Assembly: GCA_044347425.1 (NCBI GenBank)
Contig: JBIKUS010000001.1
Coordinates: forward strand, 1 to 54,566
DNA: 54,566 nt
Reading direction: 5' to 3'
From: Vampirovibrionales bacterium
Lineage (GTDB): Bacteria; Cyanobacteriota; Vampirovibrionia; Vampirovibrionales; JAJTHC01
In this document: one piece after another, positions 1 through 54,566 of the stretch
How the letters are laid out: each line of letters starts with the position of its first letter
Position numbering within the stretch: position 1 is the stretch's first letter
Made by a program: the position numbers and the translations under genes
The notes under the pieces: model-generated
Told to the model about the DNA's origin: nothing
The model's database searches: none
Seen by the model: the letters and a program-made list of their open reading frames with translations, nothing else

Positions 1-68
1 ACTAGCTTTTTGCGGTCTTCAAGCTGTTCCGCTTTGGTCTTAATTGGCTTGCCTTTTGTGTTGTTCAT
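1..68 (-). CDS. possible 5' end of a leftward gene that runs off the window (MNNTKGKPIKTKAEQLEDRKKL...)
   Basis: ATG at 68-66 (minus) opens a frame that stays open to position 1. No clear SD. Too short for the ORF track. Confidence 0.25.
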   Translation of the reverse strand, partial: MNNTKGKPIKTKAEQLEDRKKL

Positions 69-214
69 TCAACCATTGTAACACAAAACCTTAGTATTCA
101 AATAGTTTAATTTGTCGGAGGTATAAGTTAAGAATATATGTTAACAGCAGTTAGTTACATAATTACTGCCTTGAGATGTACATTTCTGATGTTAGGTTAG
201 GGCTAAAGTTGCTA

Positions 215-242
215 ACTTGCCATTGCAAGTCACTTGCAAGTG
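215..242. promoter_or_regulatory. candidate operator: adjacent palindromes ACTTGC-CATT-GCAAGT and CACTTGCAAGTG upstream of the encapsulin operon
   Basis: Read directly from the sequence. The second is a perfect 12-bp palindrome. A TATACT -10-like hexamer follows at 272-277. Confidence 0.3.
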
Positions 243-325
243 CAGTAAGTAGCATCTTAGTACGCTTAGGCTATACTGGTAAAAGTTGTGCCACACCACT
301 TGCTTAGCCTACGAGATAAACCACC

Positions 326-652
326 ATGCCCACGCCTCAAGCCGATTTACTCACCCACCTAGATGCCCTGACCGCTAAGGTAGAAGGCTTTAGAGAACAC
401 CTTGAAATTGCCAAAAACTTTAGTGACGACAGCCGAGTCACCGCCTTTATCGCTCACACGCTTGACGAAGAAGCCGAACGCCTGACGAAACTGGCCGAAA
501 TTCGGCAGCAGCTTAGCCGCCAGCAACCTGTTGGGCTAGCCTCGTCGCCTGTGGCAGAAGCACACCATGCGGTTGACTTGCCCGACAATGGCCACTACAA
601 GCTTCGTGACCAACGTGAGCTTACCGTAGGCAGTTTGCTCAACGTCCAATAA
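326..652 (+). CDS. encapsulin cargo protein, EncFtn-like (encapsulated ferritin-like) with C-terminal targeting peptide
   Basis: C-terminus RELTVGSLLNVQ matches the family-1 cargo-loading motif (LTVGSL). AFIAHTLDEEAERL resembles the EncFtn helix motif. It lies 36 nt upstream of the shell gene. Confidence 0.75.
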   Translation: MPTPQADLLTHLDALTAKVEGFREHLEIAKNFSDDSRVTAFIAHTLDEEAERLTKLAEIRQQLSRQQPVGLASSPVAEAHHAVDLPDNGHYKLRDQRELTVGSLLNVQ

Positions 653-688
653 CCTTTACCCCCTAGCCTTACTTAAAGGACACTTACC

Positions 689-1546
689 ATGCTGGATTTT
701 TTAAGCCACAACGAAGCCCCCATTAGCGACAAACAATGGGACGAAATTGACCAAACCGTCGTCTCGATTGCCCGTAGGCAACTCATTGGTCGCCGTTTTA
801 TTAGCATTTACGGCCCCTTGGGTGCTGGCCAACAATTTGTGACCCTAGACCGTTTTGAAGGCAACTTAGATAGCTATATGGACGTGTTGGGCGAAGATGC
901 CAACAACGCCCCCGTAAGCTCCACCCAACGCATGAACGTGCAGATACCCCTTATTTACAAGGATTTCATTCTCTATTGGCGAGATATTGAATCAAGCCGA
1001 AAGTTTGACACCCCCCTTGATTTGTCGCCTGCTGCCGTGGCCGCTAGCGTGGTAGCCCGTGCCGAAGATGAGATGATTTTTAACGGCTACAACGATTCGC
1101 ATACAGGGCAGCACATACCTGGCCTACTCACCATTGACGGCAAGCTGACCCTACCCAAAGGCCAATGGGACGAAGAAGGCGGTATATTTATGGACGTGAT
1201 TCGGGCAACCGAAGCACTAACCGCTGCTGGGTTTTACGCACCATACGCCTTGGTGGCTCCGCCCAAGTTGTATTCAACCATGCACCGCTACGTACGTAAC
1301 AGTGGCAGCATGGAGATTGACCACATTCGCCAGATTGTGACCAACGGTGTGCTGTTTAGCAGCGTGATACCTGACAATCAGCTACTGGTGGCCTCTACGG
1401 GGATGCAGAACTTTGACTTGGCGATAGCCCAAGACTTTAAAACAGGCTACCTAGGGGCGCAAAACCTTAACCATCCCTTTAGGGTGTTTGAGACGGCCGT
1501 GCTGCGTATTAAACGCCCAGGCTCGTTGTGTATTTTACAGGGGTAA
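689..1546 (+). CDS. family-1 encapsulin nanocompartment shell protein (linocin M18-like, HK97 fold)
   Basis: N-terminus LSHNEAPISDKQWDEIDQTVVSIARRQLIGRRFISIYGPLG is the typical encapsulin opening. 285 aa. AAAGGA SD upstream. Confidence 0.9.
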   Translation: MLDFLSHNEAPISDKQWDEIDQTVVSIARRQLIGRRFISIYGPLGAGQQFVTLDRFEGNLDSYMDVLGEDANNAPVSSTQRMNVQIPLIYKDFILYWRDIESSRKFDTPLDLSPAAVAASVVARAEDEMIFNGYNDSHTGQHIPGLLTIDGKLTLPKGQWDEEGGIFMDVIRATEALTAAGFYAPYALVAPPKLYSTMHRYVRNSGSMEIDHIRQIVTNGVLFSSVIPDNQLLVASTGMQNFDLAIAQDFKTGYLGAQNLNHPFRVFETAVLRIKRPGSLCILQG

Positions 1547-1547
1547 A

Positions 1548-2561
1548 CTAATTTTGCGCTACTTCTGCGGCCTCTAAAGCAGCTTCAAGGTTTAATTGGC
1601 CAGCCCCTTCATCCTCATATGCGATGGTGGGGCTGTCTGTTGCTGTTTGATTCAGAATGTCTAGCCTTTGGGTCATGTTAAGTGCTGGGTTCTGTGCTTG
1701 AAGGAGTGCGAGCGAGGCGGCAACACGAGGTGCCGCAAATGAGGTTCCTTGGGTACCTTTTACGGTGCCATCAGCAGTTAGGATGCTTGCCTGTGTGTTT
1801 TCGGTCACTTGCGAGGAGTAGTGAGCCACCTCTTGTGTGGGCGTATGTGCGGCAACACCAATGACATGAGAACTTACTTGCAGGTACCTGTTGAACCTTG
1901 CTTCTTGGTCAATGCTTGAGAATAAGGACATGACGGCACGGTCGTTGCCTGTGGTGGTTACCACGGCAACATCGTTTTGGTAGGCGGCTTCAACGGCTTG
2001 GGCAAACTGAGCTTCGGCTGCTTCGTCGGCTGTGGTGCCTTCAAGTATTGCGGCCATATAGTCTTGTACGGCAATGGTATCGGTTCTGGTGTCAGCCCAA
2101 GCATCGCCTAGTACGGTTTGCCGTAATAAGGGGTACTGCCAAGTGTTATCACTGTTTTTTTGGCTTAGTAGTTTTTGCAAATCTTGTATGGCCCATAGCT
2201 CTCTGTAGCCAGATGAGATGTTAATAACGTCGTACCCTTGTTCGGTTAAGTCGGTTATGGCCGTGGCCGCACCCGTAAACCCTGAGGTATAGGTATTGAT
2301 AATGTAGTTGTTTAACTCGTCAACCGTATCGGCCAACTGTGTCTTTTCATCGGGGGCAAAATAGCCGCCACTTTCAGCGGGCATAAACGCCATAAAATCA
2401 ACAATATCCACATCTATAGGGCTAGCAGAGGTGTTTACCATTGATAGTGCGGCACCTTGCACTTGTTGTGCATGGTTACCAAAAGCAGGAATAATAGGCT
2501 CTAATATAGCAACCTTGGGTGGTGTTGTTAAAGTGGTTGGTGTTAAGCCAGTGGTTGGCAT
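1548..2561 (-). CDS. subtilisin-like (S8) peptidase homologue with an atypical Asp/His region
   Basis: GTSFAAP Ser motif, VVTTTGND oxyanion-Asn region and INISSG. Start chosen at the ATG 6 nt after AAGGAG (2561). The track ORF extends to 2591. Confidence 0.6.
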   Translation of the reverse strand: MPTTGLTPTTLTTPPKVAILEPIIPAFGNHAQQVQGAALSMVNTSASPIDVDIVDFMAFMPAESGGYFAPDEKTQLADTVDELNNYIINTYTSGFTGAATAITDLTEQGYDVINISSGYRELWAIQDLQKLLSQKNSDNTWQYPLLRQTVLGDAWADTRTDTIAVQDYMAAILEGTTADEAAEAQFAQAVEAAYQNDVAVVTTTGNDRAVMSLFSSIDQEARFNRYLQVSSHVIGVAAHTPTQEVAHYSSQVTENTQASILTADGTVKGTQGTSFAAPRVAASLALLQAQNPALNMTQRLDILNQTATDSPTIAYEDEGAGQLNLEAALEAAEVAQN

Positions 2562-2688
2562 AGGTAGCTCCTTCATCATTTCTATCATCATACAAACGCA
2601 TCTTTAAAAAATAAAAACAGTTTTTAGTTAAAGATGACTCAATTAAGTCGTTTGTATCAAGAGTGTTACTTTGTTATAAACTTGCAGC

Positions 2689-4200
2689 ATGTTAACTCCG
2701 CTTGATTCTAGCCTTACCTTAATGCCACCTGTGGGATGGCTTGGCTTGTTGGCGGGGTATTTTGCCCTTGTGGTGTGGCTTACCCTAGGCCTTAAGCCCC
2801 CTAAAGCCGCCGAAACTGCCGAACAAACCCTTAACCACTACTATCTAGCCCAACGCACGCTGAGTGCATGGCCTATTGCCCTTAGTTTTGCTGCCACGTG
2901 GTTTGCAGCAGGTTCTACCCTAGGCATGATGGACGCTTACCGAGAACAAGGGTGGGCAGCCTTGTGGTGGTTACCCTTGCCCTCGTTGCTGTCGTTGTTG
3001 ATTACGGCTGGGCTTTTAAGTAAGCGAGTAAAACAATGCGGTTACCCCACCATGCCCACCGCCGTCAACTTATGTTACGGACGCTCGGCTAAAGTGGCCT
3101 TAATGCTGGTATTGCTCTTGGGTAACACCACGGCCATTGCTGCCCAACTGATTGCAGTAGGTACGTTGTTTAGCCCGCTGTTGGGTTGGCCGTTTGTACC
3201 CAGTTTTTTGGTGGTGTTACTGCCTGTGGTAGCGTACTGCTGTTATGGCGGTTATAAGGCCGTCGTATTAACGGATAAGTTTCAGTTGTACCTGTTGGCG
3301 TTTGCCTTAGCCCTGTTGGTGGGCAACAGTGGCCTCTCGTTGTTTAGCCCTGAGCAGGTAGGGCAGCCTTTGGCTAATCGCTTAAATTTTAGTGCCTTAT
3401 GGCAAACCCTTGCCCACGGCGCACAAGCCAGCGAGGCAGGGCTAAGTGGCCTAAAAGCATGGCTAGCGGCGGGTATTATGGGGCTATCGTGGAGCCTGTC
3501 GCCTGAGATGTGGCAGAGGATGGTATCGGCCAAAACGCCCCAAGTCGCGCAACGCTCGGCATGGTTAGCTGCTGGTATGATTGGCCTACTGAGCCTGATG
3601 GTGGGTTTGGCAGTGCTGTTGGCGTGGCCGATGCTGTTACCCAAGGCGCAAGCGGGTGCGCCCGTGTTGTTTCAATTAGCTAGCTTTTTACCTGTGCCTT
3701 TGGCCGCTTTGGTAATGGCTGGGTTTTTGGCCGCCGTCACTTCCACGCTGGATTCTATTTTAAGTGTGGGCAGCCAAACGCTCACCATGGACGCTTTTGC
3801 CACGCTTTACCCCAAGGCCAGCGGAGCAACGTTACAGCGGGTGGGCATCCTCACGACGTTACTACTCCCCCTGCCTGCCGTGGCTATTGCGTGGCACTTT
3901 AGGGATATTTTAAGTGTGCTATGGCTAGCTACCGACGTGTACGCCTGCACCCTGTTGGTACCCTTAGCCATGGTGTTGTTAGCCCACCCAGCCAAGCCCC
4001 ACCGTTTAGGCGGACGCTTGGCCATGTTAGCAGGCGGAGCCGTAGGTATCACCCTACTGCTACAAAAATTAGGCGGAGCCACGCTGCCTATGCCAGGCTG
4101 GGTAACGCTGTGTGGCGTGTTGGCCAGTGCGGTGGGCTACGCCATTGGGGTTGCCCTTAGCCCCCAGCAAACAAACTCGCAATTGACAAAGCAGAACTAA
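2689..4200 (+). CDS. sodium:solute symporter family (SSS) transporter
   Basis: Polytopic membrane protein. YYLAQRTLSAWPIALSFAATWFAAGSTLG resembles the SSS N-terminal signature. Confidence 0.7.
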   Translation: MLTPLDSSLTLMPPVGWLGLLAGYFALVVWLTLGLKPPKAAETAEQTLNHYYLAQRTLSAWPIALSFAATWFAAGSTLGMMDAYREQGWAALWWLPLPSLLSLLITAGLLSKRVKQCGYPTMPTAVNLCYGRSAKVALMLVLLLGNTTAIAAQLIAVGTLFSPLLGWPFVPSFLVVLLPVVAYCCYGGYKAVVLTDKFQLYLLAFALALLVGNSGLSLFSPEQVGQPLANRLNFSALWQTLAHGAQASEAGLSGLKAWLAAGIMGLSWSLSPEMWQRMVSAKTPQVAQRSAWLAAGMIGLLSLMVGLAVLLAWPMLLPKAQAGAPVLFQLASFLPVPLAALVMAGFLAAVTSTLDSILSVGSQTLTMDAFATLYPKASGATLQRVGILTTLLLPLPAVAIAWHFRDILSVLWLATDVYACTLLVPLAMVLLAHPAKPHRLGGRLAMLAGGAVGITLLLQKLGGATLPMPGWVTLCGVLASAVGYAIGVALSPQQTNSQLTKQN

Positions 4201-4939
4201 ATAAATCGTCTGTTTGCCGATTACGGTTGTTACGTAGAGCTTGGGTGCGGCTGTCTAGCAGTTGTTGCCGACGCAAGGCCGTATTTTGCCTCAGTTCGTC
4301 AAGGGCTAAGGCACGGTTGGCCACTTGGTTACGGTCTGATTGTAGCAAGCTAAGCCCTTGCAGGCTGGCCGTTGTACCTGTGGCGTTGAGGCCATCTAAC
4401 ACGCTGGTCAGTAGGCCAAGGCGTTGTTGGCGCATCGCATCCTGTTGGGCAAGGCGGTCTTGGGCAGCCTCGGTGGTGGCTAAACGGGCTTGTTGCAGGT
4501 TGGCTAAGCGTGCAGCCTCTTGCCGTGCCAACAAATCGGTACCAAAGGTGGCGTTAAGGCTACCCCCAAAGCGTTGAGCATTTTGGCTTTCAAGCTGGCT
4601 GCGTTGCTGTTGCGCTTCGTCGTTTATGGTTAAGGCCAGTTGCTCAAACTGTTGATTGGCGAGGGCTTCGGCTTGTTGAACGAGGGCTTGGGGTGTAACG
4701 TTTAATTCGCCGAGGGTTTGTTGGGTGTTAAGCAGTAGCTGGTTGGCCACGGCTTGGTTACCCGCCCCCAGTTGTGTGCTGGTGGTAAGGGTATTACCCT
4801 GTTGCCGAGTACGAGTAGTATCGCCCAGGGGCGAGCGTAGCGTGAGGCTGCCCAAGGCCGAGGGTTGCGGGGTAAGCCGTGGTGCGGTAGGCAGCGGCTG
4901 CGGGGAAGGATCATTGCGTCGGGGTCGGCCAAACGTCAT
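4157..4939 (-). CDS. hypothetical Gln-rich coiled-coil protein at the end of the flagellar block
   Basis: Long ORF. ATG at 4939 is preceded by AGGAG 8 nt upstream. Its 3' end overlaps the convergent symporter by 44 nt. Confidence 0.5.
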   Translation of the reverse strand: MTFGRPRRNDPSPQPLPTAPRLTPQPSALGSLTLRSPLGDTTRTRQQGNTLTTSTQLGAGNQAVANQLLLNTQQTLGELNVTPQALVQQAEALANQQFEQLALTINDEAQQQRSQLESQNAQRFGGSLNATFGTDLLARQEAARLANLQQARLATTEAAQDRLAQQDAMRQQRLGLLTSVLDGLNATGTTASLQGLSLLQSDRNQVANRALALDELRQNTALRRQQLLDSRTQALRNNRNRQTDDLFSSALSIASLFAGG

Positions 4940-5096
4940 GAGGTGGTCTCCTGTAGGGTGTATGCGGTTGTGATAGCTCACTTAAGGAGTCATCTCCACC
5001 ATAAGCTACTACCTTAAGTATAGTTTATCTCAACTTAAAAGCATAGCGAAGGAGATTTACGATTTAGCAAGTTTTAAGCCACTAAGGGCTAAAAAA

Positions 5097-5180
5097 TGGT
5101 GTCGAGAGCGGGACTTGAACCCGCACAGATTGCTCCACACGCCCCTCAAACGTGCGCGTCTACCATTCCGCCATCCCGAC
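5097..5180 (-). tRNA. tRNA-Leu (anticodon GAG), CCA encoded
   Basis: Hand-folded cloverleaf: acceptor GTCGGGA/TCTCGAC, anticodon stem CACGT/GCGTG with loop TTGAGGG, long variable arm, T-arm GCGGG-TTCAAGT-CCCGC. Confidence 0.9.
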
Positions 5181-5243
5181 ACACTCGAGACTGTTGCTAC
5201 TATAGGGTAAAGGGGGCAGGCAAGTCAATTATACCAGCAGCAG

Positions 5244-6188
5244 CTATAAGTAAGTGAGTAATGAGGGCGTAATCACTCGGCCAATGACACCCATGCTGGT
5301 TTGCGTTACTTGCTCTTGCAAGCGTAAGTCGCTAATCAGTTCGGCGAGGTCAATCTCTTGCAAATCGCTGTATTGTTGCGAGAGTACCGTGTTGCGGCTT
5401 TCAAGGCGGTTATACGTTAGCTCTAAACGGTTGTTGATACTGCCCAAACGGGCTTGAGCATTTAGCACCGTTGATTGGTCTTGGGTCAACGTATCCATGT
5501 GCGAGCGTAAGGCGGCTTTGTCGCCGCCTACCATGGCTTGTTTCATTAGCATCATGGTGTGTATTAAGCCACTCCCCCCCGTCACGGCAGGAGGCGTGCC
5601 TGCACTGGTGACGCTACCAAAAATTTCGTCGCCCGTTAGGTTAACGGCCACGGTTTGCCCTGGGCCAACCTCTAACGCACGCTCGTTATTTTCAGAGGTG
5701 AGGTTGCCCGTGTAGCCCACCGTATCGCCCGTGCGCTCAAACGGCGGCTGAGCGGTACGCATCCCCCCAAATAGGTAACGTCCCCCTAGGTTGCTGTTGC
5801 CCAACTGTACCAGTTGCGTGGTCAGTAGGTCAAACTCCGTGGCAATGGCCTGCATATTGTCTGCACTGGTGGTAAACGTGGAGGCTTGCGTGCTAAGCTC
5901 CATCGCTCGGTTAATCAATTCGGTGGCTTGGTCCAACGCCGTAATAGACGATTGCAATTCGGACAGCCCCGAGGAGATGTTTTTAAGGAATTGTTCATCT
6001 TGCTTAAGGGTTTGCGTTATTTGCAACAATTGCGTGGTGCTAAGGGGGTTATCAGACGGGCGATTGATTTTTTTACCCGACGACACAATGTTTTGCAGTT
6101 GCGTTAGCCTGCTTTGGTTGGTTTGTAGCAAGCGATTGGCTTGGTTGGTCATGGTGTTGGTGGCAACACGGTTGACGGCGTTTGTCAT
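5244..6188 (-). CDS. flgL: flagellar hook-associated protein 3 (hook-filament junction)
   Basis: Flagellin-type N-terminus with SSGKKINRPSDNPL. Sits immediately downstream of flgK. Confidence 0.85.
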   Translation of the reverse strand: MTNAVNRVATNTMTNQANRLLQTNQSRLTQLQNIVSSGKKINRPSDNPLSTTQLLQITQTLKQDEQFLKNISSGLSELQSSITALDQATELINRAMELSTQASTFTTSADNMQAIATEFDLLTTQLVQLGNSNLGGRYLFGGMRTAQPPFERTGDTVGYTGNLTSENNERALEVGPGQTVAVNLTGDEIFGSVTSAGTPPAVTGGSGLIHTMMLMKQAMVGGDKAALRSHMDTLTQDQSTVLNAQARLGSINNRLELTYNRLESRNTVLSQQYSDLQEIDLAELISDLRLQEQVTQTSMGVIGRVITPSLLTYL

Positions 6189-6223
6189 GGTGGGTGCTAT
6201 CCTTTAGTTCCGTTGATGGGTTG

Positions 6224-6255
6224 CCCTCACCCTGCCCTCTGCCCGAGGGAGAGGG
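6224..6255. repeat. REP-like GC hairpin element (inverted orientation) between flgK and flgL
   Basis: CCCTCACCCTGCCCTCTGCCCGAGGGAGAGGG. CCCTCT/AGAGGG arms form a hairpin. Same family as 7837, 11061, 11121 and 18733. Confidence 0.6.
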
Positions 6256-6266
6256 TAAAAGGGGCG

Positions 6267-7787
6267 TTATACCATGTTGATAATGGTGCGATACATTTCG
6301 TCGAGCGATTTAATCACCTTTGAGGCCGCCTCGTACATGCGTTGGTAGCGCATCAGGTCAATGGCTTCTTCGTCCATATTCACGCCCGACACACTGCTAC
6401 GGCGAGCATCCAACTCGTCTAACAAATTGGTTTGGTTGGTGGCTCTGTCTTGGTACGATCGGGCATTCGTCCCCAGGCGTGCCACCACGGTTTGATGAAA
6501 CTGCTCAAAGCTCTGGTTGTTAATACCCGCCATAGCGGTGTAGCGCAAGCCTGCCATGGCCAAGGCGTTACGATTGTCGCCACCACCGCTAAAGCCACCT
6601 GTGACGCTACTGTCGTTAGCGGCTAAGGCCAAGCGTTGCGGAGCATCCACCAAGTTGGGGTTAAGCTCCATGTGTAACAGGGTAGGCCCCGTACCAGGGT
6701 ACGAGCTTTTAAGGCTAAAGATGGTAGAGGCGGCGCCAGTGTTGTGCAGGTTGCCGTCCAAGTCTCGGCCGCTGGCTTGTAGGGTGTTAAACGATGAGGT
6801 AAGACTGCTAAACAGGGCGTTAATATCGTCAAACACCGCCATGACAGATTTAACCGTGGGGTTGTTGCCCGCAATATCCAAAATGCCCTTTAGCTGGCCA
6901 CTGGTAATGGTGTCAGTAATATCCACGGCACTGTTGCTGGTGGTAAGGCGTGCAGGTACACCAGCGGCGTTAGCCTCGGTGCTGACCGTAAGTGTTAGCT
7001 CGTTGAGTAGGAGTTTGCCCCGCACCAGCTCTTGTCCGCCCAACGACACCCGAACGAGGTTGTTGGGCAAATCTTCCACAATAATATCGGCCGAGAGCGA
7101 GAGTTCTTCGAGCAATTGGGCGCGACGGTCCAGCAAATCGTTAGGGCTACCTGCCGATGCGGTAACAGCGCTAATGTTGTTGTTTAAATCGGCCAGGTTC
7201 TGGAGTTTGGTGTTAAAGTCGGCCACGGCAATGCCCAACTGGCTGGCGTTAAGGGTATCTTGCTGGCCTTGCACCCCTACCAAGTTGCCGTGTAGCTGTA
7301 GCAGTTGTCGCCCCTGCTGCTGAAAGAGGTACATCATATCGTTGGCTTGTTGCAAAAACGCCGAGCGTGAGGCGAGATTTTCGGGTTGGTTGGCCATGTC
7401 TTGCACAGCATCAAACAACTGCTGAATACTGGTAGCTAGCCCCTGATCGCTGGGTTCGCCCACAATGTCTTCAACCTGAGTCATGGTTTTGTTGACGAAT
7501 TCAAACTCGCCCGCTTTACTTTGTTCGTAGCGAAACTGATTGTCTAAAAAGCCGTCTCGTACTCGGCTCACCGCATCTAGCTGTACGCCTTGGCCAAACT
7601 GGTAAATCAAGCCCGACGCTGGCGCAGGGGGCTGGTAAGGATCGGCCTGCGACAACTCAAGCCGTTGCTTGGTGTAGCCCGCCGTATTGGCGTTAGCAAT
7701 GTTGTGGTTCACCACAGTCATACCCGCTTGGGCGGCCATAAGGCTACGCTGGGCAGTATGCAACCCCATAAAACTGGGCATATACAT
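6267..7787 (-). CDS. flgK: flagellar hook-associated protein 1
   Basis: MPSFMGLHTAQRSLMAAQAGMTVVNHNIANANTAGYTKQ is the canonical FlgK N-terminus. C-terminal MDEEAIDLMRYQRMYEAASKV motif present. Confidence 0.9.
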   Translation of the reverse strand: MYMPSFMGLHTAQRSLMAAQAGMTVVNHNIANANTAGYTKQRLELSQADPYQPPAPASGLIYQFGQGVQLDAVSRVRDGFLDNQFRYEQSKAGEFEFVNKTMTQVEDIVGEPSDQGLATSIQQLFDAVQDMANQPENLASRSAFLQQANDMMYLFQQQGRQLLQLHGNLVGVQGQQDTLNASQLGIAVADFNTKLQNLADLNNNISAVTASAGSPNDLLDRRAQLLEELSLSADIIVEDLPNNLVRVSLGGQELVRGKLLLNELTLTVSTEANAAGVPARLTTSNSAVDITDTITSGQLKGILDIAGNNPTVKSVMAVFDDINALFSSLTSSFNTLQASGRDLDGNLHNTGAASTIFSLKSSYPGTGPTLLHMELNPNLVDAPQRLALAANDSSVTGGFSGGGDNRNALAMAGLRYTAMAGINNQSFEQFHQTVVARLGTNARSYQDRATNQTNLLDELDARRSSVSGVNMDEEAIDLMRYQRMYEAASKVIKSLDEMYRTIINMV

Positions 7788-7790
7788 GGG

Positions 7791-7832
7791 CTAACTCTCT
7801 CTCTTGATAACTCTCTTGATAACTCTCTTGAT
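7791..7832. repeat. about 3.5 tandem copies of a 12-mer (CTCTCTTGATAA) in the flgK 5' region
   Basis: Perfect units at 7799-7810 and 7811-7822, partial units on both sides. Starts 4 nt from the flgK ATG. Confidence 0.85.
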
Positions 7833-7836
7833 CGTC

Positions 7837-7904
7837 ACACCCTCTCCCTCTGGGAGAAAGTCCCCTCTTTCCCTCTCCCTCTGGGAGAGGGTAGGGTGAG
7901 GGTC
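7837..7904. repeat. REP-like GC hairpin element (one degenerate plus one full copy) between flgN and flgK
   Basis: CCCTCTCCCTCTGGGAGAGGGTAGGGTGAGGGTC at 7871-7904, preceded by the degenerate copy CACCCTCTCCCTCTGGGAGAAAG. Confidence 0.6.
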
Positions 7905-7910
7905 ATAAAA

Positions 7911-8552
7911 TCAGGTTGCTCGGATTTTAGGCAAACTGGCATAAGGCTTTTTAGTGGTGGCTTTACCCTGTGCGGTATACGCCGACGCTTGCCGAGCGGT
8001 GTCGTTGGCTTCATCGCCACTGAGCAGGGCAATACTTTGCCTTGCCCACTGGAGCGACAGGGCCAGCAATTCGTCGATTTCGGCACTTAGGCTTAGGGCA
8101 AGCTGCATTAACTCGCGTAGGCTGGTGCGTTGTAGCCCCAACTTGGTAAGGGCGTTGTAGCACAGCCTAAACTGTTCGGGCGAGGTGGCACCCGTGGCAT
8201 GTTGCCACTGGGCAAGGGCATCACCTAGGTGGCCGCTTTCAATGCCGTGGCGTTGTAGTAGGTTAACCCGATGCTTGGCCTGTTTGTGTAATTGAGCGCG
8301 TAGGGTTTTCAGTTCCGTGTCCAACTGGGTGAGCTGGCCTAACTGTTCGGTGATGACGGCGTGCTTTTTGGTGGCCAACACGTCTACCGTGCGGTGGTGC
8401 AAGGCGAGTTCTTGTTGGATGAGACCCTCAAGCTCTGCGAGTATACCCAGTAAGGGCAAGTCGTTGTCTAAGGCATCCGTTGGCTGGTGTGCCAACACTA
8501 GCTCAGCGGTGGGCTGGGCTGGGCTATCTTGATGGGTGGTGCTATCTCTCAT
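7911..8552 (-). CDS. flgN: FlgN-like flagellar export chaperone
   Basis: Helical protein with an FlgN-like pattern (LLGILAELEGLIQQELALHHRTVDVL...), directly upstream of flgK. Start set at the ATG at 8552. The track ORF extends to 8675 through unlikely sequence. Confidence 0.55.
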   Translation of the reverse strand: MRDSTTHQDSPAQPTAELVLAHQPTDALDNDLPLLGILAELEGLIQQELALHHRTVDVLATKKHAVITEQLGQLTQLDTELKTLRAQLHKQAKHRVNLLQRHGIESGHLGDALAQWQHATGATSPEQFRLCYNALTKLGLQRTSLRELMQLALSLSAEIDELLALSLQWARQSIALLSGDEANDTARQASAYTAQGKATTKKPYASLPKIRAT

Positions 8553-8619
8553 AGGTGGATGCCTCGGTTGGGACAGATGCAATACTGAGTATGCCCCTAA
8601 GTGTAGTGTACGGTGTGGC

Positions 8620-8994
8620 TCAAGCTTTATAATCCACCAAAAGGCTAGTGTTATAGGCGTAAGCTCGTTCAACATCGGCCATGCTTAGCCCTACGTAGCC
8701 CGCTTTTTGGGCGATGCTCTCAATTTCGGCATAAGCCCTGTGTAAGCGTTTGGGCAGTGTGGCGTTGGCAGGTGCTGGGGCTTGAGCGGGTGTAGTAGGC
8801 TTCACCTCGGGGGGAGTGGCTTGGGCAGGCTGGTTGGCCAAAGCTCGTTTGGCAGCCAGTTGAGCCATGGCTGCACTGGGTTGCACCCCTTGGCTGGCCT
8901 GTACGGCTTGGCTGGTTTGTGTACGTTGGGCTTGCACCATCGCCCCAAAACTGTTGGGCGGGAAGCCATTACTGCTGGTACGTGAGAGTTCCAT
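8620..8994 (-). CDS. hypothetical protein in the position usually held by flgM
   Basis: Gene order (this ORF, flgN, flgK, flgL) mirrors flgM-flgN-flgK-flgL operons. The sequence itself gives no convincing FlgM motif. Confidence 0.45.
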   Translation of the reverse strand: MELSRTSSNGFPPNSFGAMVQAQRTQTSQAVQASQGVQPSAAMAQLAAKRALANQPAQATPPEVKPTTPAQAPAPANATLPKRLHRAYAEIESIAQKAGYVGLSMADVERAYAYNTSLLVDYKA

Positions 8995-9000
8995 GGTTGG

Positions 9001-9453
9001 CTAGCTCGTGGGTTGGATGGGTAAAGGTTTGAGTTCGGTAAAGCCAGTGTTAAGTGCAGGTTGAGCAAGGCTCTTGGCCTGTGGTGGTGGTGGAGACGTT
9101 GTGCTAGCCAGCTTGGCAGCGGCTTCTTTTTCTTCAAACGGTTTTTGGTTGAGAAATTGAAAGGCTTGAGCAAACACGTCTTGCGCTAGGCCAATGCCTT
9201 GGCCAGCGGTTTTGGCCATATTGCCTGCCATTTCTTGGTGCATTAGCCCTCTAAAGGTCTCTTCGGCTTCGCCGCCGCCTAAGGGGTTGTCGCTACGGTC
9301 AACGGTGGCATCCATGGCTTGTAAAAATTGTTGGAGAAAAACGGCTTCAAGCTCGGTGGCGGTTTTTTTGAGCTGTTGCGTATCACGTGAGCTAGGCTGG
9401 GCATATTCGGTGCGTATGCGTTGCGCCATGGCTTGGCTCAGCGTGTTGGGCAT
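9001..9453 (-). CDS. rod-binding protein (FlgJ N-terminal domain-like)
   Basis: LEAVFLQQFLQAMD...GGGEAEETFRGLMHQEMAGNMAKTAGQGIGLA matches the rod-binding domain pattern. No muramidase domain. Confidence 0.75.
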   Translation of the reverse strand: MPNTLSQAMAQRIRTEYAQPSSRDTQQLKKTATELEAVFLQQFLQAMDATVDRSDNPLGGGEAEETFRGLMHQEMAGNMAKTAGQGIGLAQDVFAQAFQFLNQKPFEEKEAAAKLASTTSPPPPQAKSLAQPALNTGFTELKPLPIQPTS

Positions 9454-9581
9454 AATTGGGTTGGCTCTCTAACTCGGTGAAAATGACTCTCTTCTACCCC
9501 TAGTATGGCAGAAGTGCCTCTCCCTTAGCATACGCCAAAGGGATGAACCCGTGTTGCGCTGTTGTTACAGTAAGCGACCTT

Positions 9582-9905
9582 TTACTGAAGCCCTGCTTTG
9601 GCCTTTACCCGTTGCATTTTAGCCAGTAGTGGCTCTGCCAAGGGGTCTTCGTCTCGGCGGTCGTCAATTTTTAAGCTGGTCACCACCCGTTGAACACCGC
9701 CCGTAAAGGCCGCCTCGTGCATGGCTGAAACCACCTCTAGCAACAGGCTTAATTCGCCCCGCAACGTGGTAGACATGGGGTTAAGGTGATATTCCACACT
9801 GGGGTAGCGTAACAACACCTTTTCGGCTTCGGCAATGGTGTCGCCTAAACTGGTACTGCCTGTACCTAACGGCACTAACGAAACATCAATTTTAACCACA
9901 GGCAT
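9582..9905 (-). CDS. MTH1187/YkoF-like (UPF0045) thiamine-binding family protein
   Basis: About 100 aa with VSLVPLGTGSTSLGDTIAEAEKVL and the HLNPMSTTLRGE pattern typical of this family. Confidence 0.7.
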   Translation of the reverse strand: MPVVKIDVSLVPLGTGSTSLGDTIAEAEKVLLRYPSVEYHLNPMSTTLRGELSLLLEVVSAMHEAAFTGGVQRVVTSLKIDDRRDEDPLAEPLLAKMQRVKAKAGLQ

Positions 9906-9923
9906 CAGAGAGGTCTCCTTTAA

Positions 9924-11057
9924 CTAAGGGGTAAGGTCGTTTGGCCACAAGCTGGCATCCAGCTCTGCCAGCCATGCCGTAGGGAGCATGGCCTCCCATT
10001 GTAGCACATGGCTGTGCTGCCAAACGGCTTTAGGCCAATCTTCTACCAGCCACTTGCTGGCATCTTTAGCGGTGGTGATGACTAAAAGCTGGGGATGGTG
10101 CGCTTGGTGCGACTGGTAGTGTTGAGCCACCTGCCTGCACACCTCGGGGGTGTATTGGGCATGGTCGGCCAGCCGATGATGCCCCAACACCGTCACCCCC
10201 TCACTGGCCACGGCAGCTTCAAATGCATCACCTTGGGCTAAACCACTCACCAACAACGCTGCCCACCCTGCCAACGCCTGCAAAGGGAGGGTCTTGCCTG
10301 TGGCTAGGGCTAACCAGCCCGTGGGGGCAAAGGTCACGCTAGCAAAAGCGTTAGGCGAGAGGTGTGTTAAGCCCTGTGCCACAGATGGGGGCAAGCTGCT
10401 TTTAGCCTCTTCGCCCTGCACGACAGAGCTGGCGTGAGCGGCAAGTACATGCGTTGCTCGGCGAAGGGCGTGGGAGAGGGGTTCACGGTTGGGGCCAGTG
10501 GGTAACACGTAGCCGTTGCCCACACCTCGGTGGGGGCGCACGTCTACCAGTAACAGGTTGGCTTGGCGGCTGAGGCGTTGGTATTGGTAGCCATCATCCA
10601 GCAATACCACGTCGGGCTGATACGCTTGGTAGGCTTGTTGAGCAGTGAGGCAGCGGTTGCGCCCTACAATCACCACGGCTTGGGGGAGGGCTTGTTGCAA
10701 TTCGTGGGCTTCGTCGCCAAAGGCGGGATGTGTGGCTTGGGCATAGCGTTGTGGGGCAGTGGCTCCATACCCTCGGGATAAAATGACCACCCGCTTGCCT
10801 TGGGCTAGCCAATGCTTTGCCAAGGCTTTAACCACGGGTGTTTTGCCAGTGCCGCCCGTGGTAATATTACCCACACTGACCACAGGACAGGGCAGCGTAA
10901 CTACGCTAAGCCAACCCCATTGCAAAGCCAGTTGACGCACCCACCACGCAAGAGTATACCCCCAGCGTAACACAGCGGTAAGCCCTACCCACACCCATGG
11001 CGGTGTAGACGCATAATGCCACGTTACTATCTGCTTAAGATAGTAGGATTTACTCAT
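9924..11057 (-). CDS. lpxK: tetraacyldisaccharide 4'-kinase (lipid A biosynthesis)
   Basis: VVSVGNITTGGTGKTPVVKALA P-loop signature and RGYG. Start set at the ATG at 11057. The longer track ORF reads through a REP element. Confidence 0.85.
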   Translation of the reverse strand: MSKSYYLKQIVTWHYASTPPWVWVGLTAVLRWGYTLAWWVRQLALQWGWLSVVTLPCPVVSVGNITTGGTGKTPVVKALAKHWLAQGKRVVILSRGYGATAPQRYAQATHPAFGDEAHELQQALPQAVVIVGRNRCLTAQQAYQAYQPDVVLLDDGYQYQRLSRQANLLLVDVRPHRGVGNGYVLPTGPNREPLSHALRRATHVLAAHASSVVQGEEAKSSLPPSVAQGLTHLSPNAFASVTFAPTGWLALATGKTLPLQALAGWAALLVSGLAQGDAFEAAVASEGVTVLGHHRLADHAQYTPEVCRQVAQHYQSHQAHHPQLLVITTAKDASKWLVEDWPKAVWQHSHVLQWEAMLPTAWLAELDASLWPNDLTP

Positions 11058-11060
11058 TCC

Positions 11061-11096
11061 CACCCTCTCCCTTCGGGAGAGGGAAGGGTGAGGGAC
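11061..11096. repeat. REP-like GC hairpin element abutting the lpxK start
   Basis: CACCCTCTCCCTTCGGGAGAGGGAAGGGTGAGGGAC with 9-bp arms CCCTCTCCC/GGGAGAGGG. Confidence 0.65.
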
Positions 11097-11120
11097 AGCC
11101 ATTTTTAACTATTGTTGGTC

Positions 11121-11172
11121 GTCCCTCACCCGTTGCTCCCGCAACGACCTCTCCCGAAGGGAGAGGTAAGGA
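11121..11172. repeat. REP-like element, inverted copy with an internal insertion
   Basis: GTCCCTCACCC...CCTCTCCCGAAGGGAGAGG is the reverse complement of the 11061 copy plus about 15 extra nt. Confidence 0.6.
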
Positions 11173-11200
11173 TGCTCTTTTGGTTTGAGGATTCTTCATG

Positions 11201-11491
11201 CTACTTCGCATCTTCGGGCAAGGTGGCCTGCTTTAGCAGCGCATCGGCTCGGGCGTGGCCGTTGCAACAGCCCACGTGGCCAGGGTTGTGCTTTTTAGGG
11301 GGGGATACGTCAGGCGTGGCAAGGGTACGCATCACGTTAACACTGCCATACTGAGCAGGAGCCACCTGCACAAAACCGCCACAGGCAGGGCAGCCATCGT
11401 CTAACAAGGCTTGCAACCCACCCTCAGTATCTGAAGTAGATCGTTCGCCGTGCCAAGGGCAGGTTTCGCACTGTAGGTGGTAACTGGGCAT
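11201..11491 (-). CDS. FmdB-family zinc-ribbon protein
   Basis: MPSYHLQCETC...CPACGG: an N-terminal CxxC...CxxC zinc ribbon in the FmdB arrangement. Confidence 0.6.
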   Translation of the reverse strand: MPSYHLQCETCPWHGERSTSDTEGGLQALLDDGCPACGGFVQVAPAQYGSVNVMRTLATPDVSPPKKHNPGHVGCCNGHARADALLKQATLPEDAK

Positions 11492-11508
11492 AAGCGACCT
11501 TAGCGACG

Positions 11509-12132
11509 TTATAGCGGGTCAACGGCCGCCCCAGTGGCATCGGCCATGGCACGAGCAGCTTCTAACGAGCTGAGTACCCCTAGCTGAATAACCACGCCGC
11601 CCTTGTGGCGTTTGACCACAGGCGAGGCACCTTGCGCTTGGTAGCGGGGCAGGGCTTGTTTGGCCTCATCTTCGGTGGCAAAGCCAGCCACATACACCCT
11701 ATACAGTTTAGGTGCGCTGGCCGTGGGGGCAGGCGGTGCAGGGGGCGTGGCAGGGGCTGCATCGGGGGGTGGGGCTTCAGTTGCGAGCGGGTTAACGCCT
11801 TCGGCGGGAGCCTCTGTGGGTGAGGTTGGTGTGAGGCTACTGTCTACCACGGCGGGTTCGGGGTGTTGGCCATCAACCCCCATAAACGGAGCCATGGGCT
11901 TTGCCGTACTTTCTGAGGGGACGTTGACATCGGCCTCATCAAAACCGTTGGTGGTTCTGGGGGCAAAAGGGCTGGCTTCTTGGCGGTCAGTTACTAGGGG
12001 GGCTGTGTCAGGGTTGCGGGTGTTAAACTTTAGGCTCAACTGGTCAAAAAACAGGCTAAAAAACACCAGCATCACCGCCATTGAGACGACGACCACTGTT
12101 ATAAACAACACCAAGGTTTTTTTCATGTTCAT
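11509..12132 (-). CDS. SPOR-domain membrane protein (peptidoglycan binding)
   Basis: N-terminal TM helix, Pro/Ala-rich linker, and C-terminal YRVYVAGFATEDEAKQALPRYQAQG SPOR-like domain. Confidence 0.65.
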   Translation of the reverse strand: MNMKKTLVLFITVVVVSMAVMLVFFSLFFDQLSLKFNTRNPDTAPLVTDRQEASPFAPRTTNGFDEADVNVPSESTAKPMAPFMGVDGQHPEPAVVDSSLTPTSPTEAPAEGVNPLATEAPPPDAAPATPPAPPAPTASAPKLYRVYVAGFATEDEAKQALPRYQAQGASPVVKRHKGGVVIQLGVLSSLEAARAMADATGAAVDPL

Positions 12133-12244
12133 AACAGGTCAGCTTTCACACGCTTAAACTATCCACATAGAATGATGTTTATAGTTTACCCTTAGTAGCA
12201 GGGTGCTAGCAAGTGGCAAGAGAGGTAAACTCAACCGTTATCGC

Positions 12245-13288
12245 CTAAGCTGGTGAACTATCCGTACCCAACCATAACAACGGGTTGCGTAAAGCGTTGG
12301 TTTGCGTCGTGTTAATGCGCTGCCAATACGTATGTTCTAACACTAAGGTGTCGCCTAGCCATTGCCCACCTAAGGCTTGCGTCACCTCGAGCAAATGTGC
12401 TTGCCATGCCCACACTTGTAAACGCAAGGTCGCCTTGGGGTAACCTTTTGCCAAGTGCTGAGCGGCCACTAACAACAAACTGGTTTGCACCTCGGCGGGG
12501 ACACCCAAGCTACAGCGCAGGGTTAGTTCGGCGTAAGGTTGTTGGGCTGTTGGGGCTTGTAATTCAATATACGCTAGGGGCGGGCGGTTGGCTTGGGCAG
12601 AGGACGTACCACCCGCTACTACCCAACGTCTGCTCCAGCGGTAGCCCCACCATTTGCGCCACGTTTGGCGCACACCATGCCACCACCAATCCACGGCGTG
12701 GGGTAATAAACAGGTATGAAAAGCCGAAGGGGTAGCCTCGTGCCATAAGCCAGCCAGTTGAGGCATTTCTTGTAAGGCAACTTCGTGCAGGGTGGTGCCT
12801 TGGGGCAACCCCATGGGGTGCGTTTGGGCGTATTGGCATAAGCTGGCCACGGGCCACTCAAACCGTCCAAAGTGGGTCAGCTTGGTAAAGCCACCCTCTT
12901 TGGCGAGGGCTAGGGCTTCAGTATCCGTGGCCGAAAGGTACAGCAAGAGCCGCTCCAACCCCTTTGCGCCGTAATGGCTAATGGCAAATGCCAGCAAGGG
13001 CTTGGCCATGGTCACGCTCGAGGCTTCGGGGCTAAGGATGAGCGGATCAATGCGCCCCCGCGGGTGCCGCCAACTGTCACGCTTGACTTGCAGCAGGCCA
13101 ACAGGTTGCCCTTCTTCGCTTAACACGTGAAGCCCTGCCCATAGCTTAAGGGGTAAGCCTACACTTCGTAACACCACATCAGCTAGCCACCACAGCGTAG
13201 GGTTGCGGGAGTAGCCCACCCCTTGTGTGGCCCATAACTGGGCAATGGCGTGACGATGCCGCCACGTAAGTGGAGTAATGCGCAACAC
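12245..13288 (-). CDS. hypothetical protein with a GNAT-like N-terminal region
   Basis: GVGLLQVKR...AKPLLAFAISHYGAKGLERLLLYLSATDTEALALAKEGGF resembles an acetyltransferase core. GTG start is uncertain. Confidence 0.45.
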   Translation of the reverse strand: MLRITPLTWRHRHAIAQLWATQGVGYSRNPTLWWLADVVLRSVGLPLKLWAGLHVLSEEGQPVGLLQVKRDSWRHPRGRIDPLILSPEASSVTMAKPLLAFAISHYGAKGLERLLLYLSATDTEALALAKEGGFTKLTHFGRFEWPVASLCQYAQTHPMGLPQGTTLHEVALQEMPQLAGLWHEATPSAFHTCLLPHAVDWWWHGVRQTWRKWWGYRWSRRWVVAGGTSSAQANRPPLAYIELQAPTAQQPYAELTLRCSLGVPAEVQTSLLLVAAQHLAKGYPKATLRLQVWAWQAHLLEVTQALGGQWLGDTLVLEHTYWQRINTTQTNALRNPLLWLGTDSSPA

Positions 13289-13370
13289 AGGTGGAGTCTT
13301 GCCGCCTCTTAAAGATTAGCTCACAAACAACACTAGTGAGTATAGTTTAATTTGGCCATGCTGGCAAAGT

Positions 13371-14111
13371 TTACAATGGCTGGCTCTCGTACACCCACGC
13401 TTGTAGCTGGTAGCGTAAGACCCACCCGCCTGTGACGGGGTCTCGTACCAAACTGGCTTGCCTAAGAGGGTCGGTCTCTTGGGCGACGGCAAGGGGTTGC
13501 TTGGTGACTTGTCTCGCCGTCATGGCTTGCACAGGTTGGTTGGCCGTGGTGGTTTTAAGGGAGACTTCTACCATCGCCAGTGCCTGCCCTGCCCGTTTAA
13601 CGGCAAGTGTGAGCATGGGCTTGGGTTCGGCCACGTTGTTGGGTTGGCTTTCGGCAAAGGCGGGTTGTGCGCATGTGGGGCTAGCTTCTCGTTCGGGTTG
13701 CACCATGTAAAAGCCTGTGGGCAGGGTGGTGCCGCTTTGCCTAAGCGTTAGCGGTGCGCCTACACGTAACAAGGCGTAAGGCAAAGCGGGGAGCTTCCGC
13801 TCGCCTACATCCGTGTGTTTTTCTACAGGGGGTGGAGGTGTTTCCTTATGCCAAAACTTCCACCAAGGCACTTTGGGCTTGTTACTTTGTTTTGCTAAGG
13901 CGGGGTTGTAACCAGGGGGATTGTCGTACACGGTGGTTTGTGGCAATGCCCCCTTTGGGGCTTGGTTAGAGGGTACTAAGTGATACGTCCCCGAGGTTTG
14001 GTCGTAGGGTTGCCAGCTTTCTTCAGCATGGGTGGGCGGCGTGGTCACTGCCAGTGCGCTTAGCACAAAGCCAAGAGCCAACAGGGCTAAGGTGCGATGC
14101 TTCATGGGCAA
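13371..14111 (-). CDS. secreted hypothetical protein
   Basis: Signal peptide MPMKHRTLALLALGFVLSALAVTTPPTHA. No recognisable domain. Confidence 0.55.
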   Translation of the reverse strand: MPMKHRTLALLALGFVLSALAVTTPPTHAEESWQPYDQTSGTYHLVPSNQAPKGALPQTTVYDNPPGYNPALAKQSNKPKVPWWKFWHKETPPPPVEKHTDVGERKLPALPYALLRVGAPLTLRQSGTTLPTGFYMVQPEREASPTCAQPAFAESQPNNVAEPKPMLTLAVKRAGQALAMVEVSLKTTTANQPVQAMTARQVTKQPLAVAQETDPLRQASLVRDPVTGGWVLRYQLQAWVYESQPL

Positions 14112-14117
14112 ACTCCT

Positions 14118-15599
14118 CTATAAGTAATTAAATAACTTAGCGGCACGGCTGGTTTGGCCTTGCTCAACATACAGGCTGGCCAGTTGGCGTAAGCTAGCTT
14201 TATAGCGTTGCACGTCGCTACCTTGTTTGGCGTAGCCCAAGCTCTCTTTGTAGGCACTTTCGGCCAGTTGAGGCTGTTGCGTACGTTGGTAAGCCAAAGC
14301 CAAGTGATGGTACACATCGGCCATGCCTGTAGCTCCCCCCAAGGCCAGCAGCGGAGCCTCAGCTTGAAGGGCTTGTTGCAACACACCTACGGCGGCTTGC
14401 GGTTGCCCCAGTTGCAGCTTAAGTATGCCTAATTCATGCGCCACTTGGGCAGGTTGTGCCAGCGGGGGTTGCCCATTCGCCACAGCCTGCTGCGGGGGGA
14501 GCCATTGCAGGGCTTGTTCAAGCACGTGGTTGGCCGTTTCAAACTGATGCTGGCCTTGTAACCAACGGGCATGGGCTAGGCTCACCTGTTGGGCTTGGGG
14601 TAGTAGGTTACGCTCGCCTAAAAATTGGGTGGCTTGCTCATAAGCGGTGTGAATGCTTTGGGCGGGGGCATCGGCCTTGGTGAGCAGTTTGGGGCGTTGT
14701 TCAAGCAATTTGGCCAAGGTGCTGGCGGGTTGGGTCGTTTCTAGGGTAGGCCATTGCTCGTTGAGCCAGTCCAAAGCTACCGCCCACTCCCTGTCTTGTA
14801 TGGCTTGGTAGTAGGGGGCAAGTTGTTGGCGTTGTTGCGCCATACTGGCTTGCGGTAACTGCTCTTGGGGGGCTGTATTGCCCACGCTGGCCCGTTGCAC
14901 CAAGGGCGGTGCATCGGGCGAGACTGGCCAAGCGATAGGCTGCTGTAGTAAGGCTTCCACCCATTCGCCCACCACGGTTGAAGGTTGCCCCAAGGCCTCG
15001 GTGACGTGGCCATCCAACCGTTGAGCAGCTCGGCGAAGGCTGGCTTCAATCAGGGGGGTATCGGGCGAGGGTTGGCGTACTTCGTGGTCAATCAGGGCGA
15101 GGTAATCGTCTAGCTGTTGGCGTAGGACATCGGGCGCACCTAGTAAGTTAGCGGTTTGTTGCAAATCTCTTACAATCGCTTGGCTGGTAAGCGTCTCGTT
15201 TTGCAAGTGCATGGCCACGGTTTCAAGGGCATCGGCGGCTTGCGTGGCCAAGGGCGGGGCTTCGCTCACTTGCGGAGGCAGAGTTTGCGGTTGCCATACG
15301 GGTTGGCTAGGCAACACAGGGCTATTGTTGATGAGGGCGTTACTGGTGCCTTGCAGGCTGTAGCCCGCATCTGGGGCGGTAAACTGTATGCCTGCTGCCA
15401 GTAGCCCTTGTTGTGCCGCACTGCTTTGCCGTGCTAACCAGTCAGATTGTTGTGGCGTGAGAGCAGGGTTCAGATCGGCGGAGTCGTCGGGCGAAGGCTG
15501 TGTGCCACGGCCACGGCTACGGCCTTGGTCGTCGGGTGCGCCAAGAGGGGTGGGCTGTGGGTAGCCAATGGGTGCTGAACTGAGACGTGTCACCATCAT
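14118..15599 (-). CDS. hypothetical protein with C-terminal TPR-like repeats
   Basis: Gln-rich N-terminal half. The C-terminus YHHLALAYQRTQQPQLAESAYKESLGYAKQ... is TPR-like. Confidence 0.55.
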   Translation of the reverse strand: MMVTRLSSAPIGYPQPTPLGAPDDQGRSRGRGTQPSPDDSADLNPALTPQQSDWLARQSSAAQQGLLAAGIQFTAPDAGYSLQGTSNALINNSPVLPSQPVWQPQTLPPQVSEAPPLATQAADALETVAMHLQNETLTSQAIVRDLQQTANLLGAPDVLRQQLDDYLALIDHEVRQPSPDTPLIEASLRRAAQRLDGHVTEALGQPSTVVGEWVEALLQQPIAWPVSPDAPPLVQRASVGNTAPQEQLPQASMAQQRQQLAPYYQAIQDREWAVALDWLNEQWPTLETTQPASTLAKLLEQRPKLLTKADAPAQSIHTAYEQATQFLGERNLLPQAQQVSLAHARWLQGQHQFETANHVLEQALQWLPPQQAVANGQPPLAQPAQVAHELGILKLQLGQPQAAVGVLQQALQAEAPLLALGGATGMADVYHHLALAYQRTQQPQLAESAYKESLGYAKQGSDVQRYKASLRQLASLYVEQGQTSRAAKLFNYL

Positions 15600-16041
15600 A
15601 GTGGGTTATGGCCTTGAGCTTATCAGAGTCGTAGAGCAAAACAGGCGATGCGTGGTAGGGGAGGGCAAACCGATCGCACACCTTACCTTCGGTATCGGGC
15701 AGGGTGAGCTTGGGCTTAAGAGTGTTGCGTGGTAGTTAGGCTGGTTGGTGTAGCCGTTGGCCGATGGTAGCCTGCACCCCTACATCAAACAGTGTAGGGC
15801 AATTATTACCTTTTGCAGGGCAAGCTTGGCCACATTGCTGCTTTGGTGTAAGGGGGTAAGTATAACAATGAGCTTAAGATGCTTGTGAACACTACGCCTA
15901 TGCGCTAAACTGTGGTAAAGTAGTCTGGGTTGCCAATAGGCTTAGGCGTATTGTTAAACGAGTCGGTGCCGTCTCGTTGTCGTAGAAAGGCTGGCCTTGC
16001 AACTAGGCTGTAGGCCACACGGTTTTGGATAGTTTCACCCC

Positions 16042-18720
16042 ATGTTTGAACGCTTTACAGAAAAAGCCATCAAAGTCATTATGCTTGCCCAAGAAGAGGC
16101 TCGTCGCCTAGGGCATAACTTTGTTGGTACCGAACAGATTTTACTTGGCTTAGTGGGCGAAGGCACGGGCATTGCCGCCAAAACCCTTAAGGGCATGGGG
16201 GTCAACCTCAAAGAAGCCCGAGCCGAGGTAGAAAAGATTATTGGCCGTGGCAGTGGCTTTGTCGCCGTCGAGATTCCCTTTACCCCTCGCGCTAAACGTG
16301 TGCTTGAATTGTCATGGGATGAAGCTCGCCAGCTAGGCCACAACTACATCGGCACGGAGCATCTCTTGCTTGGGTTGATTCGTGAAGGCGAGGGCGTTGC
16401 TGCTCGTGTGCTTGAAAACCTTGGCGTAGACTTGGCCAAAGTGCGTACCAATGTGATACGTATGTTGGGCGAAACCCGTGGTGTGGGTGCTTCAACCGCT
16501 AGTGGGGGCAGTGCTTCGCCTTCGGGTGGGCGTACCAAAACGCCAACGCTAGATGAGTTTGCTCAAAACCTTACCCTTGCTGCCCAAGAGCAACGCCTTG
16601 ACCCTGTGGTTGGCCGTGAGACCGAAATTGAACGTGTGATTCAAATTTTAGGCCGTCGTACCAAAAACAACCCTGTGTTGATTGGTGAGCCTGGTGTGGG
16701 TAAAACCGCCATTGCCGAAGGTTTGGCGCAGCGCATCGTTAATGACGAAGTGCCTGATATTTTGGTGGACAAAAAAATTGTTCAGCTGGATATTGGCTTG
16801 CTGGTTGCGGGTACTAAGTACCGTGGTGAGTTTGAAGAACGCCTTAAAAAAGTAATGGATGAAATTCGCCAAGCGGGCAACATTATTTTGGTGATTGACG
16901 AAATGCACACTTTAATAGGTGCGGGTGCTGCCGAAGGTGCCATTGATGCAGCCAACATCCTCAAGCCCTCGTTGTCTCGGGGTGAACTGCAGGTGATTGG
17001 TGCTACCACCATTAGCGAATACCGCAAACACATCGAAAAAGATGCTGCCCTTGAGCGTCGCTTCCAGCCTGTGTACGTGGATCAGCCTAACCTCGAAGAC
17101 TCTGTGGAGATTTTGCGTGGCCTGCGTGAAAAGTACGAAGAACACCACAAGCTAACCATTACTGATGAAGCCATTGTCTCGGCCGTTAAGCTGAGCGACC
17201 GCTACATCAGCGACCGTTTTCTGCCCGATAAAGCCATTGACTTGATTGACGAGGCCTCGTCTCGGGTGCGTTTAAGCGTGAGTACTTTGCCCCCCGAAGG
17301 CAAAGAGCTTGAGCTTGAAATTAAGCAACTGGTGCGAGACAAAGAGCAAGCTATTCGCAATCAAGAGTTTGAAAAAGCCAGCGACTTGCGTGACCTTGAG
17401 CAAACCAAGCGTGACAGCTTGCGAGATATGGCCGATGCCTTTAAAAAAGAGCAAGAAAAGTTTAAGGTGAGTGTCACCGAAGAGCATATTGCCCATATTG
17501 TCAGCCAATGGACGGGCGTACCCGTCTCCAAATTGACCGAATCTGAAGGCGAAAAACTGCTCAAAATGGAAGATATCTTGCACCAGCAAGTCATTGGCCA
17601 GCACGATGCGGTTGTGGCCATTAGTAAGGCCATACGCAGGGCGAGGGTTGGGCTTAAAAACCCCAGTCGGCCTATTGGCTCGTTTATCTTTAGTGGCCCC
17701 ACAGGTGTAGGTAAAACAGAGCTTGCTAAAGCTTTGGCGGGTTACTTCTTCGGCTCCGAAGATAGCATGATTCGCGTGGACATGAGCGAGTACATGGAAC
17801 GCCACACCGTTAGCAAACTGATTGGCTCGCCCCCAGGCTATGTAGGCTTTAACGATGGTGGCCAACTGACCGAAGCCGTACGCCGAAAGCCGTACAGCGT
17901 GGTGTTGTTTGACGAGGTGGAGAAGGCTCACCCCGACGTGTTTAACACCCTGCTGCAAATACTTGATGATGGCCGTTTGACCGACAGTAAAGGTCGTACG
18001 GTTGACTTTAAAAACACCATCATCATCATGACGAGTAACGTGGGCGCACGGGGTATTGAGAACCCAACACCGTTTGGTTTCGCCTCAAAATCCTCTGATG
18101 CTGACCGTTACGCCAAGATGAAAGACACCGTGTTAGACGAGTTAAAGCAAGTGTTTCGCCCCGAGTTTCTCAACAGGTTGGACGATACCATCATCTTCCA
18201 ACAACTCTCCAAGGATGAAATTAGGCAGATTGTTGACCTCATGGCCAAAGACTTGTTCGGCCGTTTGGCTCAGCAACGCCTACGCCTCACCTTGTCTGAC
18301 GAAGTGAAGGACGAGTTGGCCAAAGAAGGCTACAGCCCCAGCTACGGTGCAAGGCCGTTGCGTCGTGTCATTCAAAAGCGTATTGAAGACCCCTTGTGCG
18401 AGGAGTTGCTCAACAACCGCTTTAAAGAAGGCGACGTGATTCAAGCCGAACTGAAACCGCTGGATGAACCCGCCGAGGCTACCACTGCCGATGACGGCGA
18501 TACCCAAAAGAAAAAAGTGGTGCGAGATGTTCTCTTTACCCACGCTGGTACGGTACCGCTTGAAGAATTTGATGAAGAAATTCGCAATATGCAACGTAAA
18601 GGTAGCAACAAGCCTTCCTCCACCAGTATCACCTCGGGCGGTAGTTCGTCCTCGGGTGGTGGCACTGGCCGTAAAAGTGGCGGCGGTGGTGGCACCAAAC
18701 TTAAAGAGCTTGAGGCGTAA
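16042..18720 (+). CDS. clpC: ATP-dependent Clp protease ATP-binding subunit ClpC, with a Gly/Ser-rich C-terminal extension
   Basis: [38 protein letters not shown]-domain repeats, two Walker A sites ([16 protein letters not shown]) and a UVR-like linker. Confidence 0.95.
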
Positions 18721-18732
18721 ACAGTCTGCTTA

Positions 18733-18758
18733 ATCCCTCTCCTGATAAGGAGAGGGAT
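18733..18758. repeat. REP-related perfect hairpin just after clpC (terminator-like, no U-tract)
   Basis: ATCCCTCTCC-TGATAA-GGAGAGGGAT, a 10-bp stem starting 13 nt after the clpC stop. Confidence 0.5.
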
Positions 18759-18802
18759 CCTCTTATCAATACTTGCTCTTCGTTTTGATTAAAGCTCTTG
18801 CC

Positions 18803-20134
18803 ATGACTCTGCTTGACACTCTCATCACCCATGCTGATGTAATGACCCCCAACGGGTTGGAACGTGAGCTTGCCGTTGGTCTCGCCAACGGCCAAATCGT
18901 CGCTTTAGGTGATGCTGCCCTTGCTCTGCCCGCCCAACACACCGTCAACGCCAAGGGCTTGACCGTGCTACCGGGTTGTATTGATTCGCAGGTGCATTTT
19001 AGAGAGCCAGGCCTCGAATACAAAGAAGATCTCTCCACAGGCACGGCGGGAGCGGTGCTTGGTGGAATTACCACCGTGTTTGAGATGCCCAACACCAAGC
19101 CTAACACCACCACCGCCGAAGCGATTGCTGACAAATTTGCCCGAGCCCAAGGCCGAGTGTGGAGCAACGTGGCCTTTTTTGTCGGAGCCGACCTCACCAA
19201 CGCTTCCCAACTGGCACACCTTGAAACGCTACACGGGTGTAGCGGGGTTAAAATCTTTATGGGGTCAAGCACGGGTAACTTGCTGGTGGCCGACGATGAC
19301 AATCTGCGGCTCGCCCTACGCAGTGGCCGCCGCCGAGTGGCCATCCACGCCGAAGACGAAGCCCTCCTCCTCGCCAATCGTCCGATGGTCGAAGCCGAAG
19401 GTGTCACCGTACACACCCACCCTCGTTGGCGAAGCGAAGAAGTCTGTCTACGGGCAACGCAACGCATTCTCGCCCTAGCGCACGAAACCAAACGTCCCAT
19501 CCATGTGCTGCACGTTACTACCGCTCAAGAGGCCGAGTTGTTGGCGCAACACAAAGCCATTGCCACCATGGAAGTGACCCCGCAACACCTCACCTTGTTT
19601 GCACCCGACTGCTACGATCGCCTTGGCTCTTACGCTCAAATGAACCCGCCCATCCGAGAAAAGCACCACCAAGAGGCTTTATGGCGGGCCGTTCAACTAG
19701 GCGTAGTGGATGTACTTGGTAGCGACCATGCCCCCCACACCCACGAGGAGAAGGCCAAGCCTTACCCCCAAAGCCCTAGCGGGTTGACGGGTGTGCAAAC
19801 CCTGTTGCCTCTTATGCTTAACCATGTACACCAAGGCCGTTTAACCCTGCATCGGTTGGTGGATTTGCTCTGTTATGGCCCTGCACGCCTGTTTGGCACG
19901 GTAGGTAAAGGCCGCATCGCCCTAGGTTACGATGCCGACTTGACCCTAGTTGACCTGAACCGCACCGAAACCATAACCCATAACTGGATGGCCAGCAAAA
20001 CAGGGTGGACCCCTTTTGACGGGATGCAAGTAACGGGCTGGCCAGTGCATACCGTGGTAGGTGGCCACTTTGCTGTTCGGGATGGCCACTTGCAAGGTGC
20101 GCCCATGGGACAGCCCGTGTCGTTTTTGCCCTAG
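18803..20134 (+). CDS. pyrC: dihydroorotase (cyclic amidohydrolase family)
   Basis: LPGCIDSQVHFREPGLEYKEDLSTGTAGAVLGGITTVFEMPNTKP metal-binding signature. Start set at the ATG at 18803. Confidence 0.88.
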   Translation: MTLLDTLITHADVMTPNGLERELAVGLANGQIVALGDAALALPAQHTVNAKGLTVLPGCIDSQVHFREPGLEYKEDLSTGTAGAVLGGITTVFEMPNTKPNTTTAEAIADKFARAQGRVWSNVAFFVGADLTNASQLAHLETLHGCSGVKIFMGSSTGNLLVADDDNLRLALRSGRRRVAIHAEDEALLLANRPMVEAEGVTVHTHPRWRSEEVCLRATQRILALAHETKRPIHVLHVTTAQEAELLAQHKAIATMEVTPQHLTLFAPDCYDRLGSYAQMNPPIREKHHQEALWRAVQLGVVDVLGSDHAPHTHEEKAKPYPQSPSGLTGVQTLLPLMLNHVHQGRLTLHRLVDLLCYGPARLFGTVGKGRIALGYDADLTLVDLNRTETITHNWMASKTGWTPFDGMQVTGWPVHTVVGGHFAVRDGHLQGAPMGQPVSFLP

Positions 20135-20177
20135 GTATTGGCTTAAAGTAGGTTTTTTTGTATAAGGTAAGGCCACT

Positions 20178-22028
20178 ATGTTGGATACTGTCGTGTTAAA
20201 TAGTGGTCTTCTCGCATCTGCCTTACCTAGTGCAGGCACGGCTAGTATGGTGGCTTGGGTATTGTTTTTCGGGTTGGCGGCACAGTGGTTGGCATGGTGG
20301 CTTAAACTCCCCTCCATCCTTATTTTGTTAACACTGGGCTTATTGGTAGGCCCTTCGGCCTTGTGCTTGGTGGATACGCCTGCCCTGTTGGGTAAAGCTT
20401 TCCAGCCCCTTATCTCAATGGCGGTGGCTATTATCTTATTTGAAGGGGGGCTTAACCTTAGGCTTGCTGATATTAAAGGGGTAGGCAAGGCCACCACTCG
20501 GCTGATTGTGCTAGGGCTGGTGGTGACGTGGGTACTTACCACCGTCATCGGACTATGGACACTTCACTTACCTGTGCAGTTGGCTTTACTGGTAGGGGCA
20601 ATTTTAGTGGTAACGGGGCCTACCGTCATTATGCCGCTCATGCGGCAAGTGTCGTTAAAAGGTGCCGTCCCCAGTATGCTCAAGTGGGAAGGTATCGTAA
20701 ACGACCCTATTGGAGCCTTACTGGCCCTGCTGGTGTTTGAGGCGATTGTGACGCAAGGCCCCACGCTACTGGTGAGTGTGTTGCTTACCAGCGTGCTGAT
20801 GACCTTACTTGTCACCGTGGTGGTGGGGGGGAGCTTATCTCTACTAATAGGCCATATGTTACGTAAGCATTGGGTACCGCATCACCTTGAATCGCCCACC
20901 GTGCTGATGTTAGTGGTGGTGGGCTTTGTTCTCTCTAACACGTTGCAACCCGAATCGGGCTTGATGGTAGTGACGGCCATGGGTATCTTTTTAGCCAACC
21001 AGCCTGGCCTTAGGGTTAGCCCCATGATGGAGTTTAAGGAGAATCTGGGGGTACTCATTCTCTCATCGCTATTTATTTTACTGGCCAGCAGGTTAGATTG
21101 GGATGCCTTTACGCTGCTGGGTTGGCAAGGTGTATGGTTTACGGTGCTGCTATTGCTGGTGGTCAGGCCTGTGGCGGTGTGGGTAGCCATGCAGGGCATG
21201 ACGACAGTCACTTGGCAAGAGAAGCTATACCTTTCGGCCATTGCCCCTAGGGGGATTGTGGCGGCGACCATTGCCAGCTTGTTTGCCCTTAAACTCTCGG
21301 AATATAACGTGCCACAAGTAGAGCTGTTAGAGCCGCTGTTTTTTTGCGTGATTATTGGTAGTGTTTTAGTGAGTAGCCTATTGGCCAGCCCTTTGGCTAA
21401 GCTGCTTGGCTTGTGTGGTAAAAATGCACCTGGTGTGGTGATTGTGGCCGCACACAGTTGGGCAAGGCAGTTGGGCAAACACTTGCAAGATTCGGGCATC
21501 CCCGTGTGTTTGGTAGACAGTAACACCAGCCAAATTGCGTTGGCCAAAGCGGCCAATTTAACCACCCTACAAGGCAATATTTTAAGCGAAGACGTGAGGC
21601 TGCAACTAGATTTAGCTACCTATAATCACTTATTGGCCTTAACCTCTAACCACGAAGTGAACACCTTAGCGATGCACCACTATAAAGGGGTGTTACGTGA
21701 TGAGCGACGTTTTCAACTGGCGGCTCCCGAAGGTACCACGTTACAGGCGTTAGCAGGCAACCCCGTGTTTACCCCAACCACCAGTTTTAATAGCATCCGC
21801 GATGCCATGAACTTGGGTTACCAACTGCGAAGCCTTACTTTGGCCGATACGGCTACGTTAGCAGAAGCCTTAAGTGATACAACGCTGAGCTTACCCACTG
21901 AGTTTGAACCTTGGTTAGCGGTGACATCTAAGGCACAAGCCTTGCTGGTGGGGGCTAAGGCAATTGCCCAAGCCGATGCTGCCCAAGGCTTAGGCGGTGC
22001 GGTAGTGATAGGGTTAGTTAAGCCCTAA
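20178..22028 (+). CDS. cation:proton antiporter (CPA1/NhaP-type) with a C-terminal soluble domain
   Basis: About 12 TM segments, LGLLVGPSAL and GPTVIMPL motifs, and a soluble tail of about 200 aa. Confidence 0.8.
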   Translation: MLDTVVLNSGLLASALPSAGTASMVAWVLFFGLAAQWLAWWLKLPSILILLTLGLLVGPSALCLVDTPALLGKAFQPLISMAVAIILFEGGLNLRLADIKGVGKATTRLIVLGLVVTWVLTTVIGLWTLHLPVQLALLVGAILVVTGPTVIMPLMRQVSLKGAVPSMLKWEGIVNDPIGALLALLVFEAIVTQGPTLLVSVLLTSVLMTLLVTVVVGGSLSLLIGHMLRKHWVPHHLESPTVLMLVVVGFVLSNTLQPESGLMVVTAMGIFLANQPGLRVSPMMEFKENLGVLILSSLFILLASRLDWDAFTLLGWQGVWFTVLLLLVVRPVAVWVAMQGMTTVTWQEKLYLSAIAPRGIVAATIASLFALKLSEYNVPQVELLEPLFFCVIIGSVLVSSLLASPLAKLLGLCGKNAPGVVIVAAHSWARQLGKHLQDSGIPVCLVDSNTSQIALAKAANLTTLQGNILSEDVRLQLDLATYNHLLALTSNHEVNTLAMHHYKGVLRDERRFQLAAPEGTTLQALAGNPVFTPTTSFNSIRDAMNLGYQLRSLTLADTATLAEALSDTTLSLPTEFEPWLAVTSKAQALLVGAKAIAQADAAQGLGGAVVIGLVKP

Positions 22029-22034
22029 GCCAAC

Positions 22035-22066
22035 AGCCCTTTAACCACATACTAGGCTAAAGGGCT
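22035..22066 (+). terminator. hairpin after the antiporter gene
   Basis: AGCCCTTTA-N14-TAAAGGGCT, a 9-bp stem starting 7 nt after the stop codon. The following T-tract is weak. Confidence 0.35.
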
Positions 22067-22200
22067 ATTAGGCTTTAATAGGTGTGTCTCTCGGGTGGTT
22101 AATTTTAAAAGTGTGGTCTCTCAGTCTAAAAACAGTTCTCTTGTTAGGCTCTCTATAAAACTAAAAAAGGTGATAACAAAGGGAGTAACCATGCGAGTTT

Positions 22201-22377
22201 TTAGGCAGAGGCAGACAACGCCCAAGCAGAAGTAATACCCGTAACGTCTTCGGGTTGTTGGGTAAGGCTAGCTAACCACAATTCCCATTTTTGATCGTCT
22301 AAGCGGCTTTTGCTTTGTTTGGTAGCAGTTTGGTTGTAGACAATATCAGCAGCAGAAAAGAGTGTGATGGGTGACAT
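22201..22377 (-). CDS. possible 58-aa small protein (MSPITLFSAADIVYNQTATKQSKSRLDDQKWELWLASLTQQPEDVTGITSAWALSASA)
   Basis: ATG at 22377 with AGGA 10 nt upstream. Below the ORF-track cutoff. No recognisable family. Confidence 0.3.
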   Translation of the reverse strand: MSPITLFSAADIVYNQTATKQSKSRLDDQKWELWLASLTQQPEDVTGITSAWALSASA

Positions 22378-22754
22378 AATGAGCGGTTCCTACGGTCTCT
22401 TGCTTCAGGCCATGTCGCCCTAGTTACGCACTGGTGTTGCCGAGTGGTGTGTTTAACACGACGGGCAGCACCCCTTGGTAGCAGGGTGTGTGGCTTAAAG
22501 TGGGGATGTTTCGTCTCTAGTTGAAGGAGGCAGTACCGAGTGTATCGGACACTTAAATAAACAACTATATACGGAATAAATTGTTAGTATTCACGGAATT
22601 GTTACATTTGTTTATATTTTAAATATGTCTTGTTGTTTGTCCTTCCTCTTGTTAGCGCAATCTGCCAACAGAGGCTGGCCAAAACCGCCTTTTACCCTTA
22701 CACTACAAGGTATTGCGTTTTTAGCCCTTGCCTGCAAAGCTTTAGCCTGCACCT

Positions 22755-25700
22755 ATGCACATACAATTGCTTGATATTGACAACTTCAAATCCTTTTCGG
22801 GGCGAACGCTAATACCCTTTAGGAAGGGTTTTACCACCGTGAGCGGCCCCAACGGTAGTGGTAAAAGCAACATTGTGGACAGCCTCCTGTTTTGCTTGGG
22901 TCTCTCCAGCTCTCGCACTATGCGGGCAGACAAACTGGGCGATCTCATCAATAACACCTCCCGCCGCCGAGAAGCCAGCGTGACCGTAGTGTTTAACTGC
23001 ACCGCCGACGACCCCCCGCTGCCCACGCACCTAGCTACCCCTCAAGGCGACGAAACGCCAGACGCTCCCAGTTATGCCGACTACCTTGCCAACCTTGACC
23101 CTGCCCAACTGGTCACCATTAGCCGTCGCATCAAGCAAACCCCCAGCGGGGTGAGCAGTACCTACATCCTTAACGGCCAAGTCACCACTCTGACAGAGAT
23201 CCACGAACTGCTGGCGCAATATCACGTCTCGCCAGGCTCGTACAACGTAATGATGCAGGGCGACGTGGCCAGTATTGTTACCATGTCCGCCACAGAGCGG
23301 CGTAAGATTGTGGACGAATTAGCAGGCATCGCCGAGTTTGACCGTAAAATTGAACGTGCGCAAACCGAACTTTCTCAAGCGGCTGATACGGCTAAACAAA
23401 ACGAAGTGTTGCTCACCGAGATTGAAAGCCGATTGGGCGAATTGGAAGGTGAGCGTAATAAAGCCCTTAAATACCAAGCCCTTAAAGAGCAATTGGCCAC
23501 CTGCAAGGCGCAAGAAGCTCTTGCCGAATTGAAAACCCTGCTTGAACAACAAGCCAGTCTGCAAGCGCAACACCATAGCCGAACGGAGCAAGTGACCTTT
23601 GCAAAGGCGCAAGTGACCGACTTGCAGGAGGCCAGCCAACAAGCGACTTCTGTTTTACAAGCGTTAAATCACAACGTGCGCCAAAAGGGCGAAGACCAAC
23701 ACATTGCCATACAAAAACAGGCCGAAGTCATCAAAGGCCATGTGGCACGCAAAGAGCAACAGCTTGCTTTGTTAGATGAGCAAGATGTTGAAGCCCAGCA
23801 GCAACGCCAACGGCTAGACGAACAGCAAGCGCAAGCCAAACGCTGGCTCGCTGAGCGTGAAACCACCCACGCCATGCTCACCCAACAACGCACCGAGTTG
23901 GAGGGCATGATTGCCACCGAAAAAGCCAACCTCGCCGAGGCTCATGCTCAATTTGAAGCTTGGAGCAGCCAAGACGGCGAGCGAGCAGCCCACCAGCAAC
24001 AGGCACGCCAAGCGTGGCAAACCGCCCAAGATGCCTTGGCTACCCGCCAACGAGCTTTACTAGACGGGCAAGCCCAACACCAACGCCAAGCCCAAGGGCA
24101 ACAACAGCAACAACAACGCCTGCACGAAGCGCAAAGCCGTCGGCAATCGCTTGAGCAACGCTATACTGCTTTGGCCAAAGCCTTTGAGGCGATGGAAACC
24201 GAGAAAGCTCAGTTAGACGATGCCCTACGTCAAGCCACAACCGACCTCACCACGGCCAAGGCGGCGGCGCAACGCTACGCCGTTGATCTGCCCGCCCTAG
24301 AGCGGCAGGTGTTTCAGCTCGAGGCGCAACGCCGAGCCATGGAAGAAGTCAGCTTCAGCCGTGCCGTGGATGCTATTTTGCAACAGCCGTGGTCGGGTGT
24401 GCATGGTACGGTGGCGCAATTGGCACAGGCCGACCCCGATGCACAACTCGCCCTTGAGATTGCCCTGGGTGGCCGTGTGCAAAACATTGTGGTAGATGAT
24501 GACGGCGTGGCCAAAGAGGGTATTGAGTGGCTCAAACAGCGCAAACTCGGCCGTGTAACCTTCCTCCCCCTCAATAAGATTAAAGGCCAGCGTGCGCCCC
24601 ATACCCCGCCTAACCATGCAGGCGTAGTGGATTATGCCATTAACCTGATGCAATTTGGCCCGTGCTACGACACCGTGTTTGCCTTTGCCCTAGGCGATAC
24701 GCTGATTGTGGAAAGCATTGACATGGCTCGCCCGCTGATGGGACGCTACCGCATGGTGACGCTCGACGGCTCACTGCTGGAGAAAACAGGGGCAATGACG
24801 GGAGGCTCCACCAAGCAAGGGGGGCAGGGGCTGTTGCGCAATACCAGCCAACACACCGCCGAATTGGCCAACCTGCAAGACCAACTCACTACCCTAAAAC
24901 ACCAAGCCGAAGTTGCCAACAAGGCCTGCCAACGCCACCAAACCAAGGTAGACGAGTTGCAAGGCCAGCAGCACGCCTTGCTCCCCAAGCACAGCCGTAC
25001 CCTTGCCGAGTTAGAGACGTTGGAAGCTCACCTTGCCGAACAACGCCAGCTTGAAGCTGAACTTGCCAAAGCCCCTGTCGCATTGGCCACGGTGGGCGAG
25101 GCTCTGCCCAACCTTGACGTTCTGCAAGCTGCTGTAGCCCAAGCCGAAGCACAGGTAGCCGAAACCCACACCGCTTTGCAGGCCATGACGGACACCGAAG
25201 GCCAAAACCAGTTGGCCGCCTTGCGAGACCGCATGAAAGAAGCGCAATTTCAGTTGGATTATTTGGAAGGCCAGCTTCGCCACGTGCTGACGCAACTGCA
25301 ACAGCACGACACCCAAAACCAGATGAAGCAAGCTGCCTTAGACGATTATGAAAACCAATGCCAACAGCTAGCGGCCAAGGTACTACAACGCCAAGCCGAA
25401 CGTCAGCAACACGCCCACGACAGGCAAGGCTACGAGGCGCAACTGGCCGAGCTGGACGAAGCGATGGCCGCTTTAGGGTCTGAATTACAGCAGCTACGAG
25501 CCGAACGAGATAAGGCGCAACAAGCCCTCCTTGCCGTAGAGCGAGACAAAGACAAAGCCGAACGCTCGTTGGCTGAAGCGACGGATGCCGTACAAAGCCT
25601 CAACGCTCAACTGTCTACGTTAGGCTTTAACCTTAATGGTGTGCGCCAACACCTGCACAGCCAAGGGATAGACACCAGCGAGGCAGCTTTGTCCAGTGTG

Positions 25701-26405
25701 CCAACCGCTACCGAGGTGGCCAAAACAGCGGCCAGCCTGCAACAACGCATGGCCACCCTTGAGCCTGTAAACATGCTGGCCATTAAAGAATACGAACGTG
25801 TCACCAGTCGCCAAGCCGACCTACGAGACAAGGTGGACACCCTGCAACGTGAGCAAGACGAGCTACGGATGCGGATTACAGGCTACGAAGAATTGAAGCG
25901 CGTGTATTTTACCACCGCCTTTACCAACGTGAATGAGCAGTTTAAAACCATTTACGCCGAACTGTCTGACGGGCATGGGCAACTGGTACTCACCCAGCCC
26001 GACGACCCGCTGGCGGGGGGGCTGACCATTGAGGCCTCGCCACGGGGTAAAAAGACGCAACGGCTTGAGGCGATGAGTGGCGGCGAAAAGTCGCTAACGT
26101 CGCTGGCGTTTGTGTTTGCGCTTCAGCGCACGTCGCCCGCACCCTTTTATGCGTTAGACGAGGTGGACCAAAACCTCGACGGCCTCAACGTGGAGAAGCT
26201 CTCTCGCATGGTGCAGCGTGAAAGCAGGGGCAGTAACGATGTGAATGGCGTGGTCAAGGGGGCGCAATTTATTGTGGTATCGCTCCGTAAACCCATGATA
26301 GATAACAGCGACCGCACCATTGGTGTCACCCAACAACGCAACGGTGTAACTAAGGTGACGGGCGTGCAGTTTCACCCCGATGCCTTGCCTCAAGCGGTGG
26401 GTTAG
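22755..26405 (+). CDS. smc: chromosome segregation protein SMC
   Basis: N-terminal FKSF...GPNGSGKSNIVDSLLFCLG Walker A, long coiled coils, hinge, and C-terminal LSGGEKSLTSLAFVFAL signature plus Walker B. Confidence 0.95.
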   Translation: MHIQLLDIDNFKSFSGRTLIPFRKGFTTVSGPNGSGKSNIVDSLLFCLGLSSSRTMRADKLGDLINNTSRRREASVTVVFNCTADDPPLPTHLATPQGDETPDAPSYADYLANLDPAQLVTISRRIKQTPSGVSSTYILNGQVTTLTEIHELLAQYHVSPGSYNVMMQGDVASIVTMSATERRKIVDELAGIAEFDRKIERAQTELSQAADTAKQNEVLLTEIESRLGELEGERNKALKYQALKEQLATCKAQEALAELKTLLEQQASLQAQHHSRTEQVTFAKAQVTDLQEASQQATSVLQALNHNVRQKGEDQHIAIQKQAEVIKGHVARKEQQLALLDEQDVEAQQQRQRLDEQQAQAKRWLAERETTHAMLTQQRTELEGMIATEKANLAEAHAQFEAWSSQDGERAAHQQQARQAWQTAQDALATRQRALLDGQAQHQRQAQGQQQQQQRLHEAQSRRQSLEQRYTALAKAFEAMETEKAQLDDALRQATTDLTTAKAAAQRYAVDLPALERQVFQLEAQRRAMEEVSFSRAVDAILQQPWSGVHGTVAQLAQADPDAQLALEIALGGRVQNIVVDDDGVAKEGIEWLKQRKLGRVTFLPLNKIKGQRAPHTPPNHAGVVDYAINLMQFGPCYDTVFAFALGDTLIVESIDMARPLMGRYRMVTLDGSLLEKTGAMTGGSTKQGGQGLLRNTSQHTAELANLQDQLTTLKHQAEVANKACQRHQTKVDELQGQQHALLPKHSRTLAELETLEAHLAEQRQLEAELAKAPVALATVGEALPNLDVLQAAVAQAEAQVAETHTALQAMTDTEGQNQLAALRDRMKEAQFQLDYLEGQLRHVLTQLQQHDTQNQMKQAALDDYENQCQQLAAKVLQRQAERQQHAHDRQGYEAQLAELDEAMAALGSELQQLRAERDKAQQALLAVERDKDKAERSLAEATDAVQSLNAQLSTLGFNLNGVRQHLHSQGIDTSEAALSSVPTATEVAKTAASLQQRMATLEPVNMLAIKEYERVTSRQADLRDKVDTLQREQDELRMRITGYEELKRVYFTTAFTNVNEQFKTIYAELSDGHGQLVLTQPDDPLAGGLTIEASPRGKKTQRLEAMSGGEKSLTSLAFVFALQRTSPAPFYALDEVDQNLDGLNVEKLSRMVQRESRGSNDVNGVVKGAQFIVVSLRKPMIDNSDRTIGVTQQRNGVTKVTGVQFHPDALPQAVG

Positions 26406-26596
26406 CTGGTAATACCCATTTTTTGTAAACTGACCTATCAATCAACATCCGTCTAGCCAAGCGATTGAGCGGTAGGGTGGGGGGAAAACCTAAAAAATTA
26501 GAAAAAGAAAAAATCACAAAATAGCGGAAACGCTAATAATCTGAAAACTTGCAAAAAGCTACCTTTTGGTAAAACCTTAAAAAAGGACTGGTATTA

Positions 26597-26980
26597 TCAC
26601 CCGAACAAACCCTTTATCATCCATTCTACTATCAGTGCTTTAATGACATCTTTAGAAACCGACGACACCCAACGTTTTAGTACAGGTAAGTATCGCTTAA
26701 ACGCCTTAAGAAATCGTACTTTTAAAACATAAGAACGATCCTCAACGGGTGTTACCTTTGTAGGTTTAGCTGGTTGCCCTACTTGGTTAAAAGCGTCGGT
26801 CAACGCAGGGTAACATAAGCAAAGTGTTTCTTTTTGCCAAGCAATATTTTTTATACAAACAACTTCTCTTTTCTCACCCCCAAGGGTAATGAAAAGCAAA
26901 GTGTTATCTGCGCTTACTCTAAGTGTTGCTAGTTGATGATCAACAAGGGGTTGTAGCACCTGTAACGTTAAAGGATTCAT
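26597..26980 (-). CDS. hypothetical protein, downstream partner of a HicB-like gene in an AT-rich islet
   Basis: 127-aa ORF starting 6 nt after the upstream gene's stop codon. No recognisable motif. Confidence 0.45.
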   Translation of the reverse strand: MNPLTLQVLQPLVDHQLATLRVSADNTLLFITLGGEKREVVCIKNIAWQKETLCLCYPALTDAFNQVGQPAKPTKVTPVEDRSYVLKVRFLKAFKRYLPVLKRWVSSVSKDVIKALIVEWMIKGLFG

Positions 26981-26986
26981 AACAGT

Positions 26987-27217
26987 TTAACGGTGCTTTC
27001 GTTCCAACTCAACCTTTATAAATGAAACAGGGACAGGAGCGTCTTGTAAGGTATCATTTAGTAAGCTGATAATACCATTTTTAAGCTCAGTCACAGCCTC
27101 TAACTCATCGTTACCTTTGCAAAGCAGGTTAAACACAGGTGCAAAGGCAATAAAGGCTTTTTCGTCTTCGCTGTAGGCGAGAGTATATTCAACTTCTTTT
27201 TCAATAAACTTAGACAT
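26987..27217 (-). CDS. HicB-like / UPF0150-fold small protein (start uncertain; alternative starts at 27301 or 27325)
   Basis: YTLAYSEDEKAFIAFAPVFNLLCKGNDELEAVTELKNGIISLL fits the HicB N-domain pattern. No DNA-binding domain. Confidence 0.45.
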   Translation of the reverse strand: MSKFIEKEVEYTLAYSEDEKAFIAFAPVFNLLCKGNDELEAVTELKNGIISLLNDTLQDAPVPVSFIKVELERKHR

Positions 27218-27578
27218 ACCAAGATTTCGCCGTTCTTGAGGCTTTTGTGAACTCTTTCGGGGTTGTTTAGTTATTAATTTGATACTAGTCTGAGCAACCA
27301 TAATAGTTTTTGCTACGACTTTCACAAGACAAAGGATCCGACATAATACTGTTATTATAGTTCATCTAAGCGCACAGTTCAATACTATCCTTTGAATAAT
27401 ATACTTTGTAGTGCCTTAAAAAGCGATTCTTGTAACGAGTGTAACGCTACTATTACAGAGTTGGCCTTCCCCCAGCTTGCCCAATTATGGCGGCTAGCCT
27501 TGTGCAAACTGCCCTAACTTGGTTACGCTTAACAATAACCTACCCTTACCCTACCTTCGCACCTAAAGAGAGAGCCAC

Positions 27579-29567
27579 ATGAGCGAATTTTTTGAGCTTA
27601 ACCTGCAAGCCTTGGCCACCAAGCCTGTGCATAAGCCCGTTATCAACGCACTAAACAGCTTCATCCCACCCCTCACCCCTAGCTTTGAGGTGATGGAAAC
27701 CGAGGCGGGCGACCTGACCCTTGTACGCAACGGGATCCCAATCCACGCCGTCACAGGGGCTATTGCCGAAGCCAGTGCCTTAGTGACCGCCGAGCTACAA
27801 TCCCGACGCTACGCACAAAACATTGTGTTTGGCCTTGGGTTAGGCTACCTGCTACGTGCTACCGTAAAGGCCAAACAAGCCGATGCCATTGTGAGCAAAG
27901 TCCTGGTCTACGAACCCGACCTCGAACTCCTCCACTTTATTGTTAGCAACGTCAACTTGGCAGACTACCTAAGCCACCCAGACGTTACCCTGCACCACCT
28001 GCCCCTCACCCTGTTTCAAACCCTTAACAGCCGTTACATACAAGGCGATGGCCTTGGGCTGATGCTGCTACCAGGCCAAGCTGCTGCCTACCCCACCGAA
28101 ACGCAAAGCATTGTTGAACGCCTTGAACGCAACACCGACAATGCCGCCCGCAACACCGACCTGCTTAAACTCAGGGCTAAAGACTGGTCAAAACACTTCC
28201 TCAATAACGCATCACTATTGCCCCAAGGCTTACCCGTAGACGAATTAAAAGGCTTATTTGCAGGGCAAACCGTCGTGCTGGTGGGTTCAGGCCCTTCGTT
28301 GGGCGACCAGCTTGAGGAGCTACGTGCAGTACGTGACCACGTGGTGATTATGGCCGTGGGTGGGGCGGTTAAAACCCTTGTCAATGCTGGCATTACGCCC
28401 CATATCGCTTTGTTTATGGATTTTTACGGCCCTAAGCAACAGTTGCATGGCCTGCACGAACCCCTCAAAAACTCACACATTATCTCGGGGCCTAGTGCCG
28501 AGCGGGTGGGCGTGGGGCAACCCTGCCTTAGCCGCTGGTGGGTAAGCATGTTTTTTAACGAGCAGTTTAGTTGGTGCTTGGATGCCGCCTTTGACCGTAC
28601 GCTTGCCCGCTTCCATACGGGTGGTACCGTCTCGATGCTGGGCTTCCACATAGCGTTTGAGTTGGGATTTAGTCGCTTTATTTTGCTTGGGCAAGACTTA
28701 GCCCTGCGTGGTACCCAAATGTATGCCGATGGTACCCAGATTGAAATTGGCGATGACGATATTTTACGCTTGCCTGAAACCGAAACCACCAACGCCAAAA
28801 GTATCGCCTTGCAAACGGTACGAGGCTGGGAAGAAGGTACACTGCTCAAATCTCCCACAGATTATGCCTACTACATTCTCAACTTTCAAAACGTGGTGCA
28901 ACTCACCCTAGATGAACGCCCCGAGGCAGAGCTGTACAACACCTCGGTAGGGGGAGCGTTTATTGAAGGCTACACCCACTGCCCACTGGCCGAGCTTGTC
29001 CCTTTACTGACCAGCCTACCTACCACCACTATAGACGAACCTTTACAAGCCCTAGCCAAGGCAAAACTCACTCCTGAAGCTAGCTTGGCCATAGCGCAAC
29101 GCCACACCGAAACCTTAAGCTACTTGCTAGGCCTAGCCCAAACGTCGTTGGCGTTGGTGCAGCAGGCTAAGCCTAAGTTGCAAGCCTTACTTAACAGCCC
29201 ACCCTCGCAGTGGTTTAGCCTCTCGCAAGCTTATAGCGAGGTGTTTAACCAACTGGCCGAACAGCTTGAAAGTACGCCTTTTTACGAGTACACCCTGTTT
29301 CACGAACAGCTGACCCTGTACCAAAACCACCGAGACAACGCCACCACCAACGACGATCACCGCCATAACTTTAACCTTGATGCGCTGTACATGGCCGAAC
29401 TTGATAAAGCCATAGGGCAAGGGCTTATTCCACAGTTAACACAGGCTATTAAAGAGCTGGTGGCCACCTATAACTTACCCACCCCTGCCGTGCTGTTAGG
29501 GCAAGGTAAGGCCTTACCGCCTTTGGTAAGCCTCAGCCAGCCTGTACAACCTGCACCCAAGGCGTAA
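27579..29567 (+). CDS. motility-accessory-factor (Maf) / DUF115 (MptE-like) family protein
   Basis: GQTVVLVGSGPSLGDQLEELRAVRDHVVIMAVGGAVKTLVNAGITPHIALFMD matches the DUF115 core pattern. Confidence 0.6.
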   Translation: MSEFFELNLQALATKPVHKPVINALNSFIPPLTPSFEVMETEAGDLTLVRNGIPIHAVTGAIAEASALVTAELQSRRYAQNIVFGLGLGYLLRATVKAKQADAIVSKVLVYEPDLELLHFIVSNVNLADYLSHPDVTLHHLPLTLFQTLNSRYIQGDGLGLMLLPGQAAAYPTETQSIVERLERNTDNAARNTDLLKLRAKDWSKHFLNNASLLPQGLPVDELKGLFAGQTVVLVGSGPSLGDQLEELRAVRDHVVIMAVGGAVKTLVNAGITPHIALFMDFYGPKQQLHGLHEPLKNSHIISGPSAERVGVGQPCLSRWWVSMFFNEQFSWCLDAAFDRTLARFHTGGTVSMLGFHIAFELGFSRFILLGQDLALRGTQMYADGTQIEIGDDDILRLPETETTNAKSIALQTVRGWEEGTLLKSPTDYAYYILNFQNVVQLTLDERPEAELYNTSVGGAFIEGYTHCPLAELVPLLTSLPTTTIDEPLQALAKAKLTPEASLAIAQRHTETLSYLLGLAQTSLALVQQAKPKLQALLNSPPSQWFSLSQAYSEVFNQLAEQLESTPFYEYTLFHEQLTLYQNHRDNATTNDDHRHNFNLDALYMAELDKAIGQGLIPQLTQAIKELVATYNLPTPAVLLGQGKALPPLVSLSQPVQPAPKA

Positions 29568-29576
29568 GGCGATAGC

Positions 29577-30956
29577 ATGACGTTGCCCCTACCTGATACC
29601 TTAACCACGAGCCACCCCTTAACCGTTGTAGGGGCTGGCTATGTGGGCTTAACCTTGGCCACGGGCTTAGCGACCCATGGCCATAAGGTGCTGTTGGTAG
29701 AGGCTTGCCCCCATCGTTTAGCCGCCCTGCAACAAGGCGTGTCTCCGCTGGCTGAGGTGGGGCTGCAAGAGGCCTATGCCAAGGTATGGGCTACTGGCCA
29801 GCTAACCCTTTGCCCCCATGCCCAGTGGCAACCCGCCACCGACCCCGCCGTAGTGGTGTTTATTGCGGTGGGTACCCCCACCGAGGCTACCTCGCCTCAG
29901 TTGGATACCGCTGCTCTGTGGAGTGTGGTACGCCACATAGCCCAAACAGCACAAAGCACTAAGGGGCTCGTCATCAAATCAACCATCCCTGTGGGTACGA
30001 CACAGGCCGTGGCTGAGTTTTTAGCAGAGCAACCGCCGTACTTACCCCAGCACAGTGTGGCGCACATGCCCGAGTTTTTAAGCCAAGGGCAGGCTTGGCA
30101 CGACACCCTTCACCCGCAACGGCTTGTGATAGGGACGGAGGATGCCTCGTTAATTGCCTTGTTACGCCACGTGTTTAGCCCGTGGTTGGCACAAGGTAAC
30201 GTGCCTTGGTTGGCTATGTCTCCTGCCTCGGCAGAGGTGGGTAAGCTGGCAGCCAACGCCACATTAGCCTCTCGTGTGGCCATGACGAATACACTCCACT
30301 CGCTGGTGCAGGCCACCCCCACCGCTCACTGGCCTAGCGTGGCGCAACTGCTCCAAAGCGATGCTCGCCTAGCGGGGTGGGGTTGGCAACCGAGCCTTGG
30401 CTTCGGTGGTTCGTGCCTGCCAAAAGACACGCTTGCCTTAGCGCAACATGCCCATACCGTGGGGGTGGAGCCTACGATGCTTGACGCTACTTTGGCCACC
30501 AATAGCCATAGGCTGGCAAACACCCTAGCTACACTAAACCAGTGGAGGCAACAGCACCCCAACCCAGTGATTGGCGTGTTGGGTTTAACCTTTAAAGCTG
30601 GGTCAGACGATTTAAGGGCATCGGCGGCGATGGCCTTGGTACAAGCGATGCTAGCGCAGGGGATGATCGTACTTGCCCACGACCCTACCGTAACGGCGGA
30701 ACGCTTGGCCTTAGCATTACCTCAAACAGAGGGGTTACAGGTGGCCAGTTCGGCGCAACAGGTGCTAGCCCAAGCGGGAGCCATTGTACTGGCGACCCCC
30801 TGGCCACTCTACCTAAAACCCGACTTATGGCAGGGGTTGCCCGCAACCACCTTGGTGATTGATGTTGGCCAGAGCTTACCCGCCCCATCGTTCAAAAGTG
30901 CGCCGTGGCCATGGTTGACACAAGCCACGCCACAGGTACAGGTATCTTTGCCATAA
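29577..30956 (+). CDS. ugd: UDP-glucose/GDP-mannose dehydrogenase family protein
   Basis: N-terminal VVGAGYVGLTLATGLA Rossmann motif and the catalytic GFGGSCLPKD motif. Confidence 0.85.
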   Translation: MTLPLPDTLTTSHPLTVVGAGYVGLTLATGLATHGHKVLLVEACPHRLAALQQGVSPLAEVGLQEAYAKVWATGQLTLCPHAQWQPATDPAVVVFIAVGTPTEATSPQLDTAALWSVVRHIAQTAQSTKGLVIKSTIPVGTTQAVAEFLAEQPPYLPQHSVAHMPEFLSQGQAWHDTLHPQRLVIGTEDASLIALLRHVFSPWLAQGNVPWLAMSPASAEVGKLAANATLASRVAMTNTLHSLVQATPTAHWPSVAQLLQSDARLAGWGWQPSLGFGGSCLPKDTLALAQHAHTVGVEPTMLDATLATNSHRLANTLATLNQWRQQHPNPVIGVLGLTFKAGSDDLRASAAMALVQAMLAQGMIVLAHDPTVTAERLALALPQTEGLQVASSAQQVLAQAGAIVLATPWPLYLKPDLWQGLPATTLVIDVGQSLPAPSFKSAPWPWLTQATPQVQVSLP

Positions 30957-31098
30957 GGGCGCTGGTAAGAGGCTAGCGAAAAATAACTTAATGTGCTAAA
31001 ATAGAGCTAAAGGTTCCCTTTTGCTGATAAGCACCCAAGGGGTTCTTCTTTAAGAGTTTTCTCTTAAAGGTAGGTAAGAGGGTCGTTTTTTAAACGAA

Positions 31099-31767
31099 CT
31101 AGGAACCGTAATTAAATTGACTGTATTCACTACGAAGAGCTTCTTGTATTTTAGTATAATACAAATCTTCACCACGCTCCCAACGCCTTAAAATTGCCCA
31201 GTTGCAATAATCAGCAATTTGTAAACCGTAGTGAGATGACGAAGGGTGATGTAACAGATGATATTTGACACCTTTGGGGATTAAAGCCTGCAATGTCTGT
31301 TTAATGTTACCTTCAACCACTTTTCGTTTTGTGTTAATGGGGATAGTATCCGTGATAACAATTAGTTTTGTAGGGATGTTGGACTGATTGCTGAACTCTT
31401 CTTTGATAACTTTTGCCAATAAGTGAGCAAACACTCTCGTATACACATAATGTTGGTTACGTTTTTCTTTTGTAACTTGCGTTCTGTCAATAATGACAGA
31501 ATCTAACTTAAACGAGTTTAAATGGTTAGACAAAGCACCAAACACTTTGCCTTTAACATGTTTGTTATCTTCGCAAGCATGAAAATAATGGTGAGCTAAT
31601 CCGTATTCTATCAGGTCATACTTGTAAGCATCTAGCCCAGCGTCTGCAAAAAAGGGCCTTTTTGTTGTTAAGCATGTGTAGGTAAAATATCGGCTGCCTT
31701 TGTCGCTAAAATCAAAGTTACCACCTTCGTCTAAAAAACAATAAAGTACTCGTTCGTTCATAGCCAT
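31099..31767 (-). CDS. DUF3800 family protein
   Basis: LYCFLDEGGNFDF opening and C-terminal YGLQIADYCNWAI fit the DUF3800 pattern. The gene is visibly AT-rich. Confidence 0.7.
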   Translation of the reverse strand: MAMNERVLYCFLDEGGNFDFSDKGSRYFTYTCLTTKRPFFADAGLDAYKYDLIEYGLAHHYFHACEDNKHVKGKVFGALSNHLNSFKLDSVIIDRTQVTKEKRNQHYVYTRVFAHLLAKVIKEEFSNQSNIPTKLIVITDTIPINTKRKVVEGNIKQTLQALIPKGVKYHLLHHPSSSHYGLQIADYCNWAILRRWERGEDLYYTKIQEALRSEYSQFNYGS

Positions 31768-31887
31768 AAAGGGTAACTAAGTTAGCCTTAACTGTCAATT
31801 CTTAATCACGTACAATCCTAGGGCATCGTTTACAGGTTACTTAAACGCAAGCCTCACCCTATTTTAACCCTATCTCTGAATCAGTTG

Positions 31888-32262
31888 CTAACCCTCTAAA
31901 TCAGCCAAGGTGGTTTCAATATGCCGAGCAATGGCGGGAATGACACTCTTTTGTGCATCATCTGGCATGGCTTGCAGCAACAGCATTGCCGAACGGAGAC
32001 TTTCATCAGCGTCAAACCAGCGGCGGCTGGCCACTTGTTGCTTTAAGGTTTCGGCGTGTTCTAGCGCGGCTTCTACACTGCTAGCGTCGGCTTGGTGGCT
32101 ACGGTGCAGGGCATCCAGTTGCTGATGCTCAATAATCACTTTAATAATGTTAATAGCCACTTGGGCATGGTAGCGGGTATCGGCTTGTTTTAACAGGGCT
32201 AACGCTTGCGAGAGTGCTGGGTCTCGGTCGTACCATCGGCTAATGAAAGGCTGGCTATTCAT
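31888..32262 (-). CDS. hypothetical helical protein
   Basis: 124-aa ORF with host-like composition. No motif recognised. Confidence 0.5.
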   Translation of the reverse strand: MNSQPFISRWYDRDPALSQALALLKQADTRYHAQVAINIIKVIIEHQQLDALHRSHQADASSVEAALEHAETLKQQVASRRWFDADESLRSAMLLLQAMPDDAQKSVIPAIARHIETTLADLEG

Positions 32263-32438
32263 GGTGGGGGGGTGTGGTTACTCCGCACAAAACACTCAAA
32301 CAAAACAGCACCTACCGCTACCACGTATGGGCTTGCCAAGGGTCTCTGTTAGCCCTAGTATACTTAAGGTAAGCCTGCTTAGGTGTTTAACCCCCTCAAG
32401 GTTAAGCTGTTTAGTGGGTTTTCGCTTTATGTGTCCAT

Positions 32439-32512
32439 GGCATTGTAGCTCAGTTGGTTAGAGCATACGGTTCATACCCGTAGTGTCGCTGGTTCGACTC
32501 CAGCCAATGCCA
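32439..32512 (+). tRNA. tRNA with CAU anticodon (elongator Met type; lysidine-modified Ile2 not excluded), CCA not encoded
   Basis: Hand-folded: acceptor GGCATTG/CAATGCC, D GCTC/GAGC, anticodon stem TACGG/CCGTA with loop TTCATAC, T-arm GCTGG-TTCGACT-CCAGC. Confidence 0.9.
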
Positions 32513-32542
32513 TTTTACCCACCCCCCTTTTGTTTGGGGTTA

Positions 32543-33853
32543 TCAATTGTTTTTATCTTGGCGTTGCTGACGCAAGCCTTCACGCTCATCTAAGTAAAGC
32601 AGCGTATCACTCACATATTGGGCGTAGAGTATCAGCAAAGCATCCACGCCTTGGGTGGGGCTAACGGCCTTGGTTGTTTCATGTTGGCGTTGCCGTTGCC
32701 AAGGATCCATGGCACTACCTGCTACAGGTACCAGCCCACCTTGGTTGGCTTCTGGCGGGGCTAAGGTAGCCCATTGCAAGGTAAAACTAGGCCACAGGCT
32801 TTTAGGTAACTTCTCTTTTAACTGGCTCACCAGCTTGGGGCGATGCACCTCTTTACTAAAGCGTTGGGTTTCGTGTTGGCACACAATGCTACAGTGTTGC
32901 GCCCCACTACCACCCGTAGGCGAAGGCACCAAGCGCAACGCTAAACGGAAGCGACCAAGGTGTGCTGTGGTTAAATATACCACCAGTTGCTGCTCGTCGC
33001 TCGGGGTGGTTTCTTGTTCACCCTTGCCTTTACCTTGGCTGAGCGGCACAATGGCCTGGCCAGCCACTTGCGGCACCTGCCCTTGCCATGGTAGCCATAA
33101 ACAGGTGAGCGCATCGGGGGCTTTAAAAGGGTCAAGGTTGGGTAGGTACATGCCCAACAAGGTACTCAAGCCTTGTAAGGGCGATGCTTGTGTTTGGCTA
33201 AGCTGCCGTTGCACCAGCTCAAACAGTACCTGTAATTCTTTACCCATCCCTTTTTGCATCACGCCTTGGTTAGTTTGCAACAAGCCCGACAGTTTTTGCA
33301 GAGCCTCAGTGAGTTGTTGGTGGGTAAAGCCTTGTAGGCCTTCAAGTGTCAACAAATAGCCCGCCTGCCCTTGCCCCAAAAGGGTCAACCACTCTGCCGC
33401 ACTAGGGGGGAGCAATGTCCTTGCACTGAGCGTGCCGCAGCCTTGTTGTTGTAACAGCAGCCACAGGGCATCTGCCAAATGTGGCGGTAAGTTAAACAGC
33501 TCTCTAAAATAAAGGCGCATTTCAGCCGAGGTGGCTGCTGGCAACGCAGCACCCATTTCGGCAGCCAAGAGAGCCACCTCAATTTTAGGCGCATACTTTG
33601 AAGGGCTGCCTTTAACAGCCGAAGCTGTGCCTGTAGACTGTGTGGGGCGCATGGTGGTTTCGCCCGCTGATTTTTTCATGGTGGCATCATCCGTACTGGT
33701 TGGCAATGCTGTGTTGGCTGCCTGACGACTACCCGCCCACCCATACCCCAATGACAAATCGGTCATGGTAGCAAGCGTAACGCCTCCGTGGGGTGTTGGG
33801 TGTGGTTGGCTATAAAGGTAAGCCTGCGTTATCCCTAACCCATGGCCTACCAA
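32543..33853 (-). CDS. hypothetical protein, possibly FliK-like (start uncertain: 33853, 33766 or 33679)
   Basis: Long ORF whose antisense ORF is Cys/Trp-rich junk. VVYLTTAHLGRFRLALRL...VSQLKEKL loosely resembles the Flg_hook C-domain pattern. Confidence 0.5.
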   Translation of the reverse strand: MVGHGLGITQAYLYSQPHPTPHGGVTLATMTDLSLGYGWAGSRQAANTALPTSTDDATMKKSAGETTMRPTQSTGTASAVKGSPSKYAPKIEVALLAAEMGAALPAATSAEMRLYFRELFNLPPHLADALWLLLQQQGCGTLSARTLLPPSAAEWLTLLGQGQAGYLLTLEGLQGFTHQQLTEALQKLSGLLQTNQGVMQKGMGKELQVLFELVQRQLSQTQASPLQGLSTLLGMYLPNLDPFKAPDALTCLWLPWQGQVPQVAGQAIVPLSQGKGKGEQETTPSDEQQLVVYLTTAHLGRFRLALRLVPSPTGGSGAQHCSIVCQHETQRFSKEVHRPKLVSQLKEKLPKSLWPSFTLQWATLAPPEANQGGLVPVAGSAMDPWQRQRQHETTKAVSPTQGVDALLILYAQYVSDTLLYLDEREGLRQQRQDKNN

Positions 33854-34182
33854 GGTGAGTGTCGGCTAAAAGGCTGGCTCCGCTAGGGGTAGGGGGTATT
33901 TTGTAAGGTTTTGTTACGTTAGCCACTATGGGCGGTGGGTAGCCCTCGCCTTTTGTTTGGCGTATACTGTGGCTTATAGCCGAATAAAGAGTTTTTAGTA
34001 CTGCCTGTAGCTACTAGGAGCTTAGACTCGCAGCAACAGGAGTTTAGACAGAACTCAATGACTGAGCGAGAATCGTAGCGTTGATTGCGAAGCAATCACT
34101 CGGCTTGTCGCCAACGTAGATGCACAGTAACAGAAATTATTTATTTGGCTATATAGCCTTTGTTGCCAGCGAGACCCCCATT

Positions 34183-35067
34183 ATGTCCTCCACTTCTGCC
34201 TTGCCCTTAACCCATATACGTGTGGCACACAGCCCTGATGCTGACGATGCTTTTATGTTCTACGCCCTAGCCCAAAACAAGGTAGATACCGAAGGTCTCA
34301 CCTTTGAACATATCCTTAAAGACATTGAAACGCTGAACCAAGCCGCCGTGCAAGGTACGTATGAGCTGACGGCACTCTCGTACCATGGCTACGCCCACGT
34401 GGCTGATAAATATGCCATTCTGCCTGTTGGCTCAAGTATTGGCGACAAGTACGGCCCTGTGCTGATTAGCAAAACACCTCTCACCAAGGCCGAGCTTTTG
34501 GCCAGCGGTAAGCCCGTGGCCATACCAGGCCCCTGGACGACCGCCACTCTCGCCCTGAAACTATGGGAGCCAAACCTACCCACCGAAGTGGTGCCGTTTG
34601 ATCAAATTACCGAGGCCGTAGCTTCGGGACAGTACCTTGCTGGGGTGATTATTCATGAAGACCAAGTGACCTACCAAGCCAATGGCTACCACAAAGTGGT
34701 TGATTTGGGCGAATGGTGGTTTGAAGCGACTAACTTGGTGCTACCCCTAGGGTGTAATGGTATACGTAAAGATTTAGGCGACGAGCTTATACAACGCATT
34801 GGCCGTGTATTGCTTCGTAGTGTGGCGTGGGGGCTAGATAACCGAGCCGAAACCCTAGCAGGCTGCCAAAGCTATGCCCGAGACCTTGACCCTGCTCTGA
34901 CTGACAAATTTGTGGGCATGTACGTCAATGATATGACACTGAATGCCGACACCGAAATACGCAAAGCCGTCAAACTCCTGTTGTGGATGGGCTACGATAT
35001 GGGCGTGATTCCCCAACGGATTGAACCTGAATGGGTCAACCTTGAGGGTGTGCCGCTTAGCGTTTAA
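34183..35067 (+). CDS. MqnA/MqnD-family (VitK2_biosynth) protein, futalosine-route menaquinone biosynthesis
   Basis: HSPDADDAFMFYALAQNKVDTEGLTFEHILKDIETLNQAAVQGTYELTALSYHGYA closely follows the MqnD-type pattern. Confidence 0.7.
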   Translation: MSSTSALPLTHIRVAHSPDADDAFMFYALAQNKVDTEGLTFEHILKDIETLNQAAVQGTYELTALSYHGYAHVADKYAILPVGSSIGDKYGPVLISKTPLTKAELLASGKPVAIPGPWTTATLALKLWEPNLPTEVVPFDQITEAVASGQYLAGVIIHEDQVTYQANGYHKVVDLGEWWFEATNLVLPLGCNGIRKDLGDELIQRIGRVLLRSVAWGLDNRAETLAGCQSYARDLDPALTDKFVGMYVNDMTLNADTEIRKAVKLLLWMGYDMGVIPQRIEPEWVNLEGVPLSV

Positions 35068-35468
35068 CCTTCGGCTTGTTGTAAAGCTAATAAGGCAAGT
35101 CGTTGTGCTTGCGGGTTGCGCCTTAATTTGGCGGCCAATGTGGCATTGATACGCACTTGAACTGTTGGTTCAGCTTGTTTGCTATTTTTTGGTCTGCCAG
35201 CTCCTGGGCGCGCACCACCACGGCCACTGGTTATGGCTTCGGTAGCTTCGGCAACTTGCCCTTTTAAGCGGTCTTGCAGAAACTCTTTTAAAACCAGTTT
35301 GTAGCGTTCTGTCACTACGGCAGGGTCAGGGTCGCTGTAGTACACCATGGGGTAGGCAGGGTGTTCAAATAGGTAATGTCCTTCGTCATACTCACTAGGC
35401 CAAGGGGTAATGTCGCCAATTTCGGCCAAGGCTGTGGCTAAGGCAAGGTTAAGTGCTTTTTGAGTCAT
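35064..35468 (-). CDS. hicB: HicB-like antitoxin candidate
   Basis: Overlaps the upstream HicA-like gene by 4 nt (ATGA). GRGGARPGAGRPK basic segment and a C-terminal helical region. Confidence 0.5.
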   Translation of the reverse strand: MTQKALNLALATALAEIGDITPWPSEYDEGHYLFEHPAYPMVYYSDPDPAVVTERYKLVLKEFLQDRLKGQVAEATEAITSGRGGARPGAGRPKNSKQAEPTVQVRINATLAAKLRRNPQAQRLALLALQQAEG

Positions 35469-35665
35469 TGGGGTAAAACCTCCAAGGTTTTTTTGACACT
35501 GATGGCAACGACTTCGTTGCCAGGGTGTGTGATAATGATATTGGGGATGCGGACGTTACCTTGCTCGTCTACCAATTTCCAGTCAACAGACCCTTTAACT
35601 AAACGCCACCCTTGCTTGCGGATGAGACGCTCGTAAGCTTTGCGCTTCATAGGTTTAAAAGGCAT
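35465..35665 (-). CDS. hicA: HicA-like (YcfA family) toxin candidate
   Basis: 66 aa. ERLIRKQGWRLVKGS...IITHPGNEV..VKKTLEVL follows the HicA pattern, but reads GSV where GSH is usual. Confidence 0.5.
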   Translation of the reverse strand: MPFKPMKRKAYERLIRKQGWRLVKGSVDWKLVDEQGNVRIPNIIITHPGNEVVAISVKKTLEVLPQ

Positions 35666-35847
35666 GGCAAAGTATCCTTATTATAACTCTATTTTAGAAT
35701 AAATGGTGAGAAAAATCAATAAATCTTTACGCTTAGTACAGCCTCAATTGTTAAAGCAAGGCTAACATCGGCTAATGAGCAGGCGAGGTATGTTACACTT
35801 TGTTTTAGTTATTATGATTAAATGAGCTTTTTAAAGAGAGTATCCCT

Positions 35848-36369
35848 ATGAAACACATCACCCTTGCCGAACTCACCCCCGCTGACTACCCTTACCTTAT
35901 TGACGTACGCTCTGCCTACGACTACGAACAAGGCCACTTGCCTGGTAGCATCAACATCCCCCTAGCTGGCCTACGCCGAGCCACTGACGAAATTGCAGCC
36001 CTGCCCAAAGCTATTTTGGTATGCAACCGTGGTAAAACCGCCCAACAAGCCGCCGAAATCCTTGAAAGCCTCGACATTAAAAACGTCAGTGTTTTAGAAG
36101 GTGGCGTAGCCGCTTGGAAGGCAGCAGGCAAGCCCCTCTCCCTTTCAGCACGCGCAAGCAATGCACCTTGCCCTAAAAAAATGCGCTTAGCGGGTGCGGG
36201 TTTATTGCTCTTAGCGGCCTTCCCCGCCTTGCGTATCGTCACCGTCATCGCTGGTTTGTTTCTTTTCCTGCACTCGTTTAAAGCCCAAACTGCCGAGCCT
36301 TGCCCTTTTATGGTGGGTCTAAGTCGTTGGGGCGAGCGTCTCAGCCTGATTAAAAAACTACTCCCGTAG
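35848..36369 (+). CDS. rhodanese-domain protein with a YgaP-like C-terminal membrane segment
   Basis: LIDVRSAYDYEQGHLPGSINIPL and active-site loop CNRGKTA. C-terminal hydrophobic helices. Confidence 0.8.
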   Translation: MKHITLAELTPADYPYLIDVRSAYDYEQGHLPGSINIPLAGLRRATDEIAALPKAILVCNRGKTAQQAAEILESLDIKNVSVLEGGVAAWKAAGKPLSLSARASNAPCPKKMRLAGAGLLLLAAFPALRIVTVIAGLFLFLHSFKAQTAEPCPFMVGLSRWGERLSLIKKLLP

Positions 36370-36371
36370 CC

Positions 36372-37103
36372 GTGACAACTGCCCTTAATGATATTGGCTT
36401 GGTGTGGGTACATGGTATTTTTGGCCACCCCGCAGAGTTTACACCAGTCGTCCCTTACTTTACTGAAAGGGGCTATTGGTGCCATTGTGTCACCCTGCCA
36501 GCGCACGGTAGCCAACCCAGCCAACACTTAGGGCAAACCTCTCACCTTGAGTTTGTCGACCACTTGCGGCAGGAAGTGGCGTGGGCTGGCCAGCAGTGCC
36601 AGCGGGTCTGCCTTATTGGCCACTCGTTGGGAGGGATGCTCTCGTTGGCGGTGGCGGGCAGCCAACCCGAGGCTTTGTGTGGTGTTATTGCCCTAGGTGC
36701 CGCCTTTGAGGAGGCTTACTTACTCAACCCCGCCCTATGGCTTAAAGCAGGGTGGGCTAGGTTACGAGCATCGTTGCCCTATGTGCCAGACTATTGGCAT
36801 GGTAACGATAGGCCACGCTTGCCCCTCAAGCACCTTAAGCACTTTAGGCAACAGGGGACAGATTTGCTCAGCCATTTGCAAACACAATTGCCTAACATTA
36901 CCGTGCCTACCTTATTAGGCCATTCGCCTTATGATTTGTCTGTGCCGTATGAGGAGATGCACAAGCTGTACCACGTGCTGCACGAGGCAGGGGTACCTGT
37001 CACTACCTTTACCTTAGAGCAGTGTGGGCATCAAATTTTCCCGCTCAGTAAGGGACAAACTGCCACGTTGGCAGCTATTCAACGCTTTGTCGAAAAACTT
37101 TAG
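36372..37103 (+). CDS. alpha/beta hydrolase (esterase/lipase-like)
   Basis: VWVHGIFGHP and the GHSLGG nucleophile elbow. C-terminal GH. GTG start. Confidence 0.7.
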   Translation: MTTALNDIGLVWVHGIFGHPAEFTPVVPYFTERGYWCHCVTLPAHGSQPSQHLGQTSHLEFVDHLRQEVAWAGQQCQRVCLIGHSLGGMLSLAVAGSQPEALCGVIALGAAFEEAYLLNPALWLKAGWARLRASLPYVPDYWHGNDRPRLPLKHLKHFRQQGTDLLSHLQTQLPNITVPTLLGHSPYDLSVPYEEMHKLYHVLHEAGVPVTTFTLEQCGHQIFPLSKGQTATLAAIQRFVEKL

Positions 37104-37208
37104 GTGTTTGTTAAAAGTACCCTAAGGTTTGCAGGCTAAAGCCTTTTGCCGTGGTAAGCTCCCCAAGTGACCATTTTACACCCACCCTGTACGAAAGAGA
37201 TTTTCACT

Positions 37209-37715
37209 ATGACAAAGACGTTAAAAGCTCCGTCGTCGTTACATGCTAGCCGTATTACCTTGCCACAAGAAACTCGTTTGGCCGTACTGCCGTTATTGCA
37301 AACCGCTTTGTATGCCACCATTGATTTAAAATGGCGCATAAAACAAGCCCACTGGAACATTAAAGGCCCTAACTTTATTGCCCTACACAACTTGTTTGAC
37401 GAATTAGCCGCCGAACAAGACGTTCATGCCGACGAGCTGGCCGAGCGTATGACCGCCTTAGGTGGTCACCCTATTAGTGATATTAGAGAAGTGGCCAGCA
37501 ATAGCATCCTTGGGCAAACACCGCTGAAGGCGACAACCGCCAACGAGTTACTGACCGATTTAGCCGAGGCCTATGCCACCATGCACGAAGACTTTGCCAA
37601 CAGTATTGAGCGTTCAGGCGAAGCTAACGATTCTGTGACCGAAGACTTGTTTACGGGCATGACACGCACCTTGGCCATGCGCTTATGGTTTATTGAAGCC
37701 CATTTCGCTAATTAG
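37209..37715 (+). CDS. dps: Dps (DNA starvation/stationary-phase protection protein)
   Basis: LKWRIKQAHWNIKGPNFIALHNLFDELAAEQDVHADELAERMTALGG is the Dps ferroxidase-site region. Start set at the ATG at 37209. Confidence 0.9.
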   Translation: MTKTLKAPSSLHASRITLPQETRLAVLPLLQTALYATIDLKWRIKQAHWNIKGPNFIALHNLFDELAAEQDVHADELAERMTALGGHPISDIREVASNSILGQTPLKATTANELLTDLAEAYATMHEDFANSIERSGEANDSVTEDLFTGMTRTLAMRLWFIEAHFAN

Positions 37716-37730
37716 TTTTATTCCCCTTAC

Positions 37731-37767
37731 AGGGGCAAGCGGAGTCTCTCCCCTTGCCCCTTTTTTT
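37731..37767 (+). terminator. rho-independent terminator of dps
   Basis: AGGGGCAAG-N13-CTTGCCCCT, a 9-bp GC-rich stem followed by seven T residues, starting 16 nt after the stop codon. Confidence 0.85.
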
Positions 37768-37790
37768 GTTGTTTTGAGGAGTGTTGTGTG

Positions 37791-38234
37791 ATGTTGATGA
37801 GTGCATCTTGGTTATTAGCCCAAGGGGTAGCACCGTTGTTGCTGCGTTTGGCTTTAGGTGCGGTATTTATAGCCCATGGGGCTGATAAGTTATGGGGTAC
37901 CTTTGGCGGCGATGGTTTTGAGGCCATGGTGGCCTTTTTACAAAGCCAACATATTGAGCCTGCCTATTGGCAAGCGTTAGCCGCCAGTTGGGGCGAATTT
38001 GGCGGAGGCGTGTTGGTAACGCTGGGGCTTTTCTCTCGGTTTGGGGCGGCTTTAATTGCGGTTACCATGGCTGTGGCTACTTTTGTGGTGCATTGGCAAG
38101 GCGGCTTCTTTTTGCATAACAATGGCTTTGAATACACGCTGGTGTTGCTGTGCGTGGCCTTGTACCTTGTACTTGCAGGCCCTGGCCTCTGGACGCTTGG
38201 GCGAGTATTGCGCCTACCCCAACCCCTGCACTAG
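37791..38234 (+). CDS. DoxX family membrane protein
   Basis: LLRLALGAVFIAHGADKLWGTFGG motif and four TM helices. Confidence 0.8.
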   Translation: MLMSASWLLAQGVAPLLLRLALGAVFIAHGADKLWGTFGGDGFEAMVAFLQSQHIEPAYWQALAASWGEFGGGVLVTLGLFSRFGAALIAVTMAVATFVVHWQGGFFLHNNGFEYTLVLLCVALYLVLAGPGLWTLGRVLRLPQPLH

Positions 38235-38353
38235 CGTTGTAAGAGGTTCTCTCCACTGGGTTGGCTAACTTTTGGCCAAGGTGGGTACGGCAAGGGTTGC
38301 CCTAGGCTACACTAACAGGGTAACTCCCTTGCTCCCACCTGTGTAGGCCACTT

Positions 38354-39415
38354 ATGGGTAAAAAAGTTAAACACCCCGAACATGAAAACCTCGAACGCTG
38401 GCTAGTCTCCTACGCCGACTTTATTACCCTGCTGTTTGCTACCTTTACGGCCTTGTTTGCCATCGCCCAATCGCAACTCACCAACGCCAAAGCCGTGGCC
38501 GATGCGATTAAGCAATCCTTCCAGCAGCAAAGCCTGTTGGGGGGCATACAATCGCTGTTTGAAGGCACCAGCAGCTCGGCAGACAGCACCAGTATGATAC
38601 AAACCCAAACAGGCATGGGCGAAGGGGTGGTAGGTGCCTACGAAAGCCTCACCCCCAACCGTGGCACCAAACAAGAAGCCCAAGAAACGCTAGACGATGT
38701 GGAGGCCTTGGCTGAAAGCATCAACGCCCTAACCGAGGAGCTTAACGAGGAGCTGGCACAAGCCCTTGCCGTGGGAGCCAATTCGTCGGCCAGTGGGTTA
38801 GCCGCCAACGAGTTTGAAGGCGAAGGCCTCAGGGGTGTCACCGTCACCCAGCAAGAGCGGGGCTTACGGGTGAGCTTAGACAGCAGGCTGCTGTTTGCAG
38901 CAGGCAGTGCCACGCTGTTACCCGCCAGCCAAAAAGCCATGGTGGCCATTGTACAACGCCTGCGCCCCTACGCCCAACAACATTTAATACAGGTAGAAGG
39001 CCATACAGATAGCCAAGGCTTCAGCTCGCCCCAGTTCCCCAGCAACTGGGAACTCTCCACCGCTAGGGCGGCGGTAGTGGTACGGCAATTGATAACGGGA
39101 GGCTTACCTGCTCAGCACTTGGTAGCGGCAGGCTATGCAGCCACAAGGCCCGTGGCCAGCAACGCCACACCCCAAGGCCGAGCCCTCAACCGACGTATTG
39201 ATATTATGTTGTATAACGAGGTGGCTGGCCCCCTCACCGACCCTGGCAGCCAATTCAGCAAAGAGAAACCCTACCTTGCCCCGCCAGAAGCTAAAGCTAG
39301 CTTGGCCGAGAGAGCCGCCAGCTTAAAAGCCCAACAGCCCCAAGTAGCAACCCCCTCCAACTTGGCCGACAAACCCCTTGAGGCCGTGCTGCTTCGGGTG
39401 GAAAGCTCTGATTAA
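38354..39415 (+). CDS. motB: MotB-type flagellar stator / OmpA-family protein, with no adjacent motA
   Basis: ERWLVSYADFITLLFATFTALFAI plug/TM region including the conserved Asp. C-terminal VEGHTDSQG...NRRIDIML OmpA-like domain. Confidence 0.8.
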   Translation: MGKKVKHPEHENLERWLVSYADFITLLFATFTALFAIAQSQLTNAKAVADAIKQSFQQQSLLGGIQSLFEGTSSSADSTSMIQTQTGMGEGVVGAYESLTPNRGTKQEAQETLDDVEALAESINALTEELNEELAQALAVGANSSASGLAANEFEGEGLRGVTVTQQERGLRVSLDSRLLFAAGSATLLPASQKAMVAIVQRLRPYAQQHLIQVEGHTDSQGFSSPQFPSNWELSTARAAVVVRQLITGGLPAQHLVAAGYAATRPVASNATPQGRALNRRIDIMLYNEVAGPLTDPGSQFSKEKPYLAPPEAKASLAERAASLKAQQPQVATPSNLADKPLEAVLLRVESSD

Positions 39416-39416
39416 C

Positions 39417-39513
39417 TAGGCAATAAAAACCGATGAGAGGCGTTATAGGCATACTTGGGCGATGCTGTGCTACCCACGTGTGCTGTTACCTCGTTTTTTC
39501 AGGAGTTTTACTG
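39417..39513 (+). promoter_or_regulatory. conserved 5' region (copy 1) of a duplicated small-gene unit; contains a hairpin
   Basis: TAGGCAAT-N16-CGTTATAGGCATACTTGGGCGATGCTGTGCTACCCACGT...AGGAG. ACTTGGG (39453-59) pairs with CCCACGT (39473-79) with 1 mismatch. Confidence 0.5.
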
Positions 39514-39825
39514 ATGTTTTCGTCTGTTGCACACCCACCAAGGGTACAACCGCAAGCCGTTGTTGCTTCTCGCCCCGCTGGGTTTGGTAACAGAGAACAC
39601 ATACAAAACATCAAGGCCATCCTGCAAACCCTTGAAACCACTGCGCCAGAGGCACTAAAGGCTTTAAAAGATTTAACCCTTAAGCAAACCCCCATCCCCG
39701 AGGAACACAAACCTACGCTAGCCGATGCAGGGTTGATCTTCCCACAGGGACACAAACAGCCCTACACCATGAAACTTGGGGTAAAAACTGCGATTCACGA
39801 ACTGTATGCCGCTAGTCATAGGTAG
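39514..39825 (+). CDS. small hypothetical protein, paralogue A (103 aa)
   Basis: ATG 8 nt after AGGAG. The N-terminus MFSSV...VQPQAVVASRPAGFGN is shared with paralogue B. Confidence 0.55.
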   Translation: MFSSVAHPPRVQPQAVVASRPAGFGNREHIQNIKAILQTLETTAPEALKALKDLTLKQTPIPEEHKPTLADAGLIFPQGHKQPYTMKLGVKTAIHELYAASHR

Positions 39826-39921
39826 GCAATTGAGAGCCTTTAGGGACGTTATAGGCTTACTTGGGCGGTGCTGTGTTACCCAAGTATGCTTACGGCCTCG
39901 TTATTTTTAGGAGTTTTGCTC
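39823..39921 (+). promoter_or_regulatory. conserved 5' region (copy 2) of the duplicated unit; perfect 7-bp hairpin
   Basis: TAGGCAAT-N16-CGTTATAGGCTTACTTGGGCGGTGCTGTGTTACCCAAGT...AGGAG. ACTTGGG (39859-65) pairs with CCCAAGT (39879-85). Confidence 0.5.
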
Positions 39922-40326
39922 ATGTTGTCATCCATATCTTTTGCTAGCCCTGTTAGGTTTGCCCCACAAGCCCAAGCTAAGGTACAACCGCAAACCCTTG
40001 GTGTGGCACCTCGCCCCGCTAGTTTTGGTAATGCACAGAATCTTATTCTTGAGACTTTAAACCAATTAGTTACTGGTAATGAAGCCGATAAATCAGCTTT
40101 TGTAGCTCTTGTTCTCAAAGTGCGAGATATGGAACCTACTTGGAACTTATCAGCCTTAGGTGCAACCCTAATAGAAGGTATGCGTGCTAACATCACCTTA
40201 GAAAACAGAAAAATTCCTGATGCACAAGCTGCCACGCTTGAAAGATTCAGCTTAGTTGACCAATATGGTGTACCAAACTCCCCTGTAGTTGCAGTGGTTA
40301 AAGAGTTTTTTAATACAGCTCGCTAG
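39922..40326 (+). CDS. small hypothetical protein, paralogue B (134 aa)
   Basis: ATG 8 nt after AGGAG. The N-terminus MLSSI...VQPQTLGVAPRPASFGN is shared with paralogue A. Confidence 0.55.
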   Translation: MLSSISFASPVRFAPQAQAKVQPQTLGVAPRPASFGNAQNLILETLNQLVTGNEADKSAFVALVLKVRDMEPTWNLSALGATLIEGMRANITLENRKIPDAQAATLERFSLVDQYGVPNSPVVAVVKEFFNTAR

Positions 40327-40402
40327 CCCCAAGTCTGTGCTTGCGTTACCCTAGTGGCCTTAGCCTTCTCTCCTTTTGCCTTTGTTACGGAGCCACCCCG
40401 CC

Positions 40403-42001
40403 ATGCCCGCCCCACGCACCGCCTTTTTAAGCGTTTACGACAAAACTCACCTTGCCGACTTTGCTCATCAGCTCGTGGTGCGCTTTAATTACCAACTGGT
40501 TGCCACGGGCGGCACCCGTAAGCATCTGCTAGAAGCGGGGCTAGACGTGCAAGAGCTTGGCCAAGTGACAGGCTTTGAACAACTGCTACAAGGCCGAGTC
40601 AAAAGCCTTCACCCCAGCGTGTTTGCAGGCATTTTAGCCCGAGGCGAAGCCGATGCAGCCGAGCTGGCCAAACACCCTGACATTGCGCCGTGGTTGTTTG
40701 ACCTTGTGGTAGCCAATCTCTACCCGTTTGAGGCGGGTTTGGCCTTGGCCGATACTGATCCCGACCAACAGGTGGAACTCATCGATATTGGCGGGTGCGC
40801 TTTATTACGTGCTGCGGCCAAAAACTTTAACCGTGTCACGGTGGTGAGTTCGCCCAGTTATTACGAGCCTGTACTGGTGGATATGGTGGCCAATGGCGGG
40901 CAAACTCGCCTCCCCTTGCGCCAACTACTCGCTCGCGATGCCTTTAAACGCTGCTCCACCTACGACGCTGCCATATCAGCTTGGTTAGACGGCGTGACCC
41001 AAACCCCAGACGCTGGCCTACCCGCCACGCTTCAGCTCACCCTGTACCAAGCCCAACCCATGCGCTATGGCGAAAACCCTCACCAGCCTGCTGCCCTGTA
41101 CACCACCAACCCCAAGGGGCAACTGCCTTACACCCTGTTACAAGGCAAGCCACTCTCCTACAATAACTTGTTAGATACTGAAGCGGCTTGGGGACTCATG
41201 AGCGAATTTGCCGATATGCCTACCGTGGCCATCATCAAACACACTACCCCGTGCGGTGTAGCACAGGCCACCACGCTGGCCAAAGCCTTTAACAACGCCC
41301 TAGGTGCCGACCCGCTCAGTGCTTTTGGCGGTATTGTGGCCCTCAATCGCCCTGTGGATGCGGACGTGGCCGAAGCCCTGACCAGCCTGTTTTTAGAAGT
41401 CGTGGTGGCTCCTGCCTTTACGCAAGAGGCGTTAGCCGTGTTGGCCAAAAAGAAAAACCTTCGGGTCATCGAACGCCACTTACCCACCAGCGATGCCAAC
41501 GGCGAGCCAACGCACCCCGCCACGTTGCAAAACGGCACACGCTTGCGCCAACTCAACGCCGAACTCTTTTTGGCGCAACATTACGACTACGCCAGCACTG
41601 AAGCTAAGCTAGGCACCGAGATTAAAGTCGTCACCAAGGCCAAACCCACCGAAGAGCAGTTAAAAGACCTTGCCTTTGCATGGCGAGTGGCCAAACACGT
41701 TAAGAGCAACGCCATTGTGCTAGCCCGTAACGGCAAAACCCTAGGTATTAGCGGTGGGCAAACCAGCCGAGTGGGAGCTTTAGAGCAGGCCGTGGCCGCC
41801 GCTTGCGACGAAGCCAATGACGCTTGCCTCGCCAGCGATGGCTTTTTCCCCGCCGTGGATAACATCCATGTGGCGGCGCAAAACCGAGTGGGAGCCATTA
41901 TTCAGCCAGGGGGCAGCATTAAAGACCCCGAGGTCATCGCCGCTTGCGACAAATACGGCATTGTGATGGTGACGACAGGCGTGCGTGAGTTTCGCCACTA
42001 A
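40403..42001 (+). CDS. purH: bifunctional AICAR transformylase / IMP cyclohydrolase
   Basis: AFLSVYDKTHLADFA...ATGGTRKHLLEAGLDVQELGQVTGFEQLLQGRVKSLHPSVFAGILAR (MGS-like domain) and the AICARFT C-terminal domain. Confidence 0.95.
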   Translation: MPAPRTAFLSVYDKTHLADFAHQLVVRFNYQLVATGGTRKHLLEAGLDVQELGQVTGFEQLLQGRVKSLHPSVFAGILARGEADAAELAKHPDIAPWLFDLVVANLYPFEAGLALADTDPDQQVELIDIGGCALLRAAAKNFNRVTVVSSPSYYEPVLVDMVANGGQTRLPLRQLLARDAFKRCSTYDAAISAWLDGVTQTPDAGLPATLQLTLYQAQPMRYGENPHQPAALYTTNPKGQLPYTLLQGKPLSYNNLLDTEAAWGLMSEFADMPTVAIIKHTTPCGVAQATTLAKAFNNALGADPLSAFGGIVALNRPVDADVAEALTSLFLEVVVAPAFTQEALAVLAKKKNLRVIERHLPTSDANGEPTHPATLQNGTRLRQLNAELFLAQHYDYASTEAKLGTEIKVVTKAKPTEEQLKDLAFAWRVAKHVKSNAIVLARNGKTLGISGGQTSRVGALEQAVAAACDEANDACLASDGFFPAVDNIHVAAQNRVGAIIQPGGSIKDPEVIAACDKYGIVMVTTGVREFRH

Positions 42002-42018
42002 GGCTTTTATTGAATGGA

Positions 42019-42041
42019 CTACACCCTTATCAGGGGTGTGG
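42019..42041. terminator. hairpin between convergent purH and murJ
   Basis: CTACACCC-TTATCAG-GGGTGTGG (8 bp including one G-U) followed by TCCTGTTATTTC. Confidence 0.4.
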
Positions 42042-42063
42042 TCCTGTTATTTCATACTTGGTA

Positions 42064-43680
42064 TTACATCCCAAATTTACGGCGTACCATGCCTAGCACT
42101 TGCGTAGCGTGACTGAGCCTTAGCACCACACTCATCCCCGCATAACTGGCCACGCCTAGGGTAAAGGCGGTTAGCATCCCTACCCATCCTTGGCCTAACC
42201 CTGCGGGGCTGCACCACCACGCCCACAACAGGCCAGCAGGTAGGCAAGCTAAGGCCATACGGCCAGCCTCCACCCCCAACGCCCCAAAGGGGATAACCGT
42301 GGTATGACGACGCACCAACAGCATCAGCCAGCCCAAGTTAATAAGCGTGACCAGCGTAATGGAGGCTGTAATGCCCCCAACCCCTAAGTTGAGCCATACG
42401 CCCCCTACCAGCAAGGTATTGAGCAACCACTTAACGCCAATCGCACTTACCCCCACCAGCAATGGCGTTTTAGAATCGTTATAGGCATAAAAGACTCGGG
42501 TTAGGGTGTCTCGTAAAAAGTAGGGGAGCATACTGGCGAGTTGAAACCACACCGCCCACGCTACCATGGCCGTATGTTCAGGCTTAAAGCTGCCATGCTC
42601 AAACACCAACCGTATCACGGGTTCCACCCAAAAAAAGGCGAAAATCATGATCGGCATGGTCACCCACCACAACGCCCCTACGCCTTGCTGTACCAATCGG
42701 CCTAGCTCTTCGGGTTGTTGTCGCTCTACCGCCTCAGCCAGCCGAGGGAATAACGGCACCAGTAGGGCGGTTTGCAGCACGCCAATGGGTAGTTGCATCA
42801 GGCGGTTGGCCAAAGTGACGGCCGACCAGCCGCCTTCGGGTAAGTGGTGCGTAAAGCCCATATCCACAAAGGTAAGGGCTTGGCCAATCGTCGTCCCCAC
42901 CATAGCGGGGAAGAGTAAGCCCATCATGGCGTTAAATTCGGGCGAGCGCACCTGCGAGAGGGTGGGACGAAGGGTAAAGCCGTGCTTAAAATAGTCGGGT
43001 AGTTGTAAGGCCACTTGCAACACCCCGCCCACCAACGTACCCATGGCCAGCAGTAAACCCGCATCATCAGCGGGGAAGGCCAACAGACCCACAATCATGG
43101 CAATGCTCAGCATGGTGGGCGACAGAGCCGAGGAGGTAAACGCTTGTCTCACATTCAGCGCACCGTAAAAAATACCCACCAAACTGCCCAACCACACCAG
43201 CGGAGCCATAATGCGCAGTTGCGCAGCCGTTGCGGCCACGAGTGCGGGGTTGGCCTGCTCGCCCCCTAGCAACAGTTGAGACAGGGGCAAGGCCAACCAA
43301 AAAACGATACCCGCCAACACCATAAACACACCACTGGTAACGGTGGTGAGGGTAGCCGCCAAGGCCGTGGCTTGGGCTTGCCCCGCATCGGCTTGCTCTG
43401 GCGAAAAACGAGCAATAACCTTAGACAAGGCCGCCACCGTGGCCGTGTGAAAGGGCCCCCCAAGGCCACCTAACAACACAATGGAGGCTTGGGGCAATTG
43501 CACCGCAGCAAAGTAAGCATCTGTGGCAAGTGATGCACCGTACACGGTGACAATCAGCCAATCTCGGGCAAAGCCAAGCAGTTTACTTACCAACAGCAAC
43601 AAAGCCATCCACCCAACGGCTTTAGCTAAAGAGCCTTGAGCGGGCTTAGGCTTAGCCACGGTGACTGCTACGTCGCTCAT
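42064..43680 (-). CDS. murJ: lipid II flippase MurJ (MviN)
   Basis: SKLLGFARDWLIVTVYGASLATDAYFAA N-terminal signature and about 14 TM segments. Its start overlaps the lepB stop (ATGA). Confidence 0.9.
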   Translation of the reverse strand: MSDVAVTVAKPKPAQGSLAKAVGWMALLLLVSKLLGFARDWLIVTVYGASLATDAYFAAVQLPQASIVLLGGLGGPFHTATVAALSKVIARFSPEQADAGQAQATALAATLTTVTSGVFMVLAGIVFWLALPLSQLLLGGEQANPALVAATAAQLRIMAPLVWLGSLVGIFYGALNVRQAFTSSALSPTMLSIAMIVGLLAFPADDAGLLLAMGTLVGGVLQVALQLPDYFKHGFTLRPTLSQVRSPEFNAMMGLLFPAMVGTTIGQALTFVDMGFTHHLPEGGWSAVTLANRLMQLPIGVLQTALLVPLFPRLAEAVERQQPEELGRLVQQGVGALWWVTMPIMIFAFFWVEPVIRLVFEHGSFKPEHTAMVAWAVWFQLASMLPYFLRDTLTRVFYAYNDSKTPLLVGVSAIGVKWLLNTLLVGGVWLNLGVGGITASITLVTLINLGWLMLLVRRHTTVIPFGALGVEAGRMALACLPAGLLWAWWCSPAGLGQGWVGMLTAFTLGVASYAGMSVVLRLSHATQVLGMVRRKFGM

Positions 43681-44852
43681 TTGGGCAGGGTAGCCACGTC
43701 GGCTTGTGGCTCCAAGGTGCTAGGCGACAAGGTGAGTGTGCCGATGCGGTGGGCTGGCCATAGGCGTAGCCATGCTCGCCCCAGTACTCTGTCTTGGTGT
43801 ACCAGCCCCCAAAAGCGGCTGTCGTAGCTGTCGTTACGGTTGTCACCCATCATAAAATAATACCCCTTAGGTATTACGATAGGCCCACAGTAGCGTTTGG
43901 GCTGTTCTACGGTGCAGGTGGCGGCTATAGCATTGACGTAAGGCTCATTAACCCACTGGCCATTGCGTTTAATACCTTGGTTAGGGATGACTTGTAGTGT
44001 GTCGCCCTCTACTGCAATAAGGCGTTTAATGTAGGCCACATCCACCATCGAGTCTTTGTCGTTAACGAGGCCACTTAGCCCGCTCCACCGCAGTACACGG
44101 CTGATTGGGTCGGTGTTCAGTTGGGCAAACGGGGGGTAAAATACTAAAATGTCCCCCCGTTGGTAGGGTCGCCATAGGCGAGAGGGCTTTTCAACCAGTA
44201 CCCTGTCTTCAATTTGCAGGGCTGGCAGCATGGATTCGGAGGGGATGAGCCGGGGTTCCATTAGCCCTTGGCGTATGACGATTAAAAACAGGAGTAAAGT
44301 CAGTACAAATTCGGTCGCTTCCCACCCTACCCGTAGGCTACGGCGTAGCCACGGTTGGCGTTGCGTAGCTTGGTAGGCAGTAAGCAATTGGCTTTGGCTG
44401 GGCCACACCCCAGAGGCTAAGGGCGACAGGGCTTGCCCTTGGGCAGGTGCGCCACTGGCCAAGGCCATAACAACATGTAGTGGAGCCACTTTTACCACCG
44501 AAGGCGAAGACCCACTTGGGGCAAGGCTTTGGGCAAGCTGAGACGCTTGTTGTAAGACGGTGGGCAGCTCAGGCCAAAAAGCGGCCTCGGGGGGGGGGGG
44601 GGGGTGCTTGGGGGTAAAGCGTAGGCTCGCTGCCAGCTTGCGGGGCGAGGCTCCCGCATGGTGTAGCACCGCATCTAGCTGAGAAAAACGACGTGTATGG
44701 CGTAATAGCAACCACAACACCACCAACGTAGGTGGGTGTTGGGTATAACGTGGCCGTTGCGCTTCGGCTAGGGCATCTGCTACATCTAAGGTAAGCGGTG
44801 GCAGGGTTTCAGGGGTAGGGGGTGCTTGGCTCATCAGCTCAGTATCATACAA
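43677..44852 (-). CDS. lepB: signal peptidase I with a ~190-aa N-terminal extension (an alternative internal start at 44468 would give a standard-length LepB)
   Basis: IPSESMLPAL (catalytic Ser box), YIKRLIAVEGD (Lys box) and YFMMGDNRNDSYDSRFWG box. Confidence 0.8.
   Translation of the reverse strand: MYDTELMSQAPPTPETLPPLTLDVADALAEAQRPRYTQHPPTLVVLWLLLRHTRRFSQLDAVLHHAGASPRKLAASLRFTPKHPPPPPEAAFWPELPTVLQQASQLAQSLAPSGSSPSVVKVAPLHVVMALASGAPAQGQALSPLASGVWPSQSQLLTAYQATQRQPWLRRSLRVGWEATEFVLTLLLFLIVIRQGLMEPRLIPSESMLPALQIEDRVLVEKPSRLWRPYQRGDILVFYPPFAQLNTDPISRVLRWSGLSGLVNDKDSMVDVAYIKRLIAVEGDTLQVIPNQGIKRNGQWVNEPYVNAIAATCTVEQPKRYCGPIVIPKGYYFMMGDNRNDSYDSRFWGLVHQDRVLGRAWLRLWPAHRIGTLTLSPSTLEPQADVATLPK
44589..44604. 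repeat. 16-nt homopolymer (G16 on plus, C16 in the coding sense) inside the lepB N-terminal extension
   Basis: Counted directly. Encodes the PPPPP in ...TPKHPPPPPEAAF... Confidence 0.95.
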
Positions 44853-45987
44853 GGCTTACGCCAAGGCAACTTATCAACTCAGCAGCAGCAGCATGACCCG
44901 AGGCAAAGGCCGTTTGTACTTTACCTTCACCACCAAAGGCATCACCTGCCAGTACCAAGGGGGGTAAACCAGCCAAGCGCATACAGGGTGCTATCAGGGG
45001 GTTACGGGCAAAGGCGTAACGCCACAAATGCACCATGGTATGTTCGGGGTTGGGTAAGGGGTCGCCTGCCCATTGACCTAGGGCTTGCCATAACTGTTCG
45101 GCTACCCATGCTTTATCGGCCTCAAGGTGAGCGTCGCTCCAGTCGGGGCCAGCTTGCAAGGTAATCAGGTTGGCGGGATGAGGCCCTTTACCCCAACCTG
45201 CTTTAGTGGTGTTGTCGGCTACCCAGCCCAGCGTGGCTTTGGGGTTAAAGGCCTTAATCCCTTTGTAATAGCGTAGCTTTTCAAGGGGAGGAGTGAGGCT
45301 CGCTAGCATCGTCCAGCAAGCGGCATACTGCACAGAGGCCAATTGGGTGTGCTGTGCCTCCTCAAGCGTCAGTTGGCTTATGGCCAGTAAGGCCAAAGCT
45401 TGCGGTAGGGGGCAAGTTAACACCACAGCTTCGGCCAGCCATGGTTGTGTTAGGGGCGTTGCCCCTTCGGGGGTGACAGTTTCGCCCCACACTGCCCAGC
45501 CTTGAGCGGTAGGCTCAAGGCGAGTGATACGGGTGCTGAGGTGAAGCGTGGAAGCTGGCAAAGTGCTGGCCATAGCGTCGCATACGGTACGTATGCCCCC
45601 TTTGCCACCCACCCAACGGGTCGTTGGGCTAATGCGAGGGCTGCCCCAAGTGGTTTTGCCGTAATTGCCCGCATCCATTGAGCCTTTAAAACCGTCAAGG
45701 TGGTGCAGTTCTTCAAGCCAAGGCTTGACAATGCCTTGTTCGGCCAGCGTCTCTACAAAAGCGGCAAAGCCTAGGGCTTTGGCCGTAAGGTACTGCGCCC
45801 CATGGTCCCACCTAAGCTCGCCTTGACGACGGGTCGCCATACGGCCACCCACACCACGGCCTTTATCTACCACGGTAAGGCTAACGCCTTGTTGGTGTAG
45901 TTGGTTAGCAGCTGTAAGCCCTGCCATGCCAGCACCCACTATTAACACTTGGGTGGGGGACGAAGGCATGGCAGCAGATGGGGGCAT
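44845..45987 (-). CDS. FAD/NAD(P)-binding oxidoreductase (renalase/amine-oxidase-like)
   Basis: VLIVGAGMAGLTAANQL...VVDKGRGVGGRMATRR dinucleotide-binding motif. Its 3' end overlaps the lepB ORF start by 8 nt. Confidence 0.75.
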   Translation of the reverse strand: MPPSAAMPSSPTQVLIVGAGMAGLTAANQLHQQGVSLTVVDKGRGVGGRMATRRQGELRWDHGAQYLTAKALGFAAFVETLAEQGIVKPWLEELHHLDGFKGSMDAGNYGKTTWGSPRISPTTRWVGGKGGIRTVCDAMASTLPASTLHLSTRITRLEPTAQGWAVWGETVTPEGATPLTQPWLAEAVVLTCPLPQALALLAISQLTLEEAQHTQLASVQYAACWTMLASLTPPLEKLRYYKGIKAFNPKATLGWVADNTTKAGWGKGPHPANLITLQAGPDWSDAHLEADKAWVAEQLWQALGQWAGDPLPNPEHTMVHLWRYAFARNPLIAPCMRLAGLPPLVLAGDAFGGEGKVQTAFASGHAAAAELISCLGVSLV

Positions 45988-46062
45988 TACAGTGAATCTC
46001 GGCAGGTAACAAGCGACTAAAAACTTAGTATAGCATAAACCTTGGCCAGGGTAGGTGCCCTT

Positions 46063-46209
46063 TTATAAAGGGTTTCTGCCTTGAATAATACGTATCAACA
46101 CCGCTGCAACGGCTAACAACAGCAACACGTGAATCAACGAACCTAGCATGTGGGTGGTAGCACCTAACGCCCACAAAATAAACAAAATAACCGCAATGGT
46201 GTATAACAT
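46063..46209 (-). CDS. 48-aa small membrane protein of the lmo0937-like type (MLYTIAVILFILWALGATTHMLGSLIHVLLLLAVAAVLIRIIQGRNPL)
   Basis: ATG preceded by AAGGAG. Two-helix pattern typical of this very common small-protein family. Missed by the ORF track, which shows an out-of-frame 89-aa ORF instead. Confidence 0.7.
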   Translation of the reverse strand: MLYTIAVILFILWALGATTHMLGSLIHVLLLLAVAAVLIRIIQGRNPL

Positions 46210-46396
46210 CAGTCACTCCTTTAAAAGCAAAAGCCAAAGTAGGGCTACAAACACTGTACCCAAGGTGTGCTACCTTAGCACACGATTTTGGCAATAGCTA
46301 GTTAAGTTTTCTTTAACGCACGGGGAACTTAAGCAGGGGCTGTCTCGTCTCTACCAAGTAAAATGAGTTACCAACGCCTTCAAAAAACTGATATAG

Positions 46397-46410
46397 TAGC
46401 CCTAGGGCTA
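46397..46410. promoter_or_regulatory. perfect 14-bp palindrome TAGCCCTAGGGCTA overlapping a TATAGT -10-like hexamer (candidate operator)
   Basis: Read directly. Lies 41 nt upstream of the 46451 ATG. TTACCA-N18-TATAGT lies just upstream and overlaps it. Confidence 0.3.
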
Positions 46411-46450
46411 GTTGCCCTTACCTATCTAGCTTACTAAAGGAACCATCACC

Positions 46451-47284
46451 ATGTTATTTAGCTTTAGGTTAACTTATGTACTGGTGGCACTGCTAGCCAG
46501 TACTAGCTTACTGCCCCTTGCAGCACACGCTAACGATGCGTTTACGCCCATGGGGCAAGCTCAGCCTTCTTACAACCAGCCTTATGGTAACCAGTCCTCG
46601 GGTGGGTACGATGCTGGCTACACTACCCCCCTGCAAGGCCGTGTAGTCACCGTACCCATGGGGACGGTTATCAGCACGACGCTTAGCACCAACCTCTCCA
46701 GCGAATATGCTCGCCCTGGTGATAGGGTAACAGTGCAAGTAAGCCAGCCCGTGGTGTTTAACGGCCAGCTTGCTTTGCCAGCAGGCTCAACCGTTGAGGG
46801 GCAAGTGGCCAACGTGGTACCTAGCGGTATGGCGGGGCGCAATGGCTCGTTAGATATTAGGTTTAACATGGCTCGTTTGCCCAACGGGCAGAGCATACCC
46901 TTACAAGGGCGGGTGCAAACCAACGACGGTACGGGCGTGCTAACGGCAGGCACCACAGCCAACAGGTTTGGCCAAGCTGCCCTTAAAACAGGTGGCGGAG
47001 CCGCTGCTGGTGCGTTGTTAGGTACTGCCATGGGGCCCCTTTCGGGTGGGCAAGTAGGCAGGGGAGCCATTTACGGCACGGCCGTGGGTGCTGGCTTAGG
47101 CTTAGGGGCGGCTGCTTTAAGCAAAGGCAAACAGGTAGAGGTCACTTCAGGGTCGCCCATTAACATTGTGCTGGACCAACCTTTAATGCTAGGCGGTGGT
47201 ACGGGGATGCAAAACCAGCCCATGCAACAAGCCCAACCCAGTGGTGCTAGCTACGGTCAAGGTGGTTCGTTTTACGGCTACTAG
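46451..47284 (+). CDS. secreted protein with a TrbI/VirB10-like beta domain and a Gly-zipper segment
   Basis: Signal peptide ending LAAHA. VTVPMGTVISTTLSTNLSSEYARPGDRVTVQV...LPAGSTVEGQV...GRNGSLDIRFNMARLPNGQSIPL follows the TrbI/VirB10 C-domain pattern. Confidence 0.6.
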   Translation: MLFSFRLTYVLVALLASTSLLPLAAHANDAFTPMGQAQPSYNQPYGNQSSGGYDAGYTTPLQGRVVTVPMGTVISTTLSTNLSSEYARPGDRVTVQVSQPVVFNGQLALPAGSTVEGQVANVVPSGMAGRNGSLDIRFNMARLPNGQSIPLQGRVQTNDGTGVLTAGTTANRFGQAALKTGGGAAAGALLGTAMGPLSGGQVGRGAIYGTAVGAGLGLGAAALSKGKQVEVTSGSPINIVLDQPLMLGGGTGMQNQPMQQAQPSGASYGQGGSFYGY

Positions 47285-47307
47285 GGGCTTTGCTTAACTT
47301 TATGCCT

Positions 47308-47338
47308 AAGGGAGCGAAGTGACTGACCTCGCTCCCTT
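47308..47338. terminator. 10-bp hairpin between convergent genes (bidirectional terminator candidate)
   Basis: AAGGGAGCGA-N11-TCGCTCCCTT, located between the stops at 47284 (+) and 47371 (-). Confidence 0.6.
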
Positions 47339-47370
47339 GGGTGTTTGAATACTTCAACGTAACGGTTGAC

Positions 47371-49128
47371 CTAGGCAGCAGCTGGCTCGGGTTCGGGCTT
47401 CACTTCTTCGGCGGGTGGAGCTTGTTCAGCAGGTGGGGCTTCGCTCGCTTCGGGGGCAGGCGTTGCTTCAGCGGCGGGGGTCTCTGCAGGAGGTGCTTCG
47501 GCCTCAGCTTTGGCTTTTTCGGCAGCAGCAGCAGCTTGCTCATTGGCAACGTCGGCTTTGGCCTGTGCTACTTCGCCTTCAACCACGGTCTCCGTCGTTT
47601 CGGCGGTATCGGTAGCACTGGCGGCTTGGGTAGCTGTGGTATCAGCGGTATCGGCTGTGCTTTTAGCTTGGTCAGCTTTAGCCTCGGCGGCTACCTCTTG
47701 CGTTGTGTCTGCGGGAGGAGGCGTGGCTTCTGTTTCTGTTGTTTCTGTCGAGGCTGCCACGGCTTCGGTAGAGGCTTCCTCATCGTCAGCCACTTCAATA
47801 AAGGTGCCATCAGTTTCTAGCGTAACCATTTGCCCACCAACGGCTACTTGGTACTTACCGTCGTCTGTGCGTTCAATCACCACGTCCTCACTATCTACGG
47901 GTGTAGGTGGTGGGGTGGGAGCAGCAGCGGCGGCATTAGCTTCGGCGGCAGCGGCCGTTGCGGCGGCAGCAGCGGCTTCAGCGGCAGCGGCAGCGGTGTT
48001 AGCACGAGCTTCGGCAGCGGCCGTTGCTGCTTTAGCGGCGGCTAAATCAGCCTCTACCTTAGACAGTCTTGCTTCAGCACTTTCAACACGTTCTTCGGTC
48101 GAAGGTTCGGCAGGCGTGTCTACTTCATCATCTGTACCCGTGGCTGGTGTAGGTGTGGTGGTGGCACCTGCATTGGTTGTATTACCAGCATCATCAGCTT
48201 CCTCGGTAGGGGCAACATCGGCCGTACCACCAGTACCATTGGCTGCACCAGCGTCATCAGCTGCGTCAGCACCATCGGTTGCCCCAGCGTCATCAGCTCC
48301 ATCGGCACCATCGGCTGCTCCAGCGTCATCAGCTCCATCGGCACCATCGGCTGCTCCAGCGTCATCAGCTCCATCAGCACTATCGGCTGCACCAGCGTCA
48401 TCAGCTGCGTCGGCACCATCGGCTGCACCAGCGTCATCAGCTCCGTCGGCACCATCGGCTGCACCAGCGTCACCTGCATTATTATTGTTGTTAGCAGCCC
48501 CCGCATTATTATTATTATTGTTGGCTCTACCAGGCGATGCCATAATAACTTGGTTGCCTAAGCCACCAGCGGCTCCTGTACCAAGCACTTGGGTACCTAA
48601 ACCGCCACCTAATTGGTTAAGGTTTAACATACCACTGTTGCCGCCGAGCATCATCAAAAAGGGCAGTAGTGGGCCAAGCATACCCAATAGTCCGCCTTGG
48701 CCACCCATGATGCCAAACATGCCGTTGGTAGTAGTACCACCAGTTAATGTGTTGCCAAAGCCAAGGCCAGTATTGCCAAGTAAGTTTCGTTCAATTTCGG
48801 CGGCACGGGTACCAAAAAAGCCCCCCGCCCCAAAACCAAAATTAGAGCCTACACCCAAGCCCAAGGGGGCATCATTAAGGGTTGTACTACCTACACCTGT
48901 GCCAAACGTACTAAATGCCTCTGGGCCAAGCGGAATGGTGGTATTAAACAGGGCTGCATTTTGCTGCACACCTAAGGGGTCAGTCGTCCCCCCTATACCC
49001 GTTGCTGGGGGCAAAAAAGCTAGCTCTTGAAAGTTGGTAGCTTGGGCGGTTGCGTTAGGTAAATTAAAGGCCTGCGCTGCTAGTGCAGGGTCAAGAGCAA
49101 ATGTGCGAAAGTCAGGAGCGAATGACAT
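47371..49128 (-). CDS. 585-aa low-complexity protein (FG/GLFG-like Gly-rich region, poly-Asn, acidic DGAD repeats, Ala-rich helix, small beta module, Pro/Ala/Glu tail)
   Basis: ATG at 49128 with AAGGTG upstream. Uninterrupted 1758-nt frame. The convergent terminator sits just past its stop. The antisense 506-aa ORF has only a TTG start. Confidence 0.6.
   Translation of the reverse strand: MSFAPDFRTFALDPALAAQAFNLPNATAQATNFQELAFLPPATGIGGTTDPLGVQQNAALFNTTIPLGPEAFSTFGTGVGSTTLNDAPLGLGVGSNFGFGAGGFFGTRAAEIERNLLGNTGLGFGNTLTGGTTTNGMFGIMGGQGGLLGMLGPLLPFLMMLGGNSGMLNLNQLGGGLGTQVLGTGAAGGLGNQVIMASPGRANNNNNNAGAANNNNNAGDAGAADGADGADDAGAADGADAADDAGAADSADGADDAGAADGADGADDAGAADGADGADDAGATDGADAADDAGAANGTGGTADVAPTEEADDAGNTTNAGATTTPTPATGTDDEVDTPAEPSTEERVESAEARLSKVEADLAAAKAATAAAEARANTAAAAAEAAAAAATAAAAEANAAAAAPTPPPTPVDSEDVVIERTDDGKYQVAVGGQMVTLETDGTFIEVADDEEASTEAVAASTETTETEATPPPADTTQEVAAEAKADQAKSTADTADTTATQAASATDTAETTETVVEGEVAQAKADVANEQAAAAAEKAKAEAEAPPAETPAAEATPAPEASEAPPAEQAPPAEEVKPEPEPAAA
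48241..48472. repeat. 36-bp tandem repeat, about 6.4 copies (coding; 12-aa unit DGADGADDAGAA on the minus strand)
   Basis: Units at 48241, 48277, 48313, 48349, 48385 and 48421, plus a partial unit. 1-4 substitutions per unit. Confidence 0.95.
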
Positions 49129-49450
49129 AGGATAGTGTCACCTTAAGAGATGGGGTAAAGTGCTACACAGGCAAGTTAAGCTAAAGCGTGCAACTTATGT
49201 TGACAGGGCAGAGAGTTGAGTGTTTTGAGAAAAGCGAGAGAGGGAAGGAGGTATTGCGTTAGGTAGACAGAGTAAGCTTTGAAGCAACCTACACCACTTA
49301 CACTTAAGAGTATAGCACAACGACTTATTTTTTAAATATACTTATTATATTATTTACACTCTGTAACAACAGCAAAACAACGCTAAAGGAGTCTTGATAG
49401 TAAGATTGCCCACCGTCTCCACCCACCCCTGTAGTATAGCAGCACAAGGG

Positions 49451-49479
49451 TTGTCATCTTTTTTAAACCATGGTATAGT
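49451..49479 (+). promoter_or_regulatory. sigma70-type promoter candidate for the ilvB leader
   Basis: TTGTCA (49451-56), a 17-nt spacer, then TGgTATAGT (extended -10, hexamer at 49474-79). Confidence 0.55.
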
Positions 49480-49567
49480 GCAAAAACTAAGGTTAGGTGT
49501 TGTTTTGACACCAACCTAAGTACTTGCGTATTTTTTAACCTTGTTATCTGCCCACAGAGACGATACC

Positions 49568-49675
49568 ATGACACGCCAAGCCTTTTTAACCACACCTGTC
49601 GTTTTGCAGCTTGCCCCTGTGTCTTTTGTCGTCCTTAGCCTCGTCCTTATTGGCCTTGCCGGTGGGGTTAGCTAA
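49568..49675 (+). CDS. 35-aa Val/Leu-rich leader peptide candidate (MTRQAFLTTPVVLQLAPVSFVVLSLVLIGLAGGVS)
   Basis: 15 of 35 residues are Val/Leu/Ile. Lies between the promoter and terminator upstream of ilvB. Its 3' end carries the antiterminator arm. Confidence 0.55.
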   Translation: MTRQAFLTTPVVLQLAPVSFVVLSLVLIGLAGGVS

Positions 49676-49705
49676 GCTGCAGTAACGCAACATTAAGCTC
49701 AACAC

Positions 49706-49738
49706 TCACCGGCTAGCACAAGCGGCCGGTGATTTTTT
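49706..49738 (+). terminator. rho-independent terminator (attenuator) upstream of ilvB
   Basis: TCACCGGC-N11-GCCGGTGA, an 8-bp stem followed by TTTTTT (49733-38), 170 nt upstream of the ilvB ATG. Confidence 0.8.
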
Positions 49739-49908
49739 GTTTAAACACTTACAGTTATTTTTTGGAGATTGACCCCTTTATGCTGTCACAACGCCCCAAG
49801 CTCACCCAGTTTGTTACTAGCCCCCAGGTACATGGTGTACCTAGCCGAGGCGGTTGCATCATGCAGCCACAACCCACAGCATAACCCGTTTTGAAAGGAT
49901 TTTTCGCC

Positions 49909-51771
49909 ATGATGATGATGGCCATCGCCACTCGCCCCAACGCCCAAACCAACCGTATTTCACCAGCTTATGCTGCCCCTGCCGCTTTGGCGCAACCCGC
50001 CAACATGGCTAACCCCATGGCCAGCCCTCCTCAAGCCCAAGCACTTTGCGCCCACGACATGTCTGGGGCGAAAATTTTTTGCCAAGCTTTGGTTGATTCT
50101 GGTGTGACAGACGTGTTTGGCTACCCTGGTGGCGTTATCTTGCCCATCTATGACGCTTTGGCCGACTATCCACAGTTAAAACACTACCTTGTTCGCCATG
50201 AACAAGGCGCCACCCACATGGCCGAAGGCTACGCCAAAAGTACAGGCAAGCCAGGCGTGGTACTGGTGACCAGTGGGCCTGGGGCTACCAACATCGTCAC
50301 AGGCGTGGCCAATGCCTACTACGATTCTACCCCGCTGGTGGTGTTTACTGGCAACGTACCTACCCACATGTTAGGTAATGATGCCTTTCAAGAAGCGGAT
50401 ATTTTAAGCATTACCCGCGCCTGCACCAAACACAACATTATTGTGCGCGACGTTAAAGACCTATGCCGTAGTATTAAAGAAGCCTTCCACGTGGCGACTA
50501 CTGGCCGCCCTGGCCCTGTTGTGGTGGATTTACCCAAAGACGTGATTACGGCCATGGCCACCTACAATTTTGACGCTACTGAGTGCAACTTACCCGCCTA
50601 TAACCCCGCCCCTGCCCCTGTGCAACCCGCCGATATTGACGAATTACTGGCCTTGTTGGCCGAAGCCAAGCAACCCGTTATTTTAGCAGGCGGTGGCGTG
50701 GTCAACAGCGGAGCTAACGCTGAATTGCTGGCCTTTGCCGAACACTTTAATCTGCCCGTGGCCTCGTCGTTAATGGGGTTGGGGGGCTTTCCCTCTCGGC
50801 ACCCCTTATTTATGGGCTTTGCGGGTATGCACGGTATGTACTGGGCTAACATTGCTATTGCCAAGGCTGATTTAGTGGTAGTGATTGGCAACCGCCTGAA
50901 CGAACGCCAAACAGGCAAGGCCGACCGCTTTGCTCGTAACGCCAAAATAGTGCATATTGACTTAGACCCCAGTAACTTGGGCAAAAACGTGCCAGCCTTC
51001 TTACCCATAGCGGGCGACGTTAAAGAGATTCTGCAACACACCCTGTCGCAAGCCGACGTTTGCCCCCACGATTTTACCGACGCTTTGGCCAGCCGAGCTG
51101 CATGGTTGGCTCAAATTGAGGCCATGAAACGCCGTAAGCCCATGCCTATCCACAGTGGGCAAGGGTGCATGACCCCTCAATACGCCATTGAGCGTGTGAT
51201 GGCAGCCCTGCCCGCTGACAACGCTTTTGTCACCACCGAAGTAGGCCAACACCAAATGTGGACGGCGCAACGCTTCAACATTGACCGCCCCCGTAGCTTC
51301 GTCACCAGTGGCGGGTTGGGGACAATGGGCTTTGGCTTCCCCGCTGCTATTGGCATACAAGTGGCTCACCCCACCGCTACCGTGGTGGATATTGCGGGCG
51401 ATGGTAGCTTCCAGATGACCTTGCAAGAGCTGGCCACCGCTGCCGACTACAAACTGCCTGTTAAAGTGGTGATTATCAACAACAGCCGCTTGGGTATGAT
51501 TAGGCAATGGCAAGATAAAATGTACGGCCGTCAAAGCGAAGCTACCATGGGCAGCCCCGACTATGTACTGCTGGCCAAGGCCTTTGGGGGCGAGGGGTTT
51601 GTAGTAGAGCGTGCCGAAGATGCCGATGCCGTTTTAGCCCAAGCCATGGCCATAACAGATAGACCCGTGATTGTGGATATGCGTGTGGCCGAAACTTGCG
51701 ACGTGTACCCATGGGTACCTGCAGGCAGTGGCAACGAAGAGATGCTAAACGACACACCCCCCACCCCCTAG
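49909..51771 (+). CDS. ilvB: acetolactate synthase (acetohydroxyacid synthase) large subunit
   Basis: GAKIFCQALVDSGVTDVFGYPGGVILPIYDAL and the TPP motif GDGSFQMTLQELAT...NN. ATG at 49909 follows AAAGGA. Confidence 0.95.
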   Translation: MMMMAIATRPNAQTNRISPAYAAPAALAQPANMANPMASPPQAQALCAHDMSGAKIFCQALVDSGVTDVFGYPGGVILPIYDALADYPQLKHYLVRHEQGATHMAEGYAKSTGKPGVVLVTSGPGATNIVTGVANAYYDSTPLVVFTGNVPTHMLGNDAFQEADILSITRACTKHNIIVRDVKDLCRSIKEAFHVATTGRPGPVVVDLPKDVITAMATYNFDATECNLPAYNPAPAPVQPADIDELLALLAEAKQPVILAGGGVVNSGANAELLAFAEHFNLPVASSLMGLGGFPSRHPLFMGFAGMHGMYWANIAIAKADLVVVIGNRLNERQTGKADRFARNAKIVHIDLDPSNLGKNVPAFLPIAGDVKEILQHTLSQADVCPHDFTDALASRAAWLAQIEAMKRRKPMPIHSGQGCMTPQYAIERVMAALPADNAFVTTEVGQHQMWTAQRFNIDRPRSFVTSGGLGTMGFGFPAAIGIQVAHPTATVVDIAGDGSFQMTLQELATAADYKLPVKVVIINNSRLGMIRQWQDKMYGRQSEATMGSPDYVLLAKAFGGEGFVVERAEDADAVLAQAMAITDRPVIVDMRVAETCDVYPWVPAGSGNEEMLNDTPPTP

Positions 51772-51785
51772 CTTGTATGGGGTGC

Positions 51786-52417
51786 TTATTTAAACAAGTC
51801 TAAGTAGGCTACTTCACGACCAGCTATATAGTCGGGGCTAAAAGTGCCAGGTTTTATACCAGCATAACGATAATACGTTTCAATTTGGTTACCTTTATTA
51901 AACCAATAAATAACTATTTTGTTTTGATAAAGAAAATGGCCGTGGTGTACGCTGCCACCGCCATGGTTATCATAAGGTCCTAGGATCATTGCCCCACCTG
52001 TGTTGAGTTCAATGACATAAAATGTCGGCTGGTATTTACCGCAATCGGGTTGCGTATCGTTAGGTACACAGGCCAGTTTGTAGTTGAGGTTGGCTAACAA
52101 ATAGTGGTAGGTGGTCATCAATGTTGAGCTATGGTTTATAGCCCCTGTTTGCCAGCCATTGTACATTGCCTGCTGAAAGGTAGCAAAGGTATCTTTCAAT
52201 ACCGCGTTACTCTGGGTTTCTTCAATACCATAAAGCACCTTGGGGATGGTAAAAGTAGCAATTAGCCCAATGATGCTCAGCGTAACCAGCAATTCTGCTA
52301 GGGTAAAGCCCCTTTTTGGGCTATACTTTTGCTTGAGGCTTGAGGCTTGAGGCTTGAGGCTTGAGGCTTGAGGCTTGAGGCTTGAGGCTTGAGGCTTGAG
52401 GCTTGAGGCTTGATCAT
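51786..52417 (-). pseudogene. type IV pilin-like (prepilin N-methylation motif) gene whose ATG is out of frame because of an 11-copy heptanucleotide tract (phase-OFF state)
   Basis: Pilin frame reads QKYSPKRG/FTLAELLVTLSIIGLIATFTIPK plus a Cys pair (CVPNDTQPDC). The ATG at 52417 is 107 nt from the Gly codon. Confidence 0.8.
52332..52408. repeat. heptanucleotide repeat, 11 perfect copies (CTTGAGG on plus, CCTCAAG in the coding sense)
   Basis: Counted directly: units start at 52332, 52339 and so on to 52402, followed by a partial CTTGA. Confidence 0.98.
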
Positions 52418-52467
52418 AGGATAGTAAGCTCCTGTAAAATTTTTGTAAAGGCGTTTTGCATAGGGTT

Positions 52468-52613
52468 TAGGGCGTGTCACCAGTTAGGCGAAATACGATG
52501 AATTCAAGGAAAAAAGAACGGCTTTTGAGGCGTGTAGACAGAACTACATAACGAAAAAACGGCTCTTTTTGACACAGAAGACACGGATTGCAGCCAACTG
52601 ATGACACGCCCTA
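52468..52613. mobile_element. 146-bp element bounded by 18-bp imperfect inverted repeats (MITE-like, inverton-like or structured RNA)
   Basis: TAGGGCGTGTCACCAGTT (52468-85) matches the reverse complement of 52596-52613 at 17 of 18 positions. GTT flanks both ends. Confidence 0.5.
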
Positions 52614-52738
52614 GTTTGATATCGGTAAAAGTTAGCCTAACCTTAAGAGGTAAAGACAGTATCGTAACAATTATGGCCAACAATCAAGCCCTTGCTTTAT
52701 AGCCGTGCTTTGCTTTTAATACATAGGTAACCTATCCT

Positions 52739-52824
52739 GCCGGAGTGGTGAAATGGTAGACACGCATGTTTCAGGTACATGTGGGCGCAAGCTCGTGGGG
52801 GTTCAAGTCCCTTCTTCGGCACCA
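52739..52824 (+). tRNA. tRNA-Leu (anticodon CAG), CCA encoded
   Basis: Hand-folded: acceptor GCCGGAG/CTTCGGC, anticodon stem CATGT/ACATG with loop TTCAGGT, long variable arm, T-loop TTCAAGT. A TTGCTT-N17-TTTAAT promoter-like pair lies at 52692-52720. Confidence 0.9.
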
Positions 52825-52930
52825 TAAGGCTTAAAAACAACATTGCCACCCTAATCGCACGTAAAGGCCTTAGTAAGGGCAACTTTAGTTGAGACAGTGT
52901 GGCGTGGTAGTATGTTGTAGAGCTTTGGGT

Positions 52931-53164
52931 CTAGCTAGCAAGCCCATTAAGTAACAATACGGCACGTGCGCCCAACAGGCTTTCGTCGCTTAAAGTGTCG
53001 GCGTGTTGCAACATGGCTTTGGCGGCCTCTACAAAGTGAGGGGTTTGGTATTTTTGCAAGCTAGCATCTTGTTCAAATAACTGATCCATAGGGGGAATCT
53101 CCATCCATTGTAAACATAAGGCAACACGAGGGGTGTACAGGCATAAAGGCTTTGTGGGGCGCAC
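52931..53164 (-). CDS. small hypothetical protein (start uncertain)
   Basis: Only an ORF. Internal Met codons (MEIPPMDQLF...) are equally plausible starts. Confidence 0.3.
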   Translation of the reverse strand: MRPTKPLCLYTPRVALCLQWMEIPPMDQLFEQDASLQKYQTPHFVEAAKAMLQHADTLSDESLLGARAVLLLNGLAS

Positions 53165-53219
53165 TTTGTGCTATGCTAATGCTGGTTGTTACCTTTTGTT
53201 ATAAAACAAGTGTCGCCTC

Positions 53220-54023
53220 ATGCCCACTCACCCCACGCTTAGCCTACTGCACCTTTACGCCACCGAAATGAACCTTTACGGCGACCGTGGCAACGTGTTA
53301 GCCCTACTACGCCACTGCCAATGGCGAGGCATCACCCTGCATCTACACACCGCAGGTAGGCACGCCACCCCCGCCGACATGGCCAACCATCACCTGTATA
53401 TGTGGGGCGGTGGGCAAGATGCTCAACAACTGGCCATTATGGCCGACCTTCACACCCATAAAGCCGACCCTATCAAACAAGCCCACGCCCAAGGAGCTAC
53501 GTTTTTAGGCATTTGCGGGGGCTATCAATTGCTAGGCCACGGCTACACCCCTCACGAAGGGCAACGCCTGCAAGGGCTTGGTATGTTAGATGTGGATACC
53601 GTAGCTGGCCACAACAGGCATATTGGCAACGTGGTTGCCACCCCCACAGCAGAGGCTTTAGCCGCCCTCAGTCAAGCAGATTTGCCTCAACCCGCCCCCT
53701 TGGTAGGGTTTGAGAACCACAGCGGCGTTACCACCCTAGGGGCGTTGGCCACACCCTTGGCACGCACCCAGCACGGGGCGGGTAACAATGGGCAAGACGG
53801 TTTTGAGGGTGCTTGCCAAGGCAGAGTGCTAGGCACGTACCTTCATGGCCCCCTCCTCCCCAAAAACCCGTGGCTGACGGATGCTTTACTGGGTATGGCG
53901 TGGGCTTACGCCACAGGCAGCAGCGTTGAGGATGAGGCCAATCCCTTTAGGCAACCCTTACCACAGGCAGAGCCTTGGGCTAAGTTGGCACACCAGCAGG
54001 CTAGCCTCATTGCAGGAGCTTAA
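53220..54023 (+). CDS. gatD: CobQ-type glutamine amidotransferase, GatD-like (lipid II isoglutaminyl synthase subunit)
   Basis: LHLYATEMNLYGDRGNVLALLRHCQWRGI and ICGGYQLLG (nucleophile Cys) fit the GatD pattern. Confidence 0.75.
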   Translation: MPTHPTLSLLHLYATEMNLYGDRGNVLALLRHCQWRGITLHLHTAGRHATPADMANHHLYMWGGGQDAQQLAIMADLHTHKADPIKQAHAQGATFLGICGGYQLLGHGYTPHEGQRLQGLGMLDVDTVAGHNRHIGNVVATPTAEALAALSQADLPQPAPLVGFENHSGVTTLGALATPLARTQHGAGNNGQDGFEGACQGRVLGTYLHGPLLPKNPWLTDALLGMAWAYATGSSVEDEANPFRQPLPQAEPWAKLAHQQASLIAGA

Positions 54024-54566
54024 AGAGGCTTTACTTGGCACGTTGCTTTCAGCGTTGCACCGCCGTGGCTTAACACTTGCGTTGCCCACGCTTGCGCTAG
54101 GGGTAACGCTTCGGCGGTGCAGGGTAGGGTGCGGGTAGCCTCAAGCCGAAACTGGCCGTTGGGGCTAAGTAAGGTAAGCGACACCGCCATGTGAGCAGGC
54201 ATGCTAACGTGTGGCCTAGCCCATACCCCTAAAGGCAGCTGACAACCCCCTTCAAGCACACGCATCACCTCACGCTCTACCAAAGGCAACCACGTGTAAG
54301 CAGACGGCACGGCCAAGGCCTGCAACACGTCCGCCAGCAGAGCTTCGTCGGTTTGGCGATACTGCAAGGCCAACCAGCCCTGCCCCACGGCAGGCACAAA
54401 CACCTCGGCAGGCAGCACTTGCGTCACCCGTTGCGCCCATTCGGGGTGGTTTAAGGCGAGACGCTCCACCCCAGCAGCAGCTAAAATAAGGCCATCAGCT
54501 TCGCCTGCTAGCACCTTAGCCCATCGGGTTTGCAAGTTACCCCGCACAGGCACTAAGCTCACTTGG
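54020..54566 (-). CDS. hemC: porphobilinogen deaminase (hydroxymethylbilane synthase), 3' portion; the gene continues past the window end
   Basis: VRGNLQTRWAKVLAGEADGLILAAAGVERLAL, AVGQGWLALQ and the LEGGCQLPLG cofactor-Cys motif. Confidence 0.9.
   Translation of the reverse strand, partial: QVSLVPVRGNLQTRWAKVLAGEADGLILAAAGVERLALNHPEWAQRVTQVLPAEVFVPAVGQGWLALQYRQTDEALLADVLQALAVPSAYTWLPLVEREVMRVLEGGCQLPLGVWARPHVSMPAHMAVSLTLLSPNGQFRLEATRTLPCTAEALPLAQAWATQVLSHGGATLKATCQVKPL

What the first reader, a model, noticed from the sequence alone, without database searches (positions are those of the whole stretch)
47371..49128. 585-aa modular low-complexity protein: FG/GLFG-like Gly-rich region, poly-Asn, tandem acidic DGAD repeats and a poly-Ala helix
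Module order on the minus strand:
- About 190 aa, Gly/Leu/Phe/Asn/Thr-rich with no signal peptide, carrying motifs such as NFGFGAGGFFG, GLGFGN, MFGIMGGQGGLLGMLGPLLPFLMMLGG and LGGGLGTQVLGTG. This is reminiscent of cohesive FG-type disordered domains.
- NNNNNNAGAANNNNNAG.
- About 6.4 copies of a 12-aa unit, DGADGADDAGAA, encoded by a 36-bp DNA tandem repeat (48241-48472).
- A Thr-rich linker.
- An Ala/Glu-rich probable coiled coil (EERVESAEARLSKVEADLAAAKAATAAAEARANTAAAAAEAAAAAATAAAAEANAAAAA).
- A short beta-looking module (VVIERTDDGKYQVAVGGQMVTLETDGTFIEV).
- A long acidic Ala/Thr/Glu/Pro tail.

I cannot assign it to any family. The architecture suggests a scaffold, condensate-forming or surface-fibril protein. 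Because of the DNA repeat, its length is likely polymorphic or collapsed in assembly.
Basis: seen in the sequence. Interest (0 to 1): 0.65.

Follow-up and report, generated by a model that had tools for sequence, protein, structure and literature searches.

The report
Orphan repeat protein with variable acidic tail
This is a real gene for a largely disordered, very acidic protein found only in one freshwater lineage related to Vampirovibrio; its acidic repeat block changes length between near-identical strains, and its function is still unknown.

Summary
ORF 47371-49128 (-) encodes the 585-aa modular protein, and the 36-bp x 6.6 repeat (48235-48472) is the strongest tandem repeat in the window. 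The minus strand is the coding strand: it scores like real genes on codon usage, and dN/dS against a homologue is 0.35. The 506-aa plus-strand ORF is a shadow.

No Pfam, NCBIfam, PHROG, PADLOC or PDB match exists. The protein is not a singleton, though:
- The uncharged Gly/Leu/Thr/Asn/Phe-rich N-terminal ~200 aa is a conserved domain. It recurs in a 196-aa metagenomic protein (60% identity).
- It also recurs in a tandem paralogue (48%) that lies just upstream of this gene in some strains and is absent from the window.
- Both short relatives end in a Gly/Asp tail terminating in ...DGDC.
- The paralogue's tail is (Gly-Ala-Asp)n and passes the Pfam Collagen threshold.
- The window's 12-aa unit is four degenerated copies of that 9-bp triplet repeat. 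Its Gly periodicity is broken, so it is no longer collagen-like.

Metagenome contigs carry 573-, 585- (two versions) and 609-aa alleles that differ only in the repeat block. This confirms the predicted length polymorphism.

My best reading is a non-enzymatic assembly or spacer protein: a sticky conserved head, a length-variable polyanionic tail and Ala-rich helices. Its location in the cell is unresolved. Interest is moderate.

The parts
47371..49128 (-). Complete 585-aa coding sequence, the long form of the family
   Evidence: It is an ATG-to-stop ORF. Its codon score matches real genes only in this frame. The identical gene is called in at least 10 independent metagenome contigs.
48529..49128 (-). 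Conserved N-terminal domain, aa 1-200. It is almost uncharged and rich in Gly, Leu, Thr, Asn and Phe. It contains a G90-G94-G98-G102-G106 glycine zipper.
   Evidence: It is 60% identical to P0001 and 48% identical to the tandem paralogue. dN/dS is 0.35. AlphaFold2 gives no confident fold.
48760..48837 (-). Invariant core motif GFGAGGFFGTRAAEIERNLLGNTGLG, aa 98-123. It holds the domain's only cluster of charged residues (R108, E111, E113, R114).
   Evidence: The motif is invariant in the three-way alignment. The DNA here is 90% identical between paralogues that are otherwise 48% identical as proteins. AlphaFold2 predicts a low-confidence helix at 104-120.
48472..48528 (-). Poly-Asn junction RANNNNNNAGAANNNNNAG, aa 201-219
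   Evidence: Read from the translation. P0001 has a short NNN at the same junction.
48235..48471 (-). Acidic 12-aa repeat (DGADGADDAGAA-type) encoded by a 36-bp x 6.6 VNTR. It is the only part of the gene that varies between strains.
   Evidence: TRF detects the array. Alleles carry 5.6, 6.6 and 8.6 units, plus a variant unit ATNSADAADDAG. The unit equals four 9-mers related to the paralogue's GCCGATGGA unit. It does not match Pfam Collagen.
48100..48234 (-). Thr/Pro/Asp-rich acidic linker, aa 299-343
   Evidence: Composition. pLDDT is below 50.
47926..48099 (-). Ala-rich helix 1, aa 344-401. It could form a coiled coil of the alanine-rich type.
   Evidence: AlphaFold2 predicts a helix with pLDDT 85-92. 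All four large hydrophobic residues, and 15 of 17 a/d positions, fall in one heptad register.
47806..47925 (-). Pro-rich hinge plus a small three-strand beta module, aa 402-441
   Evidence: AlphaFold2 predicts strands at 417-420, 426-430 and 433-437 with pLDDT only 54-63. No homologue or family was found.
47500..47805 (-). Acidic Thr/Glu linker (aa 442-474) and Ala/Thr/Glu-rich helix 2 (aa 475-543)
   Evidence: AlphaFold2 predicts a helix at 475-543 with pLDDT up to 95. Composition. The heptad pattern is weaker than in helix 1.
47371..47499 (-). Ala/Pro/Glu-rich C-terminal tail (aa 544-585) and stop codon
   Evidence: Composition is A 33%, P 29%, E 24%. pLDDT is below 50.
49138..49144 (-). Shine-Dalgarno-like AAGGTGA, 9 nt upstream of the ATG
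   Evidence: Read directly from the sequence.
49309..49336 (-). Promoter-like site TTTAAA-16-TATACT with TG (extended -10), about 180 nt upstream of the ATG
   Evidence: This is a consensus-scan match only. It lies inside the 233 bp that stay attached to the gene in both upstream haplotypes.
47305..47341 (.). Strong hairpin between the convergent genes, a probable two-way terminator
   Evidence: It has a 13-bp stem, -28.4 kcal/mol and z = -4.3. No U-run follows on the gene's strand.
47510..49030 (+). 506-aa Ala/Ser-rich antisense ORF. It is a shadow of the GC-rich repetitive codons and not a gene.
   Evidence: All three plus-strand frames score negative on codon usage, and the synonymous-codon score is -0.32. 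It has no family match.

Best explanation
**What is shown**
- The locus is a genuine single-gene unit on the minus strand of a chromosome. The chromosome belongs to a flagellated bacterium that makes lipopolysaccharide, from a freshwater population. Its closest sequenced relative is Vampirovibrio chlorellavorus (class Vampirovibrionia).
- The gene encodes the long member of a very small, lineage-restricted protein family.
- The family has a conserved, nearly uncharged, hydrophobic Gly-rich head of about 190-200 aa. A Gly/Asp(/Ala) acidic tail built from slippage-prone short DNA repeats follows it.
- In the window's gene the ancestral (Gly-Ala-Asp)n triplet repeat has become a 36-bp higher-order repeat with broken Gly periodicity. 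About 290 further residues have been added: two long Ala-rich helices, a mini beta module and a Pro/Glu tail.

**What is inferred about how it works**
- The protein is non-enzymatic and behaves like a block copolymer.
- The conserved head, with its RAAEIERNLLGNTGLG helix and glycine zipper, is the specific binding or self-association module.
- The polyanionic tail (net charge -72) is an extended, disordered spacer or 'bristle'. It keeps the sticky head soluble and sets a distance. Its length changes quickly between strains through repeat slippage.
- The Ala-rich helices probably add oligomerisation.

**What is unresolved**
- Location in the cell is not settled. I lean slightly towards an envelope- or surface-associated structure exported by a route other than Sec, rather than a cytoplasmic scaffold.
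For: **Real gene on the minus strand**
- Codon log-odds is 0.395 in minus frame 0 only, against 0.22-0.51 for real genes.
- dN/dS against P0001 is 0.35, with differences at codon positions 1/2/3 of 41/28/64.
- An SD-like site, a promoter-like site and a terminator hairpin flank the ORF.
- Independent pipelines call the same gene in at least 10 contigs.

**Chromosomal and taxonomic setting**
- The window also carries ClpB, SMC, LpxK, FlgK, MurJ, LepB and IlvB.
- The best IlvB match is a V. chlorellavorus MAG at 65%, followed by Gastranaerophilales at about 51%.

**Family membership**
- P0001 was the only hit among 5.8 billion clusters.
- It was also the only hit among 1.84 billion representatives read exhaustively with a profile.
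- A tandem paralogue turns up by tblastn in L010, L012 and L013.
- The three sequences share an invariant core.

**Tail evolution and variability**
- The paralogue's tail reaches 38-43 bits on Pfam Collagen, above the cut-off of 27.2.
- The 36-bp unit equals four 9-mers matching the paralogue's unit at 9/9, 6/9, 6/9 and 8/9 positions.
- Four alleles of the window gene differ only in the repeat. Non-repeat codons carry 0-1 synonymous change.
- The paralogue's 9-bp array also varies, 15.9 against 18.9 copies.

**Block-copolymer physics**
- The head has GRAVY +0.33 and net charge -5. The rest has net charge -72.
- AlphaFold2 predicts disorder apart from the two helices.

**Precedent**
- Burkholderia Bucl proteins carry single-type, proline-free GXY triplets. 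Their repeat copy number varies between strains, their non-collagenous parts are conserved, and many lack a signal sequence (PMC4565658).
Against: - No experiment and no detectable homology to a characterised protein supports any function.
- The family is known from only three sequences, so AlphaFold2 had almost no alignment. Its 'disorder' for the head is uninformative.
- There is no signal peptide, transmembrane segment or sorting motif (read from the sequence; the highest 19-residue hydropathy is 1.55). No secretion genes lie nearby. This argues against a surface location.
- Repeat-length variation may be neutral slippage and carry no function.
- Some of the variation could be short-read assembly error. 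One contig, L015, breaks inside the array.
- The gene has no conserved operon partner.
Confidence: 0.4

Rival explanations
1. It is a surface fibre or adhesin exported by a route other than Sec, or a protein directed at prey. Under this model the head anchors or binds and the variable acidic tail projects outward. Repeat-length and paralogue presence/absence variation would be driven by phage or prey interactions in a Vampirovibrio-like predator. This overlaps the best explanation but commits to an extracellular role.
For: - In-frame repeat variation stands out among strains that otherwise differ by 0-1 synonymous change in the gene.
- The tandem paralogue is present in some strains and absent in others.
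- A pilin-like gene 3 kb away switches on and off by a 7-bp repeat in the same population. Variable surface genes therefore exist here.
- Collagen-like repeat proteins are often surface adhesins with polymorphic repeats (PMC4565658, PMC6460258).
- V. chlorellavorus attaches to its prey through a pad of unknown composition (PMC4451040).
- The composition fits: no Cys, Trp or His, with Thr/Pro linkers and a Pro/Glu tail.
Against: - There is no signal peptide, lipobox, transmembrane segment or known C-terminal sorting domain.
- No secretion-system genes are adjacent. The neighbour's VirB10 similarity is only 17.9 bits against a cut-off of 220.
- No homologue exists at the matching position in the V. 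chlorellavorus MAG.
Confidence: 0.25
2. It is a cytoplasmic scaffold or condensate-forming protein. Under this model the uncharged Gly/Phe/Leu/Asn head drives cohesive self-association as FG domains do. The acidic region would tune solubility, comparable to PopZ- or HubP-type organisers.
For: - Having no export signal places it in the cytoplasm by default.
- The head has low charge and is Gly- and Phe-rich. The remainder is strongly acidic and predicted to be disordered, with helices that could oligomerise.
Against: - The head has only 6 FG dipeptides in 200 aa and no GLFG.
- What is conserved is a specific 26-residue motif, not FG spacing.
- GRAVY of +0.33 is more hydrophobic than typical soluble disordered regions.
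- The protein matches no PopZ, FimV or HubP family.
- A polyanion with net charge -72 would not condense on its own without counter-ions.
Confidence: 0.2
3. It is a membrane-active or pore-forming head in the manner of glycine-zipper proteins or bacteriocins. Under this model the acidic tail acts as a solubility or targeting appendage, and nearby small hydrophobic ORFs could serve as immunity proteins.
For: - Five consecutive GxxxG motifs run from G90 to G106.
- A hydrophobic Gly/Leu/Met stretch at 145-163 has a 19-residue hydropathy of 1.55.
- Small hydrophobic ORFs lie nearby: a 38-aa ORF upstream and a 48-aa DUF5670 protein downstream.
- The short relatives are small, at about 196-220 aa.
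Against: - The hydrophobic stretch is not conserved. P0001 has a 4-residue deletion and polar substitutions there.
- There is no double-glycine leader, and no transporter or peptidase gene nearby.
- No bacteriocin, microcin or colicin family matched in Pfam or NCBIfam, or in the exhaustive profile search.
Confidence: 0.08
4. It is a cation-binding (Ca2+ or another metal) or mineral-associated acidic protein. Under this model the poly-Asp/Gly/Ala repeats chelate cations and the hydrophobic Gly/Leu head anchors the protein to a surface. Mms6-type or shell-matrix proteins would be the analogy.
For: - The repeat block is 32% Asp with no basic residue.
- The whole-protein pI is about 4.
- All three family members pair the hydrophobic Gly-rich head with an Asp/Gly tail.
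Against: - The protein has no EF-hand, RTX or DxDxDG spacing and no HemolysinCabind hit.
- The genomic context shows no link to biomineralisation.
- The idea rests on composition alone.
Confidence: 0.05
5. It is not a functional gene: either a spurious ORF in GC-rich repetitive DNA, or the plus-strand 506-aa ORF is the real gene.
For: - Long ORFs run on both strands through the repeat region.
- The synonymous-codon score of the repeat block alone is poor, at -0.25.
Against: - All plus-strand frames score negative and minus frame 0 scores like real genes in every segment.
- A diverged homologue shows purifying selection.
- All length variants stay in frame in the minus reading.
Confidence: 0.02

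Closest known systems
Bacterial collagen-like repeat proteins with simple, proline-free GXY triplets (Burkholderia Bucl family; also BclA of Bacillus/Clostridioides and Lcl of Legionella)
   Same: - A conserved non-repeat domain sits next to a short-unit repeat whose copy number differs between strains.
- The repeat is dominated by one triplet type, for example GAN, GAS or GTS in Bucl proteins (PMC4565658).
- Many Bucl proteins also lack a signal sequence.
- The tandem paralogue's (GAD)n tail passes the Pfam Collagen threshold.
   Different: - The window's protein fails the defining Gly-every-third-residue rule and does not match PF01391.
- Its repeats carry only negative charge and no proline, so a stable triple helix is unlikely.
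- The N-terminal domain is unrelated to any domain of a known collagen-like protein.
- No trimerisation domain is recognisable.
   Same: Both have a low-charge composition rich in Gly, Phe, Leu, Asn and Thr, with FG and GFG motifs and no confidently predicted fold.
   Different: - It has 6 FG dipeptides in 200 aa, clustered at residues 75-138, and no GLFG. By my own knowledge FG domains carry roughly one FG per 10-20 residues.
- Conservation sits in a specific charged helix motif and not in the FG spacing.
- No homology is detectable.
Acidic disordered polar organisers (PopZ; HubP/FimV acidic repeats)
   Same: Both combine a strongly acidic Pro/Glu/Asp-rich disordered region with helical oligomerisation segments. 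HubP-type proteins also have repeat-built acidic regions (my own knowledge).
   Different: - No Pfam or NCBIfam match to these families was found.
- The protein lacks the LysM domain and transmembrane segment of HubP/FimV.
- Its conserved module is N-terminal, hydrophobic and Gly-rich, which those proteins do not have.
Mms6/MamG/MamD-type proteins (Leu-Gly-rich hydrophobic region plus acidic tail)
   Same: Both join a Gly/Leu-rich hydrophobic block to an acidic C-terminal block (my own knowledge). The resemblance is in composition only.
   Different: - No sequence similarity was found.
- The genomic context has no magnetosome or mineralisation genes.
- The head here is not a clear transmembrane segment.

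Membership tests
Collagen triple-helix repeat proteins (Pfam PF01391) | Uninterrupted Gly-X-Y triplets (Gly at every third residue) over many triplets, scoring above the Pfam cut-off | tested here: not met
   - The window protein has no Pfam hit at E <= 0.1.
- Its unit reads ADG-ADD-AGA-ADG, so Gly spacing is 3, 5, 4.
- The upstream paralogue in L010/L012/L013 does meet this, at 38-43 bits against a cut-off of 27.2.
Collagen triple-helix repeat proteins (Pfam PF01391) | Repeat copy number varies between strains while the non-repeat domain is conserved | tested here: met
   - Alleles of 573, 585a, 585b and 609 aa differ only in the repeat block.
- The paralogue carries 15.9 against 18.9 copies of its 9-bp unit.
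Collagen triple-helix repeat proteins (Pfam PF01391) | Stabilising residues (Pro in X/Y positions, or opposite-charge pairs) and actual triple-helix formation | tested here: not met
   - The repeat block is A 43%, D 32%, G 22%, with no Pro and no Lys or Arg.
- Triple-helix formation itself cannot be tested with these tools.
FG-nucleoporin-like cohesive domain | Dense, regularly spaced FG motifs separated by uncharged polar spacers; little conservation outside the FG motifs | tested here: not met
   - The head has 6 FG dipeptides in 200 aa and no GLFG.
- The invariant block is RAAEIERNLLGNTGLG, not FG spacing.
FG-nucleoporin-like cohesive domain | Forms cohesive hydrogels or condensates | not testable with these tools
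   This needs purified protein.
RTX / type I secretion substrates | GGxGxDxUx nonapeptide repeats (HemolysinCabind) ahead of a C-terminal secretion signal, with an ABC/MFP/TolC system nearby | tested here: not met
   - No Pfam or NCBIfam hit was found.
- The repeat has no hydrophobic position.
- No transporter genes lie in the flanks.
Sec/Tat-exported proteins or lipoproteins | N-terminal signal peptide (basic n-region plus hydrophobic h-region), twin-arginine motif or lipobox Cys | tested here: not met
   - This was judged by reading the sequence only. The N-terminus MSFAPDFRTFALDPALAAQAF has Asp at positions 6 and 13 and no hydrophobic core.
- The protein has no Cys.
- No signal-peptide predictor was available.
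PopZ / FimV-HubP polar organisers | PopZ C-terminal oligomerisation domain, or LysM plus a transmembrane segment plus the FimV C-terminal motif | tested here: not met
   No Pfam or NCBIfam family matched at E <= 0.1.
New family defined here (Gly-rich head plus Asp/Gly tail) | Head domain with the GFG.GGFF..RAAEIERNLLGNTGLG core, followed by an acidic Gly/Asp(/Ala) low-complexity tail | tested here: met
   - The three-way alignment gives 62% and 47% identity to the window protein, with an invariant core.
- The window protein lacks the ...DGDC C-terminus of the two short members because its tail is extended by about 290 aa.

The most novel reading that the evidence does not exclude
The head-plus-acidic-tail proteins would be a previously unrecognised class of variable-length surface or attachment fibres. 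They would be specific to predatory Vampirovibrio-like bacteria and exported without a Sec signal, for example through the flagellar or type IV secretion apparatus. The conserved Gly-rich head would assemble or anchor. The (GAD)n-derived polyanionic tail would set reach or evade phage or prey recognition. Tandem paralogues and repeat slippage would provide population-level variation.
Probability: 0.12. Interest if true: 0.6.

Novelty: new variant of a known kind. Interest (0 to 1): 0.36.

Why it matters
- If the working model is right, this is a compact natural example of a bacterial 'block copolymer' protein. A short collagen-type triplet repeat has evolved into a non-collagen polyanionic spacer, and that spacer still mutates in length within a near-clonal wild population.
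- It defines a new sequence family (head domain plus Asp/Gly tail) in the poorly studied non-photosynthetic relatives of cyanobacteria, whose attachment and predation structures are of unknown composition.
- In practice, the 36-bp array and the paralogue's 9-bp array are ready-made strain-typing markers for this freshwater population.
- Without functional data it remains a hypothetical protein, so the immediate impact is modest.

Tried and rejected
**Searches that found nothing**
- The full-length protein search gave no hit. All 8000 candidate slots were used, so I infer that low-complexity words filled them. Splitting the protein recovered P0001.
- The C-terminal part, aa 405-532, has no homologue even at E <= 1.
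- A profile of the head found nothing further among 1.84 billion representatives, apart from P0001, which was itself in the query profile.
- The head profile found nothing in the PDB. The head, P0001 and the beta module gave no significant Pfam hit at E <= 10.
- NCBIfam, PHROGs and PADLOC gave nothing.
- IMG/VR viral contigs, GenBank phages and PLSDB plasmids gave nothing. A mobile or phage origin is therefore rejected.

**Genome and metagenome scans**
- The genome scan with the whole protein found nothing.
- The second genome scan, with IlvB, gave the taxonomic neighbourhood but no synteny.
- The metagenome scan with the head profile only re-found P0001's contig.

**Structure and RNA**
- AlphaFold2 on the head with a two-sequence alignment gave pLDDT 43. 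I did not run a fold search because the model is too poor to be meaningful.
- Rfam found nothing above noise in 45900-50100.

**Other dead ends**
- I tried to reach the far side of the paralogue through an exact look-up of IlvB. It failed because no identical product is on record.
- I considered and dropped an antifreeze-like Thr periodicity in helix 1. The Thr residues sit at 369, 378 and 391, which is not an 11-residue period.
- I considered an RTX or EF-hand Ca2+ site, a TM anchor at residues 145-163 (not conserved in P0001) and a FliK-type ruler. The ruler idea fell because no flagellar hook-length (Flg_hook) domain was found.
Full report
**Observation**

- Tandem Repeats Finder reports a 36-bp unit, 6.6 copies and 92% matches at 48235-48472. 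This is the highest-scoring tandem repeat in the 54.5-kb window.
- Module composition:

| Part | Residues | Main features |
|---|---|---|
| Head | 1-200 | G 22%, L 14%, A 10%, T 10%, F 8%, N 8%; net charge -5; GRAVY +0.33 |
| Asn junction | 201-219 | Poly-Asn |
| Acidic repeat | 220-298 | A 43%, D 32%, G 22%; no basic residue |
| Remainder | 201-585 | Net charge -72 |
| Whole protein | 1-585 | Net charge -77; no Cys, Trp or His |

- AlphaFold2 without an alignment predicts confident long helices at 344-401 and 475-543. It predicts a weak three-strand sheet at 417-437 and low confidence elsewhere.
- In helix 1 all four large hydrophobic residues fall on a/d positions of one heptad register, and the remaining core positions are Ala. 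A coiled coil is therefore possible but unproven.

**Coding strand**

- I trained a codon model on 22 other genes of the window. Minus frame 0 scores 0.395 bits per codon, inside the range of real genes (0.22-0.51).
- All five other frames are negative in every segment, including the frame of the 506-aa plus-strand ORF 47510-49030.
- The N-terminal 180 alignable codons compared with a 60%-identical homologue give dN 0.216, dS 0.624 and dN/dS 0.35. Differences at codon positions 1/2/3 number 41/28/64.
- AAGGTGA lies 9 nt before the ATG. A promoter-like TTTAAA-16-TATACT with an extended -10 lies at 49336-49309. A 13-bp-stem hairpin (-28.4 kcal/mol, z = -4.3) follows the stop codon, between the two convergent genes.
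- The plus-strand ORF is a shadow ORF.

**Source organism**

- The window carries ClpB, dihydroorotase, SMC, LpxK and FlgK. It also carries LepB, IlvB and an amine-oxidase-like flavoprotein.
- Matching contigs add MurJ, PurH, MotB/OmpA, HemA, HemC and EF-P.
- This is chromosomal DNA of a flagellated bacterium that makes lipopolysaccharide.
- The best IlvB match among 185,579 species genomes is a Vampirovibrio chlorellavorus MAG at 65%. Gastranaerophilales and other Melainabacteria follow at about 50%.
- The organism is therefore probably a member of Vampirovibrionia with no close sequenced representative. This rests on one marker.

**Homology**

- Pfam, NCBIfam, PHROGs and PADLOC give nothing for the protein. 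The PDB gives nothing significant for the head profile or for the C-terminal 242 residues.
- The full-length search against 5.8 billion clusters returned nothing. I infer that low-complexity words filled the candidate list.
- The head alone found one protein, P0001: 196 aa, 60% identity over 99% of the query.
- An exhaustive HMMER profile search of 1.84 billion representatives found only that same cluster.
- P0001 is a complete small gene on two independent contigs, next to a restriction-specificity-like fragment. It ends ...ASPGNNNGGGDGGGGGGDGDC.
- The C-terminal 128-residue query found nothing, even at E <= 1.
- No relatives exist in viral contigs, phages or plasmids.

**A tandem paralogue**

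- tblastn of the head against all fetched loci found a second, 48%-identical copy. It lies directly upstream of the gene, on the same strand, in contigs L010, L012 (the same contig as L003) and L013.
- Its translation shows the head domain followed by (Asp-Gly-Ala)n and the terminus ...DGDC. This is the same ending as P0001.
- In the three-way alignment, GFG.GGFF..RAAEIERNLLGNTGLG is invariant.
- In DNA, 78 bp of this core are 90% identical between the paralogues. That suggests gene conversion or extreme constraint.
- Homology between these contigs and the window ends at window position 49361, 233 bp upstream of the ATG. In L012, 13 of the contig's 25 mismatches to the window fall within those 233 bp.
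- The window and several long contigs (L001, L006, L008, L011, L014) have IlvB there instead.
- Two upstream arrangements therefore coexist in the population.
- All three paralogue-bearing contigs stop within a few codons of each other inside the paralogue's head. The far side is unknown, and I could not reach it.

**Origin of the acidic repeat**

- The paralogue's tail is a 9-bp repeat. As protein it matches Pfam Collagen at 38-43 bits, above the cut-off of 27.2, because Gly occupies every third position.
- The window's 36-bp unit splits into four 9-mers: GCCGATGGA, GCTGATGAC, GCTGGTGCA and GCCGATGGT.
- These match the paralogue's unit GCCGATGGA at 9, 6, 6 and 8 of 9 positions and encode ADG-ADD-AGA-ADG.
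- The window's 12-aa repeat is thus a higher-order derivative of a (Gly-Ala-Asp)n triplet repeat in which the glycine periodicity has been lost. Accordingly the window protein does not match Collagen.

**Polymorphism**

- The gene's exact product occurs on 5 contigs, and the neighbour's product on more than 20.
- Aligned gene products show four alleles:

| Allele | Length | Contigs |
|---|---|---|
| Short | 573 aa | L006, L014 |
| 585a | 585 aa | window and five JGI samples |
| 585b (one unit replaced by ATNSADAADDAG) | 585 aa | L010, L013 |
| Long | 609 aa | L008 |

- Outside the repeat block the proteins are identical. The non-repeat codons differ by 0-1 synonymous change.
- The same alleles recur in independent samples and assemblers, and the variant unit cannot arise by simple collapse. 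Most of this variation is therefore real.
- One contig, L015, ends inside the array, so assembly limits remain a caveat.
- The paralogue's array also varies, 15.9 against 18.9 copies.

**Interpretation**

Shown:
- It is a real gene.
- It belongs to a tiny family defined by a conserved hydrophobic Gly-rich head plus an Asp/Gly tail.
- The tail is repeat-built and hypervariable.
- The window's member is a long form with about 290 extra residues, including two helices.

Inferred:
- The head is the specific binding or self-association module. It is under purifying selection, it has an invariant charged helix next to a G90-G106 glycine zipper, and it is too hydrophobic to be a typical soluble disordered region.
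- The polyanionic tail acts as an extended spacer or solubilising bristle of variable length.
- The Ala-rich helices may oligomerise.

Location in the cell is unresolved:
- The absence of a signal peptide, judged by reading the sequence only, favours the cytoplasm.
- Several features favour a surface role reached by a non-Sec route:
  - the hypervariable in-frame repeats;
  - the presence/absence variation of the paralogue;
  - the Thr/Pro and Pro/Glu linkers;
  - the lack of Cys;
  - the surface association typical of collagen-like repeat proteins (PMC4565658).
- V. chlorellavorus attaches to algae through a pad of unknown composition (PMC4451040). That is only a lead.

**Comparison with known families**

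- The nearest known kind is the bacterial collagen-like repeat proteins that have conserved non-collagenous domains and strain-variable repeats of a single triplet type. Bucl proteins with GAN, GAS or GTS triplets are examples, and many of them lack a signal sequence.
- The paralogue fits that description. The window protein does not, because it fails the Gly-X-Y rule.
- The FG-nucleoporin analogy fails on motif density and on the conservation pattern.
- RTX, PopZ and HubP memberships fail on their defining domains.

**Verdict**

- This is a new sequence family and a new variant of the kind 'conserved domain plus strain-variable repeat'. No function has been demonstrated.
- Interest is moderate, at about 0.36.

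Noticed in passing
window 51786-52417 (-), repeat at 52331-52413: A perfect 7-bp repeat (GCTTGAG x 11.9) lies inside the 5' coding region of a type IV prepilin-like gene (M-I-K-P-(QASSLKP)n...KRGFTLAELLV). With 11 full heptamers, as in the window, the ATG frame stops early. In contig L008, 12 heptamers keep the frame and give a 210-aa prepilin. In L001/L007 about 0.9 kb containing the gene (window 51760-52685) is replaced by about 190 bp. This looks like a pilin locus switched on and off by repeat slippage.
   Followed up: partly
L010 9159-9780, L012 7860-8537, L013 7675-8339 (upstream of the gene; absent from the window; break at window 49361): A tandem paralogue lies directly upstream of the gene in these contigs. 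It has a head domain 48% identical to the window's, a (Gly-Ala-Asp)n tail and a ...DGDC terminus. Its tail passes the Pfam Collagen threshold and its 9-bp repeat copy number varies between contigs. The contigs all end inside the paralogue, so its 5' end and upstream context are unknown.
   Followed up: partly
window 48761-48838 vs L010 9556-9633: A 78-bp patch encoding RAAEIERNLLGNTGLG is 90% identical in DNA between paralogues that are only 48% identical as proteins. This suggests gene conversion or unusual constraint on this stretch.
   Followed up: no
window 46451-47284 (+): The convergent 277-aa neighbour has an N-terminal signal-like hydrophobic stretch, a Gly-zipper-like C-terminal region and a Gln/Gly/Tyr-rich tail. 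Its 'TrbI/VirB10-like' label rests on only 17.9 bits against the NCBIfam cut-off of 220. It is identical in more than 20 contigs.
   Followed up: partly
window 43677-44852 (-): The signal peptidase I gene carries an N-terminal extension of about 175 aa ahead of the Peptidase_S26 domain (residues 178-365). Different pipelines call it as 385 aa or only 123 aa.
   Followed up: no
window ~39476-40319 vs L009 2759-3099: This is another difference between strains. About 840 bp in the window, holding two small ORFs of 130 and 152 aa, correspond to about 340 bp in contig L009.
   Followed up: no
window 31001-32000: G+C dips locally to 0.39 against about 0.53 for the window. The dip covers ORFs 31099-31767 and 31888-32262. 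It may be foreign DNA.
   Followed up: no
window 49129-49890: The 760-bp divergent intergenic region between the gene and ilvB has several features. It holds two TGCTATACT-containing promoter-like elements, near 49320 and 49449. Gene callers also report a small hydrophobic ORF of about 35-38 aa on either strand. Rfam finds no family there.
   Followed up: partly

Follow-up and report, generated by a model that had tools for sequence, protein, structure and literature searches.

Analysis of the window, the whole 54,566-nt stretch of DNA from a Vampirovibrionales bacterium (contig JBIKUS010000001.1, forward strand), indicates that the region immediately upstream of ilvB is very probably a classical ribosome-mediated transcription attenuator, which would adjust the expression of ilvB to how much charged Ile-, Leu- and Val-tRNA is available. 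Every component sought for an attenuator of the classical type was found, namely a short open reading frame (ORF) rich in the relevant codons, an intrinsic terminator, an antiterminator exclusive of that terminator, a 1:2 anti-antiterminator helix and a cognate gene (TIGR00118). The initial annotation of this DNA had read the region as a leader-peptide attenuator with the logic of the Escherichia coli ilvBN and ilvGMEDA leaders, and this reading is supported by ribosome-footprint folding, by conservation and by compensatory base changes; the 1:2 anti-antiterminator, an outer helix (P0) and a longer, 19-nt antiterminator strand were absent from that annotation. The features are as follows.

49451 to 49479, forward strand: sigma-70-type promoter, with a -35 element TTGTCA (49451 to 49456), a 17-nt spacer and an extended -10 element TGgTATAGT (49471 to 49479).
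49486 to 49521, forward strand: stem-loop at the 5' end of the transcript, CUAAGGUUAGGUGUUG...ACACCAACCUAAG, which the MFE and the centroid fold both contain.
49568 to 49675, forward strand: leader ORF of 35 codons plus TAA (ATG at 49568, TAA at 49673 to 49675), MTRQAFLTTPVVLQLAPVSFVVLSLVLIGLAGGVS.
49605 to 49612, forward strand: 5' arm of outer helix P0, UGCAGCUU, within leader codons 13 to 15, forming a perfect 8 bp with 49674 to 49681.
49619 to 49657, forward strand: regulatory codon run, codons 18 to 30 (V S F V V L S L V L I G L), from the ribosome-mask partition function.
49645 to 49654, forward strand: region 1, the 5' arm of the 1:2 anti-antiterminator, CCUUAUUGGC, within the last regulatory codons (L-I-G).
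49658 to 49676, forward strand: region 2, core GCCGGUGGG(G) plus GUUAGCUAAG, which pairs with region 1 or region 3 and overlaps the stop codon.
49674 to 49681, forward strand: 3' arm of P0, AAGCUGCA, overlapping the stop codon.
49687 to 49713, forward strand: region 3, the antiterminator 3' strand, AGCUCAAC (49696 to 49703, pairing with GUUAGCU) and CUCACCGGC (49705 to 49713, pairing with GCCGGUGGG).
49706 to 49738, forward strand: intrinsic terminator, TCACCGGCT (49706 to 49714), a 9-nt loop, GGCCGGTGA (49724 to 49732) and T6 (49733 to 49738); 9 bp, -18.4 kcal/mol.
49781 to 49884, forward strand: uORF2, a second short ORF (34 codons, MLSQRPKLTQFVTSPQVHGVPSRGGCIMQPQPTA) that lies past the terminator and before ilvB, with no ILV run in the window.
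49909 to 51771, forward strand: ilvB, the proposed regulated gene, encoding the large subunit of biosynthetic acetolactate synthase (TIGR00118 at 726.5 bits, cut-off 538; three TPP-enzyme Pfam domains).

Both the promoter and the 35-codon ORF were present exactly as initially annotated. The promoter is near-consensus (10/12 plus TG in a consensus scan, which returned four promoter-like sites in the region, where shuffles gave 1.1 ± 1.0) and places the predicted transcript start near 49486. An extended -10 element occurs at the equivalent place 5' of the leaders of relatives (TGTTATAAT, TGTTAAAAT and TGTTACAAT), while the promoter of relative L229 reads TTGACA-N16-TATTAT. The stem-loop at 49486 to 49521 may stabilise the 5' end of the transcript; by eye, several relatives carry hairpins at the same relative position. 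The leader ORF contains 7 Val, 7 Leu and 1 Ile codons, nine of these 15 falling in codons 18 to 30, and has a weak Shine-Dalgarno match (-2.9 kcal/mol), as is the case in most relatives too.

The 281-nt leader folds with a z-score of -4.5 relative to dinucleotide shuffles, none of 200 shuffles folding as well. Region 1 pairs with positions 49658 to 49667 of region 2, and this 1:2 helix with its outer CUUAGC:GCUAAG extension amounts to -19.1 kcal/mol; the covariance model described below aligns the P0 5' arm of the window to the P0 arm of relatives. Region 2 encodes the conserved 'AGG' tail of the peptide, and the stop codon lies 6 nt past its GCCGGUGGG core. In the alternative fold (49656 to 49715, -26.3 kcal/mol) 19 nt of the region 2 strand are paired, and as the CUCACCGGC part of region 3 overlaps the terminator 5' arm (49706 to 49713), the 2:3 and 3:4 structures are mutually exclusive, in agreement with the exclusivity of antiterminator and terminator claimed initially. 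The 9-bp antiterminator helix with one G-U pair that had been annotated stands in so far as GCCGGTGGG (49658 to 49666) pairs with 49705 to 49713, but its partner required correction to the 9-nt CTCACCGGC, one C too many having been typed (the preceding base is A). The CACCGGC and GCCGGTG (49725 to 49731) arms, annotated as a terminator followed by T6, are indeed part of the 9-bp hairpin of -18.4 kcal/mol, which was missed by a simple terminator scan because the loop limit of the scan was 8 nt and the loop here is 9 nt.

The influence of a translating ribosome was modelled by masking its footprint codon by codon and folding the remaining RNA by partition function, that is, at equilibrium and ignoring kinetics. 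With no ribosome, the probability of the terminator was 0.98 and that of the 1:2 helix 0.99. With the A site at codons 18 to 26 the antiterminator was formed with a probability of 0.51 to 1.00, codon 23 being the exception within the run (P(terminator) = 0.92), while a ribosome at codons 27 to 36, stop codon included, returned the terminator to 0.96 to 0.98. The switch as first proposed, in which stalling favours read-through and arrival at the stop codon favours termination, is thereby reproduced by the ribosome-mask folding.

We infer that leader translation and tRNA charging drive this switch. Transcription would begin approximately 80 nt 5' of the leader ORF. Where the leader is untranslated, or where a ribosome has reached the stop codon, region 2 would be locked in the P0-reinforced 1:2 helix or covered by the ribosome and, with region 2 unavailable, the 3:4 terminator would form and RNA polymerase would halt at the T6 near 49738. 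A ribosome stalled on the Val/Leu/Ile codons, with one of codons 18 to 26 in its A site, would instead hide region 1 and the P0 5' arm, leaving region 2 free to form the long antiterminator with region 3 (-26 versus -18 kcal/mol for the terminator), so that the polymerase would continue into ilvB.

Of 49 genomes of the order, 27 contain the element as detected by a covariance model, and in 18 of the 18 genomes in which both positions are known the best match shares the strand of ilvB and lies 120 to 600 nt ahead of it. Leader ORFs with ILV runs precede ilvB in most of 30 relatives (e.g. MNILNSVVIILVVILSGPAGGI, MNPFLSSLIIVIIVVLIGLPGG and MLFSLVSLVLIVLLGVPAGGV); whereas the run of the window is broken by S, F, S and G, those of relatives are clean, with 8 to 10 uninterrupted codons at the same place that specify almost only I, L and V. 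The length and N-terminus of the peptide are variable (21 to 53 codons), what is conserved being the ILV run and the tail dictated by the RNA. In the OFF fold 90.3% of cells are paired against 30 to 46% in slid controls, and both partners have changed in 18 of 27 pairs, where shuffles give 7.9 (0/500). The ON fold, to which the model was not fitted, gives 85.7% against 22 to 45% in slid controls, with two-sided change in 19 cells, where shuffles yield 7.4 (0/500). Among individual helices, P0 has changes on both sides in 10/10 pairs (84% of cells paired), the 1:2 helix is 93% paired and the terminator helix 95% paired across 27 sequences (with both partners changed in 6/8 terminator pairs), pairing of the core 2:3 helix in relatives amounts to 96–99%, and in the second antiterminator helix 6/7 pairs have changed on both sides, the L229 version of this helix being GAUAAACC:GGUUUAUC. 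A terminator position that is G or A is matched by a compensating C or U partner, and the U of region 2 pairs with either base. In relative L090 regions 1 to 4 are altered in concert (CGGG / CCCGGUGG / CCACCGGG / CCCGGUGG), while in genus g4 the arms of regions 2, 3 and 4 are all replaced (GGCUCGGU / ACCGAGCC / GGCUCGGU) and the peptide tail matches as ...LLMAR. A T-run follows the G+C-rich hairpin in nearly all relatives. The conservation and covariation called for by the initial annotation are thus in evidence, with the ILV ORF, terminator and antiterminator kept before ilvB through compensatory changes.

The element is absent from the two closest ilvB relatives, both of genus g3 (68% identity), and it is therefore dispensable. 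Strain L230, which is 99% identical, covers only 49667 onward and adds no information because it is identical over the covered part. The motif CCGCCGG...CCGGCGGTTT was considered as a common terminator of the relatives and rejected, since one further match was found in five genomes and it otherwise occurs only in the ilvB leader. Outside the order the covariance model matched one of 102 class-sample genomes and not one of a further 150 from the phylum, negatives that are weak because the model depends on sequence; by eye, four Gastranaerophilales or Melainabacteria ilvB loci had no leader.

The start of ilvB is likely ATGATGATGATG at 49909, judging from relatives L083 and L084, and the conserved core of the protein begins at 50059. 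An exact look-up of the product returned no record, and protein scans of genome and metagenome contig collections gave, among the matches listed, approximately 50% identity and generic acetohydroxyacid synthase (AHAS) patterns. The gene is monocistronic, the next gene lying on the opposite strand; in keeping with the initial statement that no ilvN follows it, a TIGR00119 search of the 97%-complete genome for ilvN/ilvH yielded no match. No leader was found upstream of ilvC or the leuA-like gene of the same genome. In many relatives the place of uORF2 is taken by an ORF of 30 to 76 codons with a strong Shine-Dalgarno sequence, V/L runs and a stop codon overlapping the ilvB start, and the uORF2 of the window is probably a degenerate remnant.

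It is conceivable, if unlikely, that the RNA switch is real but is read by a protein, a small molecule or uncharged tRNA, the ILV ORF being incidental or a by-product of the RNA. The C-terminal 'xGG' motif of the peptide is indeed dictated by the RNA arm GCCGGUGGG, the leader Shine-Dalgarno match is weak and the ilvB leader of Streptomyces coelicolor behaved in such a manner (PMC1262725). However, the I/L/V run lies 5' of region 1, where no helix needs it, yet it is kept near-pure, and start and stop codons are in frame with it, the stop a few nt past region 2, in every lineage including g4, in which all arms differ. In sibling leaders, moreover, W, F or M takes the place of the run, the leaders with W and F preceding DAHP synthase (aromatic synthesis), and no T-box or riboswitch family was matched even at E <= 10: an Rfam cmscan of 49000 to 50300 at that threshold returned nothing beyond a chance match to flpD within ilvB (15.6 bits versus a gathering score of 40).

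Somewhat less probable again is an element that acts mainly on ilvB translation or mRNA stability, through leader translation, uORF2 coupling or the 5' hairpin, rather than on termination. The overlap of the uORF2 stop with the ilvB start in many relatives would fit this, and leader genes have been proposed to raise translation by reinitiation (PMC4833913); the leader stop and the ilvB start, however, are over 230 nt apart, which is too far for reinitiation at ilvB to be plausible, and neither the conserved G+C-rich hairpin with its T-run nor a covarying alternative helix that overlaps exactly the 5' arm of this hairpin accords with such a role. Least credible of all is a reading of the ORF as the gene of a small, hydrophobic membrane peptide with a function of its own, the hairpin being its terminator and ilvB having its own promoter. 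While the peptide is hydrophobic enough for a transmembrane segment and the gap of approximately 170 nt between terminator and ilvB could house a promoter, no promoter-like site was found by consensus scan in 49739 to 49890, and a match at 49891 to 49919 overlaps the ilvB start codon. The peptide varies in length and N-terminus and is conserved in nothing but its ILV run and the tail set by the RNA, which likewise argues against this reading, as do runs without the A, F, G and M typical of membrane helices. A membrane peptide found away from ilv genes, which the initial annotation had named as a counter-indication, was not borne out, the leader peptide occurring in a single genomic copy and the best matches always adjoining ilvB. 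Finally, the antiterminator covaries with the terminator, for which a plain terminator would have no need.

Beside ilvB, sibling leaders in which Trp, Phe, Met or Ile codons abound occur in relatives within the order, and those with identifiable downstream genes precede DAHP synthase, a PLP enzyme or a SAM-hydrolase-like gene. They include a Trp leader (WRAWW) before DAHP synthase-trpE, the Trp version MTYFPNAINNNWRAWWHSDRPAGG... being built on the same scaffold, a FFFSGFFYGFFF leader before DAHP synthase and an IQIIIML leader before a PLP-dependent (PALP-family) enzyme, which we read as threonine-dehydratase-like. On balance we lean towards the view that the ilvB element is one of a lineage-wide, modular family of attenuators in Vampirovibrionales, in which one scaffold (P0, 1:2, two-part antiterminator and terminator) would carry swapped codons (I/L/V for ilvB and the PALP enzyme, Trp and Phe for DAHP synthase/trpE and Met for SAM-related genes), with the second V/L-rich uORF coupled to ilvB as a second sensing tier in many members. 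In the genome of the window, a crude scan for small ORFs followed by terminators gave C49, C137 and C39 as further ILV leader candidates, which were rejected as off-frame readings of coding repeats or RGG tails. The search of this genome for leaders of the W/F/M/H/T type gave too much noise; C109 (FFFSG), the only promising match, was rejected as a Phe leader, as it falls within what looks like coding sequence, read from the other strand, and no DAHP synthase of the relatives' type is present in the genome.

The E. coli ilvL (ilvGMEDA) and ivbL (ilvBN) leaders have 32 codons each, with Ile/Leu/Val or Val/Leu regulatory codons, exclusive 1:2, 2:3 and 3:4 hairpins and a stop codon near region 2, and control acetolactate synthase. 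The element described here has in common with them the short ILV leader ORF, the hairpins, the position of the stop codon and the enzyme, but differs in the additional P0, which pairs early leader codons with the stop region, in its two-helix antiterminator, in a monocistronic ilvB without ilvN and in a host from Cyanobacteriota rather than Proteobacteria; it is an analogue and not a homologue of these leaders, because no sequence or covariance-model match to any Rfam family was found. With E. coli trpL it shares the four-region logic, in which 1:2 covers region 2 unless a ribosome occupies region 1; amino acid specificity differs, and a Trp version on the same scaffold is present in relatives from the order. 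P0 plus 1:2 would likely also act as a pause hairpin that couples transcription to translation. In actinobacterial ilvB leaders an ORF with I/V/L runs overlaps or precedes a terminator with poly-U (PMC1262725, PMC11857589 and PMC10272879). The Actinobacteria (the three-hairpin attenuator of Corynebacterium glutamicum ilvBNC, Mycobacterium and Streptomyces) thus share with this element the I/V/L-run ORF, the terminator with poly-U and ilvB, but belong to a different phylum with unrelated sequences, and their ORF overlaps the terminator, whereas here 30 nt separate the ORF from the terminator and the choice is made through a distinct region 2. The similar-looking ilvB leader of S. coelicolor was unaffected by mutation of its regulatory codons (PMC1262725).

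The mechanism class is already known; the element matches no Rfam family and would represent a new taxon for attenuation, which has been documented mainly in Proteobacteria and Actinobacteria, a leucine-rich attenuator peptide being also reported in Staphylococcus aureus. According to a 2016 survey, there was no reliable case of leader-peptide attenuation in cyanobacteria. The initial remark that such a leader would be unusual in a cyanobacterial relative is apt, as the nearest named AHAS proteins are those of Vampirovibrio, Vampirovibrionales and Melainabacteria. The covarying example from Vampirovibrionales, non-photosynthetic relatives of cyanobacteria to which the uncultured organism of the window belongs, would extend leader-peptide attenuation to a new phylum, Cyanobacteriota, and the covariance model can be used to annotate these uncultured genomes. 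Should the modular family be real, no classical attenuation regulon would have been documented before it in Cyanobacteriota, and it would be unusual in that attenuators of separate operons show a recognisable kinship. The Trp, Phe and Met siblings hint that attenuators may arise by re-use of one scaffold. Attenuation of this kind would imply that transcription and translation are coupled closely enough for the ribosome to steer RNA polymerase, and that a lineage of small genomes still senses branched-chain amino acid supply at ilvB, which is of interest because ilvN/ilvH of the TIGR00119 type, which normally gives feedback inhibition, was not found in this genome.

The leader upstream of ilvB comprises the following parts on the forward strand:

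49451-49479, promoter, TTGTCA-17-TATAGT with a preceding TG
49568-49675, leader ORF encoding MTRQAFLTTPVVLQLAPVSFVVLSLVLIGLAGGVS, with 7 V, 7 L and 1 I
49605-49612, UGCAGCUU (codons 13-15), first strand of the outer helix P0
49645-49654, region 1, CCUUAUUGGC
49658-49666, antiterminator arm GCCGGTGGG, complementary to CTCACCGGC at 49705-49713
49658-49667, GCCGGUGGGG, partner of region 1
49674-49681, AAGCUGCA, second strand of P0, overlapping the stop codon
49706-49732, terminator hairpin, TCACCGGCT, a 9-nt loop and GGCCGGTGA, followed by T6 (49733-49738)

The promoter, leader ORF and terminator are as the initial annotation had described them; the complementarity it proposed for the antiterminator arm is also present, but the string it gave was one C too long. 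In a consensus scan of 48900-50200 the promoter ranked top (10/12 matches plus TG) of four promoter-like sites, as against 1.1 ± 1.0 sites in shuffled sequence, while the terminator hairpin was overlooked by the built-in terminator scan, the loop limit of which is 8 nt. The 281-nt leader is far more structured than its shuffles (z = -4.5). Region 1, found by folding, spans the L-I-G codons within the hydrophobic run and forms a local hairpin with its partner which is lengthened by CUUAGC:GCUAAG (-19.1 kcal/mol), and the element therefore has the complete layout of a classical attenuator, namely 1:2 (anti-antiterminator), 2:3 (antiterminator) and 3:4 (terminator). The antiterminator far exceeds 9 bp, as 19 consecutive nucleotides (49658-49676) pair with 49687-49713, at -26.3 kcal/mol versus -18.4 for the terminator. 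P0 was first recognised in relatives, and the window was then aligned to it using a covariance model of the element. The Shine-Dalgarno sequence of the leader is weak and its ILV run is interrupted; a single copy of the peptide and a single match to the RNA model are present in the organism's own genome. Tandem 69-nt repeats with one frame, MAAFVVVVIIVAV(M/V)TIS, on the minus strand of another contig of that genome (C49, ~9420-9800) were rejected as leaders and are most likely the complement of a gene for a His/Asp-rich repeat protein.

The effect of a translating ribosome was modelled by forcing a 28-nt footprint unpaired codon by codon and calculating pairing probabilities over the transcript to the end of region 4, at equilibrium and ignoring kinetics. 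Without a ribosome, P(terminator) was 0.98 and P(1:2) was 0.99. Placing the A site anywhere from codon 18 to codon 26 (V S F V V L S L V) gave P(antiterminator) values of 0.51-1.00, codon 23 (0.06) being the exception, and from codon 27 to codon 36, the stop among them, P(terminator) was 0.96-0.98. This dependence of the predicted fold on ribosome position is what an Ile/Leu/Val attenuator should show, and the equilibrium folding reproduces the logic initially proposed, whereby a stalled ribosome favours the antiterminator and a ribosome at the stop codon the terminator.

The predicted element would share its working logic with the ilvGMEDA, ilvBN and trp leaders of E. coli and with actinobacterial ilvB leaders; the likeness to ilvBN and ilvGMEDA, already claimed in the initial annotation, extends to the full 1:2, 2:3, 3:4 layout. 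No Rfam family matched the element, which is thus an independent member of the leader-peptide attenuators. A 2016 paper (PMC4833913) states that reliable data on attenuation are lacking for cyanobacteria, and literature searches on Vampirovibrio or Melainabacteria yielded nothing relevant on leader peptides.

Orthologues of ilvB (56-68% identity) are present in 34 of 41 related genomes, the closest named proteins being from Vampirovibrio sp., Vampirovibrionales and Melainabacteria. In most relatives ilvB is preceded by a short ORF whose N-terminus varies; 8-10 I/L/V codons follow in a near-pure run, then a tail, (S/I)G-x-(A/P)GG, and a few codons later the stop (for example MNILNSVVIILVVILSGPAGGI, MNIYLNLVLVLIILIGPAGGI and MQSPLNNIIILVIIILIGSPGG). 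The tail residues are encoded by region 1 (..CUC AKC GGC) and region 2 (GCC GGU GGG), and ACCGCCGG-loop-CCGGCGGUUUU comes after every such ORF. The small ORF and its pairing arms are conserved, as ILV-run ORFs with covarying helices. For the OFF fold (P0, 1:2 and terminator), 86% of cells were paired in a 17-sequence MAFFT alignment, with 12 pairs changed on both sides versus 6.1 in shuffles (0/500); in a 27-sequence model-based alignment the corresponding values were 90.3% (slid controls 30-46%) and 18 of 27 pairs versus 7.9 (0/500). The latter alignment was not fitted to the ON fold (two-helix antiterminator), for which 85.7% of cells were paired (slid 22-45%) and 19 cells were changed on both sides versus 7.4 (0/500). 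The ON-fold closing pair 103/196 is GC in 18 sequences, CG in five, AU in one and UA in one, and a G/A terminator position has a compensating C/U partner, with a region 2 U able to pair with both. Regions 1 to 4 are altered in concert in L090, and a metagenomic relative (L229, 72% ilvB identity, leader ...VVPVVGVAIISLLLLLSVPAGGFG) has a rewritten second antiterminator helix, GAUAAACC:GGUUUAUC.

Of 49 genomes of the order, 27 have the element according to the covariance model; in all 18 genomes with both coordinates known, the best match is on the ilvB strand, 120-600 nt upstream of the gene. Replacement of region 2 and of the two arms of the terminator (GGCUCGGU / ACCGAGCC / GGCUCGGU; peptide end ...ALIILVVLLILPVLLMAR) makes the model miss genus g4 (10 genomes); full-length folds of several members favour the antiterminator. 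Two members of genus g3 with the most similar ilvB (L083 and L084, 68% identity) have neither leader nor terminator, just a promoter-like region upstream, and the attenuator was therefore lost, or never gained, there. In L092 (genus g8) a leader-like ORF of ~100 codons extends through the terminator 5' arm, and region 2 (UCCGGUGGGAA) retains its perfect complementarity to region 3 (UUCCCACCGGA); either a frameshift in the assembly or a design that has diverged could account for this. Outside the order, the model matched a single genome among the 102 others sampled from the class and none among 150 from the rest of the phylum, and the upstream regions of four Gastranaerophilales or Melainabacteria ilvB loci were short, AT-rich and without a leader; as the model is sequence-dependent, these negatives carry little weight.

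By TIGR00118 (726.5 bits, cut-off 538) the downstream gene encodes the large subunit of a biosynthetic acetolactate synthase, with three TPP-enzyme domains. Its start is likely ATGATGATGATG at 49909, a feature common to genus g3, and its conserved core begins at 50059; the intervening extension of ~50 residues (49909-50058) begins MMMM and is A/P/Q-rich, those of relatives being 20-85 residues long with no sequence conservation. A second uORF, uORF2 (49781-49884), situated between the attenuator and ilvB and without an ILV run, ends 24 nt before ilvB. In many relatives (L085-L090, L095, L100, L102, L104, L109, L110) uORF2 is 30-76 codons long, follows a strong Shine-Dalgarno and contains V/L runs (for example ...LLNRVVVLLLGTPPTVV...RVVVFAL...), its stop in many cases overlapping or abutting the ilvB start, and it may act as a second sensor of branched-chain amino acids, at the level of translation. 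The following gene lies on the opposite strand, so that ilvB is monocistronic and, as previously stated, no ilvN follows. The genome, 97% complete, gave no match to the small subunit model TIGR00119; immediately before ilvC on another contig (C209:218-489) lies a 90-codon ORF with weak resemblance to the IlvM-type small subunit of AHAS (NF008362, E = 9e-4, below cut-off). No leader was found upstream of ilvC or of a leuA-like gene (C70:17699-18847) in this genome. The latter matches only positions 1-382 of the 494-position TIGR00973, below cut-off, and may lack the C-terminal regulatory domain or be a citramalate/homocitrate-type synthase.

Among relatives, weaker model matches correspond to leaders that are built alike but have different codon runs:

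L147 (G038:C9), leader MTYFPNAINNNWRAWWHSDRPAGG..., Trp run (WRAWW), upstream of DAHP synthase (PF00793) and then an ORF resembling anthranilate synthase (putative trpE)
L148 (G030:C7), leader MQRSFFFSGFFYGFFFNKDG..., Phe run (FFFSGFFYGFFF), upstream of DAHP synthase
L140 (G026:C12), leader MNTLINSIQIIIMLTAS..., Ile run (IQIIIML), upstream of a PLP-dependent (PALP-family) enzyme, threonine-dehydratase-like by eye
L144 (G032:C1), leader ...SIMMICIICLP..., upstream of a SAM-hydroxide-adenosyltransferase-like (SAM-hydrolase-like) protein
L143 (G025:C48) and L146 (G055:C74), Met-run (MMM-rich) leaders, upstream of uncharacterised genes

The specific sequence of the ilvB terminator does not serve as a generic terminator in these relatives, with a single additional match in five genomes besides the ilvB leader.

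The leader ORF might instead encode a membrane peptide, a reading contradicted by its unconserved length and N-terminus, its pure I/L/V composition, its strict linkage to ilvB and the covariation of the antiterminator. A switch operated by a ligand or protein rather than the ribosome has a cautionary precedent in the S. coelicolor ilvB leader (PMC1262725), but appears very improbable here as it leaves the codon runs, and their swapping between sibling leaders, unexplained. In the Trp, Phe and Ile siblings the codon run suits the pathway of the downstream gene, which argues for ribosome-mediated sensing and is hard to explain otherwise. These putative leaders indicate that ribosome-mediated sensing is in general use in the lineage.

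Follow-up and report, generated by a model that had tools for sequence, protein, structure and literature searches.

A heptanucleotide repeat in the leader of a type IV pilin-like gene of Vampirovibrionales: a candidate translational phase switch

Results

The pilin-like gene and its genomic surroundings

The window, by which we mean the whole stretch of DNA that was analysed (54,566 nucleotides, 54.5 kb), carries on its minus strand a gene that, judged from its profile matches, is type IV pilin-like and belongs to the prepilin class (Table 1). With the repeat described below removed, its open reading frame matches PF07963 (N_methyl) with 27.7 bits (cut-off 21.2) and TIGR02532 with 29.9 bits (cut-off 16.3), which bears out the original prediction that a prepilin-type protein is encoded downstream of the repeat. 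With a profile of the pilin family, matches were obtained to the N-terminal helix in solved type IV pilins and in GspG. Structurally, the AF2 model of the protein (pLDDT 69.5) consists of a helix spanning residues 11-62, followed by six beta strands; a Foldseek comparison of this model with the PDB returned no significant neighbour (best E = 0.78).

The gene order at the locus, common to the contigs compared below, is hemA, hemC, a GATase_3 gene, tRNA-Leu, the pilin gene and ilvB. Rfam recognizes the neighbouring tRNA-Leu only, and its mir-879 match on the repeat (20.9 bits, gathering score 90) is noise. Elsewhere, the window encodes FlgK, FlgL-like, FlgJ-like and MotB proteins together with LpxK, a combination of flagellar genes and LpxK that fits a flagellated diderm of the Vampirovibrionales. 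Genes for a prepilin peptidase or for pilus assembly were not found within the 54.5-kb window. In the public annotations of the window contig (P0001, P0025), the pilin appears as a hypothetical protein of 168 aa (TTG start at 52292) or 150 aa from which the cleavage motif is missing; these annotations begin inside the mature region because of the frameshift described in the following section.

Table 1. Features of the pilin-like locus, with positions in the window.
Feature	Positions	Strand	Basis or remark
Mature pilin-like protein FTLAELLVTLSIIGLIATFTIPK...LDLFK and stop	51786..52307	-	PF07963/TIGR02532 matches, family profile, AF2 model
Hypervariable segment of the pilin globular domain	51895..52073	-	Sliding identity 0.58-0.74
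Out-of-frame product of the predicted OFF state, 39 aa	52298..52417	-	Translation
Repeat-free proximal leader QKYSPKR and Gly(-1) codon	52308..52331	-	Aligns with short basic leaders in the family (e.g. MKRG, MRRKRG)
CCTCAAG x11, slippage-prone tract	52332..52408	-	Each of the three frames encodes PQASSLK or a circular permutation of it
Prepilin ATG start	52415..52417	-	Out of the pilin frame here; opens the complete 210-aa prepilin P0002 in the 12-copy L001
Shine-Dalgarno-like AGGAG	52429..52433	-	Direct reading; 11 nt before the ATG; conserved in 4/4 alleles
146-bp MITE-like insertion	52468..52613	.	Window allele only; predicted 5' UTR; indel relative to L001, L202 and L203
Predicted FliA/sigma-28-type promoter TTAAGGTT-N11-TACCGATA	52620..52646	-	Motif scan; identical in 4/4 alleles

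An eleven-unit heptamer tract places the start codon out of the pilin frame

Eleven perfect CCTCAAG units lie between an AGGAG/ATG start and the prepilin motif G|FTLAELL, as located by regular expression. Reading along the minus strand, AGGAG and its spacer are followed by ATG, ATC AAG and the tract, which begins 9 nt past the A of the ATG; downstream of the tract come CAAAAGTATAGCCCAAAAAGG and then GGC TTT ACC CTA GCA GAA TTG. TRF reports a single array at 52331-52413 with a period of 7, 11.9 copies and 100% matches. The doubled unit, a 14-mer, occurs 11 times against 0.44 expected, a count reached in 0 of 100 shuffles, and the tract is one of three perfect simple repeats above our thresholds in the window. 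From the ATG (52417) to the Gly codon (52310) the distance is 107 nt, which puts the pilin in frame +2. The tract, the AGGAG, the ATG, the Gly codon and the 107-nt spacing, on which the original prediction had been built, were all recovered in place by TRF and regular expression.

In silico translation of the ATG frame of the window allele gives the peptide MIK(PQASSLK)3PQASSKSIAQKGALP*, whose end at 52298 had been foreseen, and the tract is free of stop codons in all three frames, again as claimed. With 10 or 13 units, translation would meet a TAG two codons past the tract. With a number of units divisible by 3 (12, 9 and so on), the ATG shares the frame of the pilin, and a change by a single unit toggles, in silico, between an intact and a truncated product.

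One claim about the frame had to be corrected. The TGA at 52416-52414 had been said to close the pilin frame, whereas it lies in the third frame; the pilin frame itself reads ...TLCKTPLQKFYRSLLSYDQASSLK... and is open as far as the TAA at 52469-52467. The accompanying claim stood: in the window, the pilin frame has no ATG, GTG or TTG ahead of TTG 52292, which itself lies downstream of the cleavage motif. The conclusion drawn from these reading frames, namely that the window allele, as sequenced with n = 11, has its pilin gene OFF, is unaffected by the misplaced TGA.

Taking the repeat out was expected to leave a basic leader of the textbook type, and the remaining core MIK...QKYSPKRG is indeed typical. 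With 12 units the leader amounts to 39 aa, compared with 5-15 aa in most family members, and is long for a class III signal peptide. Repeat-free members of the family carry basic leaders of ordinary short length, which fits the repeat as an insertion into a normal leader.

Copy number differs between closely related alleles

A protein search yielded three further metagenome contigs (L001, L202 and L203) with the same locus and with flanks that are 95-100% identical, so that four alleles, all from metagenome assemblies, could be compared (Table 2). For L202, the allele DNA was taken from a JGI contig identical to the NCBI copy.

Table 2. The four alleles of the locus, all from metagenome assemblies, with their state as predicted by translation from the ATG.
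Allele	CCTCAAG copies	Predicted state from ATG	Other feature
Window	11	OFF	146-bp MITE-like insertion
L001	12	ON	None
L202	11	OFF	Pilin C-terminus divergent
L203	11	OFF	Pilin of the window type, insertion absent

Over 8.4 kb, L001 and the window share 96-99% identity, and in the leader a single 7-nt unit is all that separates them. L001 encodes P0002, a full-length prepilin of 210 aa. Two expectations of the original prediction were realized in this comparison: copy numbers do differ among relatives, and at a count divisible by 3 an intact prepilin is encoded, the 12-copy allele reading exactly MIK(PQASSLK)4QKYSPKRG|FTLAELL. None of the four alleles departs from the others in promoter region, Shine-Dalgarno sequence, ATG, tract sequence or first ~20 mature codons; at the promoter and leader they differ solely in the unit count and in the insertion carried by the window. 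As far as the assembled sequences go, this is a copy-number polymorphism of 11 versus 12 units between near-identical strains. The 3:1 ratio of OFF to ON among the four alleles equals the expectation for drift across three frames.

When three of the alleles were aligned, sliding identity fell to 0.58-0.74 at 52073-51895 in every pairwise comparison; it was 1.00 at the leader and N-terminal helix (52373-52274) and 0.92-1.00 in most flanking 100-bp bins. Such C-terminal hypervariability fits a surface protein that is exposed and under selection, and would be the signature of a diversifying pilin domain. The C-terminal globular part is also mosaic, being 58-74% identical where the flanking genes are about 95-100% identical.

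A predicted sigma-28-type promoter and a MITE-like insertion

Upstream of the leader, ~200 nt from the Gly codon, a FliA/sigma-28-type promoter is predicted. The consensus of this class is TAAAGTTT-N11-GCCGATAA, and in our motif scan a motif of the type TAAAGTTT-N11-GCCGATA was found upstream of 26 of the 60 Vampirovibrionales pilin-like genes, the target included. Most occurrences of a stricter sigma-28 motif in the fetched loci fall upstream of pilin-like genes. A looser regular expression was not above chance in the window, the stricter motif alone being specific to pilin upstream regions. In a separate scan, two sigma-70 sites were seen, no more than in shuffles. A sigma-28-type promoter probably drives the pilin gene, and the motif matches suggest that the pilin family is co-regulated with late flagellar genes, that is, with genes of the swimming stage.

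Directly after the -10 element of this predicted promoter, the window allele carries the 146-bp insertion, which lengthens the 5' UTR and whose junction supplies the TAA at 52469-52467 that closes the pilin frame upstream. The insertion ends in terminal inverted repeats (TAGGGCGTGTCAyCAGTT..) with 30-nt arms that are 80% complementary overall and 94% complementary over the outer 18 nt. Going by the indel and these terminal repeats alone, it looks like a mobile, MITE-like element; neither the window nor the fetched loci yielded another copy. The element is possibly flanked by a TA target duplication.

Other non-triplet repeats occupy the leaders of pilin paralogues

The Vampirovibrionales, to which the uncultured host of the locus belongs, are non-photosynthetic, predatory relatives of cyanobacteria, and Vampirovibrio kills algae. 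A full set of type IV pilus genes has been reported for V. chlorellavorus, with pili mentioned merely as present (PMC4451040). In a scan of species-representative genomes, the pilin family was placed almost wholly in Vampirovibrio, Vampirovibrionales and Melainabacteria; no close orthologue was found among these genomes, the best matches being Vampirovibrio paralogues that are 39-46% identical. With over 1000 relatives and numerous paralogues per genome, the family is large and redundant; V. chlorellavorus NCIMB 11383 alone has at least 11 family loci. In two of these genomes, genes beside pilin genes share synteny and 46-50% identity with the neighbouring GATase_3 gene of the window. One 193-aa family member (P0125), 48% identical to the V. 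chlorellavorus query, is found on a 273-kb contig named Microcystis phage MaAM05, which implies either a phage-borne pilin-like gene or a mis-assigned contig.

Table 3. Repeats at pilin-like paralogues, from a survey of the DNA upstream of every G-F-T-L-A-E motif in the fetched loci. Homopolymer lengths from the V. chlorellavorus draft assembly may be inexact.
Locus	Repeat and position	Location	Frame of ATG as assembled
L124 (V. chlorellavorus NCIMB 11383)	C26, 2976-3001	Leader	Out of frame
L124 (V. chlorellavorus NCIMB 11383)	(CAGA)7, 2234-2261	Leader	In frame
L125 (V. chlorellavorus NCIMB 11383)	(AAGA)6, 2390-2413	Leader	Out of frame
L145 (V. chlorellavorus NCIMB 11383)	C9, 3705-3713	Leader	In frame
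L206 (V. chlorellavorus NCIMB 11383)	C13, about 1012-1024	Leader	In frame
L204/L205 (Logan SRA-run assemblies)	Interrupted C-tract	Leader	In frame
L137 (Vampirovibrionales MAG)	C9, 2911-2919	Spacer of sigma-28-like promoter	Not applicable

Different non-triplet repeats recur at the leader position of these paralogues (Table 3), an observation that supports the reading of the CCTCAAG tract as a switch. Across 59 pilin-like genes, we counted 7 non-triplet repeats within the 100 nt that precede the Gly codon, against 0.39 expected from the rest of 311 kb (P = 1.8e-7), an enrichment of ~18-fold at pilin leaders that counts paralogues of possibly shared ancestry. Five of the seven strongest repeats in the 311 kb lie within these 100-nt regions. 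The three poly-C leaders probably share one origin, which would perhaps leave about 4-5 independent repeat origins rather than 7. For two of these genes, no copy-number series across strains was obtained: the leaders of the (CAGA)7 orthologues are short and unrelated, and no close relative of the C26 gene turned up in the protein collection.

Proposed mechanism of the switch

We postulate, with a probability of roughly 0.8, that the locus is a simple-sequence-repeat contingency switch in the leader of a type IV pilin-like gene. Transcription would probably proceed from the sigma-28-type promoter, and ribosomes would initiate at the AGGAG/ATG and translate directly into (CCTCAAG)n. Slipped-strand mispairing during replication would add or remove units, each gain or loss shifting the downstream frame by one position because the unit is 7 nt long. 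Whenever n is divisible by 3, a prepilin with the leader MIK(PQASSLK)n/3 QKYSPKRG would result and be cut at G|F by a prepilin peptidase; at n = 11, as in the window, translation would end after 39 aa. The hydrophilic repeat peptide is hypothesized to stay in the cytoplasmic leader and to be discarded on processing, so that the mature pilin would be identical at any copy number. Both the reversible, high-frequency switching of the tract and the processing of the leader by prepilin peptidase are inferred from these sequence features, and the likely role of the switch would be to vary the surface pilins on display, for prey attachment or for phage evasion.

Alternative explanations

Four other explanations were weighed, and taken together we consider them unlikely. 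The strongest, itself improbable, takes the tract for a neutral and hypermutable microsatellite, devoid of an adaptive role in switching, within a paralogue that is dispensable, and the 11-copy alleles for broken genes heading for loss. That three of the four alleles are out of frame would also be seen in a decaying gene, but an OFF fraction of two-thirds is normal for genuine phase-variable heptamer loci, and an ON allele exists in L001. Decay would likewise suit a large and redundant family and the MITE-like insertion in the 5' UTR of the window allele; however, all four alleles retain an intact open reading frame past the tract, free of additional frameshifts or stops, and the tract is perfect in each of them. 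A neutral origin also gains from CCTCAAG tracts of 3-10 copies, which among the matches listed occur in many unrelated metagenome contigs: the matches listed in a metagenome scan with (CCTCAAG)3, at least 120, are unrelated heptamer tracts from assorted organisms, and none has pilin flanks. Against it stands the leader-specific enrichment described above, since the presence of several unit types in pilin leaders is hard to explain without selection for mutability.

Clearly less probable is a second start site. In the alleles that lack the MITE-like insertion, an ATG lies 70 codons upstream of the Gly codon and is in the pilin frame at n = 11; were it used, the gene would be ON in two of the three frames. 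Gene callers have in fact given products of 243-257 aa (P0003, P0022, P0023, P0024) for these 11-copy alleles, beginning either at this ATG or at a TTG seven codons further upstream. The resulting extension, however, crosses the predicted sigma-28 promoter, and the start would therefore be absent from that transcript. Neither the upstream ATG nor the TTG is preceded by a Shine-Dalgarno sequence, and the ~35 stop-free codons in one frame have a random chance of roughly 0.2. The window itself has ATA in place of the ATG, its MITE junction adds a stop, and no other family member has such a leader of conserved sequence. We thus regard the upstream 'leaders' of 70-77 aa called at these alleles as spurious.

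It is more improbable still that the difference between 11 and 12 units is an artefact of assembly or sequencing in a repeat of 77-84 nt and that all strains have an equal count. All of the sequences are metagenome assemblies, in which repeats near the read length can mis-assemble; yet ordinary 150-nt reads span a tract of this size, and the window, L202 and L203 agree on 11 units though they differ by the MITE-like insertion or in the variable region of the pilin, while the fourth allele gives 12. Programmed ribosomal frameshifting or transcriptional slippage that restores the frame of the 11-copy allele, considered solely as the tract is repetitive and stop-free in all frames, found no support and is hardly credible, since the tract contains neither an X XXY YYZ slippery site nor a homopolymer, no Rfam element was found, and the 12-copy allele fixes the frame in the DNA, making recoding unnecessary.

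Discussion

The mechanism proposed for the pilin-like gene is of a known type, represented by opa and neuO, and what is new is the lineage and the class of gene. In full-text literature searches, no report was found that connects Vampirovibrio or Melainabacteria with phase variation, contingency loci or pilin leaders that bear repeats.

The original prediction had pointed to the Neisseria opa genes, a likeness that we find apt, with neuO of E. coli as an even closer precedent. neuO encodes the capsule O-acetyltransferase of E. coli K1 and lies on prophage CUS-3. Its 5' coding region contains an AAGACTC heptamer repeat that leaves the gene ON at multiples of three units, and 65.6% of sequenced genomes have it in the OFF state (PMC13001214). 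The pilin locus shares with it a 7-nt unit just after the start, the rule that the gene is ON only at counts divisible by 3, the stop-free frames and the predominance of OFF sequences, which here make up three of the four alleles. Rotated to AAGCCTC, the pilin unit is one base apart from AAGACTC, which is probably coincidence. Unlike at the pilin locus, where the repeat falls in the leader and is presumably cleaved off, the repeat peptide of neuO is kept in the mature enzyme and modulates its activity; the pilin gene also differs in gene class, in lineage and in its chromosomal, non-phage context.

In Neisseria opa, CTCTT repeats lie in the signal-peptide coding region, and the copies of this multigene family switch independently. 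A non-triplet repeat within the cleaved N-terminal signal sequence of a surface protein, and a multigene family whose members switch on their own, would be common to both systems. In contrast, the opa pentamer encodes the hydrophobic core of a Sec signal peptide, whereas the pilin heptamer codes for a hydrophilic stretch inserted into a cytoplasmic leader, that of a class III (prepilin) signal peptide. Neisseria pilC, with a poly-G tract in its signal-peptide coding region, provides translational ON/OFF control of a type IV pilus component, and it is this tract that the poly-C leaders of the V. chlorellavorus paralogues most closely resemble. PilC differs in being a pilus-associated adhesin with a Sec signal and a homopolymeric repeat, not a pilin with a prepilin leader. 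Repeats in promoter spacers are found as poly-C in Bordetella fim and as TA repeats in H. influenzae hif. The C9 tract of L137, placed within the sigma-28-like promoter spacer upstream of a pilin-like gene, resembles these cases; the window tract, unlike them, lies in the coding region and would act on translation rather than transcription.

A broader proposal can be put forward more tentatively, at somewhat less than even odds: the Vampirovibrionales would possess a large set of sigma-28-driven, hypervariable pilins, many of them switched singly by homopolymer, tetramer or heptamer repeats in cleaved prepilin leaders or in promoter spacers, such that each cell displays a random subset. In swimming, attack-phase cells, this subset would serve prey recognition and attachment or phage evasion. 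Simple-repeat phase variation is mostly seen as a tool of pathogens adapted to a host, among them Neisseria, Haemophilus, Campylobacter and Mycoplasma. Here, the same logic would operate in an environmental, predatory, non-photosynthetic relative of cyanobacteria and would act on building blocks of the type IV pilus. Were the broader proposal true, it would describe the first contingency-locus system from the cyanobacterial phylum and from a predator of algae, as well as the first class III signal-peptide leader to host such a repeat.

Real switching at such loci would, moreover, have practical consequences. It would explain surface heterogeneity of Vampirovibrio-like predators without dedicated regulators, and repeat length at named loci would become a handle on the pilins used for prey attachment, with a bearing on crashes of ponds used for Chlorella production. 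For annotators it would come as a warning, as many 'truncated' or oddly extended pilin open reading frames in these genomes would be phase-OFF alleles.

Further repeats in the window

Three repeats outside the pilin-like gene were observed as well. A run of 16 G at 44589-44604 (C16 on the coding strand) lies in the N-terminal extension of an S26 signal-peptidase open reading frame (43677-44852, minus strand); it is in frame as assembled, encodes a Pro run and is possibly a second tract prone to slippage, and none of the other alleles extends over it. Immediately upstream of the FlgK gene (6267-7787, minus strand), the 12-nt unit CTCTCTTGATAA is repeated perfectly in tandem at 7799-7832, in 2.8 copies. 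Finally, a 36-nt in-frame tandem repeat at 48235-48472 falls within an open reading frame (47371-49128, minus strand) for an Ala/Asp/Gly-rich protein of 585 aa that has no Pfam match; its orthologue in L001 has two extra 36-nt units (609 aa) and is otherwise identical.
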